NCBI GenBank assembly: GCA_036630325.1
Contig: CP142731.1
Coordinates: forward strand, 992,001-1,056,000
Length of the DNA: 64,000 nt
Direction of reading: 5' to 3'
Source: Vairimorpha necatrix
Taxonomy: Eukaryota
Part shown: positions 1 to 64,000 of the stretch, piece after piece
Position numbering within the stretch: position 1 is the first letter of the stretch
Layout of the letters: each line of letters opens with the position of its first letter
Position numbers and translations under genes: made by a program
The notes under the pieces: generated by a model
Told to the model about the DNA's origin: nothing
Database searches by the model: none
Seen by the model: only the letters and a program-made list of their open reading frames with translations

Positions 1-147
1 TCATTATGGTTCTTAAATGTACTTACCATGAGTTACGATTAGCTTCATAATATACGTTTTTATAAGAATTTTCTTTTATTTACATTAATTGATTTACAAA
101 AACAATGAAAATTTTATTTTTTATTGGTGCTATTTTTTTGCCCATAA

Positions 148-1128
148 ATGATCCTCATAATTTTTTTTTCTATATTTTTAGTAGTACAACCTAATATTGC
201 TGTATTTAATGAAATAAAAGATACGATGATCAGGAAAATAAAATGTAAAGATTATTTATCCTTTGATCCTGACAAGAAATATAATTTAGTAAGTATTTCT
301 AAGAATAAAAATGAAAAAACAGAAAACATGATAAGAATTATATTATCAATCGGGAACGTACAACCCGCCCTAAACTATACCTTCTATGTTTATTGTGATG
401 ATAAATCTATAAACGTAATAATAGATGAAATGGAGATTAGTCTGAAAAGATTATTAAATTTCCCATATAGTAACGCAATAATATTGATGTATGAGGAAGG
501 TGAAATGAAAACATTTATAAATAACGACAAGTCCATAACTATTGGCGATGTTATAGAATATATGAAACAAGCAAATAATATCAGAAAAGATGGATATGAA
601 ATATATTATGAAAATATTTATTTGATGAATTCTCTATTAGCTAAAACTATTCATAAAAAAGAGATCTATGATGATAAAGATAATACAATGGGAGCTTGCC
701 TTGATATCATTTTTAAATACACAGACAAGCCTATGTACTTTATTAAATTTTATGTCCAAACAAAATATAATTATAATTTATTTGATATCTGTATTGAAAA
801 TCCTTTTAAAATCGTAGATTTGGATATGGTTCCTTATGACACAAATGAAATTGAAATCATTCAAAAACTTGTTGAACTGAATAAATTATCACATGATAAT
901 TTTGAAAGACTCTATTTGAAAGCGTATATTATACCAATTTATAGTACATCGAATATAATTGAAATACTTTATAAAGGTCTATATTTTAAAATAGAACTAG
1001 ATTCCGAAAAAATACGTCTTAAATATAATGATATAGAATGTTTTATATATTTGGAAGATGGATGTAAAATTAATTCCATTGATCATAATTGCTTTACAGA
1101 ATTCCAGCAAATTATAAAAATTTTTTAA
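148..1128 (+). CDS. Hypothetical protein with N-terminal hydrophobic signal peptide; probably the 5' part of a longer disrupted gene
   Basis: 326-aa ORF; CCC motif (gcccataaATG) before the start; hydrophobic N-terminus MILIIFFSIFLVV; coding-like ORFs continue downstream in alternating frames. Confidence 0.6.
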   Translation: MILIIFFSIFLVVQPNIAVFNEIKDTMIRKIKCKDYLSFDPDKKYNLVSISKNKNEKTENMIRIILSIGNVQPALNYTFYVYCDDKSINVIIDEMEISLKRLLNFPYSNAIILMYEEGEMKTFINNDKSITIGDVIEYMKQANNIRKDGYEIYYENIYLMNSLLAKTIHKKEIYDDKDNTMGACLDIIFKYTDKPMYFIKFYVQTKYNYNLFDICIENPFKIVDLDMVPYDTNEIEIIQKLVELNKLSHDNFERLYLKAYIIPIYSTSNIIEILYKGLYFKIELDSEKIRLKYNDIECFIYLEDGCKINSIDHNCFTEFQQIIKIF

Positions 1129-2315
1129 CTATGAATAATTCTGATGATATTAGAACAGTTAAATTGTTTTATCACTTATTAGAGGATAATGACAAGTTAG
1201 AGCTACTTATAAAGAGAATTATAATAAAAAAAGAATCTGCTATATTTATTTTATTTCATTTGTTAATGTTTAAAGAAGTCATAGATCAAGAATTTCTAGA
1301 TTTTTAATATAAGAGAAGAAATAAATGAAATTGTAATGACGGAAATATACAGTATAGTTTGCAGACATGTATCTAAGTTAAATGACCCAAGCTTATATTT
1401 AATTCAAATTTGTGTATTACTTGAAGCAGAAAGCTATGTTAATGAAACTAACGTAAGTGAGGATTCCATATACAAAAATTTAAAAGACATTTATAACCTT
1501 ATCGAAACAAAGAAAAATATTCAAAAAAATATAGATTTAATTAAAACAATGAAGGAATTAGCAGGGGGTCATTTTGATAATTTTAAAAAGTATAAAGAAA
1601 ATGTTTACATAGAAATATGTGCAATAGCATCATTATTTTGTGGATTGAATAAAAATACTTTTTTCAAGCATGATACACGTTTATTATCAAAAAGTGACAT
1701 TTGTAGTAGCCTAAATCTCGATGAAAATGAGATACAAAAAAACATTGAAAGTATTAGATCTAAGTTAAGAGAAAATTACAATGAAGATATTAAATATGAA
1801 AATCTAAGAAATAAAAAGAAAACCGAATTGAAAGAAGCAGCAGAAACATTAGAAAAGCATCCTCTAAATGAAAAATTAAAGGAAATATTGAAAAAAGCTC
1901 ATAATACAAATCTTATTAATAATGATATGCCCATTGAAGATTTTGAGAGCAAATTAGTGAATAAGTCCATTAAGATTATTGATAAAATAATCTATGACCC
2001 CGTAATTATAGAAAAAATTGATGAAGAATAAGAAATTACTTAGCATGTAAAACAAAAAATGAAGTTCTAATATATATAAATCAATGTATACGTGAAAATA
2101 TAAAAAACCATTGTAAGGTGTATTTACATCCGTGTCTAAAAAACTCATTAGAAAATGAATTGCATGATCATCACATAAATACAGTGTGTAACAAAAATTT
2201 AAATTATATTCGATCAAGCTTGGGTGAAAAAACATTTATTAGTATTTTTAGTGAGAATTCCGAGGAATTACATGACTTTTTGTTAAAAGTTTTAGAAGAT
2301 CAAAATATAAATTGA
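1089..2315 (+). pseudogene. Probable frameshifted continuation of the 148..1128 gene (ORF pieces 1089-1307, 1336-2031, 2118-2315)
   Basis: Consecutive same-strand ORFs with similar composition, tiny or no gaps, no CCC motifs before their starts; aataaa after 2315. Confidence 0.45.
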
Positions 2316-4360
2316 ATAAATTATTACATATTATTTTATGAAAACTTTTTTATTGTATATTTGTTTTTTATTTTAAAGACATTAAAGAAATGGTTTATGA
2401 ATAAATAATATTGAAATTAAAATTTACAAGGAATACGAGCTAATAGGCAATTGACGAGCTCTTCGAAACGGTTAAATAATACAAAGATTTAGGCTTGTAT
2501 AAAATTACGAACTCACACGCCCTATAATTTTTTTTTATGAACTTAAAAATTAAAGAAAAGTAAAACTCTATCTATGTCCACTTCAAGAAATTATTGCTGT
2601 CAGTATACAATTTAATTTATAGTTACTGAAACTTTAGATTGTTATTGATCTTGTACTTTTTGTAGGAATAAGAAAAAACTTATCTAAAATACATCATACA
2701 CATTTGGACCATGTAATTTAAATAAAAATATAAGTGCAGAAAACCGCTTAAAATTTTTTCAAATCAAAGAATTTTAATTTTTGCAATAATAGAAACAAGA
2801 AGCTTCTTACAATGTTAAATATGTACATGTGATTTTTAAAAGCAGAATATGAACGAAAGTAATACACTCAACTTATCAAAAAATAAAACGTGACAAACAA
2901 GGTTATATTTAAGCGAAGACTAAACCTTTAAAAGTATTGTCTTTGGTTGCAAAAATTTACAAATCTGTAAATTCGTCATTTATAAGGCAATCTTGATATG
3001 TTCCCCTCGGTATCAGACAACTATATAAATGTATCACTAGGATTTTATAATATTTGAAGAATTATTGTTAGAATGTCTCTTAATGTTCTTCAAATCATAG
3101 ATACAACAATATGTGATTTTATTGGCATATATGTATGACTGGACCATTAGTTTTTATAGATAATCATTTTTATTATTGAGCATTAATTGTAGTTTCTTTT
3201 GTATGCATATTTGTAAAATGTTAAATCGCCTTATGTATAAAAAATGTTTTAACATGTCTAACATTAAAATTTTTGTCTAAAACGAAGTTGTAGATGATTT
3301 TAATAATCTGTTTTTTAGGTGTTAGTAAGTGCGAAAAGGTTAACATAAATAAAGGATAATATGATAAAAAATTTAACTTCGCTAAGACAATAATAATTTT
3401 TTTGTTATTTTTAATTATGCTTACACGTCGTTGCGCTTATAAACACGTAGACTTGGTGATCTTCTATTTTTTATCTTAATTTGAGTTTTTCAAATAACTT
3501 ACAAAATTTATTTATTATTTTTGACGGTCGAAATATAGATAATACACCGATTAAAAACAAACTCATCTATATTTGATCATTTGCGATCATTTTGTATTGC
3601 TTAAAACACCATAGAGAAAGGCCTTGTTTAAATAGGCTCTTTAAAAAACAATGACCGGTTTTTTTCTCCTCGCGACCATATTCCAGAGAGATGCTGCCAA
3701 GAGATTTACTAATAAAAAAAAATCTATGATTGTGCATTTAAAATTTAACTTTTTACACTTTCTTGCTATTGCTTTTTATGAACAAATAAAAACAAACTCC
3801 TTTATTGTATAGCATTAGGAGAAATTTATTTATTTTGTTACAATTTAAGTATGAAATTTATGTTTTTTTTTAGTATAATAAAGTTTTAATTGTAAATTAT
3901 CGAATTTAAATTATACAATAAAATGTATTCTATTGTATAAGGTAAAAATTATCTATGTACAAATATTAGATATAAAGATATAATTTTTTAAATTTCGAAT
4001 TTAAACTATAACGAAAAATTTTAGTTTTTCTTACCTAAATACATCCAATAATAAAAGGATAAATATATGAACGCATATACTTGTTTTAGACTCATCATAA
4101 TATTTTATACATCGATGTCTTAAATATAATTTTATTTCCCTAATTCTAACACATATTCTACTTTCTCCTGATGACTACTTTTTATAATTTTTTTTGTAAA
4201 TCTATTCTAACGATTCTATTCGTCAATATGAATTAGATCACACACGTCAGAATTTTTAAAATTCCAACTCCCTAAACTTTCTTTATTATCATAGAATGTA
4301 TTTAATATTCTCCTATTTATTGTTTTTTTTATTTATATATGTTTTCAATTAATATAGGGT

Positions 4361-5050
4361 ATGAAATTATCCAGGTACTCGCCTAATAGCAGGAAACCAA
4401 AAATTCTTTTAACGATATTAACAGCAACATTAATTTTACAATTCTTTATTAAGATAAACTTGCTCTGTGCAGCAGCTAGTATAATTATCTTTACGATAAT
4501 AAAAAAATTCAAATTTTTATGTTTTATCATGATTTTTATAGTTTACAGTTACAAACTCGGTATGATATATTTCACGCCATCTAATCCGTTTGTTAAAATG
4601 TATGCATTTTGTATCGAGAATTATAATCCTTCTCCTGATAAAAATGATAGTAATGGTGACAAAGAGAATAAACCAGTTATTGAAAAAGATGACAAAAGTA
4701 ATATTCAGAATAATCCATCTATTAAAAAAAATGACAGTGATGATAATATGAAGAATAATTCTGTTAATAAAAAAGAGAACAGTGATGATAATATAAAAAA
4801 CAAAGCAGTTATTAAAAAAAATGACAAACGTAATAAAAAGAAGAATTCAGCTACTAAAAAAGATAATAGTAATAATAATATTAATAGTAAGTCGTTTTAT
4901 AATGGGAATCCTTTAGGATTACAAAAAGCTGACCTTAGTAAAGAAGATGAAGGTGAACGATTGTTTGAAAATGTGCCGATAAAACTTACAAAAAGTAGTG
5001 TATCGCAAAAATTTGCAAGATGGTTAACTAGTGGAAGATCATTATGGTAA
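4361..5050 (+). CDS. Membrane protein with hydrophobic N-terminus and N/K/D-rich repetitive C-terminus (copy A of a tandem pair)
   Basis: 229-aa ORF; GGG motif (atagggtATG); hydrophobic stretches; degenerate ~14-aa repeats such as NNPSIKKNDSDDNM. Confidence 0.7.
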   Translation: MKLSRYSPNSRKPKILLTILTATLILQFFIKINLLCAAASIIIFTIIKKFKFLCFIMIFIVYSYKLGMIYFTPSNPFVKMYAFCIENYNPSPDKNDSNGDKENKPVIEKDDKSNIQNNPSIKKNDSDDNMKNNSVNKKENSDDNIKNKAVIKKNDKRNKKKNSATKKDNSNNNINSKSFYNGNPLGLQKADLSKEDEGERLFENVPIKLTKSSVSQKFARWLTSGRSLW

Positions 5051-6502
5051 AATTAAACATAAATTTAGTTTTTAGAGAGTAAAACTACAGATTTACGATT
5101 CAAATAATAAATTCAAAATATTTTAGAAAGTATAAAAAACTCGTTTTTATTATATATATTTGTTTATTAAAAAAAGTAATACATATAAAATTTTATAATT
5201 CAAAGTATGTGCTTTACATAAACCATTAATATCTAGACCTAGTCCCCAAAATATTCTTTGTGTTCGTTCAAATTATCTACAAAATATATGATCTTCAATA
5301 CCCAAATGTAATCGAACAGTCTTCTTTTTTAAATAAATTATACGAAATATTATATAAATGGTTTATATATAAATATATATTATTTGGTTGGCTTTAATAA
5401 ACATCTCCAGCAAGAATTTTGGTATTTAGTTAATCTACATTAGTTTTATCAGCACAATAGTTTGTGCTTAGAAAAAGTATTTAAGGTAACACAAAATACT
5501 GACATGAACAAGAAAAGGGAGTTTTTTTGATCAAATTTCTGTAATGTTCTTTTATATTAAAAAGATTATAATTTCAAGATTATTTATTTATTTCAAATAA
5601 CTAAATTATAAACAAGTATATGATTTACAGATATATAGTTGTTTTCATTAATAACTATCTATATGTATATTTTGCATAGGATAAGAGTTAATATAAGTCT
5701 CAAACAAGTACACTATGGTTGTTTTGTATACATGTAAATCATATTTCTTGTTCTTAAAATTAAAGATTTCATATATACTTAAAAAAAATCTTGTTTTAAC
5801 TAAGATTTTATATTCAACAAAGTAATTAAATTAATTCAATTTTTTTAGTAAAAATATCATATAACGGCCTATATCTAGAACATTGGATATGATTTATACA
5901 ATAGAAATTGTTTCTACTATTAAAATAAACATTACAACTATTACTAAATAAAATAGTTTTAAAAGGTATGATTTTTTTAGTTTATAAAAATAATAGAAAA
6001 TTAGTTTTTTATATTAGTACTGTCAATTGTTTTATTTGAATTTTCCATCTCCTTTTTTGAAAATGATTTGAAATAGTTTAAGTAGCTAATCAAATACATC
6101 CATTTGTCGAAAGATGATTGGTCGGACTACGACAAGAATTGTGTCTTTTTTTACATTAATGAATTCAACTATAACAAAAAACTTTAATTTATACCTAAAT
6201 ACATTTAATATTAAAAGAAAATATTTAATCTCGTATACTCGTATCATTATATTTTCTATGTTGATGATTAAATTATTCTTTTTTTACTTGATTCTGACTC
6301 ATATTCTACTTTACTCCTGATGACTAAATTTTACATATTTCTCTTATAAATCTAATGATTCTATTCGTCAATATGAATTGGATCACCACACGTCAGTATT
6401 TTTAAACTTCCCAGCACCAAAAACTATCTTTATTATCATATAATGTATTTAAATTTTCCTCCTATTTTTTCTTTATATATAGTTTCAAATTTTGAATAGG
6501 GT

Positions 6503-6993
6503 ATGAACTTACTAAGTTACTCATCTTATATGTTAATCTCACAATTTTTTTTAATGGTATTAACAGCTACATTAATTATACAACTTTTTATTAAGATAAA
6601 CTTTTACTGTGTAGCGACTAGTATAATTATCTTAACGATCATAAAAAAATTCAAATTTTTATGTATTATTATGGTTTTTGTAGTTTACAGTTACAAACTT
6701 GGTATGATAAATTGTATGCCATCTAATCCGTTTAATAATATATATGTATTTTGTAAAGAGATCTATAATGAATCTATTAAAAAAATATTACAATAGTAAT
6801 ATAAAGAATAAACCAGTTATCGAAAATGATAATAGTAATAATAATAGTAAGTTGTTTTATAATGCAAATCCTTTATGATTACAAAAAGCTGACCTTAGTA
6901 AAGAAGATGAAGGTGAACGGTTGTTTTAGAATGTGCCGAAAAAACTTACAAAAATTTGCGAGATGGATAATTAGTGGAAGATTATTATGGTAT
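6503..6993 (+). pseudogene. Degraded paralogue (copy B) of 4361..5050
   Basis: First ~90 aa align with copy A (LTATLIIQLFIKIN...YSYKLGMI); the ORF stops at 6796, but DNA homology to the copy A 3' part continues with stops (ctttatgatt vs ctttaggatt). Confidence 0.75.
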
Positions 6994-8571
6994 AATAAAT
7001 TATAAATTTAATATTAAGTGAATATTACTACAGATTTAAATCCAAATAATAATTTCAAATTTTTATAAAAAGTATAAGAAACTCGTTTCTATTAAAAAAT
7101 TTTATTATTAAAAGTTTTATATAAAATACATTTTAAATTTTGAGATAAATGCCTCGACCTAACCCACTAATATGTAGATAAAGCACCAAAATATGCTTTA
7201 TATTGGTTGAAAATGACCAACAAATACCTCTAAATATATGATCCTCAGCCCCAAATACCTAGATAAAAACCTTTCTTCTTTGCCATATAAACCATACGAA
7301 ATGTGACTTAAAAGATTTATACTTTATATAAATATTATTTGGTTTTCTTTCATAATCTTTTTTTTATAAAAATAAATTAATGTATTAAATCAAATTGATC
7401 TATCAGTTTTTTATTAAAAATAAGTATTGAAAACAATACAAAATTCTAATTTTACAAGAGAAGAGGTTTTTATGATTTAGATGTTAGCAATGCTATTTTA
7501 TAAATAAAAAGATTAAAATGTCAAGATTATATTTTTAACGAAAAAATAAATCATAAGACAAGTATAAAATTCACAGATGTGTAAGTGTAGGCAATAAATA
7601 TTAAATAAATTTATCTTTAACACATGGTGTATAAAATTTAATGGGTCTTAAATAACCGCATTGGGGGTATTTTTGATACATGTTGTAGGAATAGCTACAC
7701 ATGTCAAATATATGGTGTCATTGTTTTGACATATTTGACATGCTGTTTCTTTAAATATTTTATAATAATTAAACCGATGTTTTTATCCCAACACATGTAA
7801 AATGATATTATTTTTTTCTAAAAATTTTAGGTTTTATTTTTATAAATGGAAAAAAATCTTGTATTAATTATAAGCATTACTGACAGTTGTAATTGAATTA
7901 ATTTAATTTTTTTTACAATTCATAATTTAGAGAATCATGATGTGATTGTTTGCATCCAAATTTGTTTCTACTATTAAAATAAAAAGTACAACTGTTACTA
8001 AATAAAATTCTTCAAAAAGGTATAATTAGTTTTTTATAATATCGCAATTTTTATCTGATCAAATATATTTCGTTTTTTTCTTAATTGGTTGACTATTATA
8101 GACAGTCTTATAATATTAAATTACAGATTATATTAAAATGACAGTTTGATCTAAAGTATTAGTTACTTGACAGGTAACTTTAAAGTAATAGCAAAATATT
8201 TTTTCAGATACTTTACAAGTTTTTAAATTTAATATTCGCTGTCATAGTCTTTTAAAAGATCATAGGGCGAATATATTACAATACTATAAATAGTTATATA
8301 AGTCGCACATGTTTTTTTTATCTTTTAAAAATAACACAACAGTAAGAGACTTCATTTCTTCTAAGAAGACTGCTTTTAATCCCGTAATTCCTAAGTCTTA
8401 CGGGTTACTTAGATGAATAATTTATTTTAAAATAGCGGCTTCGTTTGCTCTATAACATTCCCATTTACAAGGGACAATTTTTTTATCTCTTAGATTTTTT
8501 TTTCTTTTGGGTTTGTTTACACTAAACATAAGTTATACTATATATATATTCCTTTTATATCCCCTTTTATA

Positions 8572-11445
8572 ATGGGTAATACTTCTTCTAAGATTCCTAC
8601 TCTCCAAATATTAAAAGTCACAGAGAACAGTGTATCTCATAGATTTAATATTTTGCCTTACATGCACACCATCTTACAAATTAATAACAAGCCCGTCAGT
8701 GAAGCCACTGACGGACTAGAAATAGTAAGACAGTGGGAAGAAGGAGATTTAGATCTTCTTATTAGAGATCTAAGAATTAATACTAATATTAATATTATAG
8801 TACCCAAGAAAGAGTCTGACTCCAGACTTGGTATGAGTGTAAATTACAGTGAAGATATAGTCAATTTATTTACAATAAAAATCTTGAAGATTATTGACGG
8901 GTCTCCTGCTCAACAGTGTGGCCTGTTGATTTATGACTATATCTTGGGTGTAGAAGGGGAGCCTATAGAGAATGAGAACATGTTACTGAAATATATAGAA
9001 AAGAAGAAGAAGACAGGAATGACACTCTTAGTATTCAATGAGAAGATGAATTTTATAAGGAGAGTAAACTTTATAGTGAAAAGTGGACTGAGTCTCTTTG
9101 GGTGTAAAATAGGCATGGGAATATTGTACGGGATACCAAATGATAAGAGAGAAATAAAGACAGAATATGATGAAGAAAAGATAAGAAAGAAGATAGAGGA
9201 ATTTAAAGAGCAACATGGGGAAGATATAAGTGACGACGAGAGATCTAAAGAACCAGATACAAATACTAAAGAAGATATAAGTAAGAAAGAAGATATAAGT
9301 CAAATATTTGATCAAGGAGATATTAATGAAGAATTTACAATACGAGATATAAACAGGAGTGAGGAGAAAGGCCAAGATATCAAGGAAAACAAGAGCGAAA
9401 AATCAAACAAAGAAATATCTAGCGAAGTAAGTCAAAAACATGTAGATACTAATATTAAGAAAGAATTAGAGACAGAAGACAAAGAAGAAACTAAAAGCGA
9501 AACAAGTGAAAAACCAAAGAGCCAACTCAAAGAACATGTAGATAGTGAAATTAAGGAAGAGATAAAGACAGAAAATAAAGAAGAAACTAAGAGCGAATTA
9601 AAAGATGAACCAAAGACAGAAAATAAAGAAGAAACTAAGAGCGAAATAAGCGAAAAACCAAAGAGAGAACTGAAAGAACATGTAGATAGTGAAAACAAGG
9701 AAGAGATAAAGACAGAAGCCAAAGAAGAAACTAAGAGCGAAATTAAGGAGCCATCGAAGACTAAAATTAGCGAGGAACCAAAGACAGAAGCAAAAGAAAA
9801 ATCAAAGAGCGAAATAAGTCAAAAACATGTAGATAGTGAAATTAAGAACGAACCAAGAGCAGAAATCAAGAAAGAAACGCCCAAGACAGAAACAAGCGAA
9901 AAATCAAACAAAGAAATATCTAGCGAAGTAAGTCAAAAACATGTAGATAGTAAAATTAAAGAAGAATTAGAGACAGAAGCCAAAGAAGAAATAAATAGCG
10001 AAATTAAGGAAGAGTCAAAGAACGAACTGAAAGAAAATGTAGATAGTAAAATTAAAGACGAACCAAGGGCAGAAGCCAAAGAAGAAATAAATAGCGCATT
10101 TAAGGGAGAGTCAAAGACAGAAAATAAAGAAGGAATTAAGAGCGAAACTGAAGATGAACAAAAGACAAGCGAAATAAGTCAAGAAAATGTAGATAGTGAA
10201 AACAAGGAAGAACTAAAGACAGAAATCAAGAAAGAATTAAAGACAGAAAATAAAGAAGAATTTAAGAGCGAAATTAAGGAAGAGTCAAAGAGCGAACTGA
10301 AAGAACATGTAGATAATGAAAACAAGGAAGAACCAAAGGCAGAAGCCAAAGAAAAAAAGAGCGAAATTAAGGAAGAGTCAAAGACAGAAAATAAAGAAGA
10401 AACTAAGAGCGAAACTGAAGATGAACAAAAGACAAGCGAAATAAGTCAAGAAAATGTAGATATTGAAAACAAGGAAGAACCAAAGGCAGAAATCAAGGAA
10501 GAAACGTCTAACGCAGAAATAAGCGAAAAATCAAAGAGCGAACTGAAAGAAACGCCCTTGGCAGAAAAAGATAAAACTGAAATAAAAGAAGAGTCAAAGA
10601 GTGAGATAAAAGATGTTTCTACGGAAAAGGACAAAGACGAAAAAACTGAGAAAAGGGAAATAAGTAAAAAACATGTAGATAGTAAAATTAAGGAAGAACC
10701 AAAGAACGAAAATAAAGAAGGAATAAATAGCGAAGTTGAAGATGTTTCTGCGGAAATTCTCAAAAAAGAAAAGACTGAGATAAAGGAAAAGCCAAAGAGC
10801 GAAATTGAAGATTCTCTAGAGACCAAAATTGAAGGTGAACCAATTACAGAAGCTAAAGAAGAAACAAAAAGCAAATTCAAAGAACAAACAAAGACAGAAA
10901 TTAAGGAAGAATCAAAGGGCGAATTCAAAGAAGCGTCCTTGGAAATGCGCAATGAAGAATCCCTAGAGACAAAGGAAAGATCTAGCGGACTGAAAGAACA
11001 TGTAGATAATGAAATCACGATAGTAACAAAGGCAGAAATAGACAAGGATAAAAAAGATGAGAAAAACTTAAAGTCTGAAGGTCTAGAGAGCAAGATTAAA
11101 AACAACATAAGTGAAAAGTCAAAGACAGAAATTAGTAACAAATCTGCTACAGTTCAAGCGTATGAAAAATCAGAAAGCCAAACAAATGAAAAGTCAAAGA
11201 CAGAACTAAAAAGCAAGGAAATGCCAAATAAGTCAATAAAAGAAAAACAAAAGACAGAACCTGAGAATGATGAACAATCAAAGAGCAAAATAAGTGAAGA
11301 ACTAATTGACCACCCCAATGAAGAAAATATTGGAAAATCAAAGTCAGAAATAGGCGAAGAATTGTCCAGTGAAAAAACAAAGGGCGAGATTAAAGAAACC
11401 TCGGAGCATTTTCACTTTATCCCCCCCCTTACCAATATAAATTGA
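8572..11445 (+). CDS. GRH1: GRASP55/65 (Grh1) family Golgi protein with long E/K/S-rich repetitive tail; truncated by a TIR insertion
   Basis: MG N-terminus (possible myristoylation); two PDZ-like repeats (ILKVTENS...ILQINN; ILKIIDGSPAQQCGL..YDYILGV); FGCKIGMGILYGIP resembles GRASP LGCxIGYGYLHRIP; CCC motif before ATG; the last ~13 aa come from the insertion. Confidence 0.8.
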   Translation: MGNTSSKIPTLQILKVTENSVSHRFNILPYMHTILQINNKPVSEATDGLEIVRQWEEGDLDLLIRDLRINTNINIIVPKKESDSRLGMSVNYSEDIVNLFTIKILKIIDGSPAQQCGLLIYDYILGVEGEPIENENMLLKYIEKKKKTGMTLLVFNEKMNFIRRVNFIVKSGLSLFGCKIGMGILYGIPNDKREIKTEYDEEKIRKKIEEFKEQHGEDISDDERSKEPDTNTKEDISKKEDISQIFDQGDINEEFTIRDINRSEEKGQDIKENKSEKSNKEISSEVSQKHVDTNIKKELETEDKEETKSETSEKPKSQLKEHVDSEIKEEIKTENKEETKSELKDEPKTENKEETKSEISEKPKRELKEHVDSENKEEIKTEAKEETKSEIKEPSKTKISEEPKTEAKEKSKSEISQKHVDSEIKNEPRAEIKKETPKTETSEKSNKEISSEVSQKHVDSKIKEELETEAKEEINSEIKEESKNELKENVDSKIKDEPRAEAKEEINSAFKGESKTENKEGIKSETEDEQKTSEISQENVDSENKEELKTEIKKELKTENKEEFKSEIKEESKSELKEHVDNENKEEPKAEAKEKKSEIKEESKTENKEETKSETEDEQKTSEISQENVDIENKEEPKAEIKEETSNAEISEKSKSELKETPLAEKDKTEIKEESKSEIKDVSTEKDKDEKTEKREISKKHVDSKIKEEPKNENKEGINSEVEDVSAEILKKEKTEIKEKPKSEIEDSLETKIEGEPITEAKEETKSKFKEQTKTEIKEESKGEFKEASLEMRNEESLETKERSSGLKEHVDNEITIVTKAEIDKDKKDEKNLKSEGLESKIKNNISEKSKTEISNKSATVQAYEKSESQTNEKSKTELKSKEMPNKSIKEKQKTEPENDEQSKSKISEELIDHPNEENIGKSKSEIGEELSSEKTKGEIKETSEHFHFIPPLTNIN

Positions 11446-12267
11446 GAATTTTTAAAAAATATCCCCTTTTTTCGAAATTCGAAGCGGAAAAAATGTGAAG
11501 GAGCAAAAGTCAAAAAAATAAAGTTGTAATAAAATAGCATATTTACCAAAAATAAAACAATTGTTTTTTCGTTTTTTTTTTTTCAATTTTTTAAAAGTTT
11601 CCTTCTTCCAATTATTGATCAAGATTTATCTTTATTGTACATTGCAATGTATAACAACGAAATCTCTATATAAATAATATTTATAAGGTTCATTTGCTGT
11701 TATAAATGAATATTTTTCAAGAATTAAAGAATTTCCCAAACATGTAATGTTTTACTTTTGGAGCTAAAATATAACATATCTTATTAAATTGACATTCTAT
11801 GCGATTCAATAATTCTTAAAAGAGCATAAATATAACATTATTTTTACTTTGTTTGTCTAGAAAAACCAATAAAAACCTAAAAAACAAGACTAATAAATAT
11901 ACTACCAAACTAAGAATAACCTAACCTAGAATCTGTTTTAAACAACATAAACTGTGTATAAACATGTTTATCTTTGGCAAAAATTAAATGTAATGACAAA
12001 AGAAAGCAATAGGTTAAAACATATTTTTACAAATTTAGACTTCTATTTAACTCATAGTTTATTAGAAAACATTATTAAATTGGTTTAAATAATATATTTT
12101 TTATAAATTATGTTCAAATTAGATATTTATAAGACCATTTTTTTACTTATGTAAATTTTTCTCTGTTCCTTTCCGCTCTGGACGCTTCGACTTTTGAAAA
12201 ACAGGGCTAAAAATAAAAAATTCTGTATTTATATTGGTAAGGGGGGGGGATAAAGTGAAAATTAGCC
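11403..12267. mobile_element. Non-autonomous TIR DNA element (MITE, Mutator- or Merlin-like) inserted in the GRASP gene
   Basis: Imperfect ~85-bp TIRs (GGAGCATTTTCACTTTATCCCCCCCCTTACCAATATAAAT vs revcomp GGCTAATTTTCACTTTATCCCCCCCCCTTACCAATATAAAT); TSD gaaacctc at 11395-11402 and 12268-12275 (extendable to 9 bp gaaacctcg); AT-rich non-coding interior. Confidence 0.92.
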
Positions 12268-12318
12268 GAAACCTCGACAACTTTAAAGAGCGAAATTTCA
12301 GAAGCTGAAAAGAGCGAA

Positions 12319-15300
12319 ATGACAAAAACAAAAATTTTAGAAGCTGAAAAGAGCGAAATGACAAAAACAAAAATTTTAGAAGCTGAAAAGAGCGAAATTT
12401 TAAAACCTGAAAAGAGCGAAATGCCAAAAACTGAAAAGAGCGAAATTTTAGAAGCTGAAAAGAGCAAAATGTCAAAAACTGAAAAGGGCGAAAATCCTGA
12501 GATAATTAAAAATGAGGAATCCAGTGAAAAAACTAACTATGAGATTAATGAAAAGTCAAATCCCGAAGATAAAGACAAATTAAAAGAAGAAATGAAAAAT
12601 GTTAAATCTAGTGGAATGAATATGAGCACTTTAATGAGTGATATTATTGATTTTTACAGTGATAGTGAAATGAAATCAAAGAGCAAAATAAAAGAAGAGT
12701 CAAAGTCAAATGAAGATTTAAATGAAAAACCTGGGACAGAAATTCATAAAAGCGAATTAACAACCTTACTAAGCGAAAAATCAGAAAGCAAAATTACCGA
12801 AGAGCGAAAACCAAAATTGAACAAAGATGTAGAATCAAAATTGAATGAAAAATCAAAGGGCGACGTAAGTCAAAAACATGAAGAAAACGAAAACAAAGAA
12901 ATTTCGACAACTTCAGAGAGCGAAAAATCTAAGCCTGAAAAATCTAAGTATGAATTAAAAGAAAGGTCAAAAGAAGATATAAATGAAGAAAAAATTGAAA
13001 CAACAGAAGAGAAATCAAAAAGTATGACAACTCAATTTCACGACGACAACGAAAACAAAGGCCAGTCGACAACTCTCACGAGCGAAAAATCTAAGCCTGA
13101 AATTTCAGACGAACAAAAGTCGGAAATTATCGAAAAGTCAGAGACCGAAACAAGTCTAAAATCTAAAGAAAACGATCTTGCATCAGAAATAAAAGAACAA
13201 TCAAAAGAAGAAATGAGCACAAAAGAAAATTATGAGAAACAAATAACAGACATGTTAAGTGAAATATCGAAAGAAGAACCTGAAATTCATGAAAAGATTG
13301 AGACTAGTAGAATAAGCCAAAAATCTGAAGCTTCCAAAATACAAGGAAATTCGTCAACTTTAAAGAGCCTAAAAATAATCCCCGAAGAGTCAAAGCAAGA
13401 AATCGACTCAAAAATAAATGAAAATTTAAGTAGCGAAATAAGCCAAAAATCTGAAACTAGTAAAATTGAAGAAAAATCAAAAAGCGAAGAACTCAAGACA
13501 AAAGGCGATAAGCCAGAGGAAGAAATAAAAGACGAACAACATTCTGAAAAGAACACATTAAAAAGCGAAATAAGCCAAAAATCTGACGGCCTTGAAATAA
13601 AAGAAAAATCATCATTTTTGACGAGCAGAATGTCAAAGACGAAAGAATCTGAATCAGAGAGCAAAGAGCCAGTGACAGAATCAAAGGAAGAAATAAAAGA
13701 AGAACAACATTCTGAAAAAAGCTTAAAATCTGAAGGTAGCAAAATCAAAGAAAATTCACCAAATTTAAAGAGCGAAGAATTTAAAACGAAATCAGAAGAG
13801 TTAAAAAGTGAAAGCACAGAAGAACAACATTCTGAAATTCATAGAAAAACAGAGATTGGTTCAATAAGTCAAAAATCCAAAGATCTCGAAGATAAACAAG
13901 AATCTGAAAGGTCCAAGGGCGAAGAACAAAGGAAAAAATCAAGTGAAAGCACAGAAGAACAACATTCTGAAAAGACAGAGATTAGTAAAAATCCAAAGAG
14001 TGAAATCCAAGATCATCTCCAATCAGAACTAATTGAAAGCGAAAAACAAGAGAGCAAACCAGAATTAAATGGTACTGAAAAGTCAAAGAGTGAAAATAAA
14101 GAAGAAAACATTTCTCAAATTTCAAATGAGAGTAAAATGTCAGAAGAATTTAAGACCGAAATAAAAAACGAATCTAAGCGCGAAATTAAAGTAGATGTAT
14201 TTTCTAAGAGTGAAATAAGTCACAAGGAAATAAAAGACGAACTAATTTCAAATTCGTCCAGTGAAGAATCAAGCACATATCAAAAGAGTGAAACATCCGA
14301 GCAAGAAGCAGAAATAAACTTAGAATCAAAATCAAGTAAAACTTTCAAAAGCGAGGCAAGTCTAAAAAACATGGAAAACCATAAAAGAGAAGCAAGTCTA
14401 AAAAACATGGAAAACCATAAAAGAGAAGCGAGTCTAAAAAACATGGAAACCCATAAAAGAGAAGCGAGTCTAAAAAACATGGACAGTGAAACCTCCAAAA
14501 GAGAAGCAAGTCTAAAAAACATGGAAACCCATAAAAGAGAAGCGAGTCTAAAAAACATGGACAGTGAAACCTCCAAAAGAGAAGCAAGTCTAAAAAACAT
14601 GGAAACCCATAAAACCGAAGCGAGTCTAAAAAACATGGAAACCCATAAAAGCGAAGCAAGTCTAAATCTCCCTGACAATAAATCCCAGGCAGATTTTTTA
14701 AATAGTTCGTCAAATATTTCTGAACAGAGATCAGAAATATTTGACGAATTTAAGGGCTCAATGAATGACCAGTCAAATTCGGAGTCTAAAGACGAGTCTA
14801 AGAAGTTTAATGTTAGTAAAATCAAAGAAGTTTTATATTCAGAAATTCTCAGTGAAAATAACTCAGGAGATACTAAATCTTCATTAGTCTCAGGAGATAA
14901 TAAATCAACATTAGTCTCAGGAGATAATAAATCTGAAGAAAGTTTCTATAAAAATCTAATCCAGAAAGATCTCGATCTTCTCCCTGAAAACATAAACAAA
15001 GAAGAAGAAAAGACACAAGAAGATAAGAGTAAAGAAGATTACAAGAATCTACATGTAACAGAAAAGAGTCAAGAAGAAAAGAGTAAAGAAGACACCCTAA
15101 AATATTCTGATCTCATATTTGAAGAGTCCTCTGAGGGAGGATACAATGACATCGCCCGCGTATTAAATGAGCCTTCTCCTCAAGGAATCAGCCTTGAGCA
15201 CTCCACTAAATTCCAAGAAGACAGTGAATTGAAAAGTCCCATAGAAGAAAATATGATGAAAAGTCCCATAGAAGAAAATATAATAAAAAGTCATGTAGAA

Positions 15301-15504
15301 GAAAATATGATGAAAAGTCATGTAGAAGAAAATATGATGAAAAGTCATGTAGAAGAAGACACTGAGGCAAGTGGATGGAAGACGGCATTTGACAATATGA
15401 CTGAACTTAATGAATATGAAGAAGATAGTAAAAAGAAGACTTTTATAAGCATCTTAAAAGAAGATGACACAGATTTCGATCTGGAGGACATGAGGAAAAT
15501 ATAA
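12319..15504 (+). CDS. C-terminal portion of the GRASP gene: E/K/S-rich low-complexity protein with tandem repeats
   Basis: 1061-aa ORF with the same composition as the 8572 tail; frame is open back to 12276 and joins 8572..11402 in frame when the insertion and one TSD are removed. Confidence 0.8.
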   Translation: MTKTKILEAEKSEMTKTKILEAEKSEILKPEKSEMPKTEKSEILEAEKSKMSKTEKGENPEIIKNEESSEKTNYEINEKSNPEDKDKLKEEMKNVKSSGMNMSTLMSDIIDFYSDSEMKSKSKIKEESKSNEDLNEKPGTEIHKSELTTLLSEKSESKITEERKPKLNKDVESKLNEKSKGDVSQKHEENENKEISTTSESEKSKPEKSKYELKERSKEDINEEKIETTEEKSKSMTTQFHDDNENKGQSTTLTSEKSKPEISDEQKSEIIEKSETETSLKSKENDLASEIKEQSKEEMSTKENYEKQITDMLSEISKEEPEIHEKIETSRISQKSEASKIQGNSSTLKSLKIIPEESKQEIDSKINENLSSEISQKSETSKIEEKSKSEELKTKGDKPEEEIKDEQHSEKNTLKSEISQKSDGLEIKEKSSFLTSRMSKTKESESESKEPVTESKEEIKEEQHSEKSLKSEGSKIKENSPNLKSEEFKTKSEELKSESTEEQHSEIHRKTEIGSISQKSKDLEDKQESERSKGEEQRKKSSESTEEQHSEKTEISKNPKSEIQDHLQSELIESEKQESKPELNGTEKSKSENKEENISQISNESKMSEEFKTEIKNESKREIKVDVFSKSEISHKEIKDELISNSSSEESSTYQKSETSEQEAEINLESKSSKTFKSEASLKNMENHKREASLKNMENHKREASLKNMETHKREASLKNMDSETSKREASLKNMETHKREASLKNMDSETSKREASLKNMETHKTEASLKNMETHKSEASLNLPDNKSQADFLNSSSNISEQRSEIFDEFKGSMNDQSNSESKDESKKFNVSKIKEVLYSEILSENNSGDTKSSLVSGDNKSTLVSGDNKSEESFYKNLIQKDLDLLPENINKEEEKTQEDKSKEDYKNLHVTEKSQEEKSKEDTLKYSDLIFEESSEGGYNDIARVLNEPSPQGISLEHSTKFQEDSELKSPIEENMMKSPIEENIIKSHVEENMMKSHVEENMMKSHVEEDTEASGWKTAFDNMTELNEYEEDSKKKTFISILKEDDTDFDLEDMRKI
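14352..14666 (+). repeat. Coding minisatellite of 36/42-bp units (REASLKNMETHK / REASLKNMDSETSK), about 8 copies
   Basis: Direct repeats gaagc(a/g)agtctaaaaaacatgga. Confidence 0.9.
15232..15358 (+). repeat. Coding minisatellite of 27-bp units (KS(P/H)(I/V)EENMM), about 5 copies
   Basis: aaaagtc..tagaagaaaatatgatg repeats. Confidence 0.9.
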
Positions 15505-15539
15505 AATAAATTTATGCTTTATTTTCTTACCCCTTTTTT

Positions 15540-15767
15540 ATGCTGCATAATTCCAGTGAATTTGACTGCTCTTATCTCAAGATAAGCCCCAAAATAACCA
15601 CAAATAAGGATAAAAAGATCAAGAAAGATCTAAAAGACAAGAATGTGAAACAGTCTCTCTCTGTAGAAGAAAGGAATAAAGTGTATGAGATAAGTAACAG
15701 AGATTTACTAGGGAGTAAATGTGAGAAAGTAGACTTAAAAGAATATTATCTAGGGAAATATATTTAA
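15540..15767 (+). CDS. Small basic hypothetical protein
   Basis: 75-aa ORF preceded by a CCC motif (ccctttttt before ATG). Confidence 0.5.
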   Translation: MLHNSSEFDCSYLKISPKITTNKDKKIKKDLKDKNVKQSLSVEERNKVYEISNRDLLGSKCEKVDLKEYYLGKYI

Positions 15768-15866
15768 ACTACATTTGTATAGTAATTTAAATTTCATTTG
15801 TTCTAATATAATTTAAATTATATAATAAATCTATTTCTCAATAAATCTTTTATAATTGTTTATTTG

Positions 15867-16367
15867 TTATATTTGACTCCCCCCACTAAAAAATATTAGT
15901 ACTATACTGATCACCATAAATACTAGTAATAAGATCCCCACATTATCAAATATTCCTTCTTCTTTCCTCCCTTCTTCTTTCTTCTTCTCTTCTTTCTTAT
16001 GTTCTTCTTTCTTCTTCCCAGACATCTTCTTCTTATAGTCCTTCTCTACAACTTTATACCCTCCCTTCGTGTACTCAAAGGGCTGACAAAACGAGTAAAA
16101 CTCTTTAGTCCGCAGGCGGAAAGTGTAAAACAACTTAAAACTCCCAGTCTTAGGCAACTCTACTGACACAGCAGACACACTGTCTTCATACAAGTACATG
16201 TCTCTCCATCCTTCTTGATTATCTAAATCTTTATTGTAACATAAGGCTAATTCATATTTCCCGGGATAATTAATTAATAAATTTACATAAGGAATATTAT
16301 CAATATAACTAATATCAACTAACTCTAAAGGATAAGAATAAGAAACAGAGAAAAAGAACAGTATCAT
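15867..16367 (-). CDS. Small type I membrane protein (signal peptide plus C-terminal TM)
   Basis: Start moved to ATG 16367 (ccccaATG on the minus strand); MILFFFSVSYS signal; TM VGILLLVFMVISIVLIFF. Confidence 0.75.
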   Translation of the reverse strand: MILFFFSVSYSYPLELVDISYIDNIPYVNLLINYPGKYELALCYNKDLDNQEGWRDMYLYEDSVSAVSVELPKTGSFKLFYTFRLRTKEFYSFCQPFEYTKGGYKVVEKDYKKKMSGKKKEEHKKEEKKKEEGRKEEGIFDNVGILLLVFMVISIVLIFFSGGSQI

Positions 16368-16770
16368 TGGGGATAAGAAGGAGAAAAAAAATATAGAAAG
16401 ATATATCAAAAAAAACAAAAAAAAAAAAGATATAGTACTCAAAAGGGAGTAAGAATTTGTTTGTTTAATATCAGGCATGTAAACAAAATATAATAACCTC
16501 TAAAAAGAAAAATGTATAAAAAGAAAAATATATGTATTAGATATATTTTAGATATATTTGAAAATATATATTTATAATATTATTAAAAATATAGTAAACT
16601 TTATTTCTAATATAACCAGATAAAAAACTATATTAAATTGTTACCGGCTGTGTTGCACACGCCAATAATCAGACTAAAACTTAAAGATGAAACAGTTGAT
16701 AATGATCTGAAACCATCTAGGTTTCAGATCCGAAACTAAAACTATTTAAGAAATCTTAAATAGACTAAAT

Positions 16771-18177
16771 ATGCCAAATAAATATAGTTCTTCTTCTAAT
16801 AAAAAGCCTTCTTCAATAACCAGCTCTCCTTCTGGTAACACTGGCGACAACTATTCGAAATCCAACGAATTGGGCCACCTACTAGAAAAATTAGGGATAT
16901 CTACTAACACAATGGTGAAATTCAACGGTACCCAAGGCGAGAACGCATGGGTCTGGATTAATCAATTTAAATACCTCGAGGGAGAATGGAATGATATAAA
17001 ACTGCTCAACTACATTAAGAGATACTTAGGGGAATCAGCTCTCCTATGGTATGAGGCTGTAATTGAAGACGAGGTGGAAGGATATATGGAATTCAAACAG
17101 AAATTTCTAACAAAATATGGGAAAGAAGAATTCCGGGAGGGAATTAATCCCATTAAAATGCTTTATAAGAGACTATACTCTGGACCTGTAAATATGAAAA
17201 TTGAAAACTTTATATACGAACTAATGAAGCTTAACAAGAAAGCAGGAGTTAGCGTGTCTGAAATTACGGAGGAGTTGGCTAGATATTTCCCACCGTCACT
17301 TAAAGAAAAGGTGGAAGAGGCAACGTCATGGGACGTTGTACTAAAGATTTATGAGAGAAATCATAAATTTATTGAGAGTTCAAGGCAGAGACCTGAACAG
17401 AATAGGCCAAGGGAAGCAAGGACTTCAAGGCCATATACTACAAGGACAAGAGAGAGTCCAAGAAAGTTAGTATGTTATAAGTGTGGGGGCGAACACTTAT
17501 TTAAAGACTGCGAGAAACACGAAGGGAAAAAGGTGTTTTTAATCGAGGCAGATCCAGTGTCAAAAGACACGAACGATACTACGATCTCAGGGTCCATCGA
17601 CCGCGACGTAGTAAGAACGCGTTTGGACTCGGGGGAGTCCAACCCATTTATCGAAAGCAATTTTGTTGGCAGAAAGAAACTAAGAAAGGTAAAAGAAGTA
17701 CATTTTAATCAAACTATTCCACAGAGTATAGATATAACAATGTCTATACAAGAAGATGGGCGGATTAAAAAGTGGGCAAGTGCAGAAACAGCTCAGACGT
17801 CGCTTCTGTATGGAAGTTTGAGGTTTTCCGAGACGAGTACTTCGATTAACAAGCAATTCGATGGCCAGCAAAATAACTTTCTCGAGAATGATAGAAAAAA
17901 TCTAAACATTGAACGAGCAAATAAAAGCGTGGAGAGTGACGAATATACGAGCACCAAGGACGCACATAGTTCGATCGAAAAGGAAAGAGACGATGGTGTG
18001 CGCCTATACAATGAACTCACAAAAGTAAAGGAAACACGGACTAAAGAAGTAGGTCAATCCCCCGTGATTAAAGAATGTTCTACATACTTAAGTGTAGCGA
18101 AATTGAACCATCAACTCGACCCGGGAAAACGATACTATCTAACTCTTCTGGAAAAGAAATTTACGAGCACGAAGTGA
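16771..18177 (+). CDS. Retrotransposon Gag (capsid-like region plus CCHC knuckle) followed by a DSG protease-like segment
   Basis: KFNG...WINQF...YLGESALLWY...FKQKFLTKY is Ty3/Gypsy capsid-like; CYKCGGEHLFKDC; RLDSGESNPFI resembles retropepsin LDSGAxxNFI. Confidence 0.8.
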   Translation: MPNKYSSSSNKKPSSITSSPSGNTGDNYSKSNELGHLLEKLGISTNTMVKFNGTQGENAWVWINQFKYLEGEWNDIKLLNYIKRYLGESALLWYEAVIEDEVEGYMEFKQKFLTKYGKEEFREGINPIKMLYKRLYSGPVNMKIENFIYELMKLNKKAGVSVSEITEELARYFPPSLKEKVEEATSWDVVLKIYERNHKFIESSRQRPEQNRPREARTSRPYTTRTRESPRKLVCYKCGGEHLFKDCEKHEGKKVFLIEADPVSKDTNDTTISGSIDRDVVRTRLDSGESNPFIESNFVGRKKLRKVKEVHFNQTIPQSIDITMSIQEDGRIKKWASAETAQTSLLYGSLRFSETSTSINKQFDGQQNNFLENDRKNLNIERANKSVESDEYTSTKDAHSSIEKERDDGVRLYNELTKVKETRTKEVGQSPVIKECSTYLSVAKLNHQLDPGKRYYLTLLEKKFTSTK

Positions 18178-18824
18178 AGAAACAAACATTTTTATGTGTG
18201 AATAAAAGCGTGGTGAGCGAGGAAGTAGCGATCGTGCAGATCGTGCTTATCGAAATAATATCTAAAATAGATGAAGGTATGAGGCCAATACTGACCTGGA
18301 AGTTACTATTTATGGTTCTGCACTGTGAGTTGAATAACATTAGAATAAAACTCAAAAGAATAATATTTAATATATTTAAGAAGCCGCGTAATAAGTTCAT
18401 AATGTCTTACTATACATTATATAGAAATGAAAGATTGGATAATCAGAGCAGGAACATGCTCAGTAAAGATTCTATGAAAAACGAACACATAAAACCAAGT
18501 TGTCCTCTTGCTAATATGCATAAAATGGAAATCTTAGTCGCAACTGAATATAGGAACATGAAGAGACCTTTCAATAAAAAGAACATAGGATCATTCATTA
18601 ATATAAAAAGAACATCTAGAAGAACCTTTGAAACCCTAAGTCTTGTGAATGAAAAGTTCTACGATAAATTGGTGAACGTTGCATCTTCCCAGGAAGTGAA
18701 GCCTTGTTCTAAGGAGGGGAGAGTGTTACCGGCTGTGTTGCACACGCCAATAATCAGACTAAAACTTAAAGATGAAACAGTTGATAATGATCTGAAACCA
18801 TCTAGGTTTCAGATCCGAAACTAA
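18075..18824 (+). other. Second overlapping ORF inside the LTR element (unknown; possibly degenerate pol remnant) that reads into the 3' LTR
   Basis: 249-aa ORF with no recognisable RT or integrase motifs. Confidence 0.3.
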
Positions 18825-19259
18825 AACTATTTAAGAAATCTTAAATAGACTAAATATGCCAAATAAATATAGTTCTTCTTCTAATAAAAAGCCTTCTTCA
18901 ATAACCAGCTCTCCTTCTGGTAACATAAATAATGTATAAATAAGAAAAATATATATTAGATATATTTGAAAATAGAAAACTTTATTTCCAATATAACCTT
19001 ATTATATATAATATAATATTATATAAGATTCATATTTACATATTGGAGAGGTAAATTTAAAGTAAACTTTATTTCTAATATAACCTAATTTAATATATTA
19101 AAAACATAGTCTAGAACTATATTAAAAACATAGTCTAAAATATATTAAAAACATAGCCTAGAACTATATTAAATTCTAAATTAGATTTATATGGGAGATT
19201 TACGATTTTGTTTACTACAAACAATACCAAACAAACAAAATCACAATAAACTCCCCTAA

Positions 19260-19799
19260 ATGCTTATATTACTAATAATCTCTATAATCAAAGGAACAGT
19301 AACTGGTTTTATCAGAGAAAAGAAAAAACAATTTCTAGAAATAAAAACTACCCAAAAATTCACTAATATAAAAAAATCATTTTTATTTGAGTCTTTTAAA
19401 AATCAACAAGTAATGATAAAAGATATGAAAAACAATACTAGATTTATACAAAACGAAGATGAATATAAAGAATTTAAAAATAAAAAAGAAGAAAAAAATA
19501 AAAAAAATTTAGACTCTGACTCTGAAGATGAAATACAAGTATTTGATGAATTATTCGTTGATTTATCTGTTGTACCAAAAGTTAAAGGAAAACTTTATGG
19601 TATGAAAATTGATTGTACAAAAAAAAATGGTAAAGTTTTTACTGTGTGGAGTAGAACTTTCTCATATTCTTATAAACAAAAAGAATGGGTTATGGATAAA
19701 GTAGATGAAGATGATGAGGATAGTGTGTATTGGACTTATGGAGGGATAGCTGTGGCAGTGATGTGTTTAGTGTTTTTGGGAGCATATTTCATGTCATAA
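19260..19799 (+). CDS. Small type I membrane protein (signal peptide plus C-terminal TM)
   Basis: ccctaaATG; MLILLIISIIKG; TM GGIAVAVMCLVFLGAYFM. Confidence 0.8.
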   Translation: MLILLIISIIKGTVTGFIREKKKQFLEIKTTQKFTNIKKSFLFESFKNQQVMIKDMKNNTRFIQNEDEYKEFKNKKEEKNKKNLDSDSEDEIQVFDELFVDLSVVPKVKGKLYGMKIDCTKKNGKVFTVWSRTFSYSYKQKEWVMDKVDEDDEDSVYWTYGGIAVAVMCLVFLGAYFMS

Positions 19800-20129
19800 A
19801 AAAAAAATAAAAATTTTTTGTATATAGAAAATATGGTATGAAATATTGTGGTATTTTATCAAGACAAGATTTTAAATTTTTGTTTACTACTCAAGATAGC
19901 CTTTAAAACAAAAAAAAATTTATAAATTTGTGAGTCAACTTAGATTTTTATATATTTATTAATAGTACTTTATTATAAGTATACAAAATTATAATAAACC
20001 TATATTGTATTACAGTATTTATATTAATATTTTTTAAATATAAACTAACTTATTACATTTTAATGTTGTTTGACTTCAAGTATATCCATTAAAAACAAAC
20101 CGTTAATTTTTTAATTATTTTTTTCACCC

Positions 20130-20621
20130 ATGGATAATTACAAACCACTAAACATCATTTTCTCTAATACAAACATATCTGATTTATCCAAACTTCACAT
20201 CTCTCTTTTAGTATTACAACAGAGTACTCTAAACATAACCAACAAACTAAAAATCTTCATTAAAACTCAAAAAAATGTTTTAATCCAAATACACCATCAA
20301 CTAGAGATCCCACTTTCTTTAAACGACTTCACTAGTATGATGACTTATTTACTGGAAAAAATGAAAATTAAAGACGACAAGGGAACAGTGTTGATGTCAG
20401 TTATAAAAAACAGGATAGGGGAATATTTGCCGCCTAACACTTACAAAATGAGACTAGATGTTGCGGGGAAGATGGTTAGTAAAGATGAAGGAAAAACATA
20501 TGCTATATTTATAAATGAAAATGATGGTGAAGAAGATATGGAGACAGTGAGAGTTAGTGACTATAAAATGGATAGTATAGGAATAAGTAACCAGATTACA
20601 AATATATTTAGTGACTTATAA
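20130..20621 (+). CDS. Hypothetical protein
   Basis: 163-aa ORF; cacccATG; aataaa after the stop. Confidence 0.7.
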   Translation: MDNYKPLNIIFSNTNISDLSKLHISLLVLQQSTLNITNKLKIFIKTQKNVLIQIHHQLEIPLSLNDFTSMMTYLLEKMKIKDDKGTVLMSVIKNRIGEYLPPNTYKMRLDVAGKMVSKDEGKTYAIFINENDGEEDMETVRVSDYKMDSIGISNQITNIFSDL

Positions 20622-20949
20622 AAAATAAATTACAGGGGTTTCCAGATTGATTTATAACAAGTATATGAACGTGTTTGACATGGTTAATATTTGTACAAAA
20701 ATAATTTGAATTTTGTATAAAATATGATTTTAAATATATGTCACAGTGTAGTAATGGTTTTTATTAGGTATATATCTTGTTGTGTAAGAATGCATATTCT
20801 CTCAGTCTATGTGGATTTTTTATTTACATGCTCTCTTTATAGATATATTTTTTAGAGCAATAAGCAAGAAAACTTCCTTTATGGAACTTACCTACGTCGT
20901 CATACAATGAGATCATTAAAGGCTAATCTCGATACATTAAATTTGCTTT

Positions 20950-21741
20950 AAGGTGCCCTTAGCACAAGGGAGAATGCAATGCTTCCATTGAGCAATGGCT
21001 AAATTCGATTTCCAAGGGCACCAAAATTGTTTATATTTTCTATGATGCAGTTGGAACAACTTAGATGATGAAAATGTCCGCGATAATCATATAGTTGATT
21101 TAATGAAACTTGTTGTGTGTCCAGCCACAGGGGAATTAGCACTAGTGTAGAAACACACCTCAAAGCCAAAAAACAGTATCACCCTTGTGGTGACTTAATG
21201 ATACATAAAAGTATCTAATGGATACGGCCTAGTTGGAACCCATGGCTGGTGCACTCTAGAGTGGGATCCTGGAGCTAACTAAGAGACTAGACGAAGTAGG
21301 GCAATAGAAGGTCTCGTGGGCTTTATCCTACATGATTCTGTAACACGGTGGCCGAAACTAGTAGGAAAATGGTGGTCACCGCAGCCCAATAAAAAAACGC
21401 CGGGCTGGGGATGTGGTCGTGTAAGGAGCCGTGTGTGCAATACGGATGATTGTAGAGACCTTTGAGTCAGTACGATGATGTATCTCCTCGTGTTATAGAT
21501 AACCATACCCGTTAAGTTATCCGCTGTGGGGTCACTCTGGACGCGATTTGAGGTATAAATGGAAAGTGTTCTCCCGGAGCCAAAGTCCAATGGATACGGC
21601 GGAGCTTGCTGCACCGGCAAGTGTATGGGGGGAGTTTTAGTGAGTAAGAATCTCACAGTACCAGTTAGACGAGGATCACACCCAAATCCCTCTGGTCCCT
21701 ATGTAAGGTTTCTCCCTACCTCTTACTTGCAAGAAAAAAAA
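20950..21741 (+). mobile_element. tRNA-headed SINE-like retroposon, copy 1
   Basis: tRNA-like head GGTGCCC...GGGCACCA (20952-21023); body homologous to 43714-44513; A-rich tail; 14-bp TSD attaaatttgcttt (20936-20949 and 21742-21755). Confidence 0.88.
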
Positions 21742-22335
21742 ATTAAATTTGCTTTGTATGCAATCAATATTAAATAAAATCTGGCCCATTAAAATATCAT
21801 AAGAACCTTATATATCGCGCCAAATAAGTTATACAGAGATATAAATAACGAGCATGTTTAAATATAGTTAGGCTCTATTAAATATATAATGTCTACAGCA
21901 AAGTGCACATATTAACTTAATTTAATAAGCTGCACAGACCAGTTGTCTTTCACGAATTTCGGCCAATATGCGGCAGAAATCTACCAATGGAATCCAAGAG
22001 GTCTTATTGATTTGTTTAGCTTATCAGCTTGTGCTGGCAATTACATCTACACACACCAACTAATAGCCCTTGTGACCTGCATGTCTAATATACATCGAAT
22101 TGGAACTGAACATATATTATTTATGATCTTAAAAACATTCCTACTGAGTATACTCTTTTGTGACTAAACTATATACAAGTTTTAAAAATCAACTTATCGA
22201 TTAAATTCCTAATTATATATTTTGAGATGGTTATGCATTATATAAATACAAACAAGCCTAGTCATAAGGATTATGATTGAATATAAAATGTATTAAACCA
22301 ACGCATTTTCTTAAACTACAAGCACTAAGATAATA

Positions 22336-23022
22336 GGTACATGACCGTTTGGAACCCGCTCTGGGAAAATGAACCCGCTTTGGGAAAATGAACCCGCTTT
22401 GGGAAAATGAACTCGCTTTGAAATTTTAAAAGACCCCCTATAAAAAATGACATAATTGGCAAAACAATGTTTGTTGAGGCAGATGAGGTTTTTAGTGATG
22501 TAATGTTTTTATACGTGGAATTTAAATAAAGTTTATTTTGGAAACATTTGATGCTGATTCGGCGTGCGCCTTGCTCGTTTCTGTAACTAGTAGAAATACT
22601 GCTTTTTCCTTAAGGTAATACAAGAAAATGTATAACCTGTTTCTATTTTGATCTCTAATCAATGGGTAGCATATGATGCCAAATTAGCTAAGCAAAGGAA
22701 TGGAGCACAGTACTAAGAATCACTCCATAAGTGCTGTAACCTCTAGCGATTCTGAGTCACAATACCATATAATTTAGTTGGTTTGGCTCATTTCTATAAG
22801 AGATATTTGATCTTAACATAAACAAAGAAGAACACTATGAGTACCTTTTACAGTTTCACTAGGCTTTTCAAATTCCCAAAAACCACCGGACAAATTGTCT
22901 TCTGTCATTATTTAAAATAAATCATCAAGTCCTTTTTTTTATAACTTTTTTTATTTTTCCCTTTTTTGAATTTTTCAAAGCGTCTTCATTTTCCCAAAGC
23001 GGGTTCCAAACGGTCATGTACC
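22336..23022 (+). mobile_element. Merlin (IS1595-like) DNA transposon deletion derivative
   Basis: TIR GGTACATGACCGTTTGGAACCCGCT(C/T)TGGGAAAATGAA; 8-bp TSD agataata; 19-bp subterminal repeats; transposase remnants MFVEADE, ILISNQWVAY, HSTKNHS resembling VEIDES, IHSDxWxAY, HxTVNHS. Confidence 0.88.
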
Positions 23023-24863
23023 AGATAATATTGTAAGATATATAGGTAATAAAACCCTAATTATATTAGAATAAAATTTTTTTGCAGCGGTAGAAGTTAG
23101 AAATAATAATATCATAAAAAGAATAAAATATTCATTTATTCTTTATTTAGCCATTTTAGTAAATTTTATCTATTATTGAGCTTAAAATCAAATCCATATC
23201 TAGCAAGTTAACTGCCTTAGAATATGTAAAAACTTAAAATATGAATCAATATTCGAATTTTTATTGTGAAGCATATTATTAGAGCCTATTTTGCCAGGAA
23301 AAGTTTCACAACGTTCTAGTTTAATATCATGACAAATCTATTGTTCAAAAAGGGCAATCCGAATCCTTTCAGACCTTAATAATTGGTTTAATGTAATAAT
23401 AATAGCTTTTTATTGAGGCATTAGATGAATCCTTAAGTGTGTCTCAATTTCAACTAGTCTTGGAGTTGACCTAATCGACTTATAAGCAAAAGTCACGCTG
23501 TTGTACATCGATGTTACACATTATATCTAACATTATGTTAATTTTTTGGAGATTGATCGTCCTTCTGTAGTATTGAAAATTAGTGATCTTGGGTGTAGAT
23601 AATTTATTAAACGCTGAATGTCGACGAAAGACAGCGTCGCTTGATACTCAAGGTTATTAGATTCGTATAGCTACTGCGCTGATTTTTAAATGAGTTTTTA
23701 TAGTCGACAAAGACAGCCTTAAAAAACCATTTACACTAAATTCATACAGTTATTGTAGAAGTCAATTAACTTTTTAAAATTTTTAATTTGTAAGATGAGA
23801 TGGCAATTTTTAGTTGACACAACAAATTGTCATAGTTTAAAGAAATTTTTAAATTCTTTACATTGATTTTTACCAAAAATCTACTTCGAATGAAGAACAA
23901 AGAATAGTAACATGTCGGAAAGCTTTTTTTATGGCGCGTAAATAGAAAATGTTTGCCACGTTATATAACAAGCTTTATGACTCGACTACAAGCCCTGGTA
24001 GAGCTTGGTCTGATACAATTTAACATTGTCGCTAAGTATGTAAAATATCTTCAAAAATTATATAAATTTTTTATTAGCAGACCTATATGATATTCCGGCG
24101 ATGATATGCGATATGTTGAGATTAGAAAGGCAAAGGTTATGTCAATTTCAGTTAGTTTATCGTTGTAAATATAATTTATATATTATAGTAAGTATGTTTT
24201 TCAATAAAGTTTAGAATGCAAATAATTTTCTTCTTTTAATTAAAATTACCCGATGATCCACGTAGTGGTAAATAAATTCGCAATACATTGGAAAAATTTA
24301 CACTAATAAATTATATTTATGATAAGCTAGTACATATAAATGAATCTCGATTTTAATTTTTGCTTTTTGTACAAAGTGTTGTTTTCACTCAGAGGATAGA
24401 AAACATATAGACTAATAATTTAAACCAGGCGTTGCAATCTTTTCTGTATCTTGTTGGCAGCGTTTTCGTTTGATATCATTGTAAGCGTTGTATTTTTGAT
24501 ACACGACGTCATTACATTCAAATTTTGGAATGTAATATGTGAATTTTTGATATACAACAAATTTTGCCAAAAACAAAAGATTTAACCAACGTAAATTGAG
24601 CATGAAAACAAAAAACTATCAATAAAACTTTTATTTTGGGCATCTAAATTAAAATTTTTGATGATATAATTTTTATATCAAAAATTCAATACTTTATATT
24701 TCCAAAATATTTCTGTTCAATAAAAATGTTTACATAATAACTAGTAGCCGTAAAATATCGATACATCAAAGACATGCAATTAGGAGAGTAACACAATTAA
24801 ATGAGAGAATTAGTTCTTTAAATTAATTTCAATTTAAATTTTTGTACATTTGTCAAAAAATCC

Positions 24864-25763
24864 TCAGTAACGAATAAACATTTCTTTAAAAATTAAGTTT
24901 TGCAATCTATTGATAATTATCGAGCAATATCCTTGCAGAAATTTTATATTATCAAATAATTGCTTTAGGTTTATATAAATATCACAAAAAGCGTTTTCTA
25001 GCAATTTTTTTTCGTTGCTCTCGAAACTGATAAAATACTGATGTTCAAAAAACATTTTAAACGCTTCAAATCTGTCTAATACCTGGTATTCATCTTTAAT
25101 AATGTTTAACCTATATGGTAAAGTATTATAATGATATAAAATTTTGAAACTATCTTTCTTGTAAAAATATTGTTTAGCAGAGGAACACTTCTTCAAATAA
25201 AAGAAAATCATTTCAAAGAATATCAATTGTTTTTTCATATCATTTATGTATTCATCGGGAGCAATGTTTTCCATTACTGTCCTTATCACATTAAGATGCT
25301 TATTTAAAGAGTTTTGTAATTCTTCAAACTTACGTTGTATGTTATATTTAGCTCCTTTCATGTCGTTTATTATATTTTTATCAATATCTGAAATTATAAA
25401 CTCTTCCAATTCTTTGCTATTATCATCTTTATTCCAAACAAAAATTTGATTAATTAACTTTTCCTTGAGAAATTTATAATCCAAAACATTCTGTAAACTG
25501 TTTAAATCCAAAACCATTACTTTTTGTTGATTATTAATATAATGTATGTACAATTTTTTTTCAATACTTGAAGAAGAAGATGCAGAACAATGATCATCTT
25601 CCTTTTCAATATGATCTAAACGTGTATAAAAATCTTCAGCATGAGCATCTAATCGTCTTTTTCTCGTATTATTTGGAACATAGATAGTTTTTGGAAAGAA
25701 GTTTAACACATCCGTATTTGATGTGATCACAGAGCATATCACTAAAAAAATATATTGTAACAT
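24864..25763 (-). CDS. Secreted protein, family member 1 (signal peptide, FPxxIY..RKRRLD)
   Basis: 299 aa; cccacaaATG on the minus strand; paralogous to 30667..31545 and 42107..43000. Confidence 0.8.
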   Translation of the reverse strand: MLQYIFLVICSVITSNTDVLNFFPKTIYVPNNTRKRRLDAHAEDFYTRLDHIEKEDDHCSASSSSSIEKKLYIHYINNQQKVMVLDLNSLQNVLDYKFLKEKLINQIFVWNKDDNSKELEEFIISDIDKNIINDMKGAKYNIQRKFEELQNSLNKHLNVIRTVMENIAPDEYINDMKKQLIFFEMIFFYLKKCSSAKQYFYKKDSFKILYHYNTLPYRLNIIKDEYQVLDRFEAFKMFFEHQYFISFESNEKKLLENAFCDIYINLKQLFDNIKFLQGYCSIIINRLQNLIFKEMFIRY

Positions 25764-26747
25764 TTGTGGGTTTATCCCAATAAAAAATAAGTGATGTAAG
25801 TATATATTTATTTTTAGATTTATAATCTTTGTTTTGATTCAGTTTTACATTAACAAAACATTCACATAATCTATTGAAAATTCACAAAATAAACGTCATT
25901 TTAAGAGCTCTTTTTTTTTATAATATCGTCCCTTCTTCAGTACATAAGTTCAATTTATAAAACTTTTTTTAAATTAAATTGATCGCACATATCTTTACAT
26001 GCTTAGAATTATTATAGGCTCTTTTATATGCTTAAGAAATGCCACTCATTGTCTTAAACATTGTTATAACGCCACATACTTTGTCTTACGTATAACAAGA
26101 GATTGTTATCTACGCTTTCTAAGTTCCCTGTTTAGACTTTTTTGCACTTTTAATTGAAGTATTAGTGATATTAATGATACATAAGTAACGCGAGTCTAAT
26201 AATTAACATTAGCTATGCGTATATAAATTTGCATTGCGCGGAAGATTTTAAAGTATCTATATAACTTGAAAATGTTATCATATGTTAAAGGCATTTCAAA
26301 AATTAAAACGCCAATTACTATCGCCATCGTATGAGATGTTAATTTAGCATATTTTTATTGTTGTATATATAAATATAAAAGTCCGAAATGATAACTTATG
26401 CTGTCCTAAAATTTTTTCTTATTGATAAGGTTCTTAATAAGTAGTAACAAAGCATAAACGTAATATGCGGATGATCAGTAGGATTGGAGTGACTTTTAAG
26501 CAACTAAAAAAATAATTTATTTTTTGTAAGTTTTTACACTCGAGCATTAACTCAGTAAATTTTTTTTGTTAGTTTTAGCACCACTCTTAAAACTTCTCTT
26601 ATGTACATAATCTTTAGTAAAATGAAAAAATCACATAAAATGTTAATCCAATCAATTGTGAGCATAAAACAGAAATTTTAGTAAAGTTGCTTTTGTACTA
26701 TTGATAACCTATTACAAGTTTAAAAATCAAAGTATATATTTTATTAA

Positions 26748-29700
26748 ATGAAGGGTAAAAATGAAGAAGAAGGAGCTGAACTAAAAATAGCTAAAACAAC
26801 ACTAGCAGCACCGAACAACCAAAAAACACACGATATAAACTCAGTATCATTATGTACAGAACCAGGAAGACCCAAGAGGTCTAACAAGTTGGATTCTCTA
26901 ATGGCCGTTCTCAGAAAAGTTGAGGGCGCCAAGTATGATTGGCCTAGGAAGTCTTTCCAAGCCATTTTAAGTAGATGGAATCAGATGCCAAAGGGAGGAT
27001 GGAACAAAGTACTAGAGTTCTATTGTGCAAAATTTAAGGAAAAAATATCTATTGTTAGAATAAAGAAAATGGCGCAAAAGCACTTGAAAATGAAGCAGGG
27101 ACGCTTACAAGAGTAAGAGAGTTTAAAGAGGAGAATACAACTAAAAGAAGAAAGACTTTGGACGAGATTGCAAGAGTATGCTCCCTAAAAGATGTAGAGC
27201 GACAAAATGAAATAGATTAAAGATTTAAAGAGATGTTGACTAAAATTAAAGATACAGACGTTTGCTCTGTACAAGGAACAAGAAAGATATCTTCTAAAAA
27301 AGCTTATTATGAAATTATAGAATCTTTAAATTTAGTGTTTGGAAATTTTGTTTACTAAAGAATAAAGTCAATAATATGAATGATATTGTCAAAATTATCC
27401 AAACTGCACAATGGGTGTATCAAGAGATAACATGTAAAGAAATTAAGAAAAGTGTTTAAAAAGAAAGTATTGAAGATAAAATAAACGCAATGGAACAAAA
27501 AAAAGCGCTTTTTGATACAATTTAAGTTAGAGAAAGATAAGATAACTGAGGAAGAGAAAAAAGCCCTAAGAAAATGCATGAGGGAAAGAAACTTAATACT
27601 TTCAAAAGCAAATGATGTTATTAAAATGGAATTATATCTTAAGGAGAGGATCTTGGTATACAAGAAGAAGATAGAAGTTCACGAGAAGAGAAAAGCATAT
27701 AGAAATGGAAATACAAAATTTGAACTTTACCGTGGAAGATACTACCGAGACCTAAATGTAGAGGAGAAGAATGATCATAAAGTTGGGAAAAAAGAGATTG
27801 AAGATTTCTGGTCGAAAATGTGGGAAAATGCAGAACAAGAAACTTCAAAATGAAGAAGAATACCTATGGAAATACAAAATAGAACAGCCCAACATCAATG
27901 CTTTCCCGACAGAAGAAGAGTTTAAAAATATAATAGGATGGCTGCCCAACTGGAAAGCAGCAGGTCTAGATAGAGTCTATAATTTCTTTATGAAGAAAAT
28001 GTCTAGCCTACATGGATCTCTTTACAAAGTAATTAAGAAAATATGCCTGGAGAGTTATACGGAAGAAGAATGGTTTTACAGAGGAATTACTTATCTGATA
28101 CCTAAAGGGCAACCAGTGGAAGGAAAAGACTTTAGACCCATTACATGTATGTCTAACTTGTACAAATTACAACAAAATATATTACATACGTACTCCAGGA
28201 ACATGTGGAATCAAACTCTCTTTTAGCAGATAACCAGATGAGAACAAAGAGGAAAGTGCAGGGAGCTAAAGAACAGGCAATGACAAATAACATGCTGAAT
28301 AGAGAATATAATTATAAAATCAAAACGGCCTGGATAGATGTTAAGAAGGCGTACGACTCAGTAAGACATGACTATTTAATAAAATGCATTAAAGCTCTGG
28401 GACTACTAGAGTGGATATGTAAGACAATAGAAATACTAGCCAGCAAGTGGAATCTAGAAATATTTGAAGGAAATGAGAAGATCATGGGAAAGAAGGTCAG
28501 AAGAGGAATATTACAAGGAGATAGTTTGTCCCCGCTATTGTTTGTGCTGTGTATAGACCCGCTAAGTCGGAAATTGAATAGTATATACCCCAAGTTAAGC
28601 ATCCCGTTGGGAGAACAAGCATTTGTAACTAACCATTTGTTGTTTATTGACGATTTAAAATTACTTGCAGAAAATGAGGAAGTAATGAAAGAGATGATAG
28701 ATGAGACAAGAAAATTCTTTAATACTGAAGGTCTAGAAATCAACGCGGAAAAATCGGCTACAAATAGTATATAGTGTAAAGATGAAGGCAAGTTGCTAGA
28801 GGGGCATGGGGGTATAAATATCTAGGCATTACAGAAAGCCACGAAGGTAAGATAATGAAGGAAATAAAGGAAAAAATATGGAAGGCCATCTTATTAAGAA
28901 TCTAAAAGTTATGTAAGACTAAGCTGAATGCGAAACATTTGTTTAAAGCAATCAATGAACATGGAATAAGCCTAAAAAATTACTATATAGGAAAAATAGA
29001 TGCCGAACCAGAAGAATACAAGATCATAGACGACAACATCAGAAAATTATTGATTAAATATCACGTCCATCAACAACCTGCAACTAAAGAAAGATTATAT
29101 CTCTCCAGAGCCGAACTTGGAAGAGAGCATTAATGCGTAGAACATAAAAGTGAAAGAATGCTTTTACAACTAGCCAAAGAATTTGAAAGCACGAAAGAAT
29201 CTGTTCTAAGACGCAAGGCGATTTTCCACTCCGAGAAAACTGGCTACACATATCTATCCACCATAGAAGAATATATAAAAGAGAAATATAAACTTAAGGA
29301 AAACGTAACAGCTAAAATATTAATAGAGGCTCAAACTGAATCTCTTTATAGCGATATAAAAATAAAAACAAACCATTCAAAGCTATTTAGACCAAGAGAT
29401 GATCCACTTATTGATATAAAACAGGCTGCCACGTGGCTCACAAAAGGAAATATAAGCCCGAGAGAGGAAGGCAATTTATGTGCATTACAGGACTGAAATA
29501 TTTTCTTAGAGAAACAGATAAAATTCCCACACTGCCATGAATATGCAAAGACAGTAGATCATATGGCCACCCAATGTGATCGTATGCTTTCACATGATTA
29601 CATGAGACGGCACAATGAGGCACTGCGATGCATCCACCTGCAGTTGTGTAAGACGTATGGTCTATCCCATGCCAAAAGAAATAGAAATCATTCAGTCCAG

Positions 29701-30231
29701 GAATGTGTAGCTAATGAGTATGTTGAGATACGAGTCGACAGTTGGATACATTCAAGTATTAAAATAAAGTATAACAAGCCTGATATACTAATTGTAGACA
29801 AGTTGAGGAAAGAAGTGATCGTTGTAGAAGTTGGAATCACAAGTTTTAACAACATCCATGCAGTAGAAACAGAAAAGAAACATAAATACGACTTGCTCGC
29901 AAATCATGTGGCTTCTCTCTACAAATACAAGCCGAAAATTATTCCTTATGTGATGACGTGGGATGGAATAGTAACTAATTTTCACCGTACGCATATCAAA
30001 GTGCTCAGATTAGAACCCAGAACGGAAGCATATATACAGTCAAGAGTCCTTAAAATGACTTTAGAAAGCCTAACTATGTCAGCCAGACATGGGCTTGATA
30101 CAGAATTGGAAGGGGCCTTCGAGAGCCCAATGAGTGAATCTCAGAAGGAAGTCCTGGAACTGCCAGATGAGACTGTAAGCGTATCTTGTGAAAAGTAATT
30201 AATAAGCCGAATATTATACCCAAATAAATTA
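26748..30231 (+). mobile_element. Non-LTR retrotransposon with RT and C-terminal restriction-like endonuclease (R4/Dong/NeSL-like), inactivated by stops and frameshifts
   Basis: WKAAGLD, FRPITC, WIDVKKAYDSV, GILQGDSLSPLLF, HLLFIDDLKL, YKYLG, RLYLSR, degenerate CCHC, RHN, KPD..VEV; 15-bp direct repeat tatatattttattaa at 26733-26747 and 30232-30246. Confidence 0.92.
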
Positions 30232-30666
30232 TATATATTTTATTAATAATGGGGGGTTATTTTATTAAAACGTTATCTTTACTAAATTTTACTGATAATA
30301 AAAAAATACATTAATTTGATTGTCTATTATATATATAATAAATTGTATAATTTTGATAACCCCCAACGGAAACATATATACAGACAAAGTCCTGTTAATA
30401 CCCTTGATAAATTTTACTGTATCAAGTAGACAGAGGCATAATATATCGTGAAGGGCGGGTTAACCCTAATGAAAGGATGTACGACGAAACCCTAAGAGCT
30501 AACTACTGGGCGAGTAAAAGTATTTTTCAAAATCTAAGGAAGAATGAAAAATATGATATAAATATAATTTTTAATGCGTTTGATACAAAAAACAGGGTTT
30601 AACTTGCTTAAATATATACAATACTTCAAAAAAATTTATATTTTATAAAATATATTATATGACTTA

Positions 30667-31545
30667 TTACATATAAATAAGATTTTCCAAAACATTAATA
30701 ATAAACAAACATTCCTCGCATAGATTTATAAGATCTTCATTAAAAAATTGGATATTTTTATCGATTTCATCAAACGAATGTTGAATTTTGTTTTTATCTG
30801 TTTCATTAGTATTGATAGGATATGCATATTCATAAAAATTTTTAAATGTCTTAAATCTATCTACTATCTGGAATTCATTCATAAGAATGTTCATTCTAAG
30901 TGGCAAAGCGCCATAATAATTTATCATTGTATAACCATCCGATTTATAATTAAAATATGAACCAGTGATATAAAATTTAAAAAACTCAAAAAATGATTCA
31001 AAAAAATTCAATTGATCTTCAATATCATTTGTATATTCATCTTGAGCAATAATTTTTGCAGCCATCTTGATTGTATTTATATTTTCCTGATAAACAGTGT
31101 ATACCTTTTCGAACTTGCGTCGTATTGAAAGTTTTGTTTTTCTAAAAACAATTTGTTCATTTTCTTCCATATTTTTATAAGAATATTTTCGTCTTTTCGG
31201 TCTAGAATCTTCTAACTTCCACATACTAATGTGTTCATCTAATTTTTTTTTCAATAATTTATAATCTAAAATGTTTTGTAAGTAGTTTACATCCAAAATT
31301 ATTACCTTTTCTTTTTTGTTGATATATCGTAAATGCAAATCATTTTTATAATCATAAATAGAGGGATGCTTATAATTATTAATTTCTTCAGAATAATTTA
31401 TACGCTCATACAAAACTTCGCAGTCCATGTCAAGTTTTCGTTTTCTTTTGTTATCTGATTTGTAGATATATTTGGGGAATAACTCGATTTGATGATACTT
31501 CGTATCGACATCAGTGCTAATAACAAAAAACATATATTGTAGCAT
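30667..31545 (-). CDS. Secreted protein, family member 2
   Basis: 292 aa; MLQYMFFVIS; FPKYIYKSDNKRKRKLD; LQNILDYKLLK; CCC motif before ATG. Confidence 0.8.
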   Translation of the reverse strand: MLQYMFFVISTDVDTKYHQIELFPKYIYKSDNKRKRKLDMDCEVLYERINYSEEINNYKHPSIYDYKNDLHLRYINKKEKVIILDVNYLQNILDYKLLKKKLDEHISMWKLEDSRPKRRKYSYKNMEENEQIVFRKTKLSIRRKFEKVYTVYQENINTIKMAAKIIAQDEYTNDIEDQLNFFESFFEFFKFYITGSYFNYKSDGYTMINYYGALPLRMNILMNEFQIVDRFKTFKNFYEYAYPINTNETDKNKIQHSFDEIDKNIQFFNEDLINLCEECLFIINVLENLIYM

Positions 31546-32882
31546 CTATGGGTTATTGTTAAAAATATTCATATATATAAAAGAATTGTATTTGAATTTG
31601 CCCTCTTTATTGTGTGTTTGAAATCAGTAAACATTACGTTTAGTGCTTTTTATGTAAAAACAATATCAATTATAAATTTCAAACTAAAATTTAATAATTT
31701 TAAGTGCGTATGCCTTATGTTAATACATTTTAATTAAAAATATTATTTTTTAAAAACAAGTTTTAAAATGTGATGGTAAGGACCACATCACAATAACGTA
31801 TGTCATAAATATCATCCGTCAAATGTTTACAATGACAGCCATGCGTCAATAAAAAAACAAACAAAAGAATACTTTAGCAATAGGTTTATTAATGCAAAGT
31901 ATTATTTTTTGATAAAATTGACTGTCAATTCTTAGATTAAAAATAGAATATAATAAGAAGTTTGTCTTTGGAGGGCATGTAATATAAGAGAAATGATGAA
32001 ATCATCATTAAAAATATTTATCTTAACAGTTATTTAAAAAGCTATTTTTACATGTCAAAGTCCAAATAATACAGGACATAGAATATCGTCAGAATAGTTT
32101 TAAAATAAATAACCCTTTCAAAAAAAAATTGTAAAAACGTTTAGACATCGAAAATTTATTCTCTAAGTCTTAAAAATTGAGCTTATTTAGTTTTCAAAGT
32201 TACCTTATCAAATTTGCAAGTGTTTTTAATTTCATTTCATTTTTTATTCGTTATTTATAAATTGTATTTAAAATCAAAACAATAACTTAATAAATTCTTT
32301 CTTCCTAAATGAAATTTATAAAAAATTAAGGATGTACATAGCATAAAACATAATCTATATATCCCGTTTTCATAGCAAGAAAGCTTTAGCTAGGATTTCA
32401 TAAAATTCAAACATATTTAATTTTGCAATTACTTGGTGGTTTGCAAACTTTTTATTTTGTTCAGTCCCATATAAGTTGGTAAATTGATTATCGAAAGATA
32501 ACATTACTTAGTGGTGTTCCGAATTATTTTAATGCTCCAAATATTATTTTCGAAATAGAATTCGTCGATAAAAAGATCAAAACAGCTTAATTAACATATT
32601 ATTGCTGGAGATATTATTTCTATAAAGTCGTATCGTAAGTGCATTAGATTCACGGAATTTGTATGAATTGACTTAGAGTTTATATGAATGTAAAACTTTC
32701 TATCGGTATTGAGATTGCCATAACATATTGTATTTGTGTACTCTATGTGTTGACTTTTAAAAAAATATGCAATTTAATTTTTTTTCAAAAAGAGTTTAGT
32801 AACTAAAAAGCATAATATTCGGTGTCGAGTAAATTCAAGCAAGCAATAAAACAATATCTTTAAACAAGTTTCTCTGGTTTGG

Positions 32883-33482
32883 GGTACATGACCGTTTAGA
32901 AAATGAACCCGCTTTAGAGAAATAAACCGATTTAAAAATTTAATAATATGCGAAAAATAAAAAAAATGTAAAAAAAGACTTGGCAATTTATATTAGATAA
33001 TAAATATGAAGATTTATAGGTCGTTTTAAGTTATTTGATAAAACCAGAGGAGCAGTAAAGGTACACATTGTGTTGTCCTGGGTTATTCCATGTCTATACT
33101 GCATATTTTATTGGAAAAAACCAAACCCCTCAATTTGTTGGTATTGTGGCCCGGGATCGTTAAAGTTTACAATTTTATGACGGGATTACTCCTGTGTTCC
33201 ATCCCAATGATTTGTTTAATGCGGCGTCATATGCTACCATTGATAATGATCACAATATAATGTTGATACAATTGTATCCTCCAAGGAGAATAGCCGCATT
33301 TCTACTATACACAGGTCAAGTAAGACACACGCCAGTCATGCTTTATTAGATTTTTTTAAAATGAACTTTATTTTTTCCATGTTTAAAAACACTCTATTTT
33401 TAACTAATTTTGTTCTTACCAGTTCGACTTTTTTTATAAGGGGGTTTTCAAATTTTAAACGGGTCTTAAACGGTCATGTACC
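32883..33482 (-). mobile_element. Second Merlin-family relic, inverted relative to 22336..23022
   Basis: TIR GGTACATGACCGTTT at both ends; interior revcomp matches copy 1 (atcaatgg(g)tagcatatga; ccccc.tataaaaaa); flanks do not form a clean TSD. Confidence 0.8.
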
Positions 33483-34852
33483 AGAATTAGATTTAATGCT
33501 TAACACTATTAAAATTCGTTATAAGACAGAGAAATCTTAATTTTATTCAAACAAGCGTATGGTTATTGTAGGAGCGCTGATATTAATAATATGTCGGAAT
33601 AGGCAATAGAGTTTTTAAATATAAAATATTTAGCGATGAGAAAGTGTAATATAGAATTGTTCAACGCCAATAAGGAGACCTGTGGAAATAGCATTCGATG
33701 ATGCTCCTCCCTGCAATATTATTTCGATTATTATTATTATTTATTTTTAATGTTTGTTTTCAGAGACTCCTCTTTTTGTCCTTTCATTTCTATCTTAAGG
33801 TAGGGGTAAAATTGAAGGAAAATATTTATAGTAAAATATTTTCTAAAAAATTCATTTGGAAAGAAATTAAATAAAAACAAAATAACGTGTTAAATAATAC
33901 CACAAAAATATATTTTGTAATCCTGAAGAAGAAATTTATTTTTGTTATTGCTGTATAAATATAACTGACTTAAAGATTTAATTGTGGAACCTATAGAAGG
34001 TCTAAAATAGCTTGGCCCTTACTTCACGTTAATATAAGAGTTGTGCCGTCTTATTTTAATCACAAAATGTTCATTTTTTATATCTCTTTACAGAAATCAA
34101 ACAATGTTGAAGCAATTGTTTTCCATTGTTTTTCTACTCGATAACGGTTAAATTTAAACCTATGATAAACTCATTGATAGATAAGGTATTGTGCGGAAAA
34201 TGTTAAGAGGGTTCACTTAAGTAAGACATGTATTTATTTGCATTGAGAGTATTTAAAAAATAATATTTTGGATTATTATTTTTCTTGTATAGCTTTTTCC
34301 ATTTTTGATTATAAAAAAATACATTTTTAGCATAATTTTCATTAATTTTACAAATATGCGAACCAAATTTTAATATTTCTTATAAGCTGTTTGTATTATA
34401 GTTTTATCGATTGTATCGAAAATGGTTAGAAATTTATAATCAAAAAAAGTTAGAAAAATTTAACTTCTAAGAGCTAAGAATTTTTTTTTAGAATACTCCT
34501 TCTAATAGGCGATGTATCACAAAAATCAATTATTTTATAGCTTTTATCCTTCTAACGAAAATTTTTAATGGCAGTATATTTTTTTAAACCTTAAAAACAA
34601 ATTCAAAAGAATCTTATTGGTCTTTTATAATTGTCAGAATACTGTTTTTGGTTATTGGAAATTTCCCTTACTTCGATTGTTTTAGGATATGCCTTAAGAT
34701 ATGGAAAATAATTTTTAAATATGGTTGTATGGCCTTTTGCACTGTACAATCAAAATTTCTTTTTTACTTGTCTTTAATATAATTTTAATTTTATCTCTGT
34801 TATTGTCTCTGAATCCCAAGTTTAAAATTGTGTATTTATTTTTATTAATAAT

Positions 34853-37800
34853 TGTGATATATTTGTATAATTTCTATCCCCCATTATGATAAATAAAGAC
34901 ATGGGGGCGATACCGAATCGTCAGTTTACAAGTGTGGACTGTGGTCTAGAGGCCAAAAAGTTATTAAAAGAAGTTAGAAGAATAATGTATAGGTTGGAGA
35001 TGGAGGAAATAGAAATCAGTTTGTGGAAGCAGAGAATATTTATGGAAGGAAGTGAAGAAATAAAAAATTTCATGGTAGAAAGAATTAGTAAAGAGGACGA
35101 ATATTATAAAATAATTGAGAAATTAGAGGAGGAAATATGTAGAGAAGAAAGAACTAAAAAAGAAGAAGGAAATAGGAGAGAACTTATGGAGGTCATAGCT
35201 GAGAATGTTAGAGAAACTGTGAGAAAAGAAATTCAAGAGAAAGATTTAGTTTTAAGGAATACAGTACAAGAAATAAGAAATAATAGGAATTGTTTTAATT
35301 GTGGTAAATTTGGCCATATGGCTAGGAACTGCTATTTAGGGAGGAACAATAATCAGGAAAATAATAAAAAGTTTAATAAGTACTTAAATTTAGACGAAAA
35401 CCAAAGTTGTAGTAGCAGTAATGATAATAAAGAATATAAACCAAGTGGAAAGACAAAACGAGTTAAGTTAAAGGAATGTAATAATAGTGATAGAAGACAT
35501 AAAGAAAGAATATATGCGAGCAATAAAGAGACGAAAAGAAGATTACTGAAGAGGGCATTTACGTTGGAAGATCTCAAAGCGGAATATGAAGAAGTTTTTA
35601 AACAAGGAGATGAGGTTATAAGTTATTGTACATTAGAGAAGTGTAAGATAGATACTCCAGAGGGTAAGAAGATAGTCAGAAAGGGACAGACGATCCCACA
35701 GGCTTTGATCAAACAGACTGAGGAATATATTAATGATTTAGAAAATAGAAAAATTATAAGAAGATCGTCTTCGGAATGGCGAAACCCAATAAGAGCGATA
35801 CTTAAACCAAGTGGTGAAGTAAGAGTAGTTAGTAATTTTATAGGGTTGAATGATTTAGTCGAGAAAGACCCGTATGAGCTAACGAATATGAGAGAAATAA
35901 TAAGAGCTACGCAAGGGTCGATAATATTTACTGTTGTTGATTGCAAAGAAGCATTTTACCATTTTGAAATCGAAGAAAAAGATAAACATAAGACGGCGTT
36001 TGAATTTAATAAAAAAGTTTACGAATGGAATAGTATGGTGATGGGATACAAAAATTCCCCACAGATACTACAGAGAACGATGAATATGATTTTTGAAGAT
36101 TTGCGGGGAAATGGTGTTGAGGTATACATGGACGATATAGTAATACATGCCAACAATAAACGTAAACACGATGAATTAGTAATAGAAGTTATAGAAAGAA
36201 TTAAGAGAAATAAAATGAAATTAAATATTGGGAAAATACAGTTTAGACAAGCGGAAGTAAAATTATTAGGTGTGACGCTGAATGGAATAGACATGACGGC
36301 CGACGAAATAAAGAAAAATGAAGCCTTGGAGTATCCGGATCCAAAAACTTTGACGGAATTGAGGAGGTTTCTAGGATTGACTGGATGGTTCAGACCATTT
36401 ATAAAAGATTATGCCGGGCTGACGTTGAAAATGACAGATAGTTTGAAGAAAAATGGCAATTCGTGGAAATTTACGGAAGAGATGAAAGAGGAATTTACTA
36501 AAATGAAAAATGTGTTAAGAAATATGGGAAGACTAAGATTACCGGACTATAATAAGGAGTTCATACTAAGAACAGACGCTAGCAATTTGAGATTGGGTGC
36601 GGTGTTACTTCAGAAGAATGAGAATGGGGAATGGGTTGCTATACAATGGGCATCTAAAAAGCTAACACCTACCGAAATAAGATATGGAATATCAGAAAAG
36701 GAAATGCTTGCGATATATTGGGGCATTGATAAATTTAAATACGAGTTAAGAGGTAGGAAATTCAAGATAGAAACGGATCACAAAGCACTGGTGGAGATAA
36801 GAAATAAACCGTTTTTTAATAATAACAGAATAAATCGCTTAATCGAGAAGATACAGGAATATGATTTTATCGTGGAATATAAAAAACCTGATGAGATGGT
36901 GGTAGCAGATGCGTTGAGTCGAATAAATATGGAAGAGGATATTAAAGAAATGAAAAATAAAGAGCGAACAATCAAGCAAACAGAAGGTAAATGGAAAGCA
37001 CATGTTTTTTCCGAGAATGGAAAGCAATATTGGCAATTTGACTCAGGACGTAAAGTTGAAATACCACCTGAGAATATAAGGAGACAATTAATCCAAGAAT
37101 ATCATGAAAAAGTAGGCCACAGATGCATGACAAGTGTTTATTATGCAATGAGAGAAGAATACTATTGGCCAGGAGTAAAGAAAGAAATAAACGAGGTTAT
37201 AAAACAGTGTCAGAAATGTCAGATATATAACAGGAAAAATATGGGTGGTTGTGAATTTGTAGATACGTCGAGATACTTAGAGAAGGTTGCATTAGATTTG
37301 ATAGACTTTAGAAATGAGAAGAAATATGTTTTAGTTGCTATTGATTATTTTACACGTAGAGTATGGGGAGTAGTTATAAATAACAAGTCAAGTAATAATG
37401 TTGTTGGATTTTTGAAAAGATTATGTGAGCAAGGGAAGAAACCAGAAGAAATTATTACAGATAACGGGAAAGAGTTTATTAACGTGGAATTTAGAAAATT
37501 TTGTAGAGATCTCGATATAATACACCGACAAGTAAGTATAGAAGCGCATAGAAGTAACGGAAGAGTAGAGCGTGTTATAGGAACTTTGAGAGAAAGTATT
37601 TTAAAGTCGGATGCGAAAACTTTTGAAGGCAAAGTGTATAAAAGTATCGATATATATAATCAGAGCTATCATACGGGAATAAAATGTACACCATTAGAAG
37701 CGACTGAAGATAAAACTGGAGACGTAATGCTTGAAAATAGCCCTATGGGGAAATATTGTAATAGGTTTGGAAAGGGAAAGATCGAAAAATATAGTAAATG

Positions 37801-38071
37801 TCAATTGGTAAGAATAGCTAAACGAGAAAATTTGGCAGGTGTTAATAAGTATGAAAAAGGAAGATTTTTGGATACAGGGAAAATTGTTGAAAAGTGTGGA
37901 AAAGATTCTTATATTGTAAAACTTAGTAATGGTAGGCTTGTGAAGAAGAGACATTATGATCTGAAGGGTATGCTTGGGGTAGATGTGAAAATTAGATGAG
38001 ACTAACCGTCTTGAGGGGGGGATGTGATATATTTGTATAATTTCTATCCCCCATTATGATAAATAAAGACA
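34853..38071 (+). mobile_element. Complete Ty3/Gypsy LTR retrotransposon with 49-bp LTRs
   Basis: Identical LTRs 34853-34901 and 38023-38071 (TGTGATAT...AAAGACA); 5-bp TSD ATAAT; PBS TGGGGGCGATACC; G-rich PPT 38013-38022; single intact ORF. Confidence 0.96.
34886..37999 (+). CDS. Polyprotein: mini-Gag with CCHC knuckle, RT, RNase H, integrase (no protease motif)
   Basis: CFNCGKFGHMARNC; VDCKEAF, MVMGYKNSP, YMDD; RTDAS, EKEMLA, ETDH, ADALS; H..VGH...CQKC; LDLID, TDNGKEF, NGRVER. Confidence 0.95.
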   Translation: MINKDMGAIPNRQFTSVDCGLEAKKLLKEVRRIMYRLEMEEIEISLWKQRIFMEGSEEIKNFMVERISKEDEYYKIIEKLEEEICREERTKKEEGNRRELMEVIAENVRETVRKEIQEKDLVLRNTVQEIRNNRNCFNCGKFGHMARNCYLGRNNNQENNKKFNKYLNLDENQSCSSSNDNKEYKPSGKTKRVKLKECNNSDRRHKERIYASNKETKRRLLKRAFTLEDLKAEYEEVFKQGDEVISYCTLEKCKIDTPEGKKIVRKGQTIPQALIKQTEEYINDLENRKIIRRSSSEWRNPIRAILKPSGEVRVVSNFIGLNDLVEKDPYELTNMREIIRATQGSIIFTVVDCKEAFYHFEIEEKDKHKTAFEFNKKVYEWNSMVMGYKNSPQILQRTMNMIFEDLRGNGVEVYMDDIVIHANNKRKHDELVIEVIERIKRNKMKLNIGKIQFRQAEVKLLGVTLNGIDMTADEIKKNEALEYPDPKTLTELRRFLGLTGWFRPFIKDYAGLTLKMTDSLKKNGNSWKFTEEMKEEFTKMKNVLRNMGRLRLPDYNKEFILRTDASNLRLGAVLLQKNENGEWVAIQWASKKLTPTEIRYGISEKEMLAIYWGIDKFKYELRGRKFKIETDHKALVEIRNKPFFNNNRINRLIEKIQEYDFIVEYKKPDEMVVADALSRINMEEDIKEMKNKERTIKQTEGKWKAHVFSENGKQYWQFDSGRKVEIPPENIRRQLIQEYHEKVGHRCMTSVYYAMREEYYWPGVKKEINEVIKQCQKCQIYNRKNMGGCEFVDTSRYLEKVALDLIDFRNEKKYVLVAIDYFTRRVWGVVINNKSSNNVVGFLKRLCEQGKKPEEIITDNGKEFINVEFRKFCRDLDIIHRQVSIEAHRSNGRVERVIGTLRESILKSDAKTFEGKVYKSIDIYNQSYHTGIKCTPLEATEDKTGDVMLENSPMGKYCNRFGKGKIEKYSKCQLVRIAKRENLAGVNKYEKGRFLDTGKIVEKCGKDSYIVKLSNGRLVKKRHYDLKGMLGVDVKIR

Positions 38072-39570
38072 ATAATGATTATTAATCTAAAATGTTTAAG
38101 AATACTTTAGATAAAAAATGATTATATTTTTTTCGTCAAAAATATACTGCAAATATAAATATTTGTTCAAAACTGAACTTTAAGTTAAGGAATATAATTT
38201 TTAAATTTTTTGCTATATTTGTAGGTCCATACAAATCTTCATTATTGATATATTTTTTCGTAGTTTTCTGGTATATGTACATATTCTAGATATACTTCAA
38301 GTTAAGTTATTTTTTTAAAGTTTTACACAAATTATGTATGAAATTCTTTTATCTATATGATATGGAAGTAGAAAAATTGAATTTTTTACAATAAAAATTT
38401 CTTATGACATGGATCAAATTTATAAATTTTTATACACTGATAAAGTTAAGAATTGATTCTTATTAAATATAAACTTTGTCCATATTTAAATACACAAAAG
38501 GTAATAAACTTAAACAAACATTAATATATGCACTTTTGAAAGACGAAGTATGCAATAAATCGCAAAGATTAAACCAATAGGCATTATTTAATACATGGCT
38601 CCATAAAACTACGGGGGATGTTTTTTTCTCAAGATTACAAAAATAATAAATTTCGTTTATTTTGAAAAAAAATGTAACGAGTCTATGTTTAAAGCAAACT
38701 AATATCCCAAATACATTGTTTAAGATATTATATTGCTAATTTCAAATAAATTTTAACACAAAAGGCACTTTAGAGCATTAGATCACTTGCAAAAACCAAA
38801 GAATACAACAGAGAATGCGAAATGGCTTTTTTTCTTGTGCATCAAATATATTTATTTGAAAACATGTCTACAAATATAAAATCTATAATTAAAGTATTTA
38901 GAATGTTTGAAAAGTTTAATATACGCTTGCAACCCGATTTCTTTGAAACACATTATAATAGTCAAAATATCCTACTTCAATAACACTTGTAAAAGATGTA
39001 TTCTCACAAGCAATAATCTTTAGATGACTAAAATAAAAAGCGTAGGAGTATAAATATGATTGTTTAATAAAATAAAATAAGCTCTTAAATTCGGGTTATA
39101 TTAATTTTACTAGTAAGCGAATTTTGCTGATTTAGATGTTTTACTCTGTTGTTTTTTCAAACTATCCTTTATGTTGAAATTATATTTGAAGTTTCGATTT
39201 GTAAAGTGATTAACAAATAGCAAAGATCTTAAATAGTAATATAGATGTAGTTATTACCAAGTTTCGTCCCTTATATTCAATTTATTAATAATTTCAATAA
39301 CAAGATAGAAGTGTTAATTGCGCAAACCTCTTCCTATTAGATAATTTGTTTTGGTTATAATAATTATGTTTTTTTATAAATTTATATTATACATTGAGCT
39401 AAAATAAACTGTCGAGTTTCTCTATTTATCGATAATTATACTTACATAAATAAATGTAAATTAATTTATCAAAAATATATAATATTTTCTTTAAAGTAAA
39501 TTGAATGTAAATGTTTACAAAAAAACTGTTTTAATATATATTTATGATAAAAAATACATACCCCTTTGTT

Positions 39571-40830
39571 ATGACGACAATACTTTATTTCATCCAGTTA
39601 TTTTCGCTACGATTTATATCAATAAAATCTAGCAACGATCAGATATTTGAAATAAACAATATTATGAGGATCGAAGATGATCAGCTTTGCGATATATTAG
39701 TAAACTATACAAAAAATACCAACTTACTTATCGATGCCGTCTTTAATTTTGCTGAATTGGTGTGGTTTAATTTGATAAATCATAATATATTTTGCGATAT
39801 ACTAAAAAGAAACAATTTAGTATATATCTTTGAGAAAAGAAGAGCTGTGTTAAAGAATGATTATTTAGAGAAAGTGTTTAGAAAATTTGGTATTGGTCGA
39901 GATGTCAATCTAAAATTAACTCCGCTTACATTCATTGAAGACAAGTTTATTGAGAACATTGTTCAAGAAACGCTAAATATTTATAAATCGATACACCTTT
40001 GTTATAAAGATATTATTAATAGATTTAATCCTATTATCGATACAATCCAAATTATTATTGATCAAAAATTATGTTTTAAATCTAACAATATAAGTGAGTA
40101 TCCTTTTGCTATTTTTAAGGTATGTAAAGGCATCTTGACAAGATATGATAAATGTATTGATAAAGAAGAAAAATGGTATGTTGTAAAAATGATGAAAAAA
40201 TATCAAAGAAATATGGAAAACGCAGAATGCGCAGATAATCTTAGTTTTATTAATACAACCTTCAGTTATCATAAAAATTTAGACAATTCAAGTTACAGTA
40301 TTTTTGAAAATTTTACTAATCCAACTTACAATGTTTCTGAAGACTTAACCAATACAACTTTTAATACTTTTGAAGTTTTAACGGATACAACTTTAGATAC
40401 AATTGATAATTATACCAATACACCTTCTGTTGCTTATGATAATTATCCCACTCCAACTTTAAATAAAATCGATGATTCCACAAATACACCTTCCAGTGCT
40501 TATGATGACAATAATACTTCAAGTTTAAATACATTTAATGATCCTGCCGATAATTCAACTACTGTTTTTGAGGAATTAACTTATTCAACATCAAGTTACA
40601 GTAATCTAACTGAAAAATCAAATACAACTCTAAAAAGTAATAATTATGACACGTCAATAGGTTTTAATCAAAACTGGATGCTACTATTGATAGTAATAAT
40701 TTTATCTATTATTGCATTGGTATGTATAATCTACACTGTATATAAGCTCTCACCTTGGTGTAAAAAATATAAGGTAGAAAGATTTGAAAATAATCATTTT
40801 TATGAAACATTAAAATTAAGAGATCTTTAA
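39571..40830 (+). CDS. Type I membrane/surface glycoprotein with T/N/S-rich mucin-like stalk
   Basis: Start moved to ATG 39571 (cccctttgttATG); signal peptide; ~11-aa degenerate repeats (FENFTNPTYNV / SEDLTNTTFNT); TM WMLLLIVIILSIIALVCIIY. Confidence 0.8.
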   Translation: MTTILYFIQLFSLRFISIKSSNDQIFEINNIMRIEDDQLCDILVNYTKNTNLLIDAVFNFAELVWFNLINHNIFCDILKRNNLVYIFEKRRAVLKNDYLEKVFRKFGIGRDVNLKLTPLTFIEDKFIENIVQETLNIYKSIHLCYKDIINRFNPIIDTIQIIIDQKLCFKSNNISEYPFAIFKVCKGILTRYDKCIDKEEKWYVVKMMKKYQRNMENAECADNLSFINTTFSYHKNLDNSSYSIFENFTNPTYNVSEDLTNTTFNTFEVLTDTTLDTIDNYTNTPSVAYDNYPTPTLNKIDDSTNTPSSAYDDNNTSSLNTFNDPADNSTTVFEELTYSTSSYSNLTEKSNTTLKSNNYDTSIGFNQNWMLLLIVIILSIIALVCIIYTVYKLSPWCKKYKVERFENNHFYETLKLRDL

Positions 40831-42106
40831 GTTTATAATAGTAAACATAATCTAGTTTGGGGGGTTTGAGGAAACCCCCTTGTATTTAATTAAATTAAAG
40901 TATAAAATTCCATTTAAATTTTTTAGGGTCCTATATATTTATTTTAAACCCTTTTCTTAATATCTAAATGTCAAAACCTCTGGTCATTGCATTTGTTGTA
41001 ACTCTAGTTACCAATCGTTGCTCTCTATCAGATATCAAACTGTTTGATCACAGACTGGTCTAATCCAAGATGATTTTTACAATCATTGTTTCAAACACAA
41101 ATATAAAAAGAAAAATTCTCAACAAACATGATATTTCATTCAGACTAATTTACGTTTTCAACAACACTTTTTTATTTGAATTTTAAAATTTGAATGTTTG
41201 AAATTAGTATATAAATCTCGAAACATCTATAAATTAAAAAAAATTTATAGATAATAAACATCTGATCAATTAGAATTTTTATTTGGTGCGTTATAATCAC
41301 TACAATAAGATCAATAAAAAAAATAATTAATGTATAATTTTTTAACAGAAGCTCTATGTCTATATTTTTTTAAAATACATTCAAGATTTCTGCAATATAT
41401 TTACCATTATTCACAAAATGTTTCCTGTTCTATTTTATAAATAATTGTTGCATATGATAATACTTGAAGATACTCAATACTAATTATTATATTTAATACG
41501 ATGTTAAAGGTATCAACGCATATTTTTATTTTCTTATGTGATAAGAGAAAAGTTATAAAAACAGAGTTAATGGATAATTAAGGTAACTTTACACTTTAAT
41601 AATTCAGGATTATTGCATAAAGTATGCTCATTCAAAAAAAACGTTCGGAAAAGGCGAGGCCAATTTATTTGGAGCCTACGAGCATAAATATTTACATAGT
41701 ATTTAAGAACTGTGAATAGCTTATATTTAAATTTAAGACAGGGAATGTTTGTATTCCACGTCTAAAATAAACGTAGAGCGACGAATTGAATTAATTTTTC
41801 TATGTCATTGTCTATTTTACACCTATAAGTTTAAAGGTTACTTTGTTAGTTTATCCTCACATGTTTATCGTGAATGTTTAAAAATTTCCCGCTATTTCTA
41901 ATAACATATCCAGTGTTCTGTTTTTTATCAAAATACTCTCATATTGTTCTTAGAATTCAATGTTTGTAAATATATCTTTTTCTAGGTTTTAAGTTTGATC
42001 TTATTTTGTTGTTATTACACCAAACAACCTTTACGATTTAATTTTGTTTATAAAATAAAAAGACATCTGCACTGATATTAAAAAACATAAAATGTTTTTA
42101 TTTACA

Positions 42107-43000
42107 TTACGATTCATTATCTGTTATGACTTTTTCTAAATTTTCAATAATTATCAAGCAATTTTCACATATCTTATTAAGTTTTTCAAATAAATTGTCC
42201 AAATTTTTGTAAATTTTATACAGCGCGTTTTGTAATTTATTTTTATCATTTTCATTGAATTTAATAAAATATTTATACTCGATAAAAATTTTAAATATTT
42301 CAAATCTTTCAACTACATAATAAACATCTTTAAAAACATTGAACCTAATAGGCAAAGTACTATAAAAATCGATTATTTTGTAACTATCTAATTTACAATA
42401 GAGTTTTTTATTAAAACTCGTTTTTAAAAAATAAAATATTGAATCAAAAAAATCAATTTGATCTTTTAAATTGTCTGAATATTCGTCACTGGCAACAATA
42501 GATATCGCCGTTTTAACTGTATTGATATATTTTTGATAAGACGTATAAAATATTTGGAACCTGCGTTGGATATAAAGTTTTGCTTTTCTAAAGATTTTTA
42601 TTTCATTTGTTTCAATGTCCTTTAAAACACATTTAATTTCAATCTTGTTATTATCTTCTTGATCCCACGCATCAATTTGATCATGCAATTTTTTTTTCAG
42701 TGATTTATAGTCTAAAAAATTTTGTAGTTCGTTCATATCCAAGATAAGTATTTTTCTACCTTTATTAATGTATTCTAAATACAAATTGTTCGAATTTCCT
42801 GAATTAGAAGGCAAATACTTATAATTGTAAATTTTTTCAATTGGGGTTATGCGTTCATAGAAATTATCAGATTCATCGGAATTATCTAACTTTCTTTTTC
42901 TTGTTTCATCTGGTTTATATATTGTACATGGAAAATAATCGGTCTCAAGTGTCGAGCTTCTAATGACCGAATAAATAGTCAATAGAATGTTTTGTATCAT
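42107..43000 (-). CDS. Secreted protein, family member 3
   Basis: 297 aa; FPCTIYKPDETRKRKLD; LQNFLDYKSLK; CCC motif before ATG. Confidence 0.8.
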   Translation of the reverse strand: MIQNILLTIYSVIRSSTLETDYFPCTIYKPDETRKRKLDNSDESDNFYERITPIEKIYNYKYLPSNSGNSNNLYLEYINKGRKILILDMNELQNFLDYKSLKKKLHDQIDAWDQEDNNKIEIKCVLKDIETNEIKIFRKAKLYIQRRFQIFYTSYQKYINTVKTAISIVASDEYSDNLKDQIDFFDSIFYFLKTSFNKKLYCKLDSYKIIDFYSTLPIRFNVFKDVYYVVERFEIFKIFIEYKYFIKFNENDKNKLQNALYKIYKNLDNLFEKLNKICENCLIIIENLEKVITDNES

Positions 43001-43713
43001 ATATGGGCTTTTTGTAGATTCATTACATTTATATATTAAAAACAGTATTTAATTCCACGTCATATTAAAAATGTTATTATATTAATTTTTAAACCTTAAA
43101 ATTGAATGTAAACATTAAACAAAAAGTATGGAAAATCCAATTTATATGACTTCGTACAAAACTTATTGTTTATGTATCTGTAATAATGGACTGTCTATTT
43201 GTAATAAAAAAAAGATATAAACAGGAACTGGTTTGATAGAATTTGCTTCTTTGTCAACAAAATAATAATCAAAGTTATTGTTTATTATTGACATTGAATA
43301 AATAACATTGTAATTAAATAAAAACAAATCTAAAAATGTTTGACATGCAATAAAGTTTTTTGTTATTTTCAAAGCAATAATGCTTTTATACTATAAATTA
43401 AAAAATTAAAACTGGAAATTTTGATTGTCGATAAAAAACTAATTTAATTTTTCTAACATGTGTAAGGGAGGATAAGACCGTACAAATGCACCTTTTAGCT
43501 TAGCTCACAATTTCCCTTACCTAACGTTAAGCTATTGCTCTCGACTCTTCTAGAAATGTATTAAAAATACAATATTAATTTTTAATGGGTAAAAAAGTTT
43601 GATTTTTTTGTTTATGTAAACGAACTAGGCTGAGTAGCCTTTCTATTTCAGTTTCTCTCTTCATAAAACATTTTATTTTTTCTCTCTTTCTATAGACTCT
43701 ATGTATTTGCTCT

Positions 43714-44513
43714 AGGTGCCCTTGGCCGAGTGGTCGAAGGGATGTTCTCATTGACCAATGGGCTGGGTTCGAGTCCCAGGGGCACCAAATTGTTTCTACT
43801 TTCTATGATGCAGTTGGAACAACTCAGATGATGAAAATGTCCACGGTAATCATTAAGTTGATTCAATGAAACTTGTGTGTGTCCAGCCACAAGGGGATTA
43901 GCATCTAGTGTAGAAACGCACCTCAAGGCCTGAAAAACAGTATCACCCTTTGGTGACTTAATGATACATAAAAGTATCTAATGGGTACGACCTAGTTGGA
44001 GCCCATGGCTGGTGCACTCTAGAGTGGGATCCTAGAGCTAACTAAGAGGCTAGACGAAGTAGGGCAACAGAAGGTCTCGTGGACCCTATCCTACATGATT
44101 CTGTAACACGGTGGCCGAAACTAGTGGGAGACTGGTGGTCAACGCAGTCCAATAAAAATGCCGGGCTGGGGATGTGGTCGTGTAAGGAGCCGTGTGTGCG
44201 ATACAGATGATTGTAGGGACCTTTGAGTCAGTACGATGATGTCTCTCCTCGGGTTATAGATAACCATGCTCGTTAAGTATATCCGCTGTGAGGTCACTCT
44301 GGACGCGATTTGAGGTATAAATGGAAAGTGTTCTCCTGGAGCCAAAGTCCCAATGGATACGGCGGAGCTTGCTGCACCGGCAAGTTATACGGAGGGAGTT
44401 TTAGTGAGTAAGAATCTCACAGTACCAGTTGGAAAAGGATCACACTCAAATCCCTCTGGTCCCTATGTAAGGTTTCTCCCTACCTCTTACTTGCAAAGAA
44501 AAAAAAAAAAAAA
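43714..44513 (+). mobile_element. tRNA-headed SINE-like retroposon, copy 2 (better preserved)
   Basis: Head 43715-43787 with A box TGGCCGAGTGG, B box GGTTCGAGTCC, 7-bp acceptor stem and 5-bp T stem; poly(A) tail; 13-bp TSD atgtatttgctct (43701-43713 and 44514-44526). Confidence 0.9.
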
Positions 44514-45239
44514 ATGTATTTGCTCTCTTGCGTTTTCTTTGTGTAATCGATTGAATCATGTATTCTGAATTTCTTTTGTGCTATACTATAAAATCTGAAA
44601 ATACTGCACCTAGCCATATATAATTTAAAGATATTTTATTTACTTATACATTCAAAGTCAAATTGTTGAGTAAATATTGGAGAGGCTAAAATATGTGTTT
44701 TTATAATAATCCAAATAATTCATCTACTTCTATTGACGTTTTGTAATTTTTAAAAGATAAAATAGCAAGAGTCATCTGAGTTTATTTTTTTATTATGCAG
44801 ATTTTTAAAACGTAATGTCGAACTCGTTTAATGAACCCTTTTGTTTTAAACCCTCTAAATATTGAGCAACGTGGCAATAAACCTTGTTATTTATGTTACA
44901 AATTCATTTGGAAATTTGCTCTCTGAGAATGTTTAATAATAAAATTGGACCATATATGCGGGAATATTAATCCAAAGAAATTATTTCCTTCATACCAGCC
45001 CAGTTTTTTTCTTACAGGAGTGTCAAATCGTTATAGTCCCATGTTTATATTTCTCTAGTGTTATATGTGAATTTCTATATTCCTTGTTAAAATTTCTATA
45101 GTGCCATGCTCGAATTTGATATTCGCATGCAAAATTAAATTTCAAGTTCAATAAAAAGTTTATTAAATAAAGTTTCTCTTGCTTTGGACTTTTTTTAGCC
45201 AGCCTATAATATTTATGTAAAACCTTTGAAATTCACGCC

Positions 45240-45980
45240 TATAATTTAAACCCAAAACAATATCAAGAATTGTTGCAACTGGACTTTATGTATAATGAAA
45301 AGATGTAAATTTTGTTTAAAGCAACAAAAAAAAATCTTTTACAAGATTTAAATGTGGAGAATAAGGAAACAAAATTTTATGATTGGCGGCTAGATTATTA
45401 AATTTTTGTAAAACTATCCGCGAATAAATAAACTAGCATTATCTATTATAAAAACTTTGCTAGGTTTTTTCAGAAAGAGCATAGATAATTTCTTTCTCGA
45501 CAAAGTTCATAAACCCTTCAGAGTTACACGCTCCACGTTTAACTAAAAAGGCAATAATCCATTATTGTAATTACACACATGTAACTAATATTTTAGCTAT
45601 ATTGCTGGCATATTCTATCTGGCTCTAAAGTTTTTTTCTGAGTATCCGCAACTAAGTGTCATTGAGCGTTTAACCCAGTTTCCTCATCCACTAGGTTTTC
45701 GACTGAGTACTAATTAAAAGTAAAAACATCTTTTTATTTAGGTTGTAACGGACTTACATTCGGGTAGCGATTAAAGAAGGCCTTTTCTTGTATAAGATTT
45801 TTTATTGTTTTTCGATATTGAAGATATAAAAAATTTACATTTGTGCGTGTTTTTAACTCGTTTAAAATTTTTTGTAGAACATATCGTTGACACAATGTAT
45901 TATATTTCTAATAACACAGCTCTATTGTGATTTTCGCTTTAAACCGACTGCGGAGTAGGCTACACTTTGATTAACCTGAT
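45240..45980 (-). mobile_element. Decayed Tc1/IS630-like transposase relic
   Basis: Minus-strand fragments LVDEETGLN, GACNSEGFMNFV, IDNAS, PYSPHLNLVK occur in the order expected for a DDE transposase; ends approximate. Confidence 0.6.
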
Positions 45981-47815
45981 TTCTATATAATAAATGCAAC
46001 GGTTTACGATGTGAATTAACCATATTCGATATTTCGGCTTTGGATCGTTTTTAGTCTTTGCCAACTCAAAAAAGATGTTTCTTAATTAGTAGTTATGGGT
46101 TTTCTTTCTTTTCTTACGAAAAAGAGGAAGAAAAACACAAATTTTTATGGCACTATAACGATTCAACTCTTGTTAAAGAATGAAAATTTTTGAAAATACT
46201 TACGAATTATTCTAGTTGTCTTGAAAGCGGGTCTGCATATGCATTTCCACATAGCAATTGTAACTAAAGATTTTATATTAATTAATTGATTATTGAAATT
46301 TTTTGCGAAAAGCTTGTTCCATTGGCAGTATTCTAATTTTTAATACATAATTAGTTGACAATAGTGAACTTGTGTAATAATAATACAAACAAATAGGGAT
46401 TTTTTGATATTGCTAGTGTAAAAAAAAAATCTTTAATATACAGCTCGAGTTGTTGCTCTAAAAAATAATAATAATTTTTTAGCATTAAATTTCTAGAATC
46501 GTAATTATGCCTATTTATTGCGATAGTTCGTGTAAATTGTTATGCGAAATTAACCGTATAAACAGAGGCAGGCACGATAATTTCGTGCCTTAAAAGTATT
46601 TGTTCTTCATATCTGGAGATATTTAATTATTAAAATTTACTAGAGACTGCTTAGAATAACTTTTGAAGGACAAAAAGGATTTAAATTCCGTCGGAACAAA
46701 AAAAAACATTCTAATTAAAAGTTTATTAAAAATAAAAAAGAACAAACCTAGGTATCTTTGCATACGATAAAAAAACGCAATCTTTCCTTGTAAAATAGTA
46801 TGTTTATCTATACCCCCTTTTCTCCATTACAATCTTTGGTATGTTGCCCCTGCGACGTACATATAATGATAAAAGACATGTATGTATTAATTTCATTTAA
46901 ATTAAAAGAAAATGCAAAAACAAGAAACCCGCTCCTGGATAATATAATGTATACTATTTCAAAAAAATTTATCGTAACATCACAAATGAAATTATTAGTA
47001 GAAATATTCTGCATGATTTCAGCGCTCGGGTTAATGTCCTTTTTATGGTTTTTATTATTAATACCGTAATCCTTTTATTTTTTTCTTACAATACATAAAG
47101 ATTTATTGATTTCACGCACTGTCATTACTTACCCGAATAGATTCGTAAATTTTATTCTATCTGTTTGGTTTTTAATGCCTCTTTTTTGGACATAATATTG
47201 TTCTTTCGTTTGAATAGCAAAATTGTTAGAAATAACTGTCTAGAATTTACTAAATTTAATGTAAAAATTGTTACCCAATTCATTTAAAATTTAAAAAACT
47301 TTTGCGCAAAAAAATCTTAATTTTTTTTGAACTGTGTTTCATTTTATTTTTTTACATTTCTTTTACAATATGTTTACTTGTTTCTATATTAATATCGTTT
47401 ATCAGTGACTCAAAGTTTTTTTTTGATTTTTCACTATTAGGCCAAAAGTATGCCCATGTTATTCTTTTAATGTCATTATAAACTACCCCATTGGAAGATC
47501 AATCTTCGATTATATGTTTGTCGCTTTTGTTTATCTGAATCAGATTTTTATCTTCATCTTTTAGCTAGTTAGAAATCCATTTTTTTGTCTTTTATTAGTT
47601 AAAACTTAGATTATCAATTAAGTATTTTTTTCAAAGATTAAAATAGTTAAGTATTCATTTTGATCATAAAATTGAGTCTTGACTTTTAAATATGTGGTCG
47701 TATTATTAATATATATAAACAAATAAATATATTATGTTACTTTTTAAACTTATATAAATTACATTAAATAAAAAATTATAGTAAAAATTTTTAAGTAGTT
47801 ATATTAACAGTCTAT

Positions 47816-48406
47816 TTATTTCTTAAATGAGAATATATTATTCGCATTCCTAGATTCTAAATGTGTTTCATTTGTCTCTACATTCTCATATAATGATGCC
47901 AAATTCCCATCAAATACTGATGTTATATTAGATTTACTAATCATCTCTGTAACACCAATATTCTCTAGAAATCCTTGTTGTGACATAAATCCATCAGAAT
48001 TCATTTTACTACATGTTCTACTAGACAATCTCTTAGCTCTATATCCTTGTTTATGTGTAGCAAATTCATAATTAATTTTCCAATAAGATCCTTTACCAGG
48101 ATTCCCCATTCCTCTTGGAACTTTATAAAATGCTTTATTTAGACTTAAATTGTGTCTAATACTATTTTGCCATCCTGTTTTATTCATATTGAAATATGGA
48201 TAATGATGTGATATGTAATAATAAATTTCTTTGAGAGTTAACATTCCAAGCTCAGATCTTTCTAATGCTTCGCTGATAAGTTCGGCGTAGCTGATGCTGG
48301 GTTTTCTTTGAGATCTTATTTGTGTAGGTTTGGGTAATCTCGTGGGTGTGGAATAGATGTCTAGGAAGTTTGTGTCAGTACTTTCCCCCTCGTCCTTGAA
48401 AAACAT
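47816..48406 (-). CDS. Forkhead (winged-helix) transcription factor
   Basis: KPSISYAELISEAL...LTLKEIY...GWQNSIRHNLSLNKAFYKVPR...PGKGSYW; first ATG at 48406. Confidence 0.93.
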   Translation of the reverse strand: MFFKDEGESTDTNFLDIYSTPTRLPKPTQIRSQRKPSISYAELISEALERSELGMLTLKEIYYYISHHYPYFNMNKTGWQNSIRHNLSLNKAFYKVPRGMGNPGKGSYWKINYEFATHKQGYRAKRLSSRTCSKMNSDGFMSQQGFLENIGVTEMISKSNITSVFDGNLASLYENVETNETHLESRNANNIFSFKK

Positions 48407-48714
48407 GTAAACAAAGAAATAAATCTTTTTAATGTTAGATGTTTTGATTAAACACACTTTGTTTGTTATACAAACAAAGTGTAAATGAAAACTATAAATA
48501 TAAAAAATTTAGCATAAATTTATTAGTAGTTAATTTAAATGTTAAATTTAAAAAAGAGTTATGCAAATATAAAGGACATTTAAAAGTGATAGAATTGTCA
48601 GATGAGATTATTTTTAACTCTACTAGAAGAGAAAAGTACACGCAACAATTTAACCTTAAAAATGTTTATAAAGATTATTGTATGAAAAAAAACTGTATAA
48701 ATAAGCATAGTCTT

Positions 48715-48985
48715 ATTTTATTTATGCTAAAATTATATATAAATAGCATGAAAAATATTATGTAAATAAGCATGGTTTTATTTATGCTAATAATATGTAT
48801 AAATAGAATAATAAAGATAGAATTTAGCGTGGTCTAATTTTATTCATGCTTAAATTGAATATAAAAAAAGTATAGCATATTAATATGATATAAATTAATC
48901 AAGACTCTATTCTATTTATGCTAATATTATAAAATAGAAGTACTATATAAATATGCATAGATTTATTAATTTATGCTAATATTAA
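48715..48985. repeat. Degenerate ~60-bp tandem repeat with an ATTTATGCTAA core, about 5 copies
   Basis: tttatgctaa at about 48721, 48781, 48915 and 48970, plus the variant ttcatgctta near 48843. Confidence 0.6.
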
Positions 48986-49000
48986 ATAACCAAACAAATA

Positions 49001-49160
49001 AAGAATTATGATCTTCTTGCAATACTATTTAAATCTCAAGATAATTATAAGTCGATGAATGTTGACATGAGATGGAGTGGTGACCAAATATCATAGAAAG
49101 TACATCAAATAAGACGGAGTATACATTTAGTCTATTGTGCCGCGAAGACTAAATTACTAC
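49001..49160 (+). mobile_element. 3' fragment of an RLE-type LINE
   Basis: Translates to KNYDLLAN and T*DGVVTKYHRKY, matching KYDLLAN and TWDGIVTNFHR of the element at 26748..30231. Confidence 0.65.
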
Positions 49161-49316
49161 CAGGAGAATATTGGCCATGGAAGTGGACTGGCCAGGATAC
49201 ACTGCTAAAAGCTGAAGATAAATACATATATAAGAGAAGATATACATATATTATAGATAGGCATAAACAAAATAAGATATTATGTTATAAATATAAGGGT
49301 TCACTTAATTCTTTAA

Positions 49317-50444
49317 TTAGAAGCATTTTCTGTGGACAATAAATGGTCCATGTTCTTGATAATCTTGCTTAGATACCCACATTTCTTGGAATGTAGAAAG
49401 AGATGCCACAATAGATCCCCCTATCCAGACACTGTACTTCCTCTCAGCAGGAGATACGACATTAATCTTCACTGAGCTTGGCGCCAAGTTTCTAATTTCT
49501 TTATCAAGTCTCACATTTATTCCCGGGAATAAGGTCGACCCTCCACTTAGTACGATATTAGCGTATAAATCTTTCCTGATGTCTACGTCACAGGCCTTTA
49601 TAGAGTCGAATATGGTGTCATGAATGCTCATTATTTCGTATCCTCTTAGATGAGGCTTGAATAATAATTCTGGGGCTCTGAATCTTTCATTTCCTATAGA
49701 AATTATCTGTCCATCAGGCATCTCATAATTCTTAGTTATACTTGACAAGAGACTATTGTTCTTTACATCTTCCTCGTAGTCAGCAGAGACATAGCACAAT
49801 TTCTCTTTTATATCTCTGACTATCTCCTTCTCTGCAGTAGTACTGAAGTTATTTCCTCTTTCTGTGAGGATTACTTGTAAATATTCAGTCAAGTCTCTTC
49901 CCGCTAGATTGAGTCTTCTTATGGCCATAGGCAAGGAATACCCTTCGTAAATTGGCACTACATGGGATACACCATCACCAGAGTCAAATACAATACCAGT
50001 AGTCCTTCCACTAGCGTATAATGAAAGTACTGCTTGTATAGAAATATAGAAATGAGGAGCATTAAATGTCTCAAACATGATTTGAGTCATTTTCTCTCTG
50101 TTCTGGTTAGGATTCAAAGGTGCTTCAGTAAGAAGAATAGGATGTTCTTCGGGGGCGACTCTGAGTTCATTGTAAAAAGTATGATGCCAGATCTTCTCCA
50201 TATTATCCCAGTTTGTTACAATACCATGACTGATAGGGTACTGAATTTCTAAGACTCCTCTTTTAGACTGGGCTTCATCTCCTACATAGGCGTCTTTCTG
50301 GCCCATTCCTACCATGACACCTTTGTGTCTTGGTACTCCTACTATACTAGGGAATACTGCTCTTGGGGCGTCATCACCGGCAAATCCTCCTTTTAACATT
50401 CCTGATCCATTATCAATAACAAGAGCTTGAGCGATCTTCTCCAT
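49317..50444 (-). CDS. ACT1: Actin
   Basis: [52 protein letters not shown] 50444 after CCCC gives 375 aa. Confidence 0.99.
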
Positions 50445-53400
50445 TTGGGGCAAAAAAAATGGCCTTTTTATTTAGAAAAAAAATAATAAACAAGAAAAAA
50501 GGCGGGAAAATGGAGAGAAAAAAAGACAAAATTATAAAATCAAAGAAACATAAATTTAAGAGAAAATTATGAGACGAAAGTTTTTTTGACATGTTAAAAA
50601 ATCTTCCTCTGTCTAGTTTTTACAAATGAATTTTTATATAACTCCTAGTGCTTTATAATGCCATTTTCTAGTATTTTCAAATAGCTCTGTTTCATTTTTT
50701 TTCAAATGACATTTGTCTTTTGTTCGTAAATTTTTAGTAATTGATCATATGAGAATTTTTTATTTACTGACTAAAAGTCAAGAATGTTTTGTTTTATGAC
50801 TAATTTGTTATTAATACAACTAATTATAAATAAAAAGAAAGAAGTTTTTTGATAGGTCAGGAAGAAATATAAATATCCTATAGGCATTTTATTAAGATTC
50901 TGAATATTCAAAGTTGTTTCTGACAAAAGACTCCTAAATATAAATATGGATCATAGATTATTATAAAGAACCCCCGAGCTATGGGAAATATTGTAAGATA
51001 ATTGATACAAAAATGTTTAGTCTTTGGATTATTACAGAAAAATCTAGATGGGGAGGTAATTATTTGTAATATTATATTCTTTATTATCTAAATAATAAAT
51101 CTATACTAAAAAGATGATTTAAATACTGCCATAAAGAACTTTACAAGTCTATAAATTTATAATAGATTAAAACATCAAATAGACACATTTTTATTTGATA
51201 ATTAAAAGTCGAATATTCAAAAGAGACTTGGATATGGACAAGTAGATCTATCTTATGTTAAAATGTCATAAAATATGGACTTGGTTTATTGTCAGACTTA
51301 TAAGGTGAAAAACATCAAAGACTGGACGAGTTTATATAAACATACATTTTACATAATAGAGTAAGAAGAGCTACAATAAAATAGCACTGTGAAAGGAATA
51401 TTTCGAGCTGTTTAAAGAGACTAGACGAACACAATTACAAATCAAAATTAAAAAATAAAATGTATTTGAAAAAGATACGACAACTTGATAAAGCTTTAGA
51501 TAAGCGAATAAAATTGTAAGAATGGATATTATGTGTCTTCTATGCTGGACTACACAGTAGTTCCACAACTAACATGTTGTGTAAAGATTGAGGTAAATGT
51601 TATCCATAACAAAACTTTTGGGATGATAGAAGTCTTTATAAAACAAGAGAAGACGATTTATTAACTCTAGTAGAAACAAAATCTTCATTACTGTGACTCA
51701 GATCTACTTCATTAAAGTAGAAAAAATAAATTAGAACATAAATAGGTATTTAAATCAAAACACTAAAAAGATATGAGAGAGCATTTTCTTGAGAATTATA
51801 AAGGAGACCGGAGAGGATACCACCATGCTAGACAATAAAATCTTCCTTACTGAGATAGGGCATAAGGATAAGCTGCAATTGCGATATAGAATCGGAGTTA
51901 TAAATATACACATCAAACCATGAATAGAAGTCTGGAACCATGATCTACATTTGTTAAATCAAGATACTATGTATTATCTTTATGAATAAGCTTTATACAT
52001 GACACTTTTATTATTGATGCCTAGAAAACTTTGCACAAAAAAACCAAGGTAACAATTTACATAAAACGCTTGAAGATTGAAGAAAGATTACTCACGATAA
52101 AGTTTAGTGGGTCGAGATTGCTTGTATTCAAGCCATATTTGTAAGCTAATTTCTATGATAACAAACTAAAAAAAAAAATAGATGAGATAAAACACTCAGA
52201 ATTGATTAAAATGAGATTTAATTTCGCGAACATGTATTGTAAACATTCTAAAAATGATAATGTCCCTGTGATCTTGAATTTAAGGAAAGTTTATCTTACA
52301 GCAATGAAAAGTAATATTTGATTTGAGTCTTGTCCATTAATGTTAAGATAGGTAAAAAAATATTTTAAAAACAAATATAAAAATTTTCTAATATCTATAG
52401 CGGATATAAATGGAGAAATCGATCATAGACTGAAAATTCTATATAATTCAACAGGCCACGGTGTCCAAATAAAGAAAGAATGATTGTCATACCTACTTGA
52501 CTGAGGCTTATATTTAGTTGGCATTTTAAAGAAAATATTTCGAGAAGATATTATGGAATTAAAAAGGCGCGTTTGTTTTATGGAAAATAGCAACGTATGC
52601 GAAGAAATACAATACTAGGGAAGTATGTTATATAAGAAGAACTATTTTTTTTGAAGATTGCACAATTTATTTTATTTACATAGTTGATTTAAATACAAAA
52701 AAGTTTGAAAACTTAACATATATTTGCTCCCATATATAGCCTGTGTTCCTTCAAATTTAAAACGGTTCTGTATTTTATGCTCTTAATAAGCTGTAAAAGT
52801 ACTTGTTTTTTATTAAATATATTCCAAATTAAAAGCAATTTAATTTTCAACCATCATCATAGGAGTAAACTCATAGATAAAACATATGTTGTTTTTAAAA
52901 TATACATTTTAACCTCTATATTAACGTATGAAATAAAAAGAATTGAAATAAAAGTATTTGAAACTAATGTTGACATAAATATGAGCAAATCATTAAAAAA
53001 AGTTGATTTTTTTCTCGGTATTTCTAAACTACTTAAAATTGGTCGTATTGGTTTGTAGAGTTTAAAAAAATCTTTAATAATGTAAAGCACAAAAAATATC
53101 AAAAATTTACTTTATTATTACTTAATATGATTTTTTTATTATGAATTTATGCATATTATATAGTTCTTAAAAAGATATTATCAGGGTTTTAATGTCAAAA
53201 AAAAACATTAATGATTGATCTATAATGAGAATTCTTTATATAAGTTCAACTAATAATATGTAAAAGATGTAGAACTCTGGGCCGTTTTAATTGCAGTATA
53301 TCTTATGATTTTTTTAAAATAATATTTAATAACAATATAGCAGTTTAGTTTTACACTTGTAATGTAATAAACTATGATTCTTTTTTACTAATCGAACAAA

Positions 53401-53639
53401 GCAACAATTGAAGACAATTTCATATGGATTTGTTGTTGCCTTTTAAAGATACATTTTTATGTTTATTAATATCAAAAATTTAATATTTAAAAAAAAAATT
53501 CTTATTTAAATAATTAATAGAGACCTGCTTCTTAGTTATATTATTTTAAATTGTTTATATGTAATTTTTTTAATTTGTTTGTATATATACGTCATCAGTT
53601 AAACTTAAAAAAACATACCTCTAAAAAAAACAATATAAA

Positions 53640-54140
53640 ATGAGAATATTTTTTTATTTCGCCGTTTTCTTTTGTTCAACACCTCTCAATTCACCATTCT
53701 TCAAAAAAAGAAATGGTATTCACTACGCGGAATTACCATTTTCCCGTACTGTCGATCTCAAAAGTTACGAAATCATGGTAGGAAAACTAGACGCCAAAGA
53801 AAATGACTACATATCTGTCGATAAAAGACGAGACCAATCAGGAATGCGTGATGGTGTTCGTGTAAAACTTGACTCTGTCAAAAATAAAAATAATAAACAA
53901 TTGTATTCTATTTGTATAGAAGAAATGTTAAATAAAAAAGCTAAAAAATGGTATTCTGAACCATTTAGATTTGATAGTAGAAACAAACGATGGGTACTTG
54001 ATAGAGTTTATGAAGAAGATCCTTGGTATGTTGAGTATCAAGGATATGTTATTGGTGCTTCTGTACTTGCAGGTTTGGGATTGATAGCTATGATTATAAA
54101 GAGATATATTAGAAACAAAAATGAAGAAGAATATTTGTAA
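53640..54140 (+). CDS. Small type I membrane protein (signal peptide plus C-terminal TM)
   Basis: MRIFFYFAVFFC; TM YVIGASVLAGLGLIAMII. Confidence 0.8.
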   Translation: MRIFFYFAVFFCSTPLNSPFFKKRNGIHYAELPFSRTVDLKSYEIMVGKLDAKENDYISVDKRRDQSGMRDGVRVKLDSVKNKNNKQLYSICIEEMLNKKAKKWYSEPFRFDSRNKRWVLDRVYEEDPWYVEYQGYVIGASVLAGLGLIAMIIKRYIRNKNEEEYL

Positions 54141-54307
54141 ATAAAAAAATTTTCTAAAAATTAATATAAAAAATTAATTGTTTTAAGGTAAATTGTGACA
54201 CTTTTTGATGTGATTATTACATTTTCGAACTTCAAGATATTTTTTAATACAATGTTTCAGACTGTAACAATACAAACATAAACGAATTGTATAAACTAAG
54301 TAATCAA

Positions 54308-55165
54308 ATGTACTTGCTGTTAACACTCATAATCCACATTTCAGCTAGTGGACAATACGGTACTAATAACACGACTCCCTTTACAGAAAGTGTAATTGAC
54401 GCATTGTGCAATGACCAGAAACAAAGAGAGTTAATACAATGCCAACCTTCTTATACTACGAATGTAAGACCGATAGCGTGGACTACCCCGCCTGTACAAA
54501 ATCAAAATATAGTACCTAGTAACACTACGCAATTTGTAAGTACACCTGTAAATCCTGTCCAAAATATCGCACCAATTCCCACAGCACCACCAGTTATACA
54601 ACCAGCATACGTACCAAGACCTGTTCCACCACAAAACACTACAGTTACTTTATCTTCCACTCCCATACCAAATCTCCATCTCACAGGAACAGGCGCAGGC
54701 GCGAAATTATCAGCTGTTTTAAGCGAAAATCCTCTTGCCAAAACTCAATTAATAAACTTTTTGGAGTATAACGGCGTACCTCCACCATGGGATCAACTAT
54801 TAGATTTCGAGACGACACAGCATCATCAACTCCCAGATCCAGATAATTTATTTAGAAAGATTCGTAAACAATTATTAACTTTTGAGAATGTAAAAACATG
54901 TATTGTTGAAGGATTAATAGTTGTTGAGAAGTATATTAATAGAGGAAAGGCGTATCTTGCTGAAGATCTGAAAGATCTTTGCCGAGATAAAACAGTTTTA
55001 AAAAATATATTGAAGAGATTAAAGACGAAACCAGCTTATGAATTTAGAAGTGAATTGTTTAAAAGATATGCAGAAGTTAAAAGTAGAAGTTTTGCTACAC
55101 AAAAATCTTTCTACAAGCTACGTGATTGGTTGATGAAGATTAAGAGATTATTCGCTACTTTGTGA
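54308..55165 (+). CDS. Secreted protein with a Pro/Thr-rich linker and basic helical C-terminus (candidate spore wall/polar tube protein)
   Basis: First ATG 54308; signal MYLLLTLIIHISAS; TTPPVQ...PIPTAPPVIQP. Confidence 0.75.
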   Translation: MYLLLTLIIHISASGQYGTNNTTPFTESVIDALCNDQKQRELIQCQPSYTTNVRPIAWTTPPVQNQNIVPSNTTQFVSTPVNPVQNIAPIPTAPPVIQPAYVPRPVPPQNTTVTLSSTPIPNLHLTGTGAGAKLSAVLSENPLAKTQLINFLEYNGVPPPWDQLLDFETTQHHQLPDPDNLFRKIRKQLLTFENVKTCIVEGLIVVEKYINRGKAYLAEDLKDLCRDKTVLKNILKRLKTKPAYEFRSELFKRYAEVKSRSFATQKSFYKLRDWLMKIKRLFATL

Positions 55166-55343
55166 ATAAAATGACAACTTTTAATATGAAAAACTACACA
55201 AAATAAATGAAAACTATTTATTAAAATAAAGATTATTATTGACAAAATATTTATTAAGTTTCTTTAGATTTACAATTATTCAAAAATGCTTTATACTTGT
55301 GCTTTGAAAAGTTTCATTGTTTTTGGTGTCGCCCTTTTTAAAA

Positions 55344-55751
55344 ATGAAAGACCATGGCTATGAATTTATTAAAGATCCAGAGACAGATGAATACATCCCA
55401 GAAGTGGAAAAATATGTCGATCTCATAAAAAATGTAGACAATTTAAGATCCAAAAGAGAATCCATAATAAATAGACATTTTTATGAATTATATAATTACA
55501 ACATAGATAAACTTGAAGATCGAGATGGTCGTATTTCAAGAATAATAGGGAAAACTTTTACTTATCCAAATTCATTTTTGGCAAGTTCGCTGGGATTTAA
55601 CCGAACTACATGGGCAAAAAAATACGAAGAAATTTTAGGCAAATTTGACTTATCGAAGAAACTTCAGTACCAAACATTAAGAAATATGGTGTTATTTGAG
55701 AAATTAAAATTATTAATTATCAAATATAATGATATTCAAAGAAAAGAATAA
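55344..55751 (+). CDS. Hypothetical protein
   Basis: ATG 55344 after a CCC motif (ccctttttaaaa); 135 aa. Confidence 0.65.
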   Translation: MKDHGYEFIKDPETDEYIPEVEKYVDLIKNVDNLRSKRESIINRHFYELYNYNIDKLEDRDGRISRIIGKTFTYPNSFLASSLGFNRTTWAKKYEEILGKFDLSKKLQYQTLRNMVLFEKLKLLIIKYNDIQRKE

Positions 55752-55856
55752 TTTTATATATTAAAAATAACGGTATTAATTTTTAAATTAAAAATAAATG
55801 AAATTTGTTTGATGTTTATTATTTTAATATAAATGTTGTTTTTTATACCCTTGTTT

Positions 55857-56693
55857 ATGAATAAGAAGAAAGACATTGTTTACCAGAAAAAAGATCCGAT
55901 TTATCAGGAAATTGTAGAAACTTGTTCTAATAGTATTAAAGACAGTAATAAAAAAATATATTTAGAAAAAATTCTCAAATATTTATCGGACAATATCTCA
56001 CCAATGTTTATTTGGGAGCAAAATGGTATTTCTTTACTCATTTTACAGGAAATAATTGAACCTTATACAAGTTTACAATCTCTTTCTAAAGAAATGTCAG
56101 ATAATTTAGTGGTAGTCTTAAAAATTTTACATTTTTTAGTGGCGGACGACGAAATCAAAAGAGCTTTCGTAGACGCGAGACTTCATTTTTATTTGTTCAG
56201 ATACGTGGCACTTATCGACACAGGAGAAAATTATGAAATCTTAAGAATTTGGGTATTAAAAATTTTTAGCGTGCTTGTAACAGATCAATATGTCCAGACA
56301 AATATAAAAAATACAGAAATAATACCAATAATCTTGAAAAATATTGATTTAGGATCTAATGAAGTCAAATATCTTAGTGTCCAGACCTTTTATAATCTTA
56401 TTAGTGGCGAAGATGGGTTAAATTATGTAACTCAGACATTTGATAGATTTAGCGCAGTGAACCAAGTATTTAATTCTATTAGTAGACTTGTAGCTAAAAA
56501 CAAGTTGTTTAATATTTTAAAATTAATACTGAGTGTTTATATAAGATTGTGTAATAAAATACATATTAGACAATCATTGAATAATAGAGTACCGGAAAAT
56601 GTTGTAAATGAAGATATGAAGAAAATTGTGGAGGCGGATTCTTGTTGTAATGAATTGTATAATAATTTGTTGTGTTTAATAAACAAAAATTAA
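55857..56693 (+). CDS. CAF40: Rcd1/CAF40/CNOT9, CCR4-NOT subunit
   Basis: IWEQNGISLLILQEII, YEILRIWVLKIFSVLV, TEIIPIIL, GSNEVK, GLNYVTQTFDRF; ATG 55857 after CCC. Confidence 0.88.
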   Translation: MNKKKDIVYQKKDPIYQEIVETCSNSIKDSNKKIYLEKILKYLSDNISPMFIWEQNGISLLILQEIIEPYTSLQSLSKEMSDNLVVVLKILHFLVADDEIKRAFVDARLHFYLFRYVALIDTGENYEILRIWVLKIFSVLVTDQYVQTNIKNTEIIPIILKNIDLGSNEVKYLSVQTFYNLISGEDGLNYVTQTFDRFSAVNQVFNSISRLVAKNKLFNILKLILSVYIRLCNKIHIRQSLNNRVPENVVNEDMKKIVEADSCCNELYNNLLCLINKN

Positions 56694-56876
56694 TATTAAT
56701 AAAATACTGTCGATCTAAATTTTTGACATGTCAAATTTCTTTTTTTAACTGACAACGTGTCAAAATTAAATATACTTTTTAGAAAGATATGATGTCACAA
56801 CGCATGTTCTTTTTGCTTATAATTTTCTCTATAATTTTTTTTTTAATTTTTTAATATTTTTTTTCGACCGTTAAAA

Positions 56877-57743
56877 ATGAATAACGAACTTTCTAAATAT
56901 TCCAAAAATTCTGATGATGATCAGAAAAAAATCAGAAAAGACTACGCTGCATCAAGAAATATCTTAAATGTCTACACCAAAGAGCAATTAAGTAAAATTA
57001 GTAATATTGATTTATATTTAATGATGGATTTAGATAATTACAGAAATAAAGAAATTCCGCCATCTATTTTAGCACATGTAACAAGAGTTAAGAAGCGACA
57101 ATATCATCCAGATGTCTCTAAAGGAGCCAGAGAAGCTTTTTTACTAGTAGAACTTGCTAATAAAATTTTAGGAGATAAAAGATTGAGAAATATTTATGAC
57201 TCGTCTTTTTTCCACGTAGAAATGCCAGAAGATCGCATTTATCAAGCCGAAGAATTCAAAGAAGTTTTCGGTAAAATTTTTAAAGAATATTCCCGTTTTA
57301 CAAATAATGCTCCGTCTCTCGATGATGACGCTACTAAGTTTTATGATTTCTGGCGTAATTATAAATCAAATCGTGTTTACATACCAATAGATGAATATAT
57401 TAATTTAAGTCCTGATGATCGACTAAATTACACAAGACAGCATGCTGAATATTTGACTAAATTAAAAAATGAAGATATTAAAAAACTTAAAGAGATAGTA
57501 CAAATTTGTTATAAAAGAGATCCAAGATTAAGATCTATTAGTGATCAAATAAGAGATTTAAGGATAGAGAAAGAAAATGAGTGGTCAGTATTAGAAATTA
57601 ATACGTTAAAGAGGTTATTAATTTTATTTGGAAAGACAAAAAAAAATAAATTTGAAATTATAACTGACAAATTGATTAATACTAGTAAAATCAAAAGGAG
57701 TGTTAAAGAAGTGATCAAGAAAAGTGAAGAGTTAAAAAAATAA
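56877..57743 (+). CDS. ZUO1: Zuotin (ribosome-associated J-domain protein)
   Basis: J domain with YHPD; FYDFW and DPR zuotin motifs; C-terminal SANT-like EWS..E. Confidence 0.88.
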   Translation: MNNELSKYSKNSDDDQKKIRKDYAASRNILNVYTKEQLSKISNIDLYLMMDLDNYRNKEIPPSILAHVTRVKKRQYHPDVSKGAREAFLLVELANKILGDKRLRNIYDSSFFHVEMPEDRIYQAEEFKEVFGKIFKEYSRFTNNAPSLDDDATKFYDFWRNYKSNRVYIPIDEYINLSPDDRLNYTRQHAEYLTKLKNEDIKKLKEIVQICYKRDPRLRSISDQIRDLRIEKENEWSVLEINTLKRLLILFGKTKKNKFEIITDKLINTSKIKRSVKEVIKKSEELKK

Positions 57744-57905
57744 AAAAAAAATAAATTTTTTCAAAATATTTCTAATTAGTTTTAAAAAATTTAAAAATAT
57801 TTCTACTTAGTCTATAAGAAATTTAGATAAATTTTTATTTAGTATATAAGAAATTTAGATAAATTTTTAAAAATCTCATGTTTTTATTTCTATTTTGTTT
57901 TTTTT

Positions 57906-58379
57906 CTATTGTATTCTAAAGAGATACGATTTGGGATGACCAAATTCACAAAGTGGTCCTTTAATACAAAACCCTAAGAAATAATTATAACACATTTTCT
58001 TTCTAACATGTCGATTTTTACATAAAGATCCATGTCTACAGAATCCTCTGTTGTACCAAGAACATTCTTTTCTTTTATTCACAGAGTGAAGATAAAAACA
58101 CTCTGGATTTGTACACTCGCCAAGTTTACCAAAGAAGTAGCACTGGGGCATTTTCTTAAGATCGTATTCGTGAATAAATTCACATTTCTTTCCTTTTTTA
58201 CACAGTCCCCTGAGCCAGTGCTTACAAATCACAGATGTGGCTAATTTAATGTGTTGCTTGTCACAGTTGGGATTGTAACATGAATTTGTCTGGTATGCGT
58301 CACAGTAGATGTCTTCTTCTTCTTTAAGACCAAGTTGGTTCTCAACATAATCTTCGAAATCAAATTTAAGATTATTCAT
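57906..58379 (-). CDS. YTH1: CPSF30/YTH1 CCCH zinc-finger polyadenylation factor
   Basis: VICKHWLRGLCKKG..CEFIHEYDLKKMPQC, CSWYNRGFCRHG..C..RH, CYNYFLGFC..GP.C..GHP. Confidence 0.95.
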   Translation of the reverse strand: MNNLKFDFEDYVENQLGLKEEEDIYCDAYQTNSCYNPNCDKQHIKLATSVICKHWLRGLCKKGKKCEFIHEYDLKKMPQCYFFGKLGECTNPECFYLHSVNKRKECSWYNRGFCRHGSLCKNRHVRKKMCYNYFLGFCIKGPLCEFGHPKSYLFRIQ

Positions 58380-58640
58380 TGGGGCACAAGAAAAAAGAAG
58401 ATCTTATTGAAAAGAAAGAATAATTAAATGGTAAATTAAAGAGAAAGATCTTTTAAAATGGTACATTGAAAAAGAAAACACAATTCGATTTTAAATTGAA
58501 AGATTAATTGAATGGTAAATTATAAATATTTTTTAAATGGTAAATTGAAAGATCTTTTTTAAATGGTAAATAAATTGTAAAATGAATTTTATAATTTTTT
58601 GCTGGTTTATTTTTATCCTCTTTTTTTACCCCCAATTTTG

Positions 58641-59081
58641 ATGTTATTCTTGGCAATTTTTTATTTGATAAACTGTACTGATCTTCCTGTTCCTGCTCCA
58701 GAGACGCAATTACAGAAATTTACTAATATCGCTAAAAATGCCTACGAAGATGCTCTCAGTCGTGGTAAAATTTATTTAGAAATATTACAAGATAAATGTA
58801 AACAAGCTAAAGATTTCATATTTGAAAAAGTGAAAAATATTAGCAAGAGAGGAGAACCAGTCTTTGTAACAGAAGATGAGAATCAAGAACTGGAAGAAAA
58901 AGATGAAAAAGACCCTCTACAAGATTTATCAGAAGATAAATTAAAAGAATTAATTGATAATCTTTTTAAAGACTTTAAATTTGACCCAGCTGACTTTAAG
59001 GACAAGAAAGAAGAGGAATTACAAGTAAAAGACGAAGAAGAAGAACTTGAAGAGGAAGAAAAGGAAGAGAAAGCTTTATAA
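58641..59081 (+). CDS. Secreted or ER-lumen acidic hypothetical protein
   Basis: ATG 58641 after CCCCC; signal MLFLAIFYLINC; E-rich tail ending EKAL. Confidence 0.7.
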   Translation: MLFLAIFYLINCTDLPVPAPETQLQKFTNIAKNAYEDALSRGKIYLEILQDKCKQAKDFIFEKVKNISKRGEPVFVTEDENQELEEKDEKDPLQDLSEDKLKELIDNLFKDFKFDPADFKDKKEEELQVKDEEEELEEEEKEEKAL

Positions 59082-61858
59082 ATAAACTTTTATTTGTTTA
59101 ATACGACAATAATATTGTAAATATAGAAAAATATAAGACAAGAAAAAGGCCTCTAAGTTTTATAGAGCATTTTTAATTATTAGACTTCAAAGAAAAAGAT
59201 TATGAGAATCTCTTTCTTAAAAATTACATTACAATATTTATATAAAATCTAGTTTATTTCAGAATATTTTTAACAACAAAATAATATCAAATTTAGACTG
59301 CATGCTACAATTTAATATTTATAAAGAGACATCCTCATGTTCTAAATTCAATTACTGTTTTATGTAAACCTGGTTCTAAATTTCGTCAGAATTGGTTTTT
59401 GGAATTAATTTAACCTTTTTCAAAAAAATTGCAAAGACATTCGAGCCAAAAACTGCGTATAATAAATTATAAAAATAATTTTCAAACAACTGGAAGTTAC
59501 CAAATTAAAAAACAATGACTTGATACAATTCTATTTTCGAGTTTTGCTAAGGAAATTTTAACCATAGTTATTAAGAATAATAAATCCTTCATAGTAAATT
59601 CTTTACAAAACGTAATCTAAATTTAAATAATAACAAATCTTGTTAACTCATTTTTAAATGTGAAAGCTATACCTAGTTTTGTATAAAAATCAAGATGCAT
59701 ATAAAATAATAATTAAATATTAAAGCTCATCTCATCAATGTCTTATAAACATTTTAATTTATAGTATTTTTTACATCGAAATTAATATTTGTCATTATAG
59801 TGTCAGCAATTCGATAAGGGGCTTGTTAAGTTCCTATAATAATATCACTATCTACATTAAATGCAATGTTCAACATTAAACAATGTTTTAAAAGTTTGTG
59901 TTCTTTTTTATTAAATTAATTAGTTAAATGATAGAACATTTAAAATATCGTACGACGTTTGTGAATATGTTTCTTACATATGCTTTCTATGTTAAAATAT
60001 TTAGAAGCCAAAAAACTCGCGTCAATTATCTTACAATGTACAGATTAATAATTACTTGTCACTCTTAGTAGATATAATAGACTAACCTACTACTTAATCC
60101 ACAAAGATGCAATAAACTTGTAAAAACAATTTTAAAGACTAAAACTTCTAGGAATCATACTTGTGCTTTGAGAACAATAACGATGATAATATTGTATTAA
60201 CAATATTTTTGAATTAATTGTTTCTGTTCATTAGGTTAGTTGAAGTTATTTTTGTAAGGTACAATCATAAAAGAAAACTTTTTTCGTAAAAAAGTTTTAA
60301 ACCTTGCTATTTTTGATTTCTGAACTGTATTAAACATGTCTTCGATGTAAGTTATAGTTCCGCAATTTATTAAATTTATAATTTCATATCAATTTACATG
60401 TAGATAGAAAACCCTATACCTTCTAGATCCAAATGATGACTTTTACTGTAAAGAATGAGGTTTAACATAAGGATATCGTCGAGACTTGTTCCATACTACT
60501 TTAAACCTTTTGTTTTTATGTATAAATTAAAATTCAAATCAAGCGCAATAATAATTTTATTTTATATTTATTCATAAAGATACTAGCAAAAGATTATAAA
60601 ACAAACAAAAACATTAGATGCTTGTTGATATATAATATTGAAAAAAATAAAATTTACAATATAATATTAGATGGGATATAATAAAACCTAAAAATACTAT
60701 CAATATACGTTCTCGGAATTTATAATTTTTTATAGAAAAAATTTGTTCAATAAATTGGTTGAGCAAACAATAATTTAACCCTTTTTGCATATTAAAAATA
60801 GATATACGTGTATTTATTTAAAAATTAATATAATGACAACTTACGCTGTATCGAGATCTTATGTGTAAGTATACACAAGACAAATTATTTTGTCTATTTT
60901 TTGATGTGTTTTGCTTGTTTTCTAAAAATATTTATCGACAATCCTAGAAAAAAGCAAAACATATAAATAATAAAGTGAAGCAGAGTTGTTATTGATATTT
61001 TTTTGCAAAGAAATTGATATAGATTTTTAAAAAATGCCTCGTAAAAGTAAAAAAAGAATCACATTCGTATAAACACAATAAACAGACATCTACATTGTAA
61101 AATTATTCATAGGTCAAAAAAATATTGAATGCCGATCTAATAATATGCAAGATAAGTTTTAACAATTTGAACATAAGATAATATTCAAAACTAAAGTCTC
61201 GGCATGTATTGTTTGTATTTTTAACTTAAAAGATAAGAATGTTTGTCCTCTTCTTGCGCTTTTTTTCAGGTTTAAAAATAAACATTACCAAACACGTGAT
61301 ATTGTAAATGATATAAATAATAGTACTTTCTTTGTTTCTTCTACCAAAATGAACCCATTTTTGAATAATATTTATTTTTAAACGGCTCAAAATAACAATA
61401 TGACTTTTCCTTGTTTGGAAAAAGTTATATTGTTATTAAAAAGTTTACAAAATAGTGCTCCGAATTATTACTAACATACATCAGAACTTTCTCGCTTTTT
61501 CTGGTTGCCTGATAATTATAATATTGGTCAATGCGATGGATAACTTGAACAGCAAATTACGATATTCTAATCAGCTTATATTATGCATTTGTGTATCTTA
61601 CAATTATAAACAGTAACTCATTTAGTCTATATAATTTAAAAAGCATTTTCACAGCCGCTACAAATTATTATACTCTTATTGTTATTGTACCTCTAAACAC
61701 TGAGACATTTAAAACATAGTCGACGCACAATAAAAGTTAAAACATGCGATAAAATAAAATTTTTTATACCGTATAAGTCAAAATAAATATTTCTAAAAAA
61801 TTATGTCGCATCAAAAACAGATAATAAATCGCAACAATTTCTTATTTTCAATATAAAA

Positions 61859-64000
61859 TGTTATATATTTTGATAATTTTTACCCCCATTATGATAAATA
61901 AATACATGGGGGCGATACCAAATCGAGAGTCAACAAGTGATGGCTGTGGTCAAGAGGCCAGAATAATGTTACAAGAAATTAAAAGAATAGTTTATAAGCT
62001 AGAGTTGGATGGAGTAGATGAGTCTCTATGGAAGGCAAGAATTTATGAAATGGGTTCGGAAGAAGTAAAGAACTTTATGGTAGAAAGAATTAAAAAAGAA
62101 GATAGTTGGTCCTTAATTATTGAAGAAATGGAAAAGGAGGTTAGAAAAGACGAATTAAAAAAGAAGGAAGAAGAAGACAAAAGTAAGATGATGGAAATAA
62201 TTGCAGAGTCGGTTAGAGGAACAGTTCGAGAGGAGCTGGCAAATAGAGGAGCATTAGGAAAAATAAGGGAAGAAACTTCGGGAGTAAGAAGTAGAGATTG
62301 TTTTTACTGTGGTAGATTTAGGCACATGGCAAGAGATTGCTTCGTAAGGAAGAGGAAAGAAGAAGATAATAAAAATAAACATTTTAACAAGTATTTAATT
62401 GTTCATGAAGAGAGTGGATCTACAAGCACAGAACTTAGCGCACAAGAATATAGGAAATGCGGAGAAGCAAAACGTAAACAAAATTCAAAAAGGAGAGGAA
62501 TGAGAGAGGATAGAATAGAAGAGGGCCTTGTCATTGAAGATATAAAAGCGAAGTTTAGAGAAATTTTTGACTTGCAGCAGGAAGAGATCGTACACTGTAA
62601 GATAGAGAAATGTAAAATTGAGACGCCACCAGGGAAAAAAGTAGTTAAAAGAGGACAAACTATCCCACAGGCGTTGATGGAAAAAACTGAAAAATATATA
62701 AAAAGTTTGGAAGAAAGAAAGATTATAAGAAGATCAACATCCGAGTGGAGGAACCCAATTAGAGCTATAGTAAAACCTAACGGAGGAGTAAGGCTTGTAA
62801 GTAATCTAATGAGTTTAAATGACTTAGTTGAAAAAGATCCGTATGAGTTGTCAAATATTAGGGACATCGTTAGAGCCACACAGGGGTCTAAATGGTTTAC
62901 CGTTATAGATCTGAAGGAAGGCTTTTACCACGTAGAGATTGAAGAAGAGGATAAGCACAAAACGGCCTTTGAATTTAACAGAAAGGTATATGAATGGAAC
63001 AGTATGGTAATGGGATATAAAAATTCCCCGCAGATTTTACAACGAATAATGAACCAAATATTTGAAGATTTACAAGGAGAAGGAGTGGAGGTATATATGG
63101 ACGACATCGTTATACACGCTAGAACTAAAAGAAGGCATGACAAGCTAGTTATAGAAGCATTGGAAAGATTAAAAAGACATAAAATGAGATTGAATATTGA
63201 GAAGATACAGTTTAGCCAACAGTTAGTTAAGCTCTTAGGAGTCACATTGAATGGTACAGATATTGAAGCGAATGAAATAAAGAAGAACGAGGCGTTGGAA
63301 TTCCCGCAGCCGACAAGTGTAAGTGAAACACGAAGATTCCTAGGAATGACAGGATGGTTTAGGAACTTTATAAAGAATTACGCGGGATTAACTATTCATC
63401 TGACAGATAGCTTGAGAGGTAAAGATAAGAAGTGGGAATGGACGGTTGAAATGAATAGAGAGTTTTTAGAGCTGAAAGAAGTTTTGAGAGCGATGGGGAA
63501 ACTTAGATTGCCTGATTATAGGAAGGAATTTATATTGAGAACGGACGCGAGCAATGTAGGGATAGGAGCCGTGTTACTTCAGAAGAACGATAAAGATGAA
63601 TGGGTAGCAATCCAATGGAGTTCAAAAAAGTTAACACCTACAGAGACCAGATATACTATATCGGAGAAAGAAATGTACGCGGTATTTTGGGGGATAAAAA
63701 GATTTGAATACGAGTTGCGCGGTAGGAAGTTTAAAATCGAGACGGACCATAAAGCCTTGGTTGAGATTAGAAATAAACCGTGTTTTAATAACAATAGAAT
63801 AAATAGATGGATTGAAAAGATCCAGGAATTTGACTTCACCATAGAATATAAGAAACCAGAAGAAATGGTGGTGGCTGACGCGTTAAGCAGGATACATATG
63901 GAAGACGATGAAAAGAAAAAGAAAATCAGAGAAAGGACCGCCAAGCAGATAGAGGGTAAATGGAAAGCGCACGTCGATGACGCAGAAGGAAAAAAATATT
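61859..64000 (+). mobile_element. Second mini-LTR Ty3/Gypsy element (runs off the window end)
   Basis: 48-bp LTR-like segment 61859-61906 homologous to the 49-bp LTR; same PBS TGGGGGCGATACC; 3' LTR is outside the window. Confidence 0.9.
61891..64000 (+). CDS. Polyprotein (partial): mini-Gag, CCHC, RT, RNase H; not in the ORF track because it has no stop inside the window
   Basis: MINKYMGAIPNRES..., CFYCGRFRHMARDC, IDLKEGF, YMDD, RTDAS, ETDH, ADALS in one frame. Confidence 0.9.
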   Translation, partial: MINKYMGAIPNRESTSDGCGQEARIMLQEIKRIVYKLELDGVDESLWKARIYEMGSEEVKNFMVERIKKEDSWSLIIEEMEKEVRKDELKKKEEEDKSKMMEIIAESVRGTVREELANRGALGKIREETSGVRSRDCFYCGRFRHMARDCFVRKRKEEDNKNKHFNKYLIVHEESGSTSTELSAQEYRKCGEAKRKQNSKRRGMREDRIEEGLVIEDIKAKFREIFDLQQEEIVHCKIEKCKIETPPGKKVVKRGQTIPQALMEKTEKYIKSLEERKIIRRSTSEWRNPIRAIVKPNGGVRLVSNLMSLNDLVEKDPYELSNIRDIVRATQGSKWFTVIDLKEGFYHVEIEEEDKHKTAFEFNRKVYEWNSMVMGYKNSPQILQRIMNQIFEDLQGEGVEVYMDDIVIHARTKRRHDKLVIEALERLKRHKMRLNIEKIQFSQQLVKLLGVTLNGTDIEANEIKKNEALEFPQPTSVSETRRFLGMTGWFRNFIKNYAGLTIHLTDSLRGKDKKWEWTVEMNREFLELKEVLRAMGKLRLPDYRKEFILRTDASNVGIGAVLLQKNDKDEWVAIQWSSKKLTPTETRYTISEKEMYAVFWGIKRFEYELRGRKFKIETDHKALVEIRNKPCFNNNRINRWIEKIQEFDFTIEYKKPEEMVVADALSRIHMEDDEKKKKIRERTAKQIEGKWKAHVDDAEGKKY

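Follow-up and report, generated by a model that had tools for sequence, protein, structure and literature searches.

A 49-bp long terminal repeat that likely holds both promoter and start codon in a Ty3/gypsy-derived retroelement of Vairimorpha necatrix

Introduction

The Ty3/gypsy elements of microsporidia encode a single polyprotein, according to the available part of PMC4202319, and the complete elements of A. algerae have a median long terminal repeat (LTR) of 191 bp (PMC4202319). One of these elements, Aalg retro L, was tabulated in 2014 with an LTR of 50 bp, an ORF at positions 32-3049 and a total length of 3127 bp (PMC4202319, Supplementary Table S1); in the available portion of the main text of that paper, neither the LTR size nor the internal ATG of retro L is discussed, and the word protease does not occur in the main text. 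Nearly all Nbr elements of Nosema bombycis encode a protease (PMC2474625, in excerpt). The accessible part of PMC5012567 contains nothing on LTR structure, and the freely accessible literature that we searched holds no discussion of start codons inside LTRs, of tiny LTRs or of protease loss in microsporidian elements.

Each ingredient of the layout described below has a precedent, and a relative with a 50-bp LTR has been on record since the 2014 tabulation. The GAG start of Ty1 lies inside the LTR, and in retroviruses with a short R region, U5 is still long and the leader non-coding. The primer-binding site (PBS) of Ty1 lies inside the GAG ORF, and the PBS begins at nucleotide 94 of the RNA in Ty1 and at nucleotide 121 in Ty3 (PMC4974528, in excerpt). 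In MMTV, an R of 16 nt suffices for the first strand transfer (PMC6088434, in excerpt), and FRetro129, a SMART element, has repeats of 85 bp (PMC3281118, in excerpt). Here we analyse an element with even shorter repeats that is located in a 64-kb window, by which we mean the whole stretch of Vairimorpha necatrix DNA under study (GC content 28.5%; host genome of 15 Mb in 12 contigs).

Structure of the element

The element spans ~3.2 kb of the forward strand and is bounded by two 49-bp TG...CA repeats, at 34853-34901 and 38023-38071, that match each other with 0 mismatches and are flanked by a 5-bp duplication of the target site (TSD), ATAAT, at 34848-34852 and 38072-38076; the same boundaries, with TSDs, are found in other copies. 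An ungapped search that allowed up to 16 mismatches detected no further copies of this LTR in the window. An earlier interpretation of this locus, hereinafter the sequence-only reading, had described the LTR as an AT-rich tract followed by CCCCC, ATT, ATG, AATAAA and CA, and this order holds in both 49-bp copies: in the 5' LTR, the AT-rich tract (34853-34877) leads into CCCCC (34878-34882), ATT, an ATG (34886-34888) located 16 nt from the LTR end, AATAAA (34892-34897) and GACA, such that two bases (GA) separate the hexamer from the terminal CA. The same reading correctly placed the ATG of the polyprotein inside the LTR, at the head of an ORF (34886-37999; 1037 amino acids) that continues across the LTR end and the PBS. 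Of the 14 bases of the PBS (34902-34915), which is accordingly protein-coding, all 14 are complementary to the 3' end of the host tRNA-Pro(AGG), the gene of which was identified in locus L073, with CCA added, the next best tRNA matching 8 bases; a polypurine tract (38013-38022) immediately adjoins the 3' LTR. Overlooked in the earlier reading was a second in-frame ATG, at 34901-34903, which is formed by the last base of the LTR (A) and the TG of the PBS (CA/TGG). Finally, the claim that a 48-bp LTR at 61859-61906 retains the same arrangement proved accurate: this is the 5' LTR of a copy that belongs to another subfamily (B), with the ATG at 61891 and the PBS starting at 61907. This second element extends past the window, and its partner LTR, outside the window, is identical, with the TSD TAAAA (locus L012).

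The layout of the 49-bp LTR is not due to chance. The pattern CCC-(0-7)-ATG-(0-10)-AATAAA, which was picked after the LTR had been seen, occurs in 13 of 19,992 non-overlapping 49-mers taken from 490 kb, a count that takes in the element copies, and in 0.03% of 100,000 shuffled versions of the LTR; AATAAA alone is frequent (2,456 of the 19,992 49-mers, or 12%).

A recently mobile clade

The clade to which this element belongs is young and recently mobile, with about 100 copies in the genome, as estimated from 103 genome-wide matches to the PBS versus 0 for a reversed control. We call it recently mobile because 59 of the 72 PBS-anchored copies possess both LTRs, all of them 48 or 49 bp long, 49 of these 59 are flanked by a perfect 5-bp TSD, and 38 of the 59 have identical LTR pairs. 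The copies fall into five subfamilies, A to E (the window element being a member of A), with protein identity of 56-67%, LTRs of 48-49 bp throughout and 19 intact ORFs in total; the 8 copies of subfamily E include 3 intact ORFs and have TSDs. Insertion sites conform to the consensus TA/TnnnA/TA, with A preceding the TSD in 46 and T following it in 47 of 49 cases, and one of three sites checked (L227) is a solo LTR with a TSD.

Among named sequences, those most closely related to the polyprotein bear the labels Nosema granulosis, Vairimorpha necatrix and Enteropsectra breve. A search of a phage collection produced no match, and a metagenome scan yielded 80 loci; among the five that were examined, L123 alone had both LTRs and turned out to be a more distant relative with a protease and a 66-bp LTR. 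A contig set (X1, sequence type not stated) displays multi-copy depth and other insertion flanks, and contains no joints or molecule ends. Aalg retro L very probably belongs to the same clade, judging from its sizes and from its N-terminus compared by eye rather than by alignment: its 5' end, likewise by eye, reads TGTTATAT, an AT tract, CCC and ATG, and then ACA/TGG.

The polyprotein and the missing protease

The single ORF encodes a small, helical Gag-like domain, a CCHC knuckle (present in 16 of 16 sequences examined), a disordered linker, and RT, RNase H and integrase domains, which appear in the gypsy order (Pfam RVT_1, residues 305-465; RT_RNaseH, 554-659; Integrase_H2C2, 727-783; rve, 804-881). 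In the AlphaFold model, the Gag region consists of three short helices and one long helix; residues 24-89 align with the Arc C-lobe (Z 5.5, rmsd 2.8 over 64 residues), a weak similarity that is tied with unrelated helical bundles, and Foldseek returned no match for the Gag region at E 0.001. Three lines of analysis failed to reveal an aspartic protease: there is no Pfam match in the polyprotein, a motif search found none in the five subfamily representatives or in 47 close relatives, and in the AlphaFold model residues 152-222 are disordered (pLDDT <50), with no beta domain.

How, then, should the element be classified? It has TG...CA terminal repeats with a TSD (subfamily E being an exception in that its LTRs end with TA in 8 of 8 copies), a tRNA PBS after the 5' LTR, a polypurine tract before the 3' LTR, and RT, RNase H and integrase in that order, all as in Ty3/gypsy elements; the integrase does not precede the RT, as it does in Ty1/copia, and the interior, with its 1037-aa ORF, is not the short non-coding one of TRIM/SMART elements. 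Because the protease is missing, the element is best filed as a Ty3/gypsy-derived variant rather than a canonical member of the group. In a tree of RT-RNase H sequences (132 of 138), 50 core sequences group together without any member that has the protease motif. The support for this group is 0.17 (0.99 when one extra long-branch sequence is included), and the motif test detects the protease in only 37 of the 82 sequences outside it, so that neither monophyly of the clade nor a single loss of the protease is established. Other families of this genome do carry proteases, with 150 hits scored among 260 candidates, and the polyprotein may be processed in trans by these enzymes. The absence of a protease in a recently mobile clade thus raises the question whether processing is borrowed from protease-bearing families or is not needed.

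Promoter and start codon

In N. ceranae, promoters contain CCC after a T tract, at most 15 nt from the ATG, and show a TATA peak near -27 (PMC2685015, in excerpt), and E. cuniculi has 5' UTRs of 1-7 nt, an AAATTT-like tract and a CCC that lies upstream of the transcription start (PMC2803860, in excerpt). Such short leaders are not universal in microsporidia, given that E. aedis has long 5' UTRs (PMC2474625, in excerpt); very short UTRs were among the premises of the sequence-only reading. Its other premise, a CCC motif just upstream of the ATG of host genes, agrees with our counts: among 149 mechanically called ORFs in 490 kb of the genome, 90 show CCC no more than 15 nt ahead of the ATG, whereas a control window placed upstream yields 3 of 149. 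The gap between CCC and ATG in the host is most often 3-5 nt, and in the LTR it is 3.

Within the clade, these features are conserved. CCC stands ahead of the ATG in 69 of the 72 copies, across five subfamilies, and the same number, 69 of 72, have an in-frame ATG whose distance to the LTR end is exactly 16 nt; CCC and TTATG are invariant columns in the alignment of the five subfamilies, and the codons between the two ATGs vary. The tract at 34853-34877 would combine the left integrase end with an AT-rich core promoter, if the host geometry applies (PMC2685015 and PMC2803860, both in excerpt): in subfamily A, TAATTT and a T-tract precede the C-run, and TATAWAW is one base off. The latter motif is present at -28 to -30, in agreement with the N. 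ceranae peak, in 43 of the 44 copies of subfamilies B-D, in 0 of 20 copies of A and in 0 of 8 of E; near -27 of host genes, where it is optional, it is found in 10 of 90, compared to 5, 2 and 4 in control windows. Taken together, the position of the motifs, the host statistics and the conservation in five subfamilies make it likely that the promoter and the start codon are both contained in the LTR, with the ATG at 34886 the probable start.

This layout extends to the entire clade and beyond. The N-termini of 18 of the 47 close relatives have the form M-x(3-7)-M-[A/G], and 17 of these 18 place H, Y, D or N immediately ahead of the second Met, which is what an LTR that ends with ACA and is followed by TG would predict; the layout is thus clade-wide. 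Nor is an ATG within the LTR peculiar to the tiny repeat: of the 13 other LTR lineages surveyed in this genome, 11 start their ORF inside the LTR, the remaining two having broken starts, and so do 43 of the 50 complete A. algerae elements (PMC4202319, Supplementary Table S1).

Which of the two ATGs is used is a separate issue. If translation began at the junction ATG (34901), the ATTATG of the LTR would have been kept as an initiator element; in other eukaryotes, leaky scanning is favoured by leaders of 1-3 nt, the annotated start of several database proteins is the Met at the junction, and Met6 is the sole near-invariant N-terminal column of alignment A2 (at least 90% of the sequences). We nevertheless regard a junction start as unlikely, considering that in all five subfamilies the first ATG shares the frame of the ORF with no stop in between, that it stands at the host CCC-ATG distance, that relatives retain an in-frame upstream Met at varying distances, and that microsporidia translate from leaders of 1-7 nt (PMC2803860, in excerpt).

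Conceivably, host promoters in the flanks could drive most of the transcription, or the start could lie further to the left within the LTR, and the C-run would then serve some other purpose, for instance by pairing with a G-run in the PBS or the polypurine tract. Overlapping transcription is indeed common in microsporidia, as the available part of PMC2803860 describes, but the position of the LTR motifs relative to the ATG is that of host promoters. As for pairing, CCCCCAT of the LTR and ATGGGGG of the junction form a 7-bp inverted repeat in subfamilies A and B, and the C-run of the 3' LTR can pair with the polypurine tract (fold of -18 kcal/mol); subfamilies C, D and E, however, do not retain the perfect complement, and CCC persists in L123, L222 and retro L, the PBSs of which lack a G-run. 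We consider this group of alternatives very improbable, and pairing of the C-run with the PBS or the polypurine tract was rejected because it is not conserved.

The AATAAA hexamer

Host genes do carry AATAAA-type signals near their 3' ends, as the sequence-only reading assumed: AATAAA is found at the stop codon in 82 of 149, versus 24 of 149 in a control. The base profile that follows AATAAA in 75 host genes contains no feature that would locate the cleavage site. In the clade, AATAAA follows the ATG in 60 of the 72 copies; in the 5' LTR of the window element it forms Asn-Lys codons and ends 4 nt before the LTR end. It is absent from this position in subfamily E (0 of 8), where ATTAAA occurs just before CCC in 8 of 8 copies, and both L123 and A. 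algerae retro L have AATAAA just before CCC. It seems that the hexamer is required and its position is not.

A survey of 20 loci of unrelated, mostly protease-bearing LTR families and of the window copy at 16.6 kb (LTR of 202 bp) covered 13 lineages with LTRs of 70-341 bp, a sample next to which there are about 20 further protease-bearing loci, and AATAAA is present within the LTR in all 13. When subfamily A is combined with a single locus with an intact start from each lineage (11 of the 20 loci, leaving out duplicate loci and two broken starts), 7 of 12 lineages have AATAAA within the initial 24 nt of the ORF; the corresponding figure for host ORFs is 8 of 147 (Fisher p 9e-6), and composition shuffles lead one to expect 1.13 of 12, p-values being optimistic given that the 24-nt window was chosen after seeing the data. 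This enrichment in other LTR families suggests that the hexamer is probably a functional poly(A) signal, the copy in the 3' LTR (38062-38067) being the one to act. To that extent the earlier proposal of a poly(A) signal in the LTR stands, whereas the hexamer missing after the ATG in subfamily E, the 4-nt geometry, the double role of the hexamer as two codons and the occurrence of Asn-Lys in the leaders of only 3 of 18 relatives count against it.

Could the hexamer instead be idle, a by-product of A-rich Asn-Lys codons, with transcripts running on to the next host signal and terminal redundancy preserved? Its absence after the ATG in subfamily E, its occurrence in 12% of all 49-mers and the commonness of read-through in E. 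cuniculi (PMC2803860, in excerpt) would be in line with such a scenario, which we nonetheless find rather doubtful, inasmuch as the positional enrichment in unrelated families survives the composition shuffle (7 versus 1.13 expected) and the lineages that lack a downstream hexamer possess an upstream one.

If the hexamer works, the place of cleavage becomes the central issue. The LTRs of subfamilies A-D extend 4 nt beyond the last AATAAA, compared with 13-106 nt in the 13 other lineages, so that they have no room for a cleavage site and a downstream element, and the GT-rich stretch that follows AATAAA in canonical Metaviridae LTRs (PMC3601003, in excerpt) is missing from the 49-bp LTR. The usual distance between hexamer and cleavage site is ~20 nt, a general eukaryotic figure that may not be microsporidian (PMC2803860, in excerpt). 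Because this spacing exceeds the 4 nt available in A-D, we lean towards cleavage beyond the LTR end, in the flank, with the predicted cleavage zone starting about at the right TSD (38072-38076).

The sequence-only reading would put cleavage elsewhere: its shrunken U3-R-U5 would call for a site within the LTR, at the terminal CA or slightly ahead of it, and would give an R of 13-20 nt. A CA dinucleotide is the usual cleavage context, and the AATAAA is followed by CA here. An R of 16 nt exists in MMTV (PMC6088434, in excerpt), and in subfamily E, L123 and retro L, where the hexamer precedes CCC, cleavage at a usual distance would fall inside the LTR. The 4 nt that remain in A-D are, however, far below the ~20 nt of PMC2803860 (in excerpt), and the shortest spacing between hexamer and LTR end in the 13 other lineages is 13 nt, which leaves cleavage inside the LTR an unlikely option. 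Hence, of the postulated shrunken U3-R-U5, the promoter and ATG within the LTR persist, and a complete U3-R-U5 is improbable with 4 nt after the hexamer.

A scenario for transcription and strand transfer

The scenario that we favour, albeit with reserve, combines an LTR with a host-type promoter, a tiny strong-stop DNA and cleavage in the flank. It builds on the established structure, PBS-tRNA match, copy number, conservation, host motif statistics and missing protease, and it predicts the transcription start, the ATG used, the use of the hexamer, the cleavage position and the mode of strand transfer. Under this scenario, the left ~30 bases of the LTR would serve as a core promoter of the host type for RNA polymerase II, made up of an AT/TATA tract, a T-tract and CCC, and would overlap the left integrase end. 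Transcription would start 1-7 nt before the ATG, as in host genes, yielding a nearly leaderless RNA, and the last 16 nt of the LTR would be translated, together with the PBS, as the N-terminus of one polyprotein. The tRNA-Pro(AGG) would prime at the PBS, and the reverse transcriptase would copy ~17-23 nt up to the cap, this strong-stop length following from the distance between the PBS and a host-like start; the earlier estimate of an R of perhaps 20 nt or less survives if the start site, itself a prediction, is host-like. The AATAAA of the 5' LTR, ~10 nt from the cap, is probably not used, and that of the 3' LTR would direct cleavage ~10-25 nt onward, in the AT-rich flank just beyond the LTR. 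The LTR would then amount to U3 plus R, and U5 would be minimal or missing.

The sequence-only reading had held that a transcript that ends past the 3' LTR would be left without terminal redundancy. This is wrong as a matter of structural logic: an RNA that ends beyond the LTR contains the whole 3' LTR, redundancy is maximal, and the strong-stop DNA would pair over its full length, with the flank dropped at strand transfer. Retroviral read-through RNA can be copied with the flank discarded in this manner. The predicted hybrid is weak, with a Tm of about 42-44 C for 17-20 nt and 42-53 C for 17-23 nt of AT-rich RNA/DNA, and in the literature that we searched, no precedent was found for a strong-stop DNA as short as 17-23 nt.

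A bolder version of this scenario would make the element a self-sufficient minimal retroelement, with no U5, a strong-stop DNA below 20 nt, a 3' end in host DNA, and an uncleaved Gag-RT-integrase polyprotein that has at most half a capsid. The target preference of the integrase, TA/TnnnA/TA, would supply a TA ~10 nt after the hexamer, and reverse transcription and integration would proceed without protease maturation. As a joint proposition, these two steps included, we deem this version improbable; if true, it would imply that LTR length is determined by the footprint between TATA and start together with the least homology that strand transfer requires.

Implications and comparison with known elements

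Read from DNA alone, the element would be an extreme case of LTR minimisation. If the proposed geometry holds, it marks a natural lower limit of LTR function, with the promoter, both integrase ends, five codons and the 3'-end signal in 49 bp, and the first strand transfer would operate on ~20 nt, a step that normally uses around 100; the minimal length of the strong-stop DNA and the need for U5 become testable questions. Elements with 48-49-bp LTRs escape LTRharvest at its default settings, where the minimum LTR is 100 bp (PMC2253517, Table 1, in excerpt), and solo LTRs, such as the one at L227, scatter ready-made cassettes of a putative host-type promoter and a start codon.

With the microsporidia-specific Ty3/gypsy groups, the element shares the single polyprotein and the ORF start inside the LTR, but its clade differs from the A. 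algerae elements, with their median LTR of 191 bp, and from the protease-encoding Nbr elements in having LTRs of 48-49 bp and no protease. Even compared with retro L there are differences: the AATAAA of the latter precedes CCC instead of following the ATG, its ATG is 19 nt from the LTR end, and its PBS is different. Ty1 shares only the coding-PBS layout, and departs in its copia domain order, protease and frameshift; the strong-stop DNAs of Ty1 and Ty3 are about five times longer than the one predicted here. In MMTV the R alone is that short, whereas in this element the entire strong-stop DNA would be, and would be coding. Finally, TRIM and SMART elements resemble this one in their very short terminal repeats, 5-bp TSDs and solo LTRs; they are, however, non-coding and non-autonomous, whereas the V. 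necatrix element, with repeats ~36 bp shorter, encodes RT, RNase H and integrase.

Ends and insertion sites of the 49-bp-LTR clade

In subfamily E of the protease-less clade, the LTR terminates in TA rather than CA (L081-L086 and L056), and these copies still show perfect target-site duplications (TSDs) and intact ORFs. The flanks of 49 copies of the clade reveal a strong, palindromic insertion preference, TA|TnnnA|TA. One copy, at locus L007, is bracketed beyond its LTRs by a near-identical direct repeat of 80 bp (about 1273-1352 of that locus, with the partner 3.8 kb downstream); this element perhaps inserted into another repeat. The junction between TSD and LTR also affects gene calling: at window position 61858, upstream of the subfamily B start codon, the last TSD base and the TG of the LTR form an in-frame ATG, because of which ORF callers begin 11 codons too early.

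Other repeats and ORFs in the window

Sequences resembling tRNA-Met lie at 43715-43787 and 20952, others like them but bearing a Trp or an Ile anticodon are present at loci L037, L055 and L076, and the segment 21183-21395 is repeated at 43946-44158; this may point to a tRNA-derived repeat. Two neighbouring ORFs at 27771-28774, the second of which contains a reverse transcriptase domain (RVT_1, E 6e-23), are another broken retroelement. Two long ORFs at 8572-15504 are built from lysine/glutamate-rich repeats of 24 nt and 36 nt.

Start codons and priming in other LTR families

An ATG within the LTR is also found in an element unrelated to the 49-bp-LTR clade, at 16639-18925, which is delineated by an identical pair of 202-bp LTRs, the TSD TAAAT and a tRNA-Ser-type primer-binding site (PBS). 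It carries a Gag-CCHC ORF, with the ATG (16771) inside the LTR, and neither reverse transcriptase nor integrase is detected by Pfam; this 2.3-kb element is a derivative of the 4.0-kb family represented at L218. In several protease-bearing families (L207, L208, L209, L212-L217 and L221), no tRNA match is present at the PBS position, and a short palindrome, such as TTGAATTCAA or TTTGAGCTCAAA, lies directly 3' of the 5' LTR; this combination suggests tRNA-independent priming or RNA dimerisation.

Another protease-bearing family, represented by L222 and L223 and with a tRNA-Ser PBS, has reached a short LTR by an independent route: its 70-bp LTRs contain, in order, TATA, CCCCC, ATG and AATAAA, the last 13 nt from the LTR end. 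A distant relative of the 49-bp-LTR clade, L123 from a metagenome contig, is complete, bears a protease and has no CCHC knuckle; in its 66-bp LTRs (41-107 and 3924-3990 of that contig), AATAAA precedes the CCC, and the ATG again lies within the LTR.

Follow-up and report, generated by a model that had tools for sequence, protein, structure and literature searches.

A recently active tRNA-derived SINE family and its candidate partner LINE in the microsporidian Vairimorpha necatrix

The 64,000-nt stretch of Vairimorpha necatrix contig CP142731.1 analysed here (positions 992,001 to 1,056,000; hereafter, the window) carries two copies of a real, recently active family of tRNA-derived SINEs with a LINE-derived tail. 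The explanation which we regard as very probable is that of a tRNA-derived SINE native to a Vairimorpha-type microsporidian, with a 3′ tail that was derived from a LINE and is recognised by its structure. A protein encoded at a different locus of the assembly is 100% identical to one recorded for V. necatrix. A SINE accompanied by a likely LINE partner is an ordinary arrangement, hardly described in microsporidia.

Structure of the two copies

The features assigned to the two copies, and to the target-site duplications that surround them, are as follows (window coordinates).

43701..43713, plus strand: left target-site duplication of the youngest-type copy, 13 bp, an exact repeat of 44514-44526
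43714..44513, plus strand: complete SINE copy from the youngest subfamily, composed of one extra A, the 73-nt head, the body, the tail of LINE origin and the A tail
43715..43787, plus strand: tRNA-derived head, with the 7-bp acceptor stem and T arm intact and the D and anticodon regions predicted to form one long hairpin
43723..43733, plus strand: putative Pol III A box, by sequence reading
43766..43776, plus strand: putative Pol III B box (T loop), by sequence reading
43788..44331, plus strand: middle body, with no folding signal, no Rfam family and no match to the proteins of the loci compared
44332..44427, plus strand: LINE-homologous segment (last 15-16 ORF2 codons and start of the 3′ UTR of the L074 LINE), 79% identity over 96 nt
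44380..44494, plus strand: predicted 3′ recognition module, consisting of a closing helix and three hairpins, with the sole T4 run (44399-44402) and a predicted topology as in the LINE 3′ UTR
44495..44513, plus strand: A-rich tail, by sequence reading
44514..44526, plus strand: right target-site duplication of the 43714 copy, 13 bp
20936..20949, plus strand: left target-site duplication of the second copy, 14 bp
20950..21741, plus strand: second copy, belonging to an older subfamily, in which the A box, the T arm and the B box are damaged
21742..21755, plus strand: right target-site duplication of the second copy, 14 bp

The segments 43723..43733 and 43766..43776 are those which we take to be the A and B boxes, respectively, on the basis of the consensus. 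The element measures 783 nt (head 73 nt, body 544 nt, tail about 165-166 nt), has a GC content of 48%, and ends in an A tail. The initial annotation had described two dispersed, GC-rich copies with target-site duplications and A tails and without a conserved long ORF, and it was right on each of these points: the duplications are exact, and the GC content is 47.8% in the 43714 copy and 45.7% in the 20950 copy, as compared with 25-30% in the 500-nt flanks and about 28% in the entire window. The longest plus-strand stop-to-stop frame overlapping the 43714 copy is 84 aa in length and exits through the tail, and the coding content of the SINE amounts to a relic of 15-16 codons from the end of a LINE ORF2. 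The two copies are 91.5% identical to each other.

Several other repeats are found in the window. A 202-nt sequence occurs twice, as identical direct repeats spaced 2085 nt apart, around frames of 468 and 249 aa (16639-18925), of which the 468-aa frame yielded no Pfam match; 57-nt inverted repeats surround 573 nt with internal short repeats in a MITE-like arrangement (22336-23022); a Ty3/gypsy-type frame of 1037 aa has matches to reverse transcriptase (RT), RNase H and integrase (34886-37999); and two Lys/Glu-rich frames of 957 and 1061 aa are built of tandem units of 24, 36 and 27 nt (8572-15504).

Copy number, subfamilies and insertion marks

A pattern search of the assembly (15.0 Mb in 12 contigs), allowing up to two mismatches, revealed at least 100 heads and at least 153 3′ ends, both figures being lower bounds, while reversed control patterns gave 0 and 0. 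A DNA search returned 42 matches from the best 40 scored of 364 candidates, with 41 of them near full length and 93-100% identical. Target-site duplications were called at 41 of the 54 distinct loci at which the match covered at least 600 nt and both flanks were present (13 loci yielded no call), and 36 of the 41 are 11-15 bp long, a few short or long calls being doubtful. Copies truncated at the 5′ end bear target-site duplications of their own (L118, L331 and L349). At locus L010, a young copy was inserted into the T loop of an older one with an exact 12-bp duplication, so that other copies of the family display its empty site. With its boxed tRNA-like head, lack of coding capacity, dispersed distribution, A tail, duplications of variable length and 5′ truncations, the family has the features of a tRNA-derived SINE.

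The youngest subfamily, which includes the 43714 copy, comprises 18 copies with a median identity of 99.2%, and the older subfamilies comprise 28 copies with a median identity of 95.3%; there are also relic copies at 82% and 70% identity, in which the GC content has fallen to 38-40%. Along the older copies, rare variants are roughly evenly dense at 0.019-0.024 per site per copy, as neutral decay predicts. The 70% copies are 83% identical to each other, and their flanks are 92% and 84% identical, i.e. the element diverges at least as fast as its surroundings. Young and older subfamilies differ in their majority letter at 14 of the 73 head positions, at 5 of the 544 body positions and at 5 of the 166 tail positions.

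The family is not confined to this assembly, as it also occurs in contigs from public sequencing runs. Of 30 bins of the compared stretch, 24 are covered by contigs of X2, a run labelled with a different organism, and 21 by those of X3, which is a metagenome from bat gut. The X2 and X3 contigs carry variants resembling the older subfamilies, and loose ends in X4 read like the tail of the donor LINE described below. No RNA run is among the 21 runs listed. No empty insertion site was seen in contigs from four such runs, which do not reach the flanks.

Some copies were affected by later events. One and the same DNA transposon, 1.2 kb long, with inverted ends and presumably Merlin-like by its motifs, splits those at L335 (G000:C5:681100-683350) and L336 (C8:162480-164720), and must therefore have moved after those copies arose. 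The 70% relics L097-L103 have both flanks in common and adjoin arrays of a T-tailed LINE; they multiplied as parts of larger segments. Into one of these relics a T-tailed LINE has inserted, duplicating 14 bp.

The tRNA-derived head

At 73 nt, the head of the 43714 copy has normal tRNA length; its acceptor stem of 7 bp and its T arm are retained, as are both boxes. Like all of the young heads, it is reported by ARAGORN as tRNA-Met(CAT). An intact T arm and B box had been described for both copies in the window, which does not hold for the one at 20950, in which the T stem pairs at 2 of 5 positions and which ARAGORN does not call. For the older heads, the best match among host tRNAs, a set with 32 anticodon types that lacks His, Tyr and Val, is tRNA-Ala(TGC). 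The Rfam tRNA model is not among the matches of the head at E≤10; its best Rfam match is mascRNA-menRNA (RF01684), with 28.6 bits and an E value of 0.0014, as compared with the gathering cut-off of 42.5.

The initial annotation viewed the head as an unusual tRNA mimic, in which the anticodon region was replaced by a CATTG-nn-CAATG hairpin kept in both copies. The letters are indeed present in both, although a 5-bp stem with a 2-nt loop is impossible, and its 4-bp core has a mean pairing probability of 0.0 in the 43714 copy and of 0.19, 0.36, 0.02 and 0.03 in the other four of the five heads folded. Rather than being replaced, the anticodon arm is degenerate: older heads retain a 4-bp stem and a 7-nt loop at the anticodon position, for which the pairing probability is 0.01-0.59 and which is mostly unpaired. 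The favoured predicted folds lack a cloverleaf; in them, a single irregular hairpin takes in both the D region and the anticodon region. The folding z-score is −4.27 for the young head, and −2.55, −1.35 and 0.10 for three older ones. None of the head changes that define subfamilies falls in the acceptor or T stem, which, like the z-score of the young head, speaks for some constraint. Conservation within the SINE is nevertheless lowest in the middle of the head; a head of normal tRNA length that changes faster than any other part does not fit the picture of an unusual mimic.

The possibility that the head is a functional tRNA gene was considered and rejected: no stable cloverleaf is predicted, the tRNA model of Rfam is absent, and the first T4 run lies about 610 nt past the head, while in each of the 62 host tRNA genes that were compared, at least four consecutive T's follow within 40 nt. 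We view the head as what would be a promoter with a stable 5′ fold, and not as a working tRNA. Transcription by Pol III, which we infer from the boxes, would extend far beyond it. T5 runs are absent from the young copy, and its single T4 run is located inside the tail module; the longest T run is T4 in 43 of 50 aligned copies. In 17 of the 62 host tRNA genes the first downstream T run consists of only four T's, so the T4 run at 44399 may stop part of the transcripts. That no T4 occurs within the first 680 nt carries no statistical significance, as 12% of shuffled sequences are also without it.

One copy, L354 (G000:C6:346900-348100, minus strand), has three tandem 81-nt heads, and three headless copies (L323, L349 and L350) begin at nt 79-85. 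Both arrangements possibly reflect a site just 3′ of the head at which the reverse transcriptase pauses or jumps.

The LINE-derived tail and its candidate donor

Positions 44332-44427 are 79% identical over 96 nt to the end of ORF2 and the beginning of the 3′ UTR in a LINE at L074. The local alignment score of the tail against this LINE is 93, with a maximum of 32 in 100 shuffles, and 22 and 24 against the other two non-LTR families of the genome. In a genome-wide search with the LINE tail, five LINE copies followed by 35 SINE copies were found among the best 40 scored of 104 candidates. A sister SINE copy preserves the ORF2 relic in frame, agreeing at 13 of 16 residues with the ORF2 end of V. 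ceranae and at 12 of 15 with the resident ORF2; in the 43714 copy, there is one extra base within the relic. The 3′ 165 nt thus appear, on the strength of this homology, to have been captured from a poly(A)-ended LINE lineage coding for endonuclease and RT, and the view of the element as a Pol III retroposon relying on LINE enzymes gains a candidate partner. The LINE lineage in question is common to other Vairimorpha species, which counts against a host-derived element.

Past position 44427, the agreement of letters between SINE and LINE drops to 34 of 76 columns as counted by eye, comprising the last ~70 nt. Both tails are nevertheless predicted to fold into the same four-way junction ahead of the A tail, with helix probabilities mostly of 0.8-0.99, and the oldest LINE copy is predicted to refold partly in a different manner. 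Among five tail sequences, 4 of 17 consensus pairs are changed on both sides, with a slight covariation term of −0.2 kcal/mol, and the best tail windows have folding z-scores of merely −1.7 to −1.8. The Rfam model of the R2 3′ element (RF00524) matches positions 44382-44487 with 22 bits and an E value of 0.033, the gathering score being 38.

A covariance model built from the five tails gave no matches in 79 metagenome loci, found in a scan for relatives of the LINE and nearly all 22-34% identical to it, or in 21 loci of the other LINE families. One marine-metagenome LINE with 29% ORF2 identity (L239:5294-5580) has the same linker and first hairpin after the stop codon, and a T-arm-like hairpin further on, ahead of its A tail; L240 looks similar by eye, and both sightings, from a simple motif search, are anecdotal. 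In viral contigs, the tail hairpin pattern had no matches and no relatives of the LINE were confirmed. No retrotransposon paper quoting the sequence motifs of the tail was found in the literature searched.

The best copy of the donor LINE, L074 (G000:C6:721036-724440), has an open frame of 1092 codons, 45% GC and a poly(A) end. The frame matches RT and, weakly, endonuclease and zinc-knuckle domains, with the endonuclease being of the APE type; the beginning of that domain is missing at the point where this copy borders on a T-tailed element. The other four copies of the family are decayed or short, and one donor copy is surrounded by a 12-bp duplication with one mismatch. Among the 120 matches listed for the donor ORF2, most of which are without a name, the V. 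ceranae protein is 79% identical, those of V. bombi 46-47% and those of Smittium 41-47%; insects do not appear by name. That both the LINE and the SINE end in poly(A) and that the LINE has a similar GC content support their link. On the other side, the youngest SINE copies are 99% alike, yet no intact donor was found in this assembly (88 of 88 and 57 of 57 candidates scored), and the last 70 nt are not identical to those of the resident LINE. No ORF2 was found upstream of an exact SINE 3′ end at any of 36 loci, mostly 3′ ends without a nearby head and drawn from the 100 listed of the 153 3′-end matches. A genome search with the Pfam endonuclease family gave 0 of 21 candidates and was too insensitive, having missed known copies.

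The other two non-LTR families were considered as tail donors and rejected for want of a sequence match. The T-tailed LINE has a 1242-aa endonuclease-RT frame, open in more than a dozen copies, and a T-rich end; it is the nearest relative of the donor, with 33-41% identity in RT. It occurs in head-to-tail arrays (L041-L055) at G000:C6:557-584 kb and 704-729 kb, C1:486-497 kb, C11:615-629 kb and C12:499-509 kb, interspersed with non-coding units bearing the 3′ UTR of this LINE. Similar LINE clusters in another microsporidian have been linked to putative centromeres, as reported in PMC13174016. A match between SINE nt 95-204 and the region upstream of ORF1 in the T-tailed LINE proved to involve a fragment of an old SINE copy and no LINE 5′ UTR. 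The second family, which we presume to be R4/Dong-like from its C-terminal motifs, codes for 1199 aa and also has a T-rich end. An intact relative is present at G000:C10:758419-762018, and a broken element with an RT match occupies window positions of about 27300-30230. Judged by eye, both families leave duplications of about 11-14 bp, so that the partner cannot be told by the length of its duplications.

The body and folding tests

The whole element folds no better than its shuffles (z = −1.30, 20 shuffles), and seventeen 120-nt sense windows have z-scores from −1.98 to +1.6, with none below −2 and similar values on the opposite strand. No Rfam family reached its gathering score anywhere in the window. 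The initial annotation had named five stems preserved between the two copies and regarded the element as possibly a retroposed structured non-coding RNA. The stems are present as letters, which is uninformative at 91.5% identity, and most of them are broken in an alignment of 12 chosen copies spanning 70-100% identity. In this alignment, 84.6% of the cells are paired vs. 83.3% in shuffles (10 of 500), 3 pairs have both-sided changes vs. 2.3 (215 of 500 shuffles reach 3), and covariation is 0.091 vs. 0.075 (28 of 500), values which related sequences can attain in such shuffles without any structure. The covariation is thus not convincing, and the both-sided changes are from G-C to A-U, which drift towards A+T also yields. 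Of the five stems, the oldest copies retain just the one at 44059-44094, which has 95% of its cells paired and two both-sided changes. Two of the five stems (44368 and 44404) fall in the LINE-derived tail, so a match to the plain 3′ UTR of a LINE accounts for part of what had been taken for structure in the body. As to the origin of the body, only other decayed SINE copies matched it among the loci compared; derivation from a bipartite LINE, an idea found in PMC5786205, may be considered, the 5′ end of the donor LINE being missing from this assembly.

Alternative explanations

Could the recent copies of the same SINE have been made by another enzyme, with the tail being a relic of an earlier partner? 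The T-tailed LINE, as the nearest relative of the donor with numerous open frames, would be a suitable source, as would the R4/Dong-like family; both leave duplications of similar length, and the donor is without an intact copy in the assembly. We regard this as unlikely: the 3′ ends of both families are T-rich and have no sequence in common with the SINE, the tail model finds nothing in their 21 loci, and every young SINE copy is poly(A)-ended, like the donor. Moreover, V. necatrix is described as tetraploid in PMC10759460, and an intact donor may lie on a haplotype outside the assembly. The absence of an intact donor would be due either to its location on another haplotype, or to its recent death, or to a T-tailed relative that now acts as the mobiliser. 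A different role may be proposed for the head, namely that of a selected tRNA mimic, an acceptor and T-arm minihelix similar to mascRNA, which would be cut out or bound by tRNA enzymes and serve as more than a promoter. The sparing of acceptor and T stems by subfamily-defining changes, the low z-score of the young head and its best Rfam match speak for it, and the headless starts and the tandem 81-nt heads give a weak hint of a boundary past the head. The mascRNA score, however, is below the gathering cut-off and rests on the acceptor and T arm, the conservation of the latter can be accounted for by the B box alone, no part of the SINE varies more than the middle of the head, and the named hairpin is improbable. 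The breaks fall at nt 79-85 and not at the discriminator nt 73, which would fit an RT pause better than cleavage by RNase Z, and heads of fungal SINEs often form no cloverleaf, according to PMC5063351. We consider such a role improbable.

It is very improbable, in our opinion, that the body represents a retroposed structured cellular RNA. Its high GC content in a 28% GC window, the stem at 44059-44094, and the fact that its origin is left unexplained by the SINE reading may be cited in favour of this view, but the partner LINE has the same GC content, no Rfam family reaches its gathering score, and the z-scores of −1.3 for the entire element and −1.9 to +1.6 for body windows, with the opposite strand alike, give no sign of structure. 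The three both-sided pairs are within the range of shuffles, A+T drift being sufficient to produce them, and the 70% copies diverge at least as fast as their flanks. Likewise very improbable is the derivation of the element from the genome of an insect host, which had also been raised in the initial annotation and finds no support. Transfer of DNA transposons from hosts to microsporidia has been reported (PMC3614468 and PMC4202319), and the coverage by X2 contigs could be read in its favour. Against it, the closest relatives of the donor are found in V. ceranae, V. bombi and Smittium, with no insect named among the matches listed; copies diverged to 70% in this genome indicate long residence; and two lepidopteran SINE papers, in the text available, make no mention of Nosema or microsporidia.

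Proposed mode of propagation

Under the preferred reading, that of a tRNA-derived SINE with a tail taken from a LINE, the internal A and B boxes would direct Pol III to begin transcription at the head and to proceed for about 780 nt into the flank. The tail, predicted to fold as a four-way junction, would be bound by the ORF2 protein of the LINE from which it was taken, and the present mobiliser is presumably a LINE of the donor lineage. This putative enzyme would nick the target with little sequence preference and reverse-transcribe from the A tail, the products seen in the genome being copies with 11-15 bp duplications, some of them truncated at the 5′ end. The body would be carried along as a passenger. 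New copies decay towards A+T, and a few source copies have founded new subfamilies, as can be seen from the subfamily pattern.

Comparison with known elements

A SINE paired with a LINE of the same tail is a standard finding (PMC3747384), and fungal tRNA-derived SINEs with the tail of a partner LINE include Mg-SINE with MgL/MGR583 in Magnaporthe, SINE2-1_BG with Tad1-24_BG in Blumeria, and AfuSINE2-1a with I-1_AF (PMC3747384 and PMC5063351). The present family resembles the fungal pairs, as far as families can be compared by description and not by sequence, in its tRNA-derived head with A and B boxes, an unrelated body, a 3′ end homologous to that of a resident LINE, target-site duplications and about 100-160 copies. 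It differs from them in its microsporidian host, in that what was captured extends into the final codons of ORF2, in that the terminal 70 nt are kept in the predicted fold and not in letters, and in a partner that need not belong to the Tad clade. The length of the element had been regarded as unusual, SINEs being usually shorter, but the fungal SINEs covered in PMC5063351 span 472-900 bp and include mgsr1 (800 bp), Egr1 (700 bp) and egh1/EGH24 (900 bp), so that it falls in the same 700-900 bp class, by length only.

The predicted tail shares with the R2 3′ UTR element a closing helix, a U-rich linker and hairpins in the same order, in what is a weak match below the gathering score. R2 inserts at specific sites and uses a restriction-like endonuclease, unlike the donor LINE with its APE-type enzyme. 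The head shares with mascRNA/menRNA an acceptor stem and a T arm without a canonical anticodon loop, but its fold sits at the 5′ end of a retroposon, has full tRNA length and carries Pol III boxes. These resemblances could be combined into a bolder proposal, which we find decidedly unlikely: the SINE would keep, in different letters, a 3′ four-way junction homologous to the R2 3′ element and common to restriction-like and APE-type clades; it would have spread on with its donor almost extinct in the assembly; and its head would be selected as a mascRNA-like acceptor/T-arm minihelix processed by tRNA enzymes.

In the related microsporidian Nosema bombycis, SINE-class repeats were tallied at 28,669 bp, or 0.18% of the genome, without family detail (PMC3614468, Table 2), and their likeness to the present family is by class label only. 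Where that paper deals with these repeats it gives no family, sequence or partner, and nine supplement files contain no match to “SINE”. The term is also absent from the main texts of PMC10759460, PMC12449221, PMC4202319, PMC7313128 and PMC13174016, the supplements of which may list repeat families. No description of this microsporidian SINE family was found in the literature searched.

Implications

Two points appear worth keeping, the candidate partner and the tail conserved in its predicted shape. The former is a concrete candidate for the partner of a microsporidian SINE, which makes its mobilisation testable, and the latter offers a natural case of a predicted fold kept without sequence, which would be useful for understanding how LINE enzymes choose their RNA. 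Since ARAGORN reports the young SINE heads as tRNAs, automatic annotation may overstate the number of tRNA genes in this genome. The young copies, at 99% identity, are candidate presence/absence markers for haplotypes and isolates. Finally, the family suggests that a Pol III transcript of 780 nt is tolerated in a reduced, AT-rich parasite.
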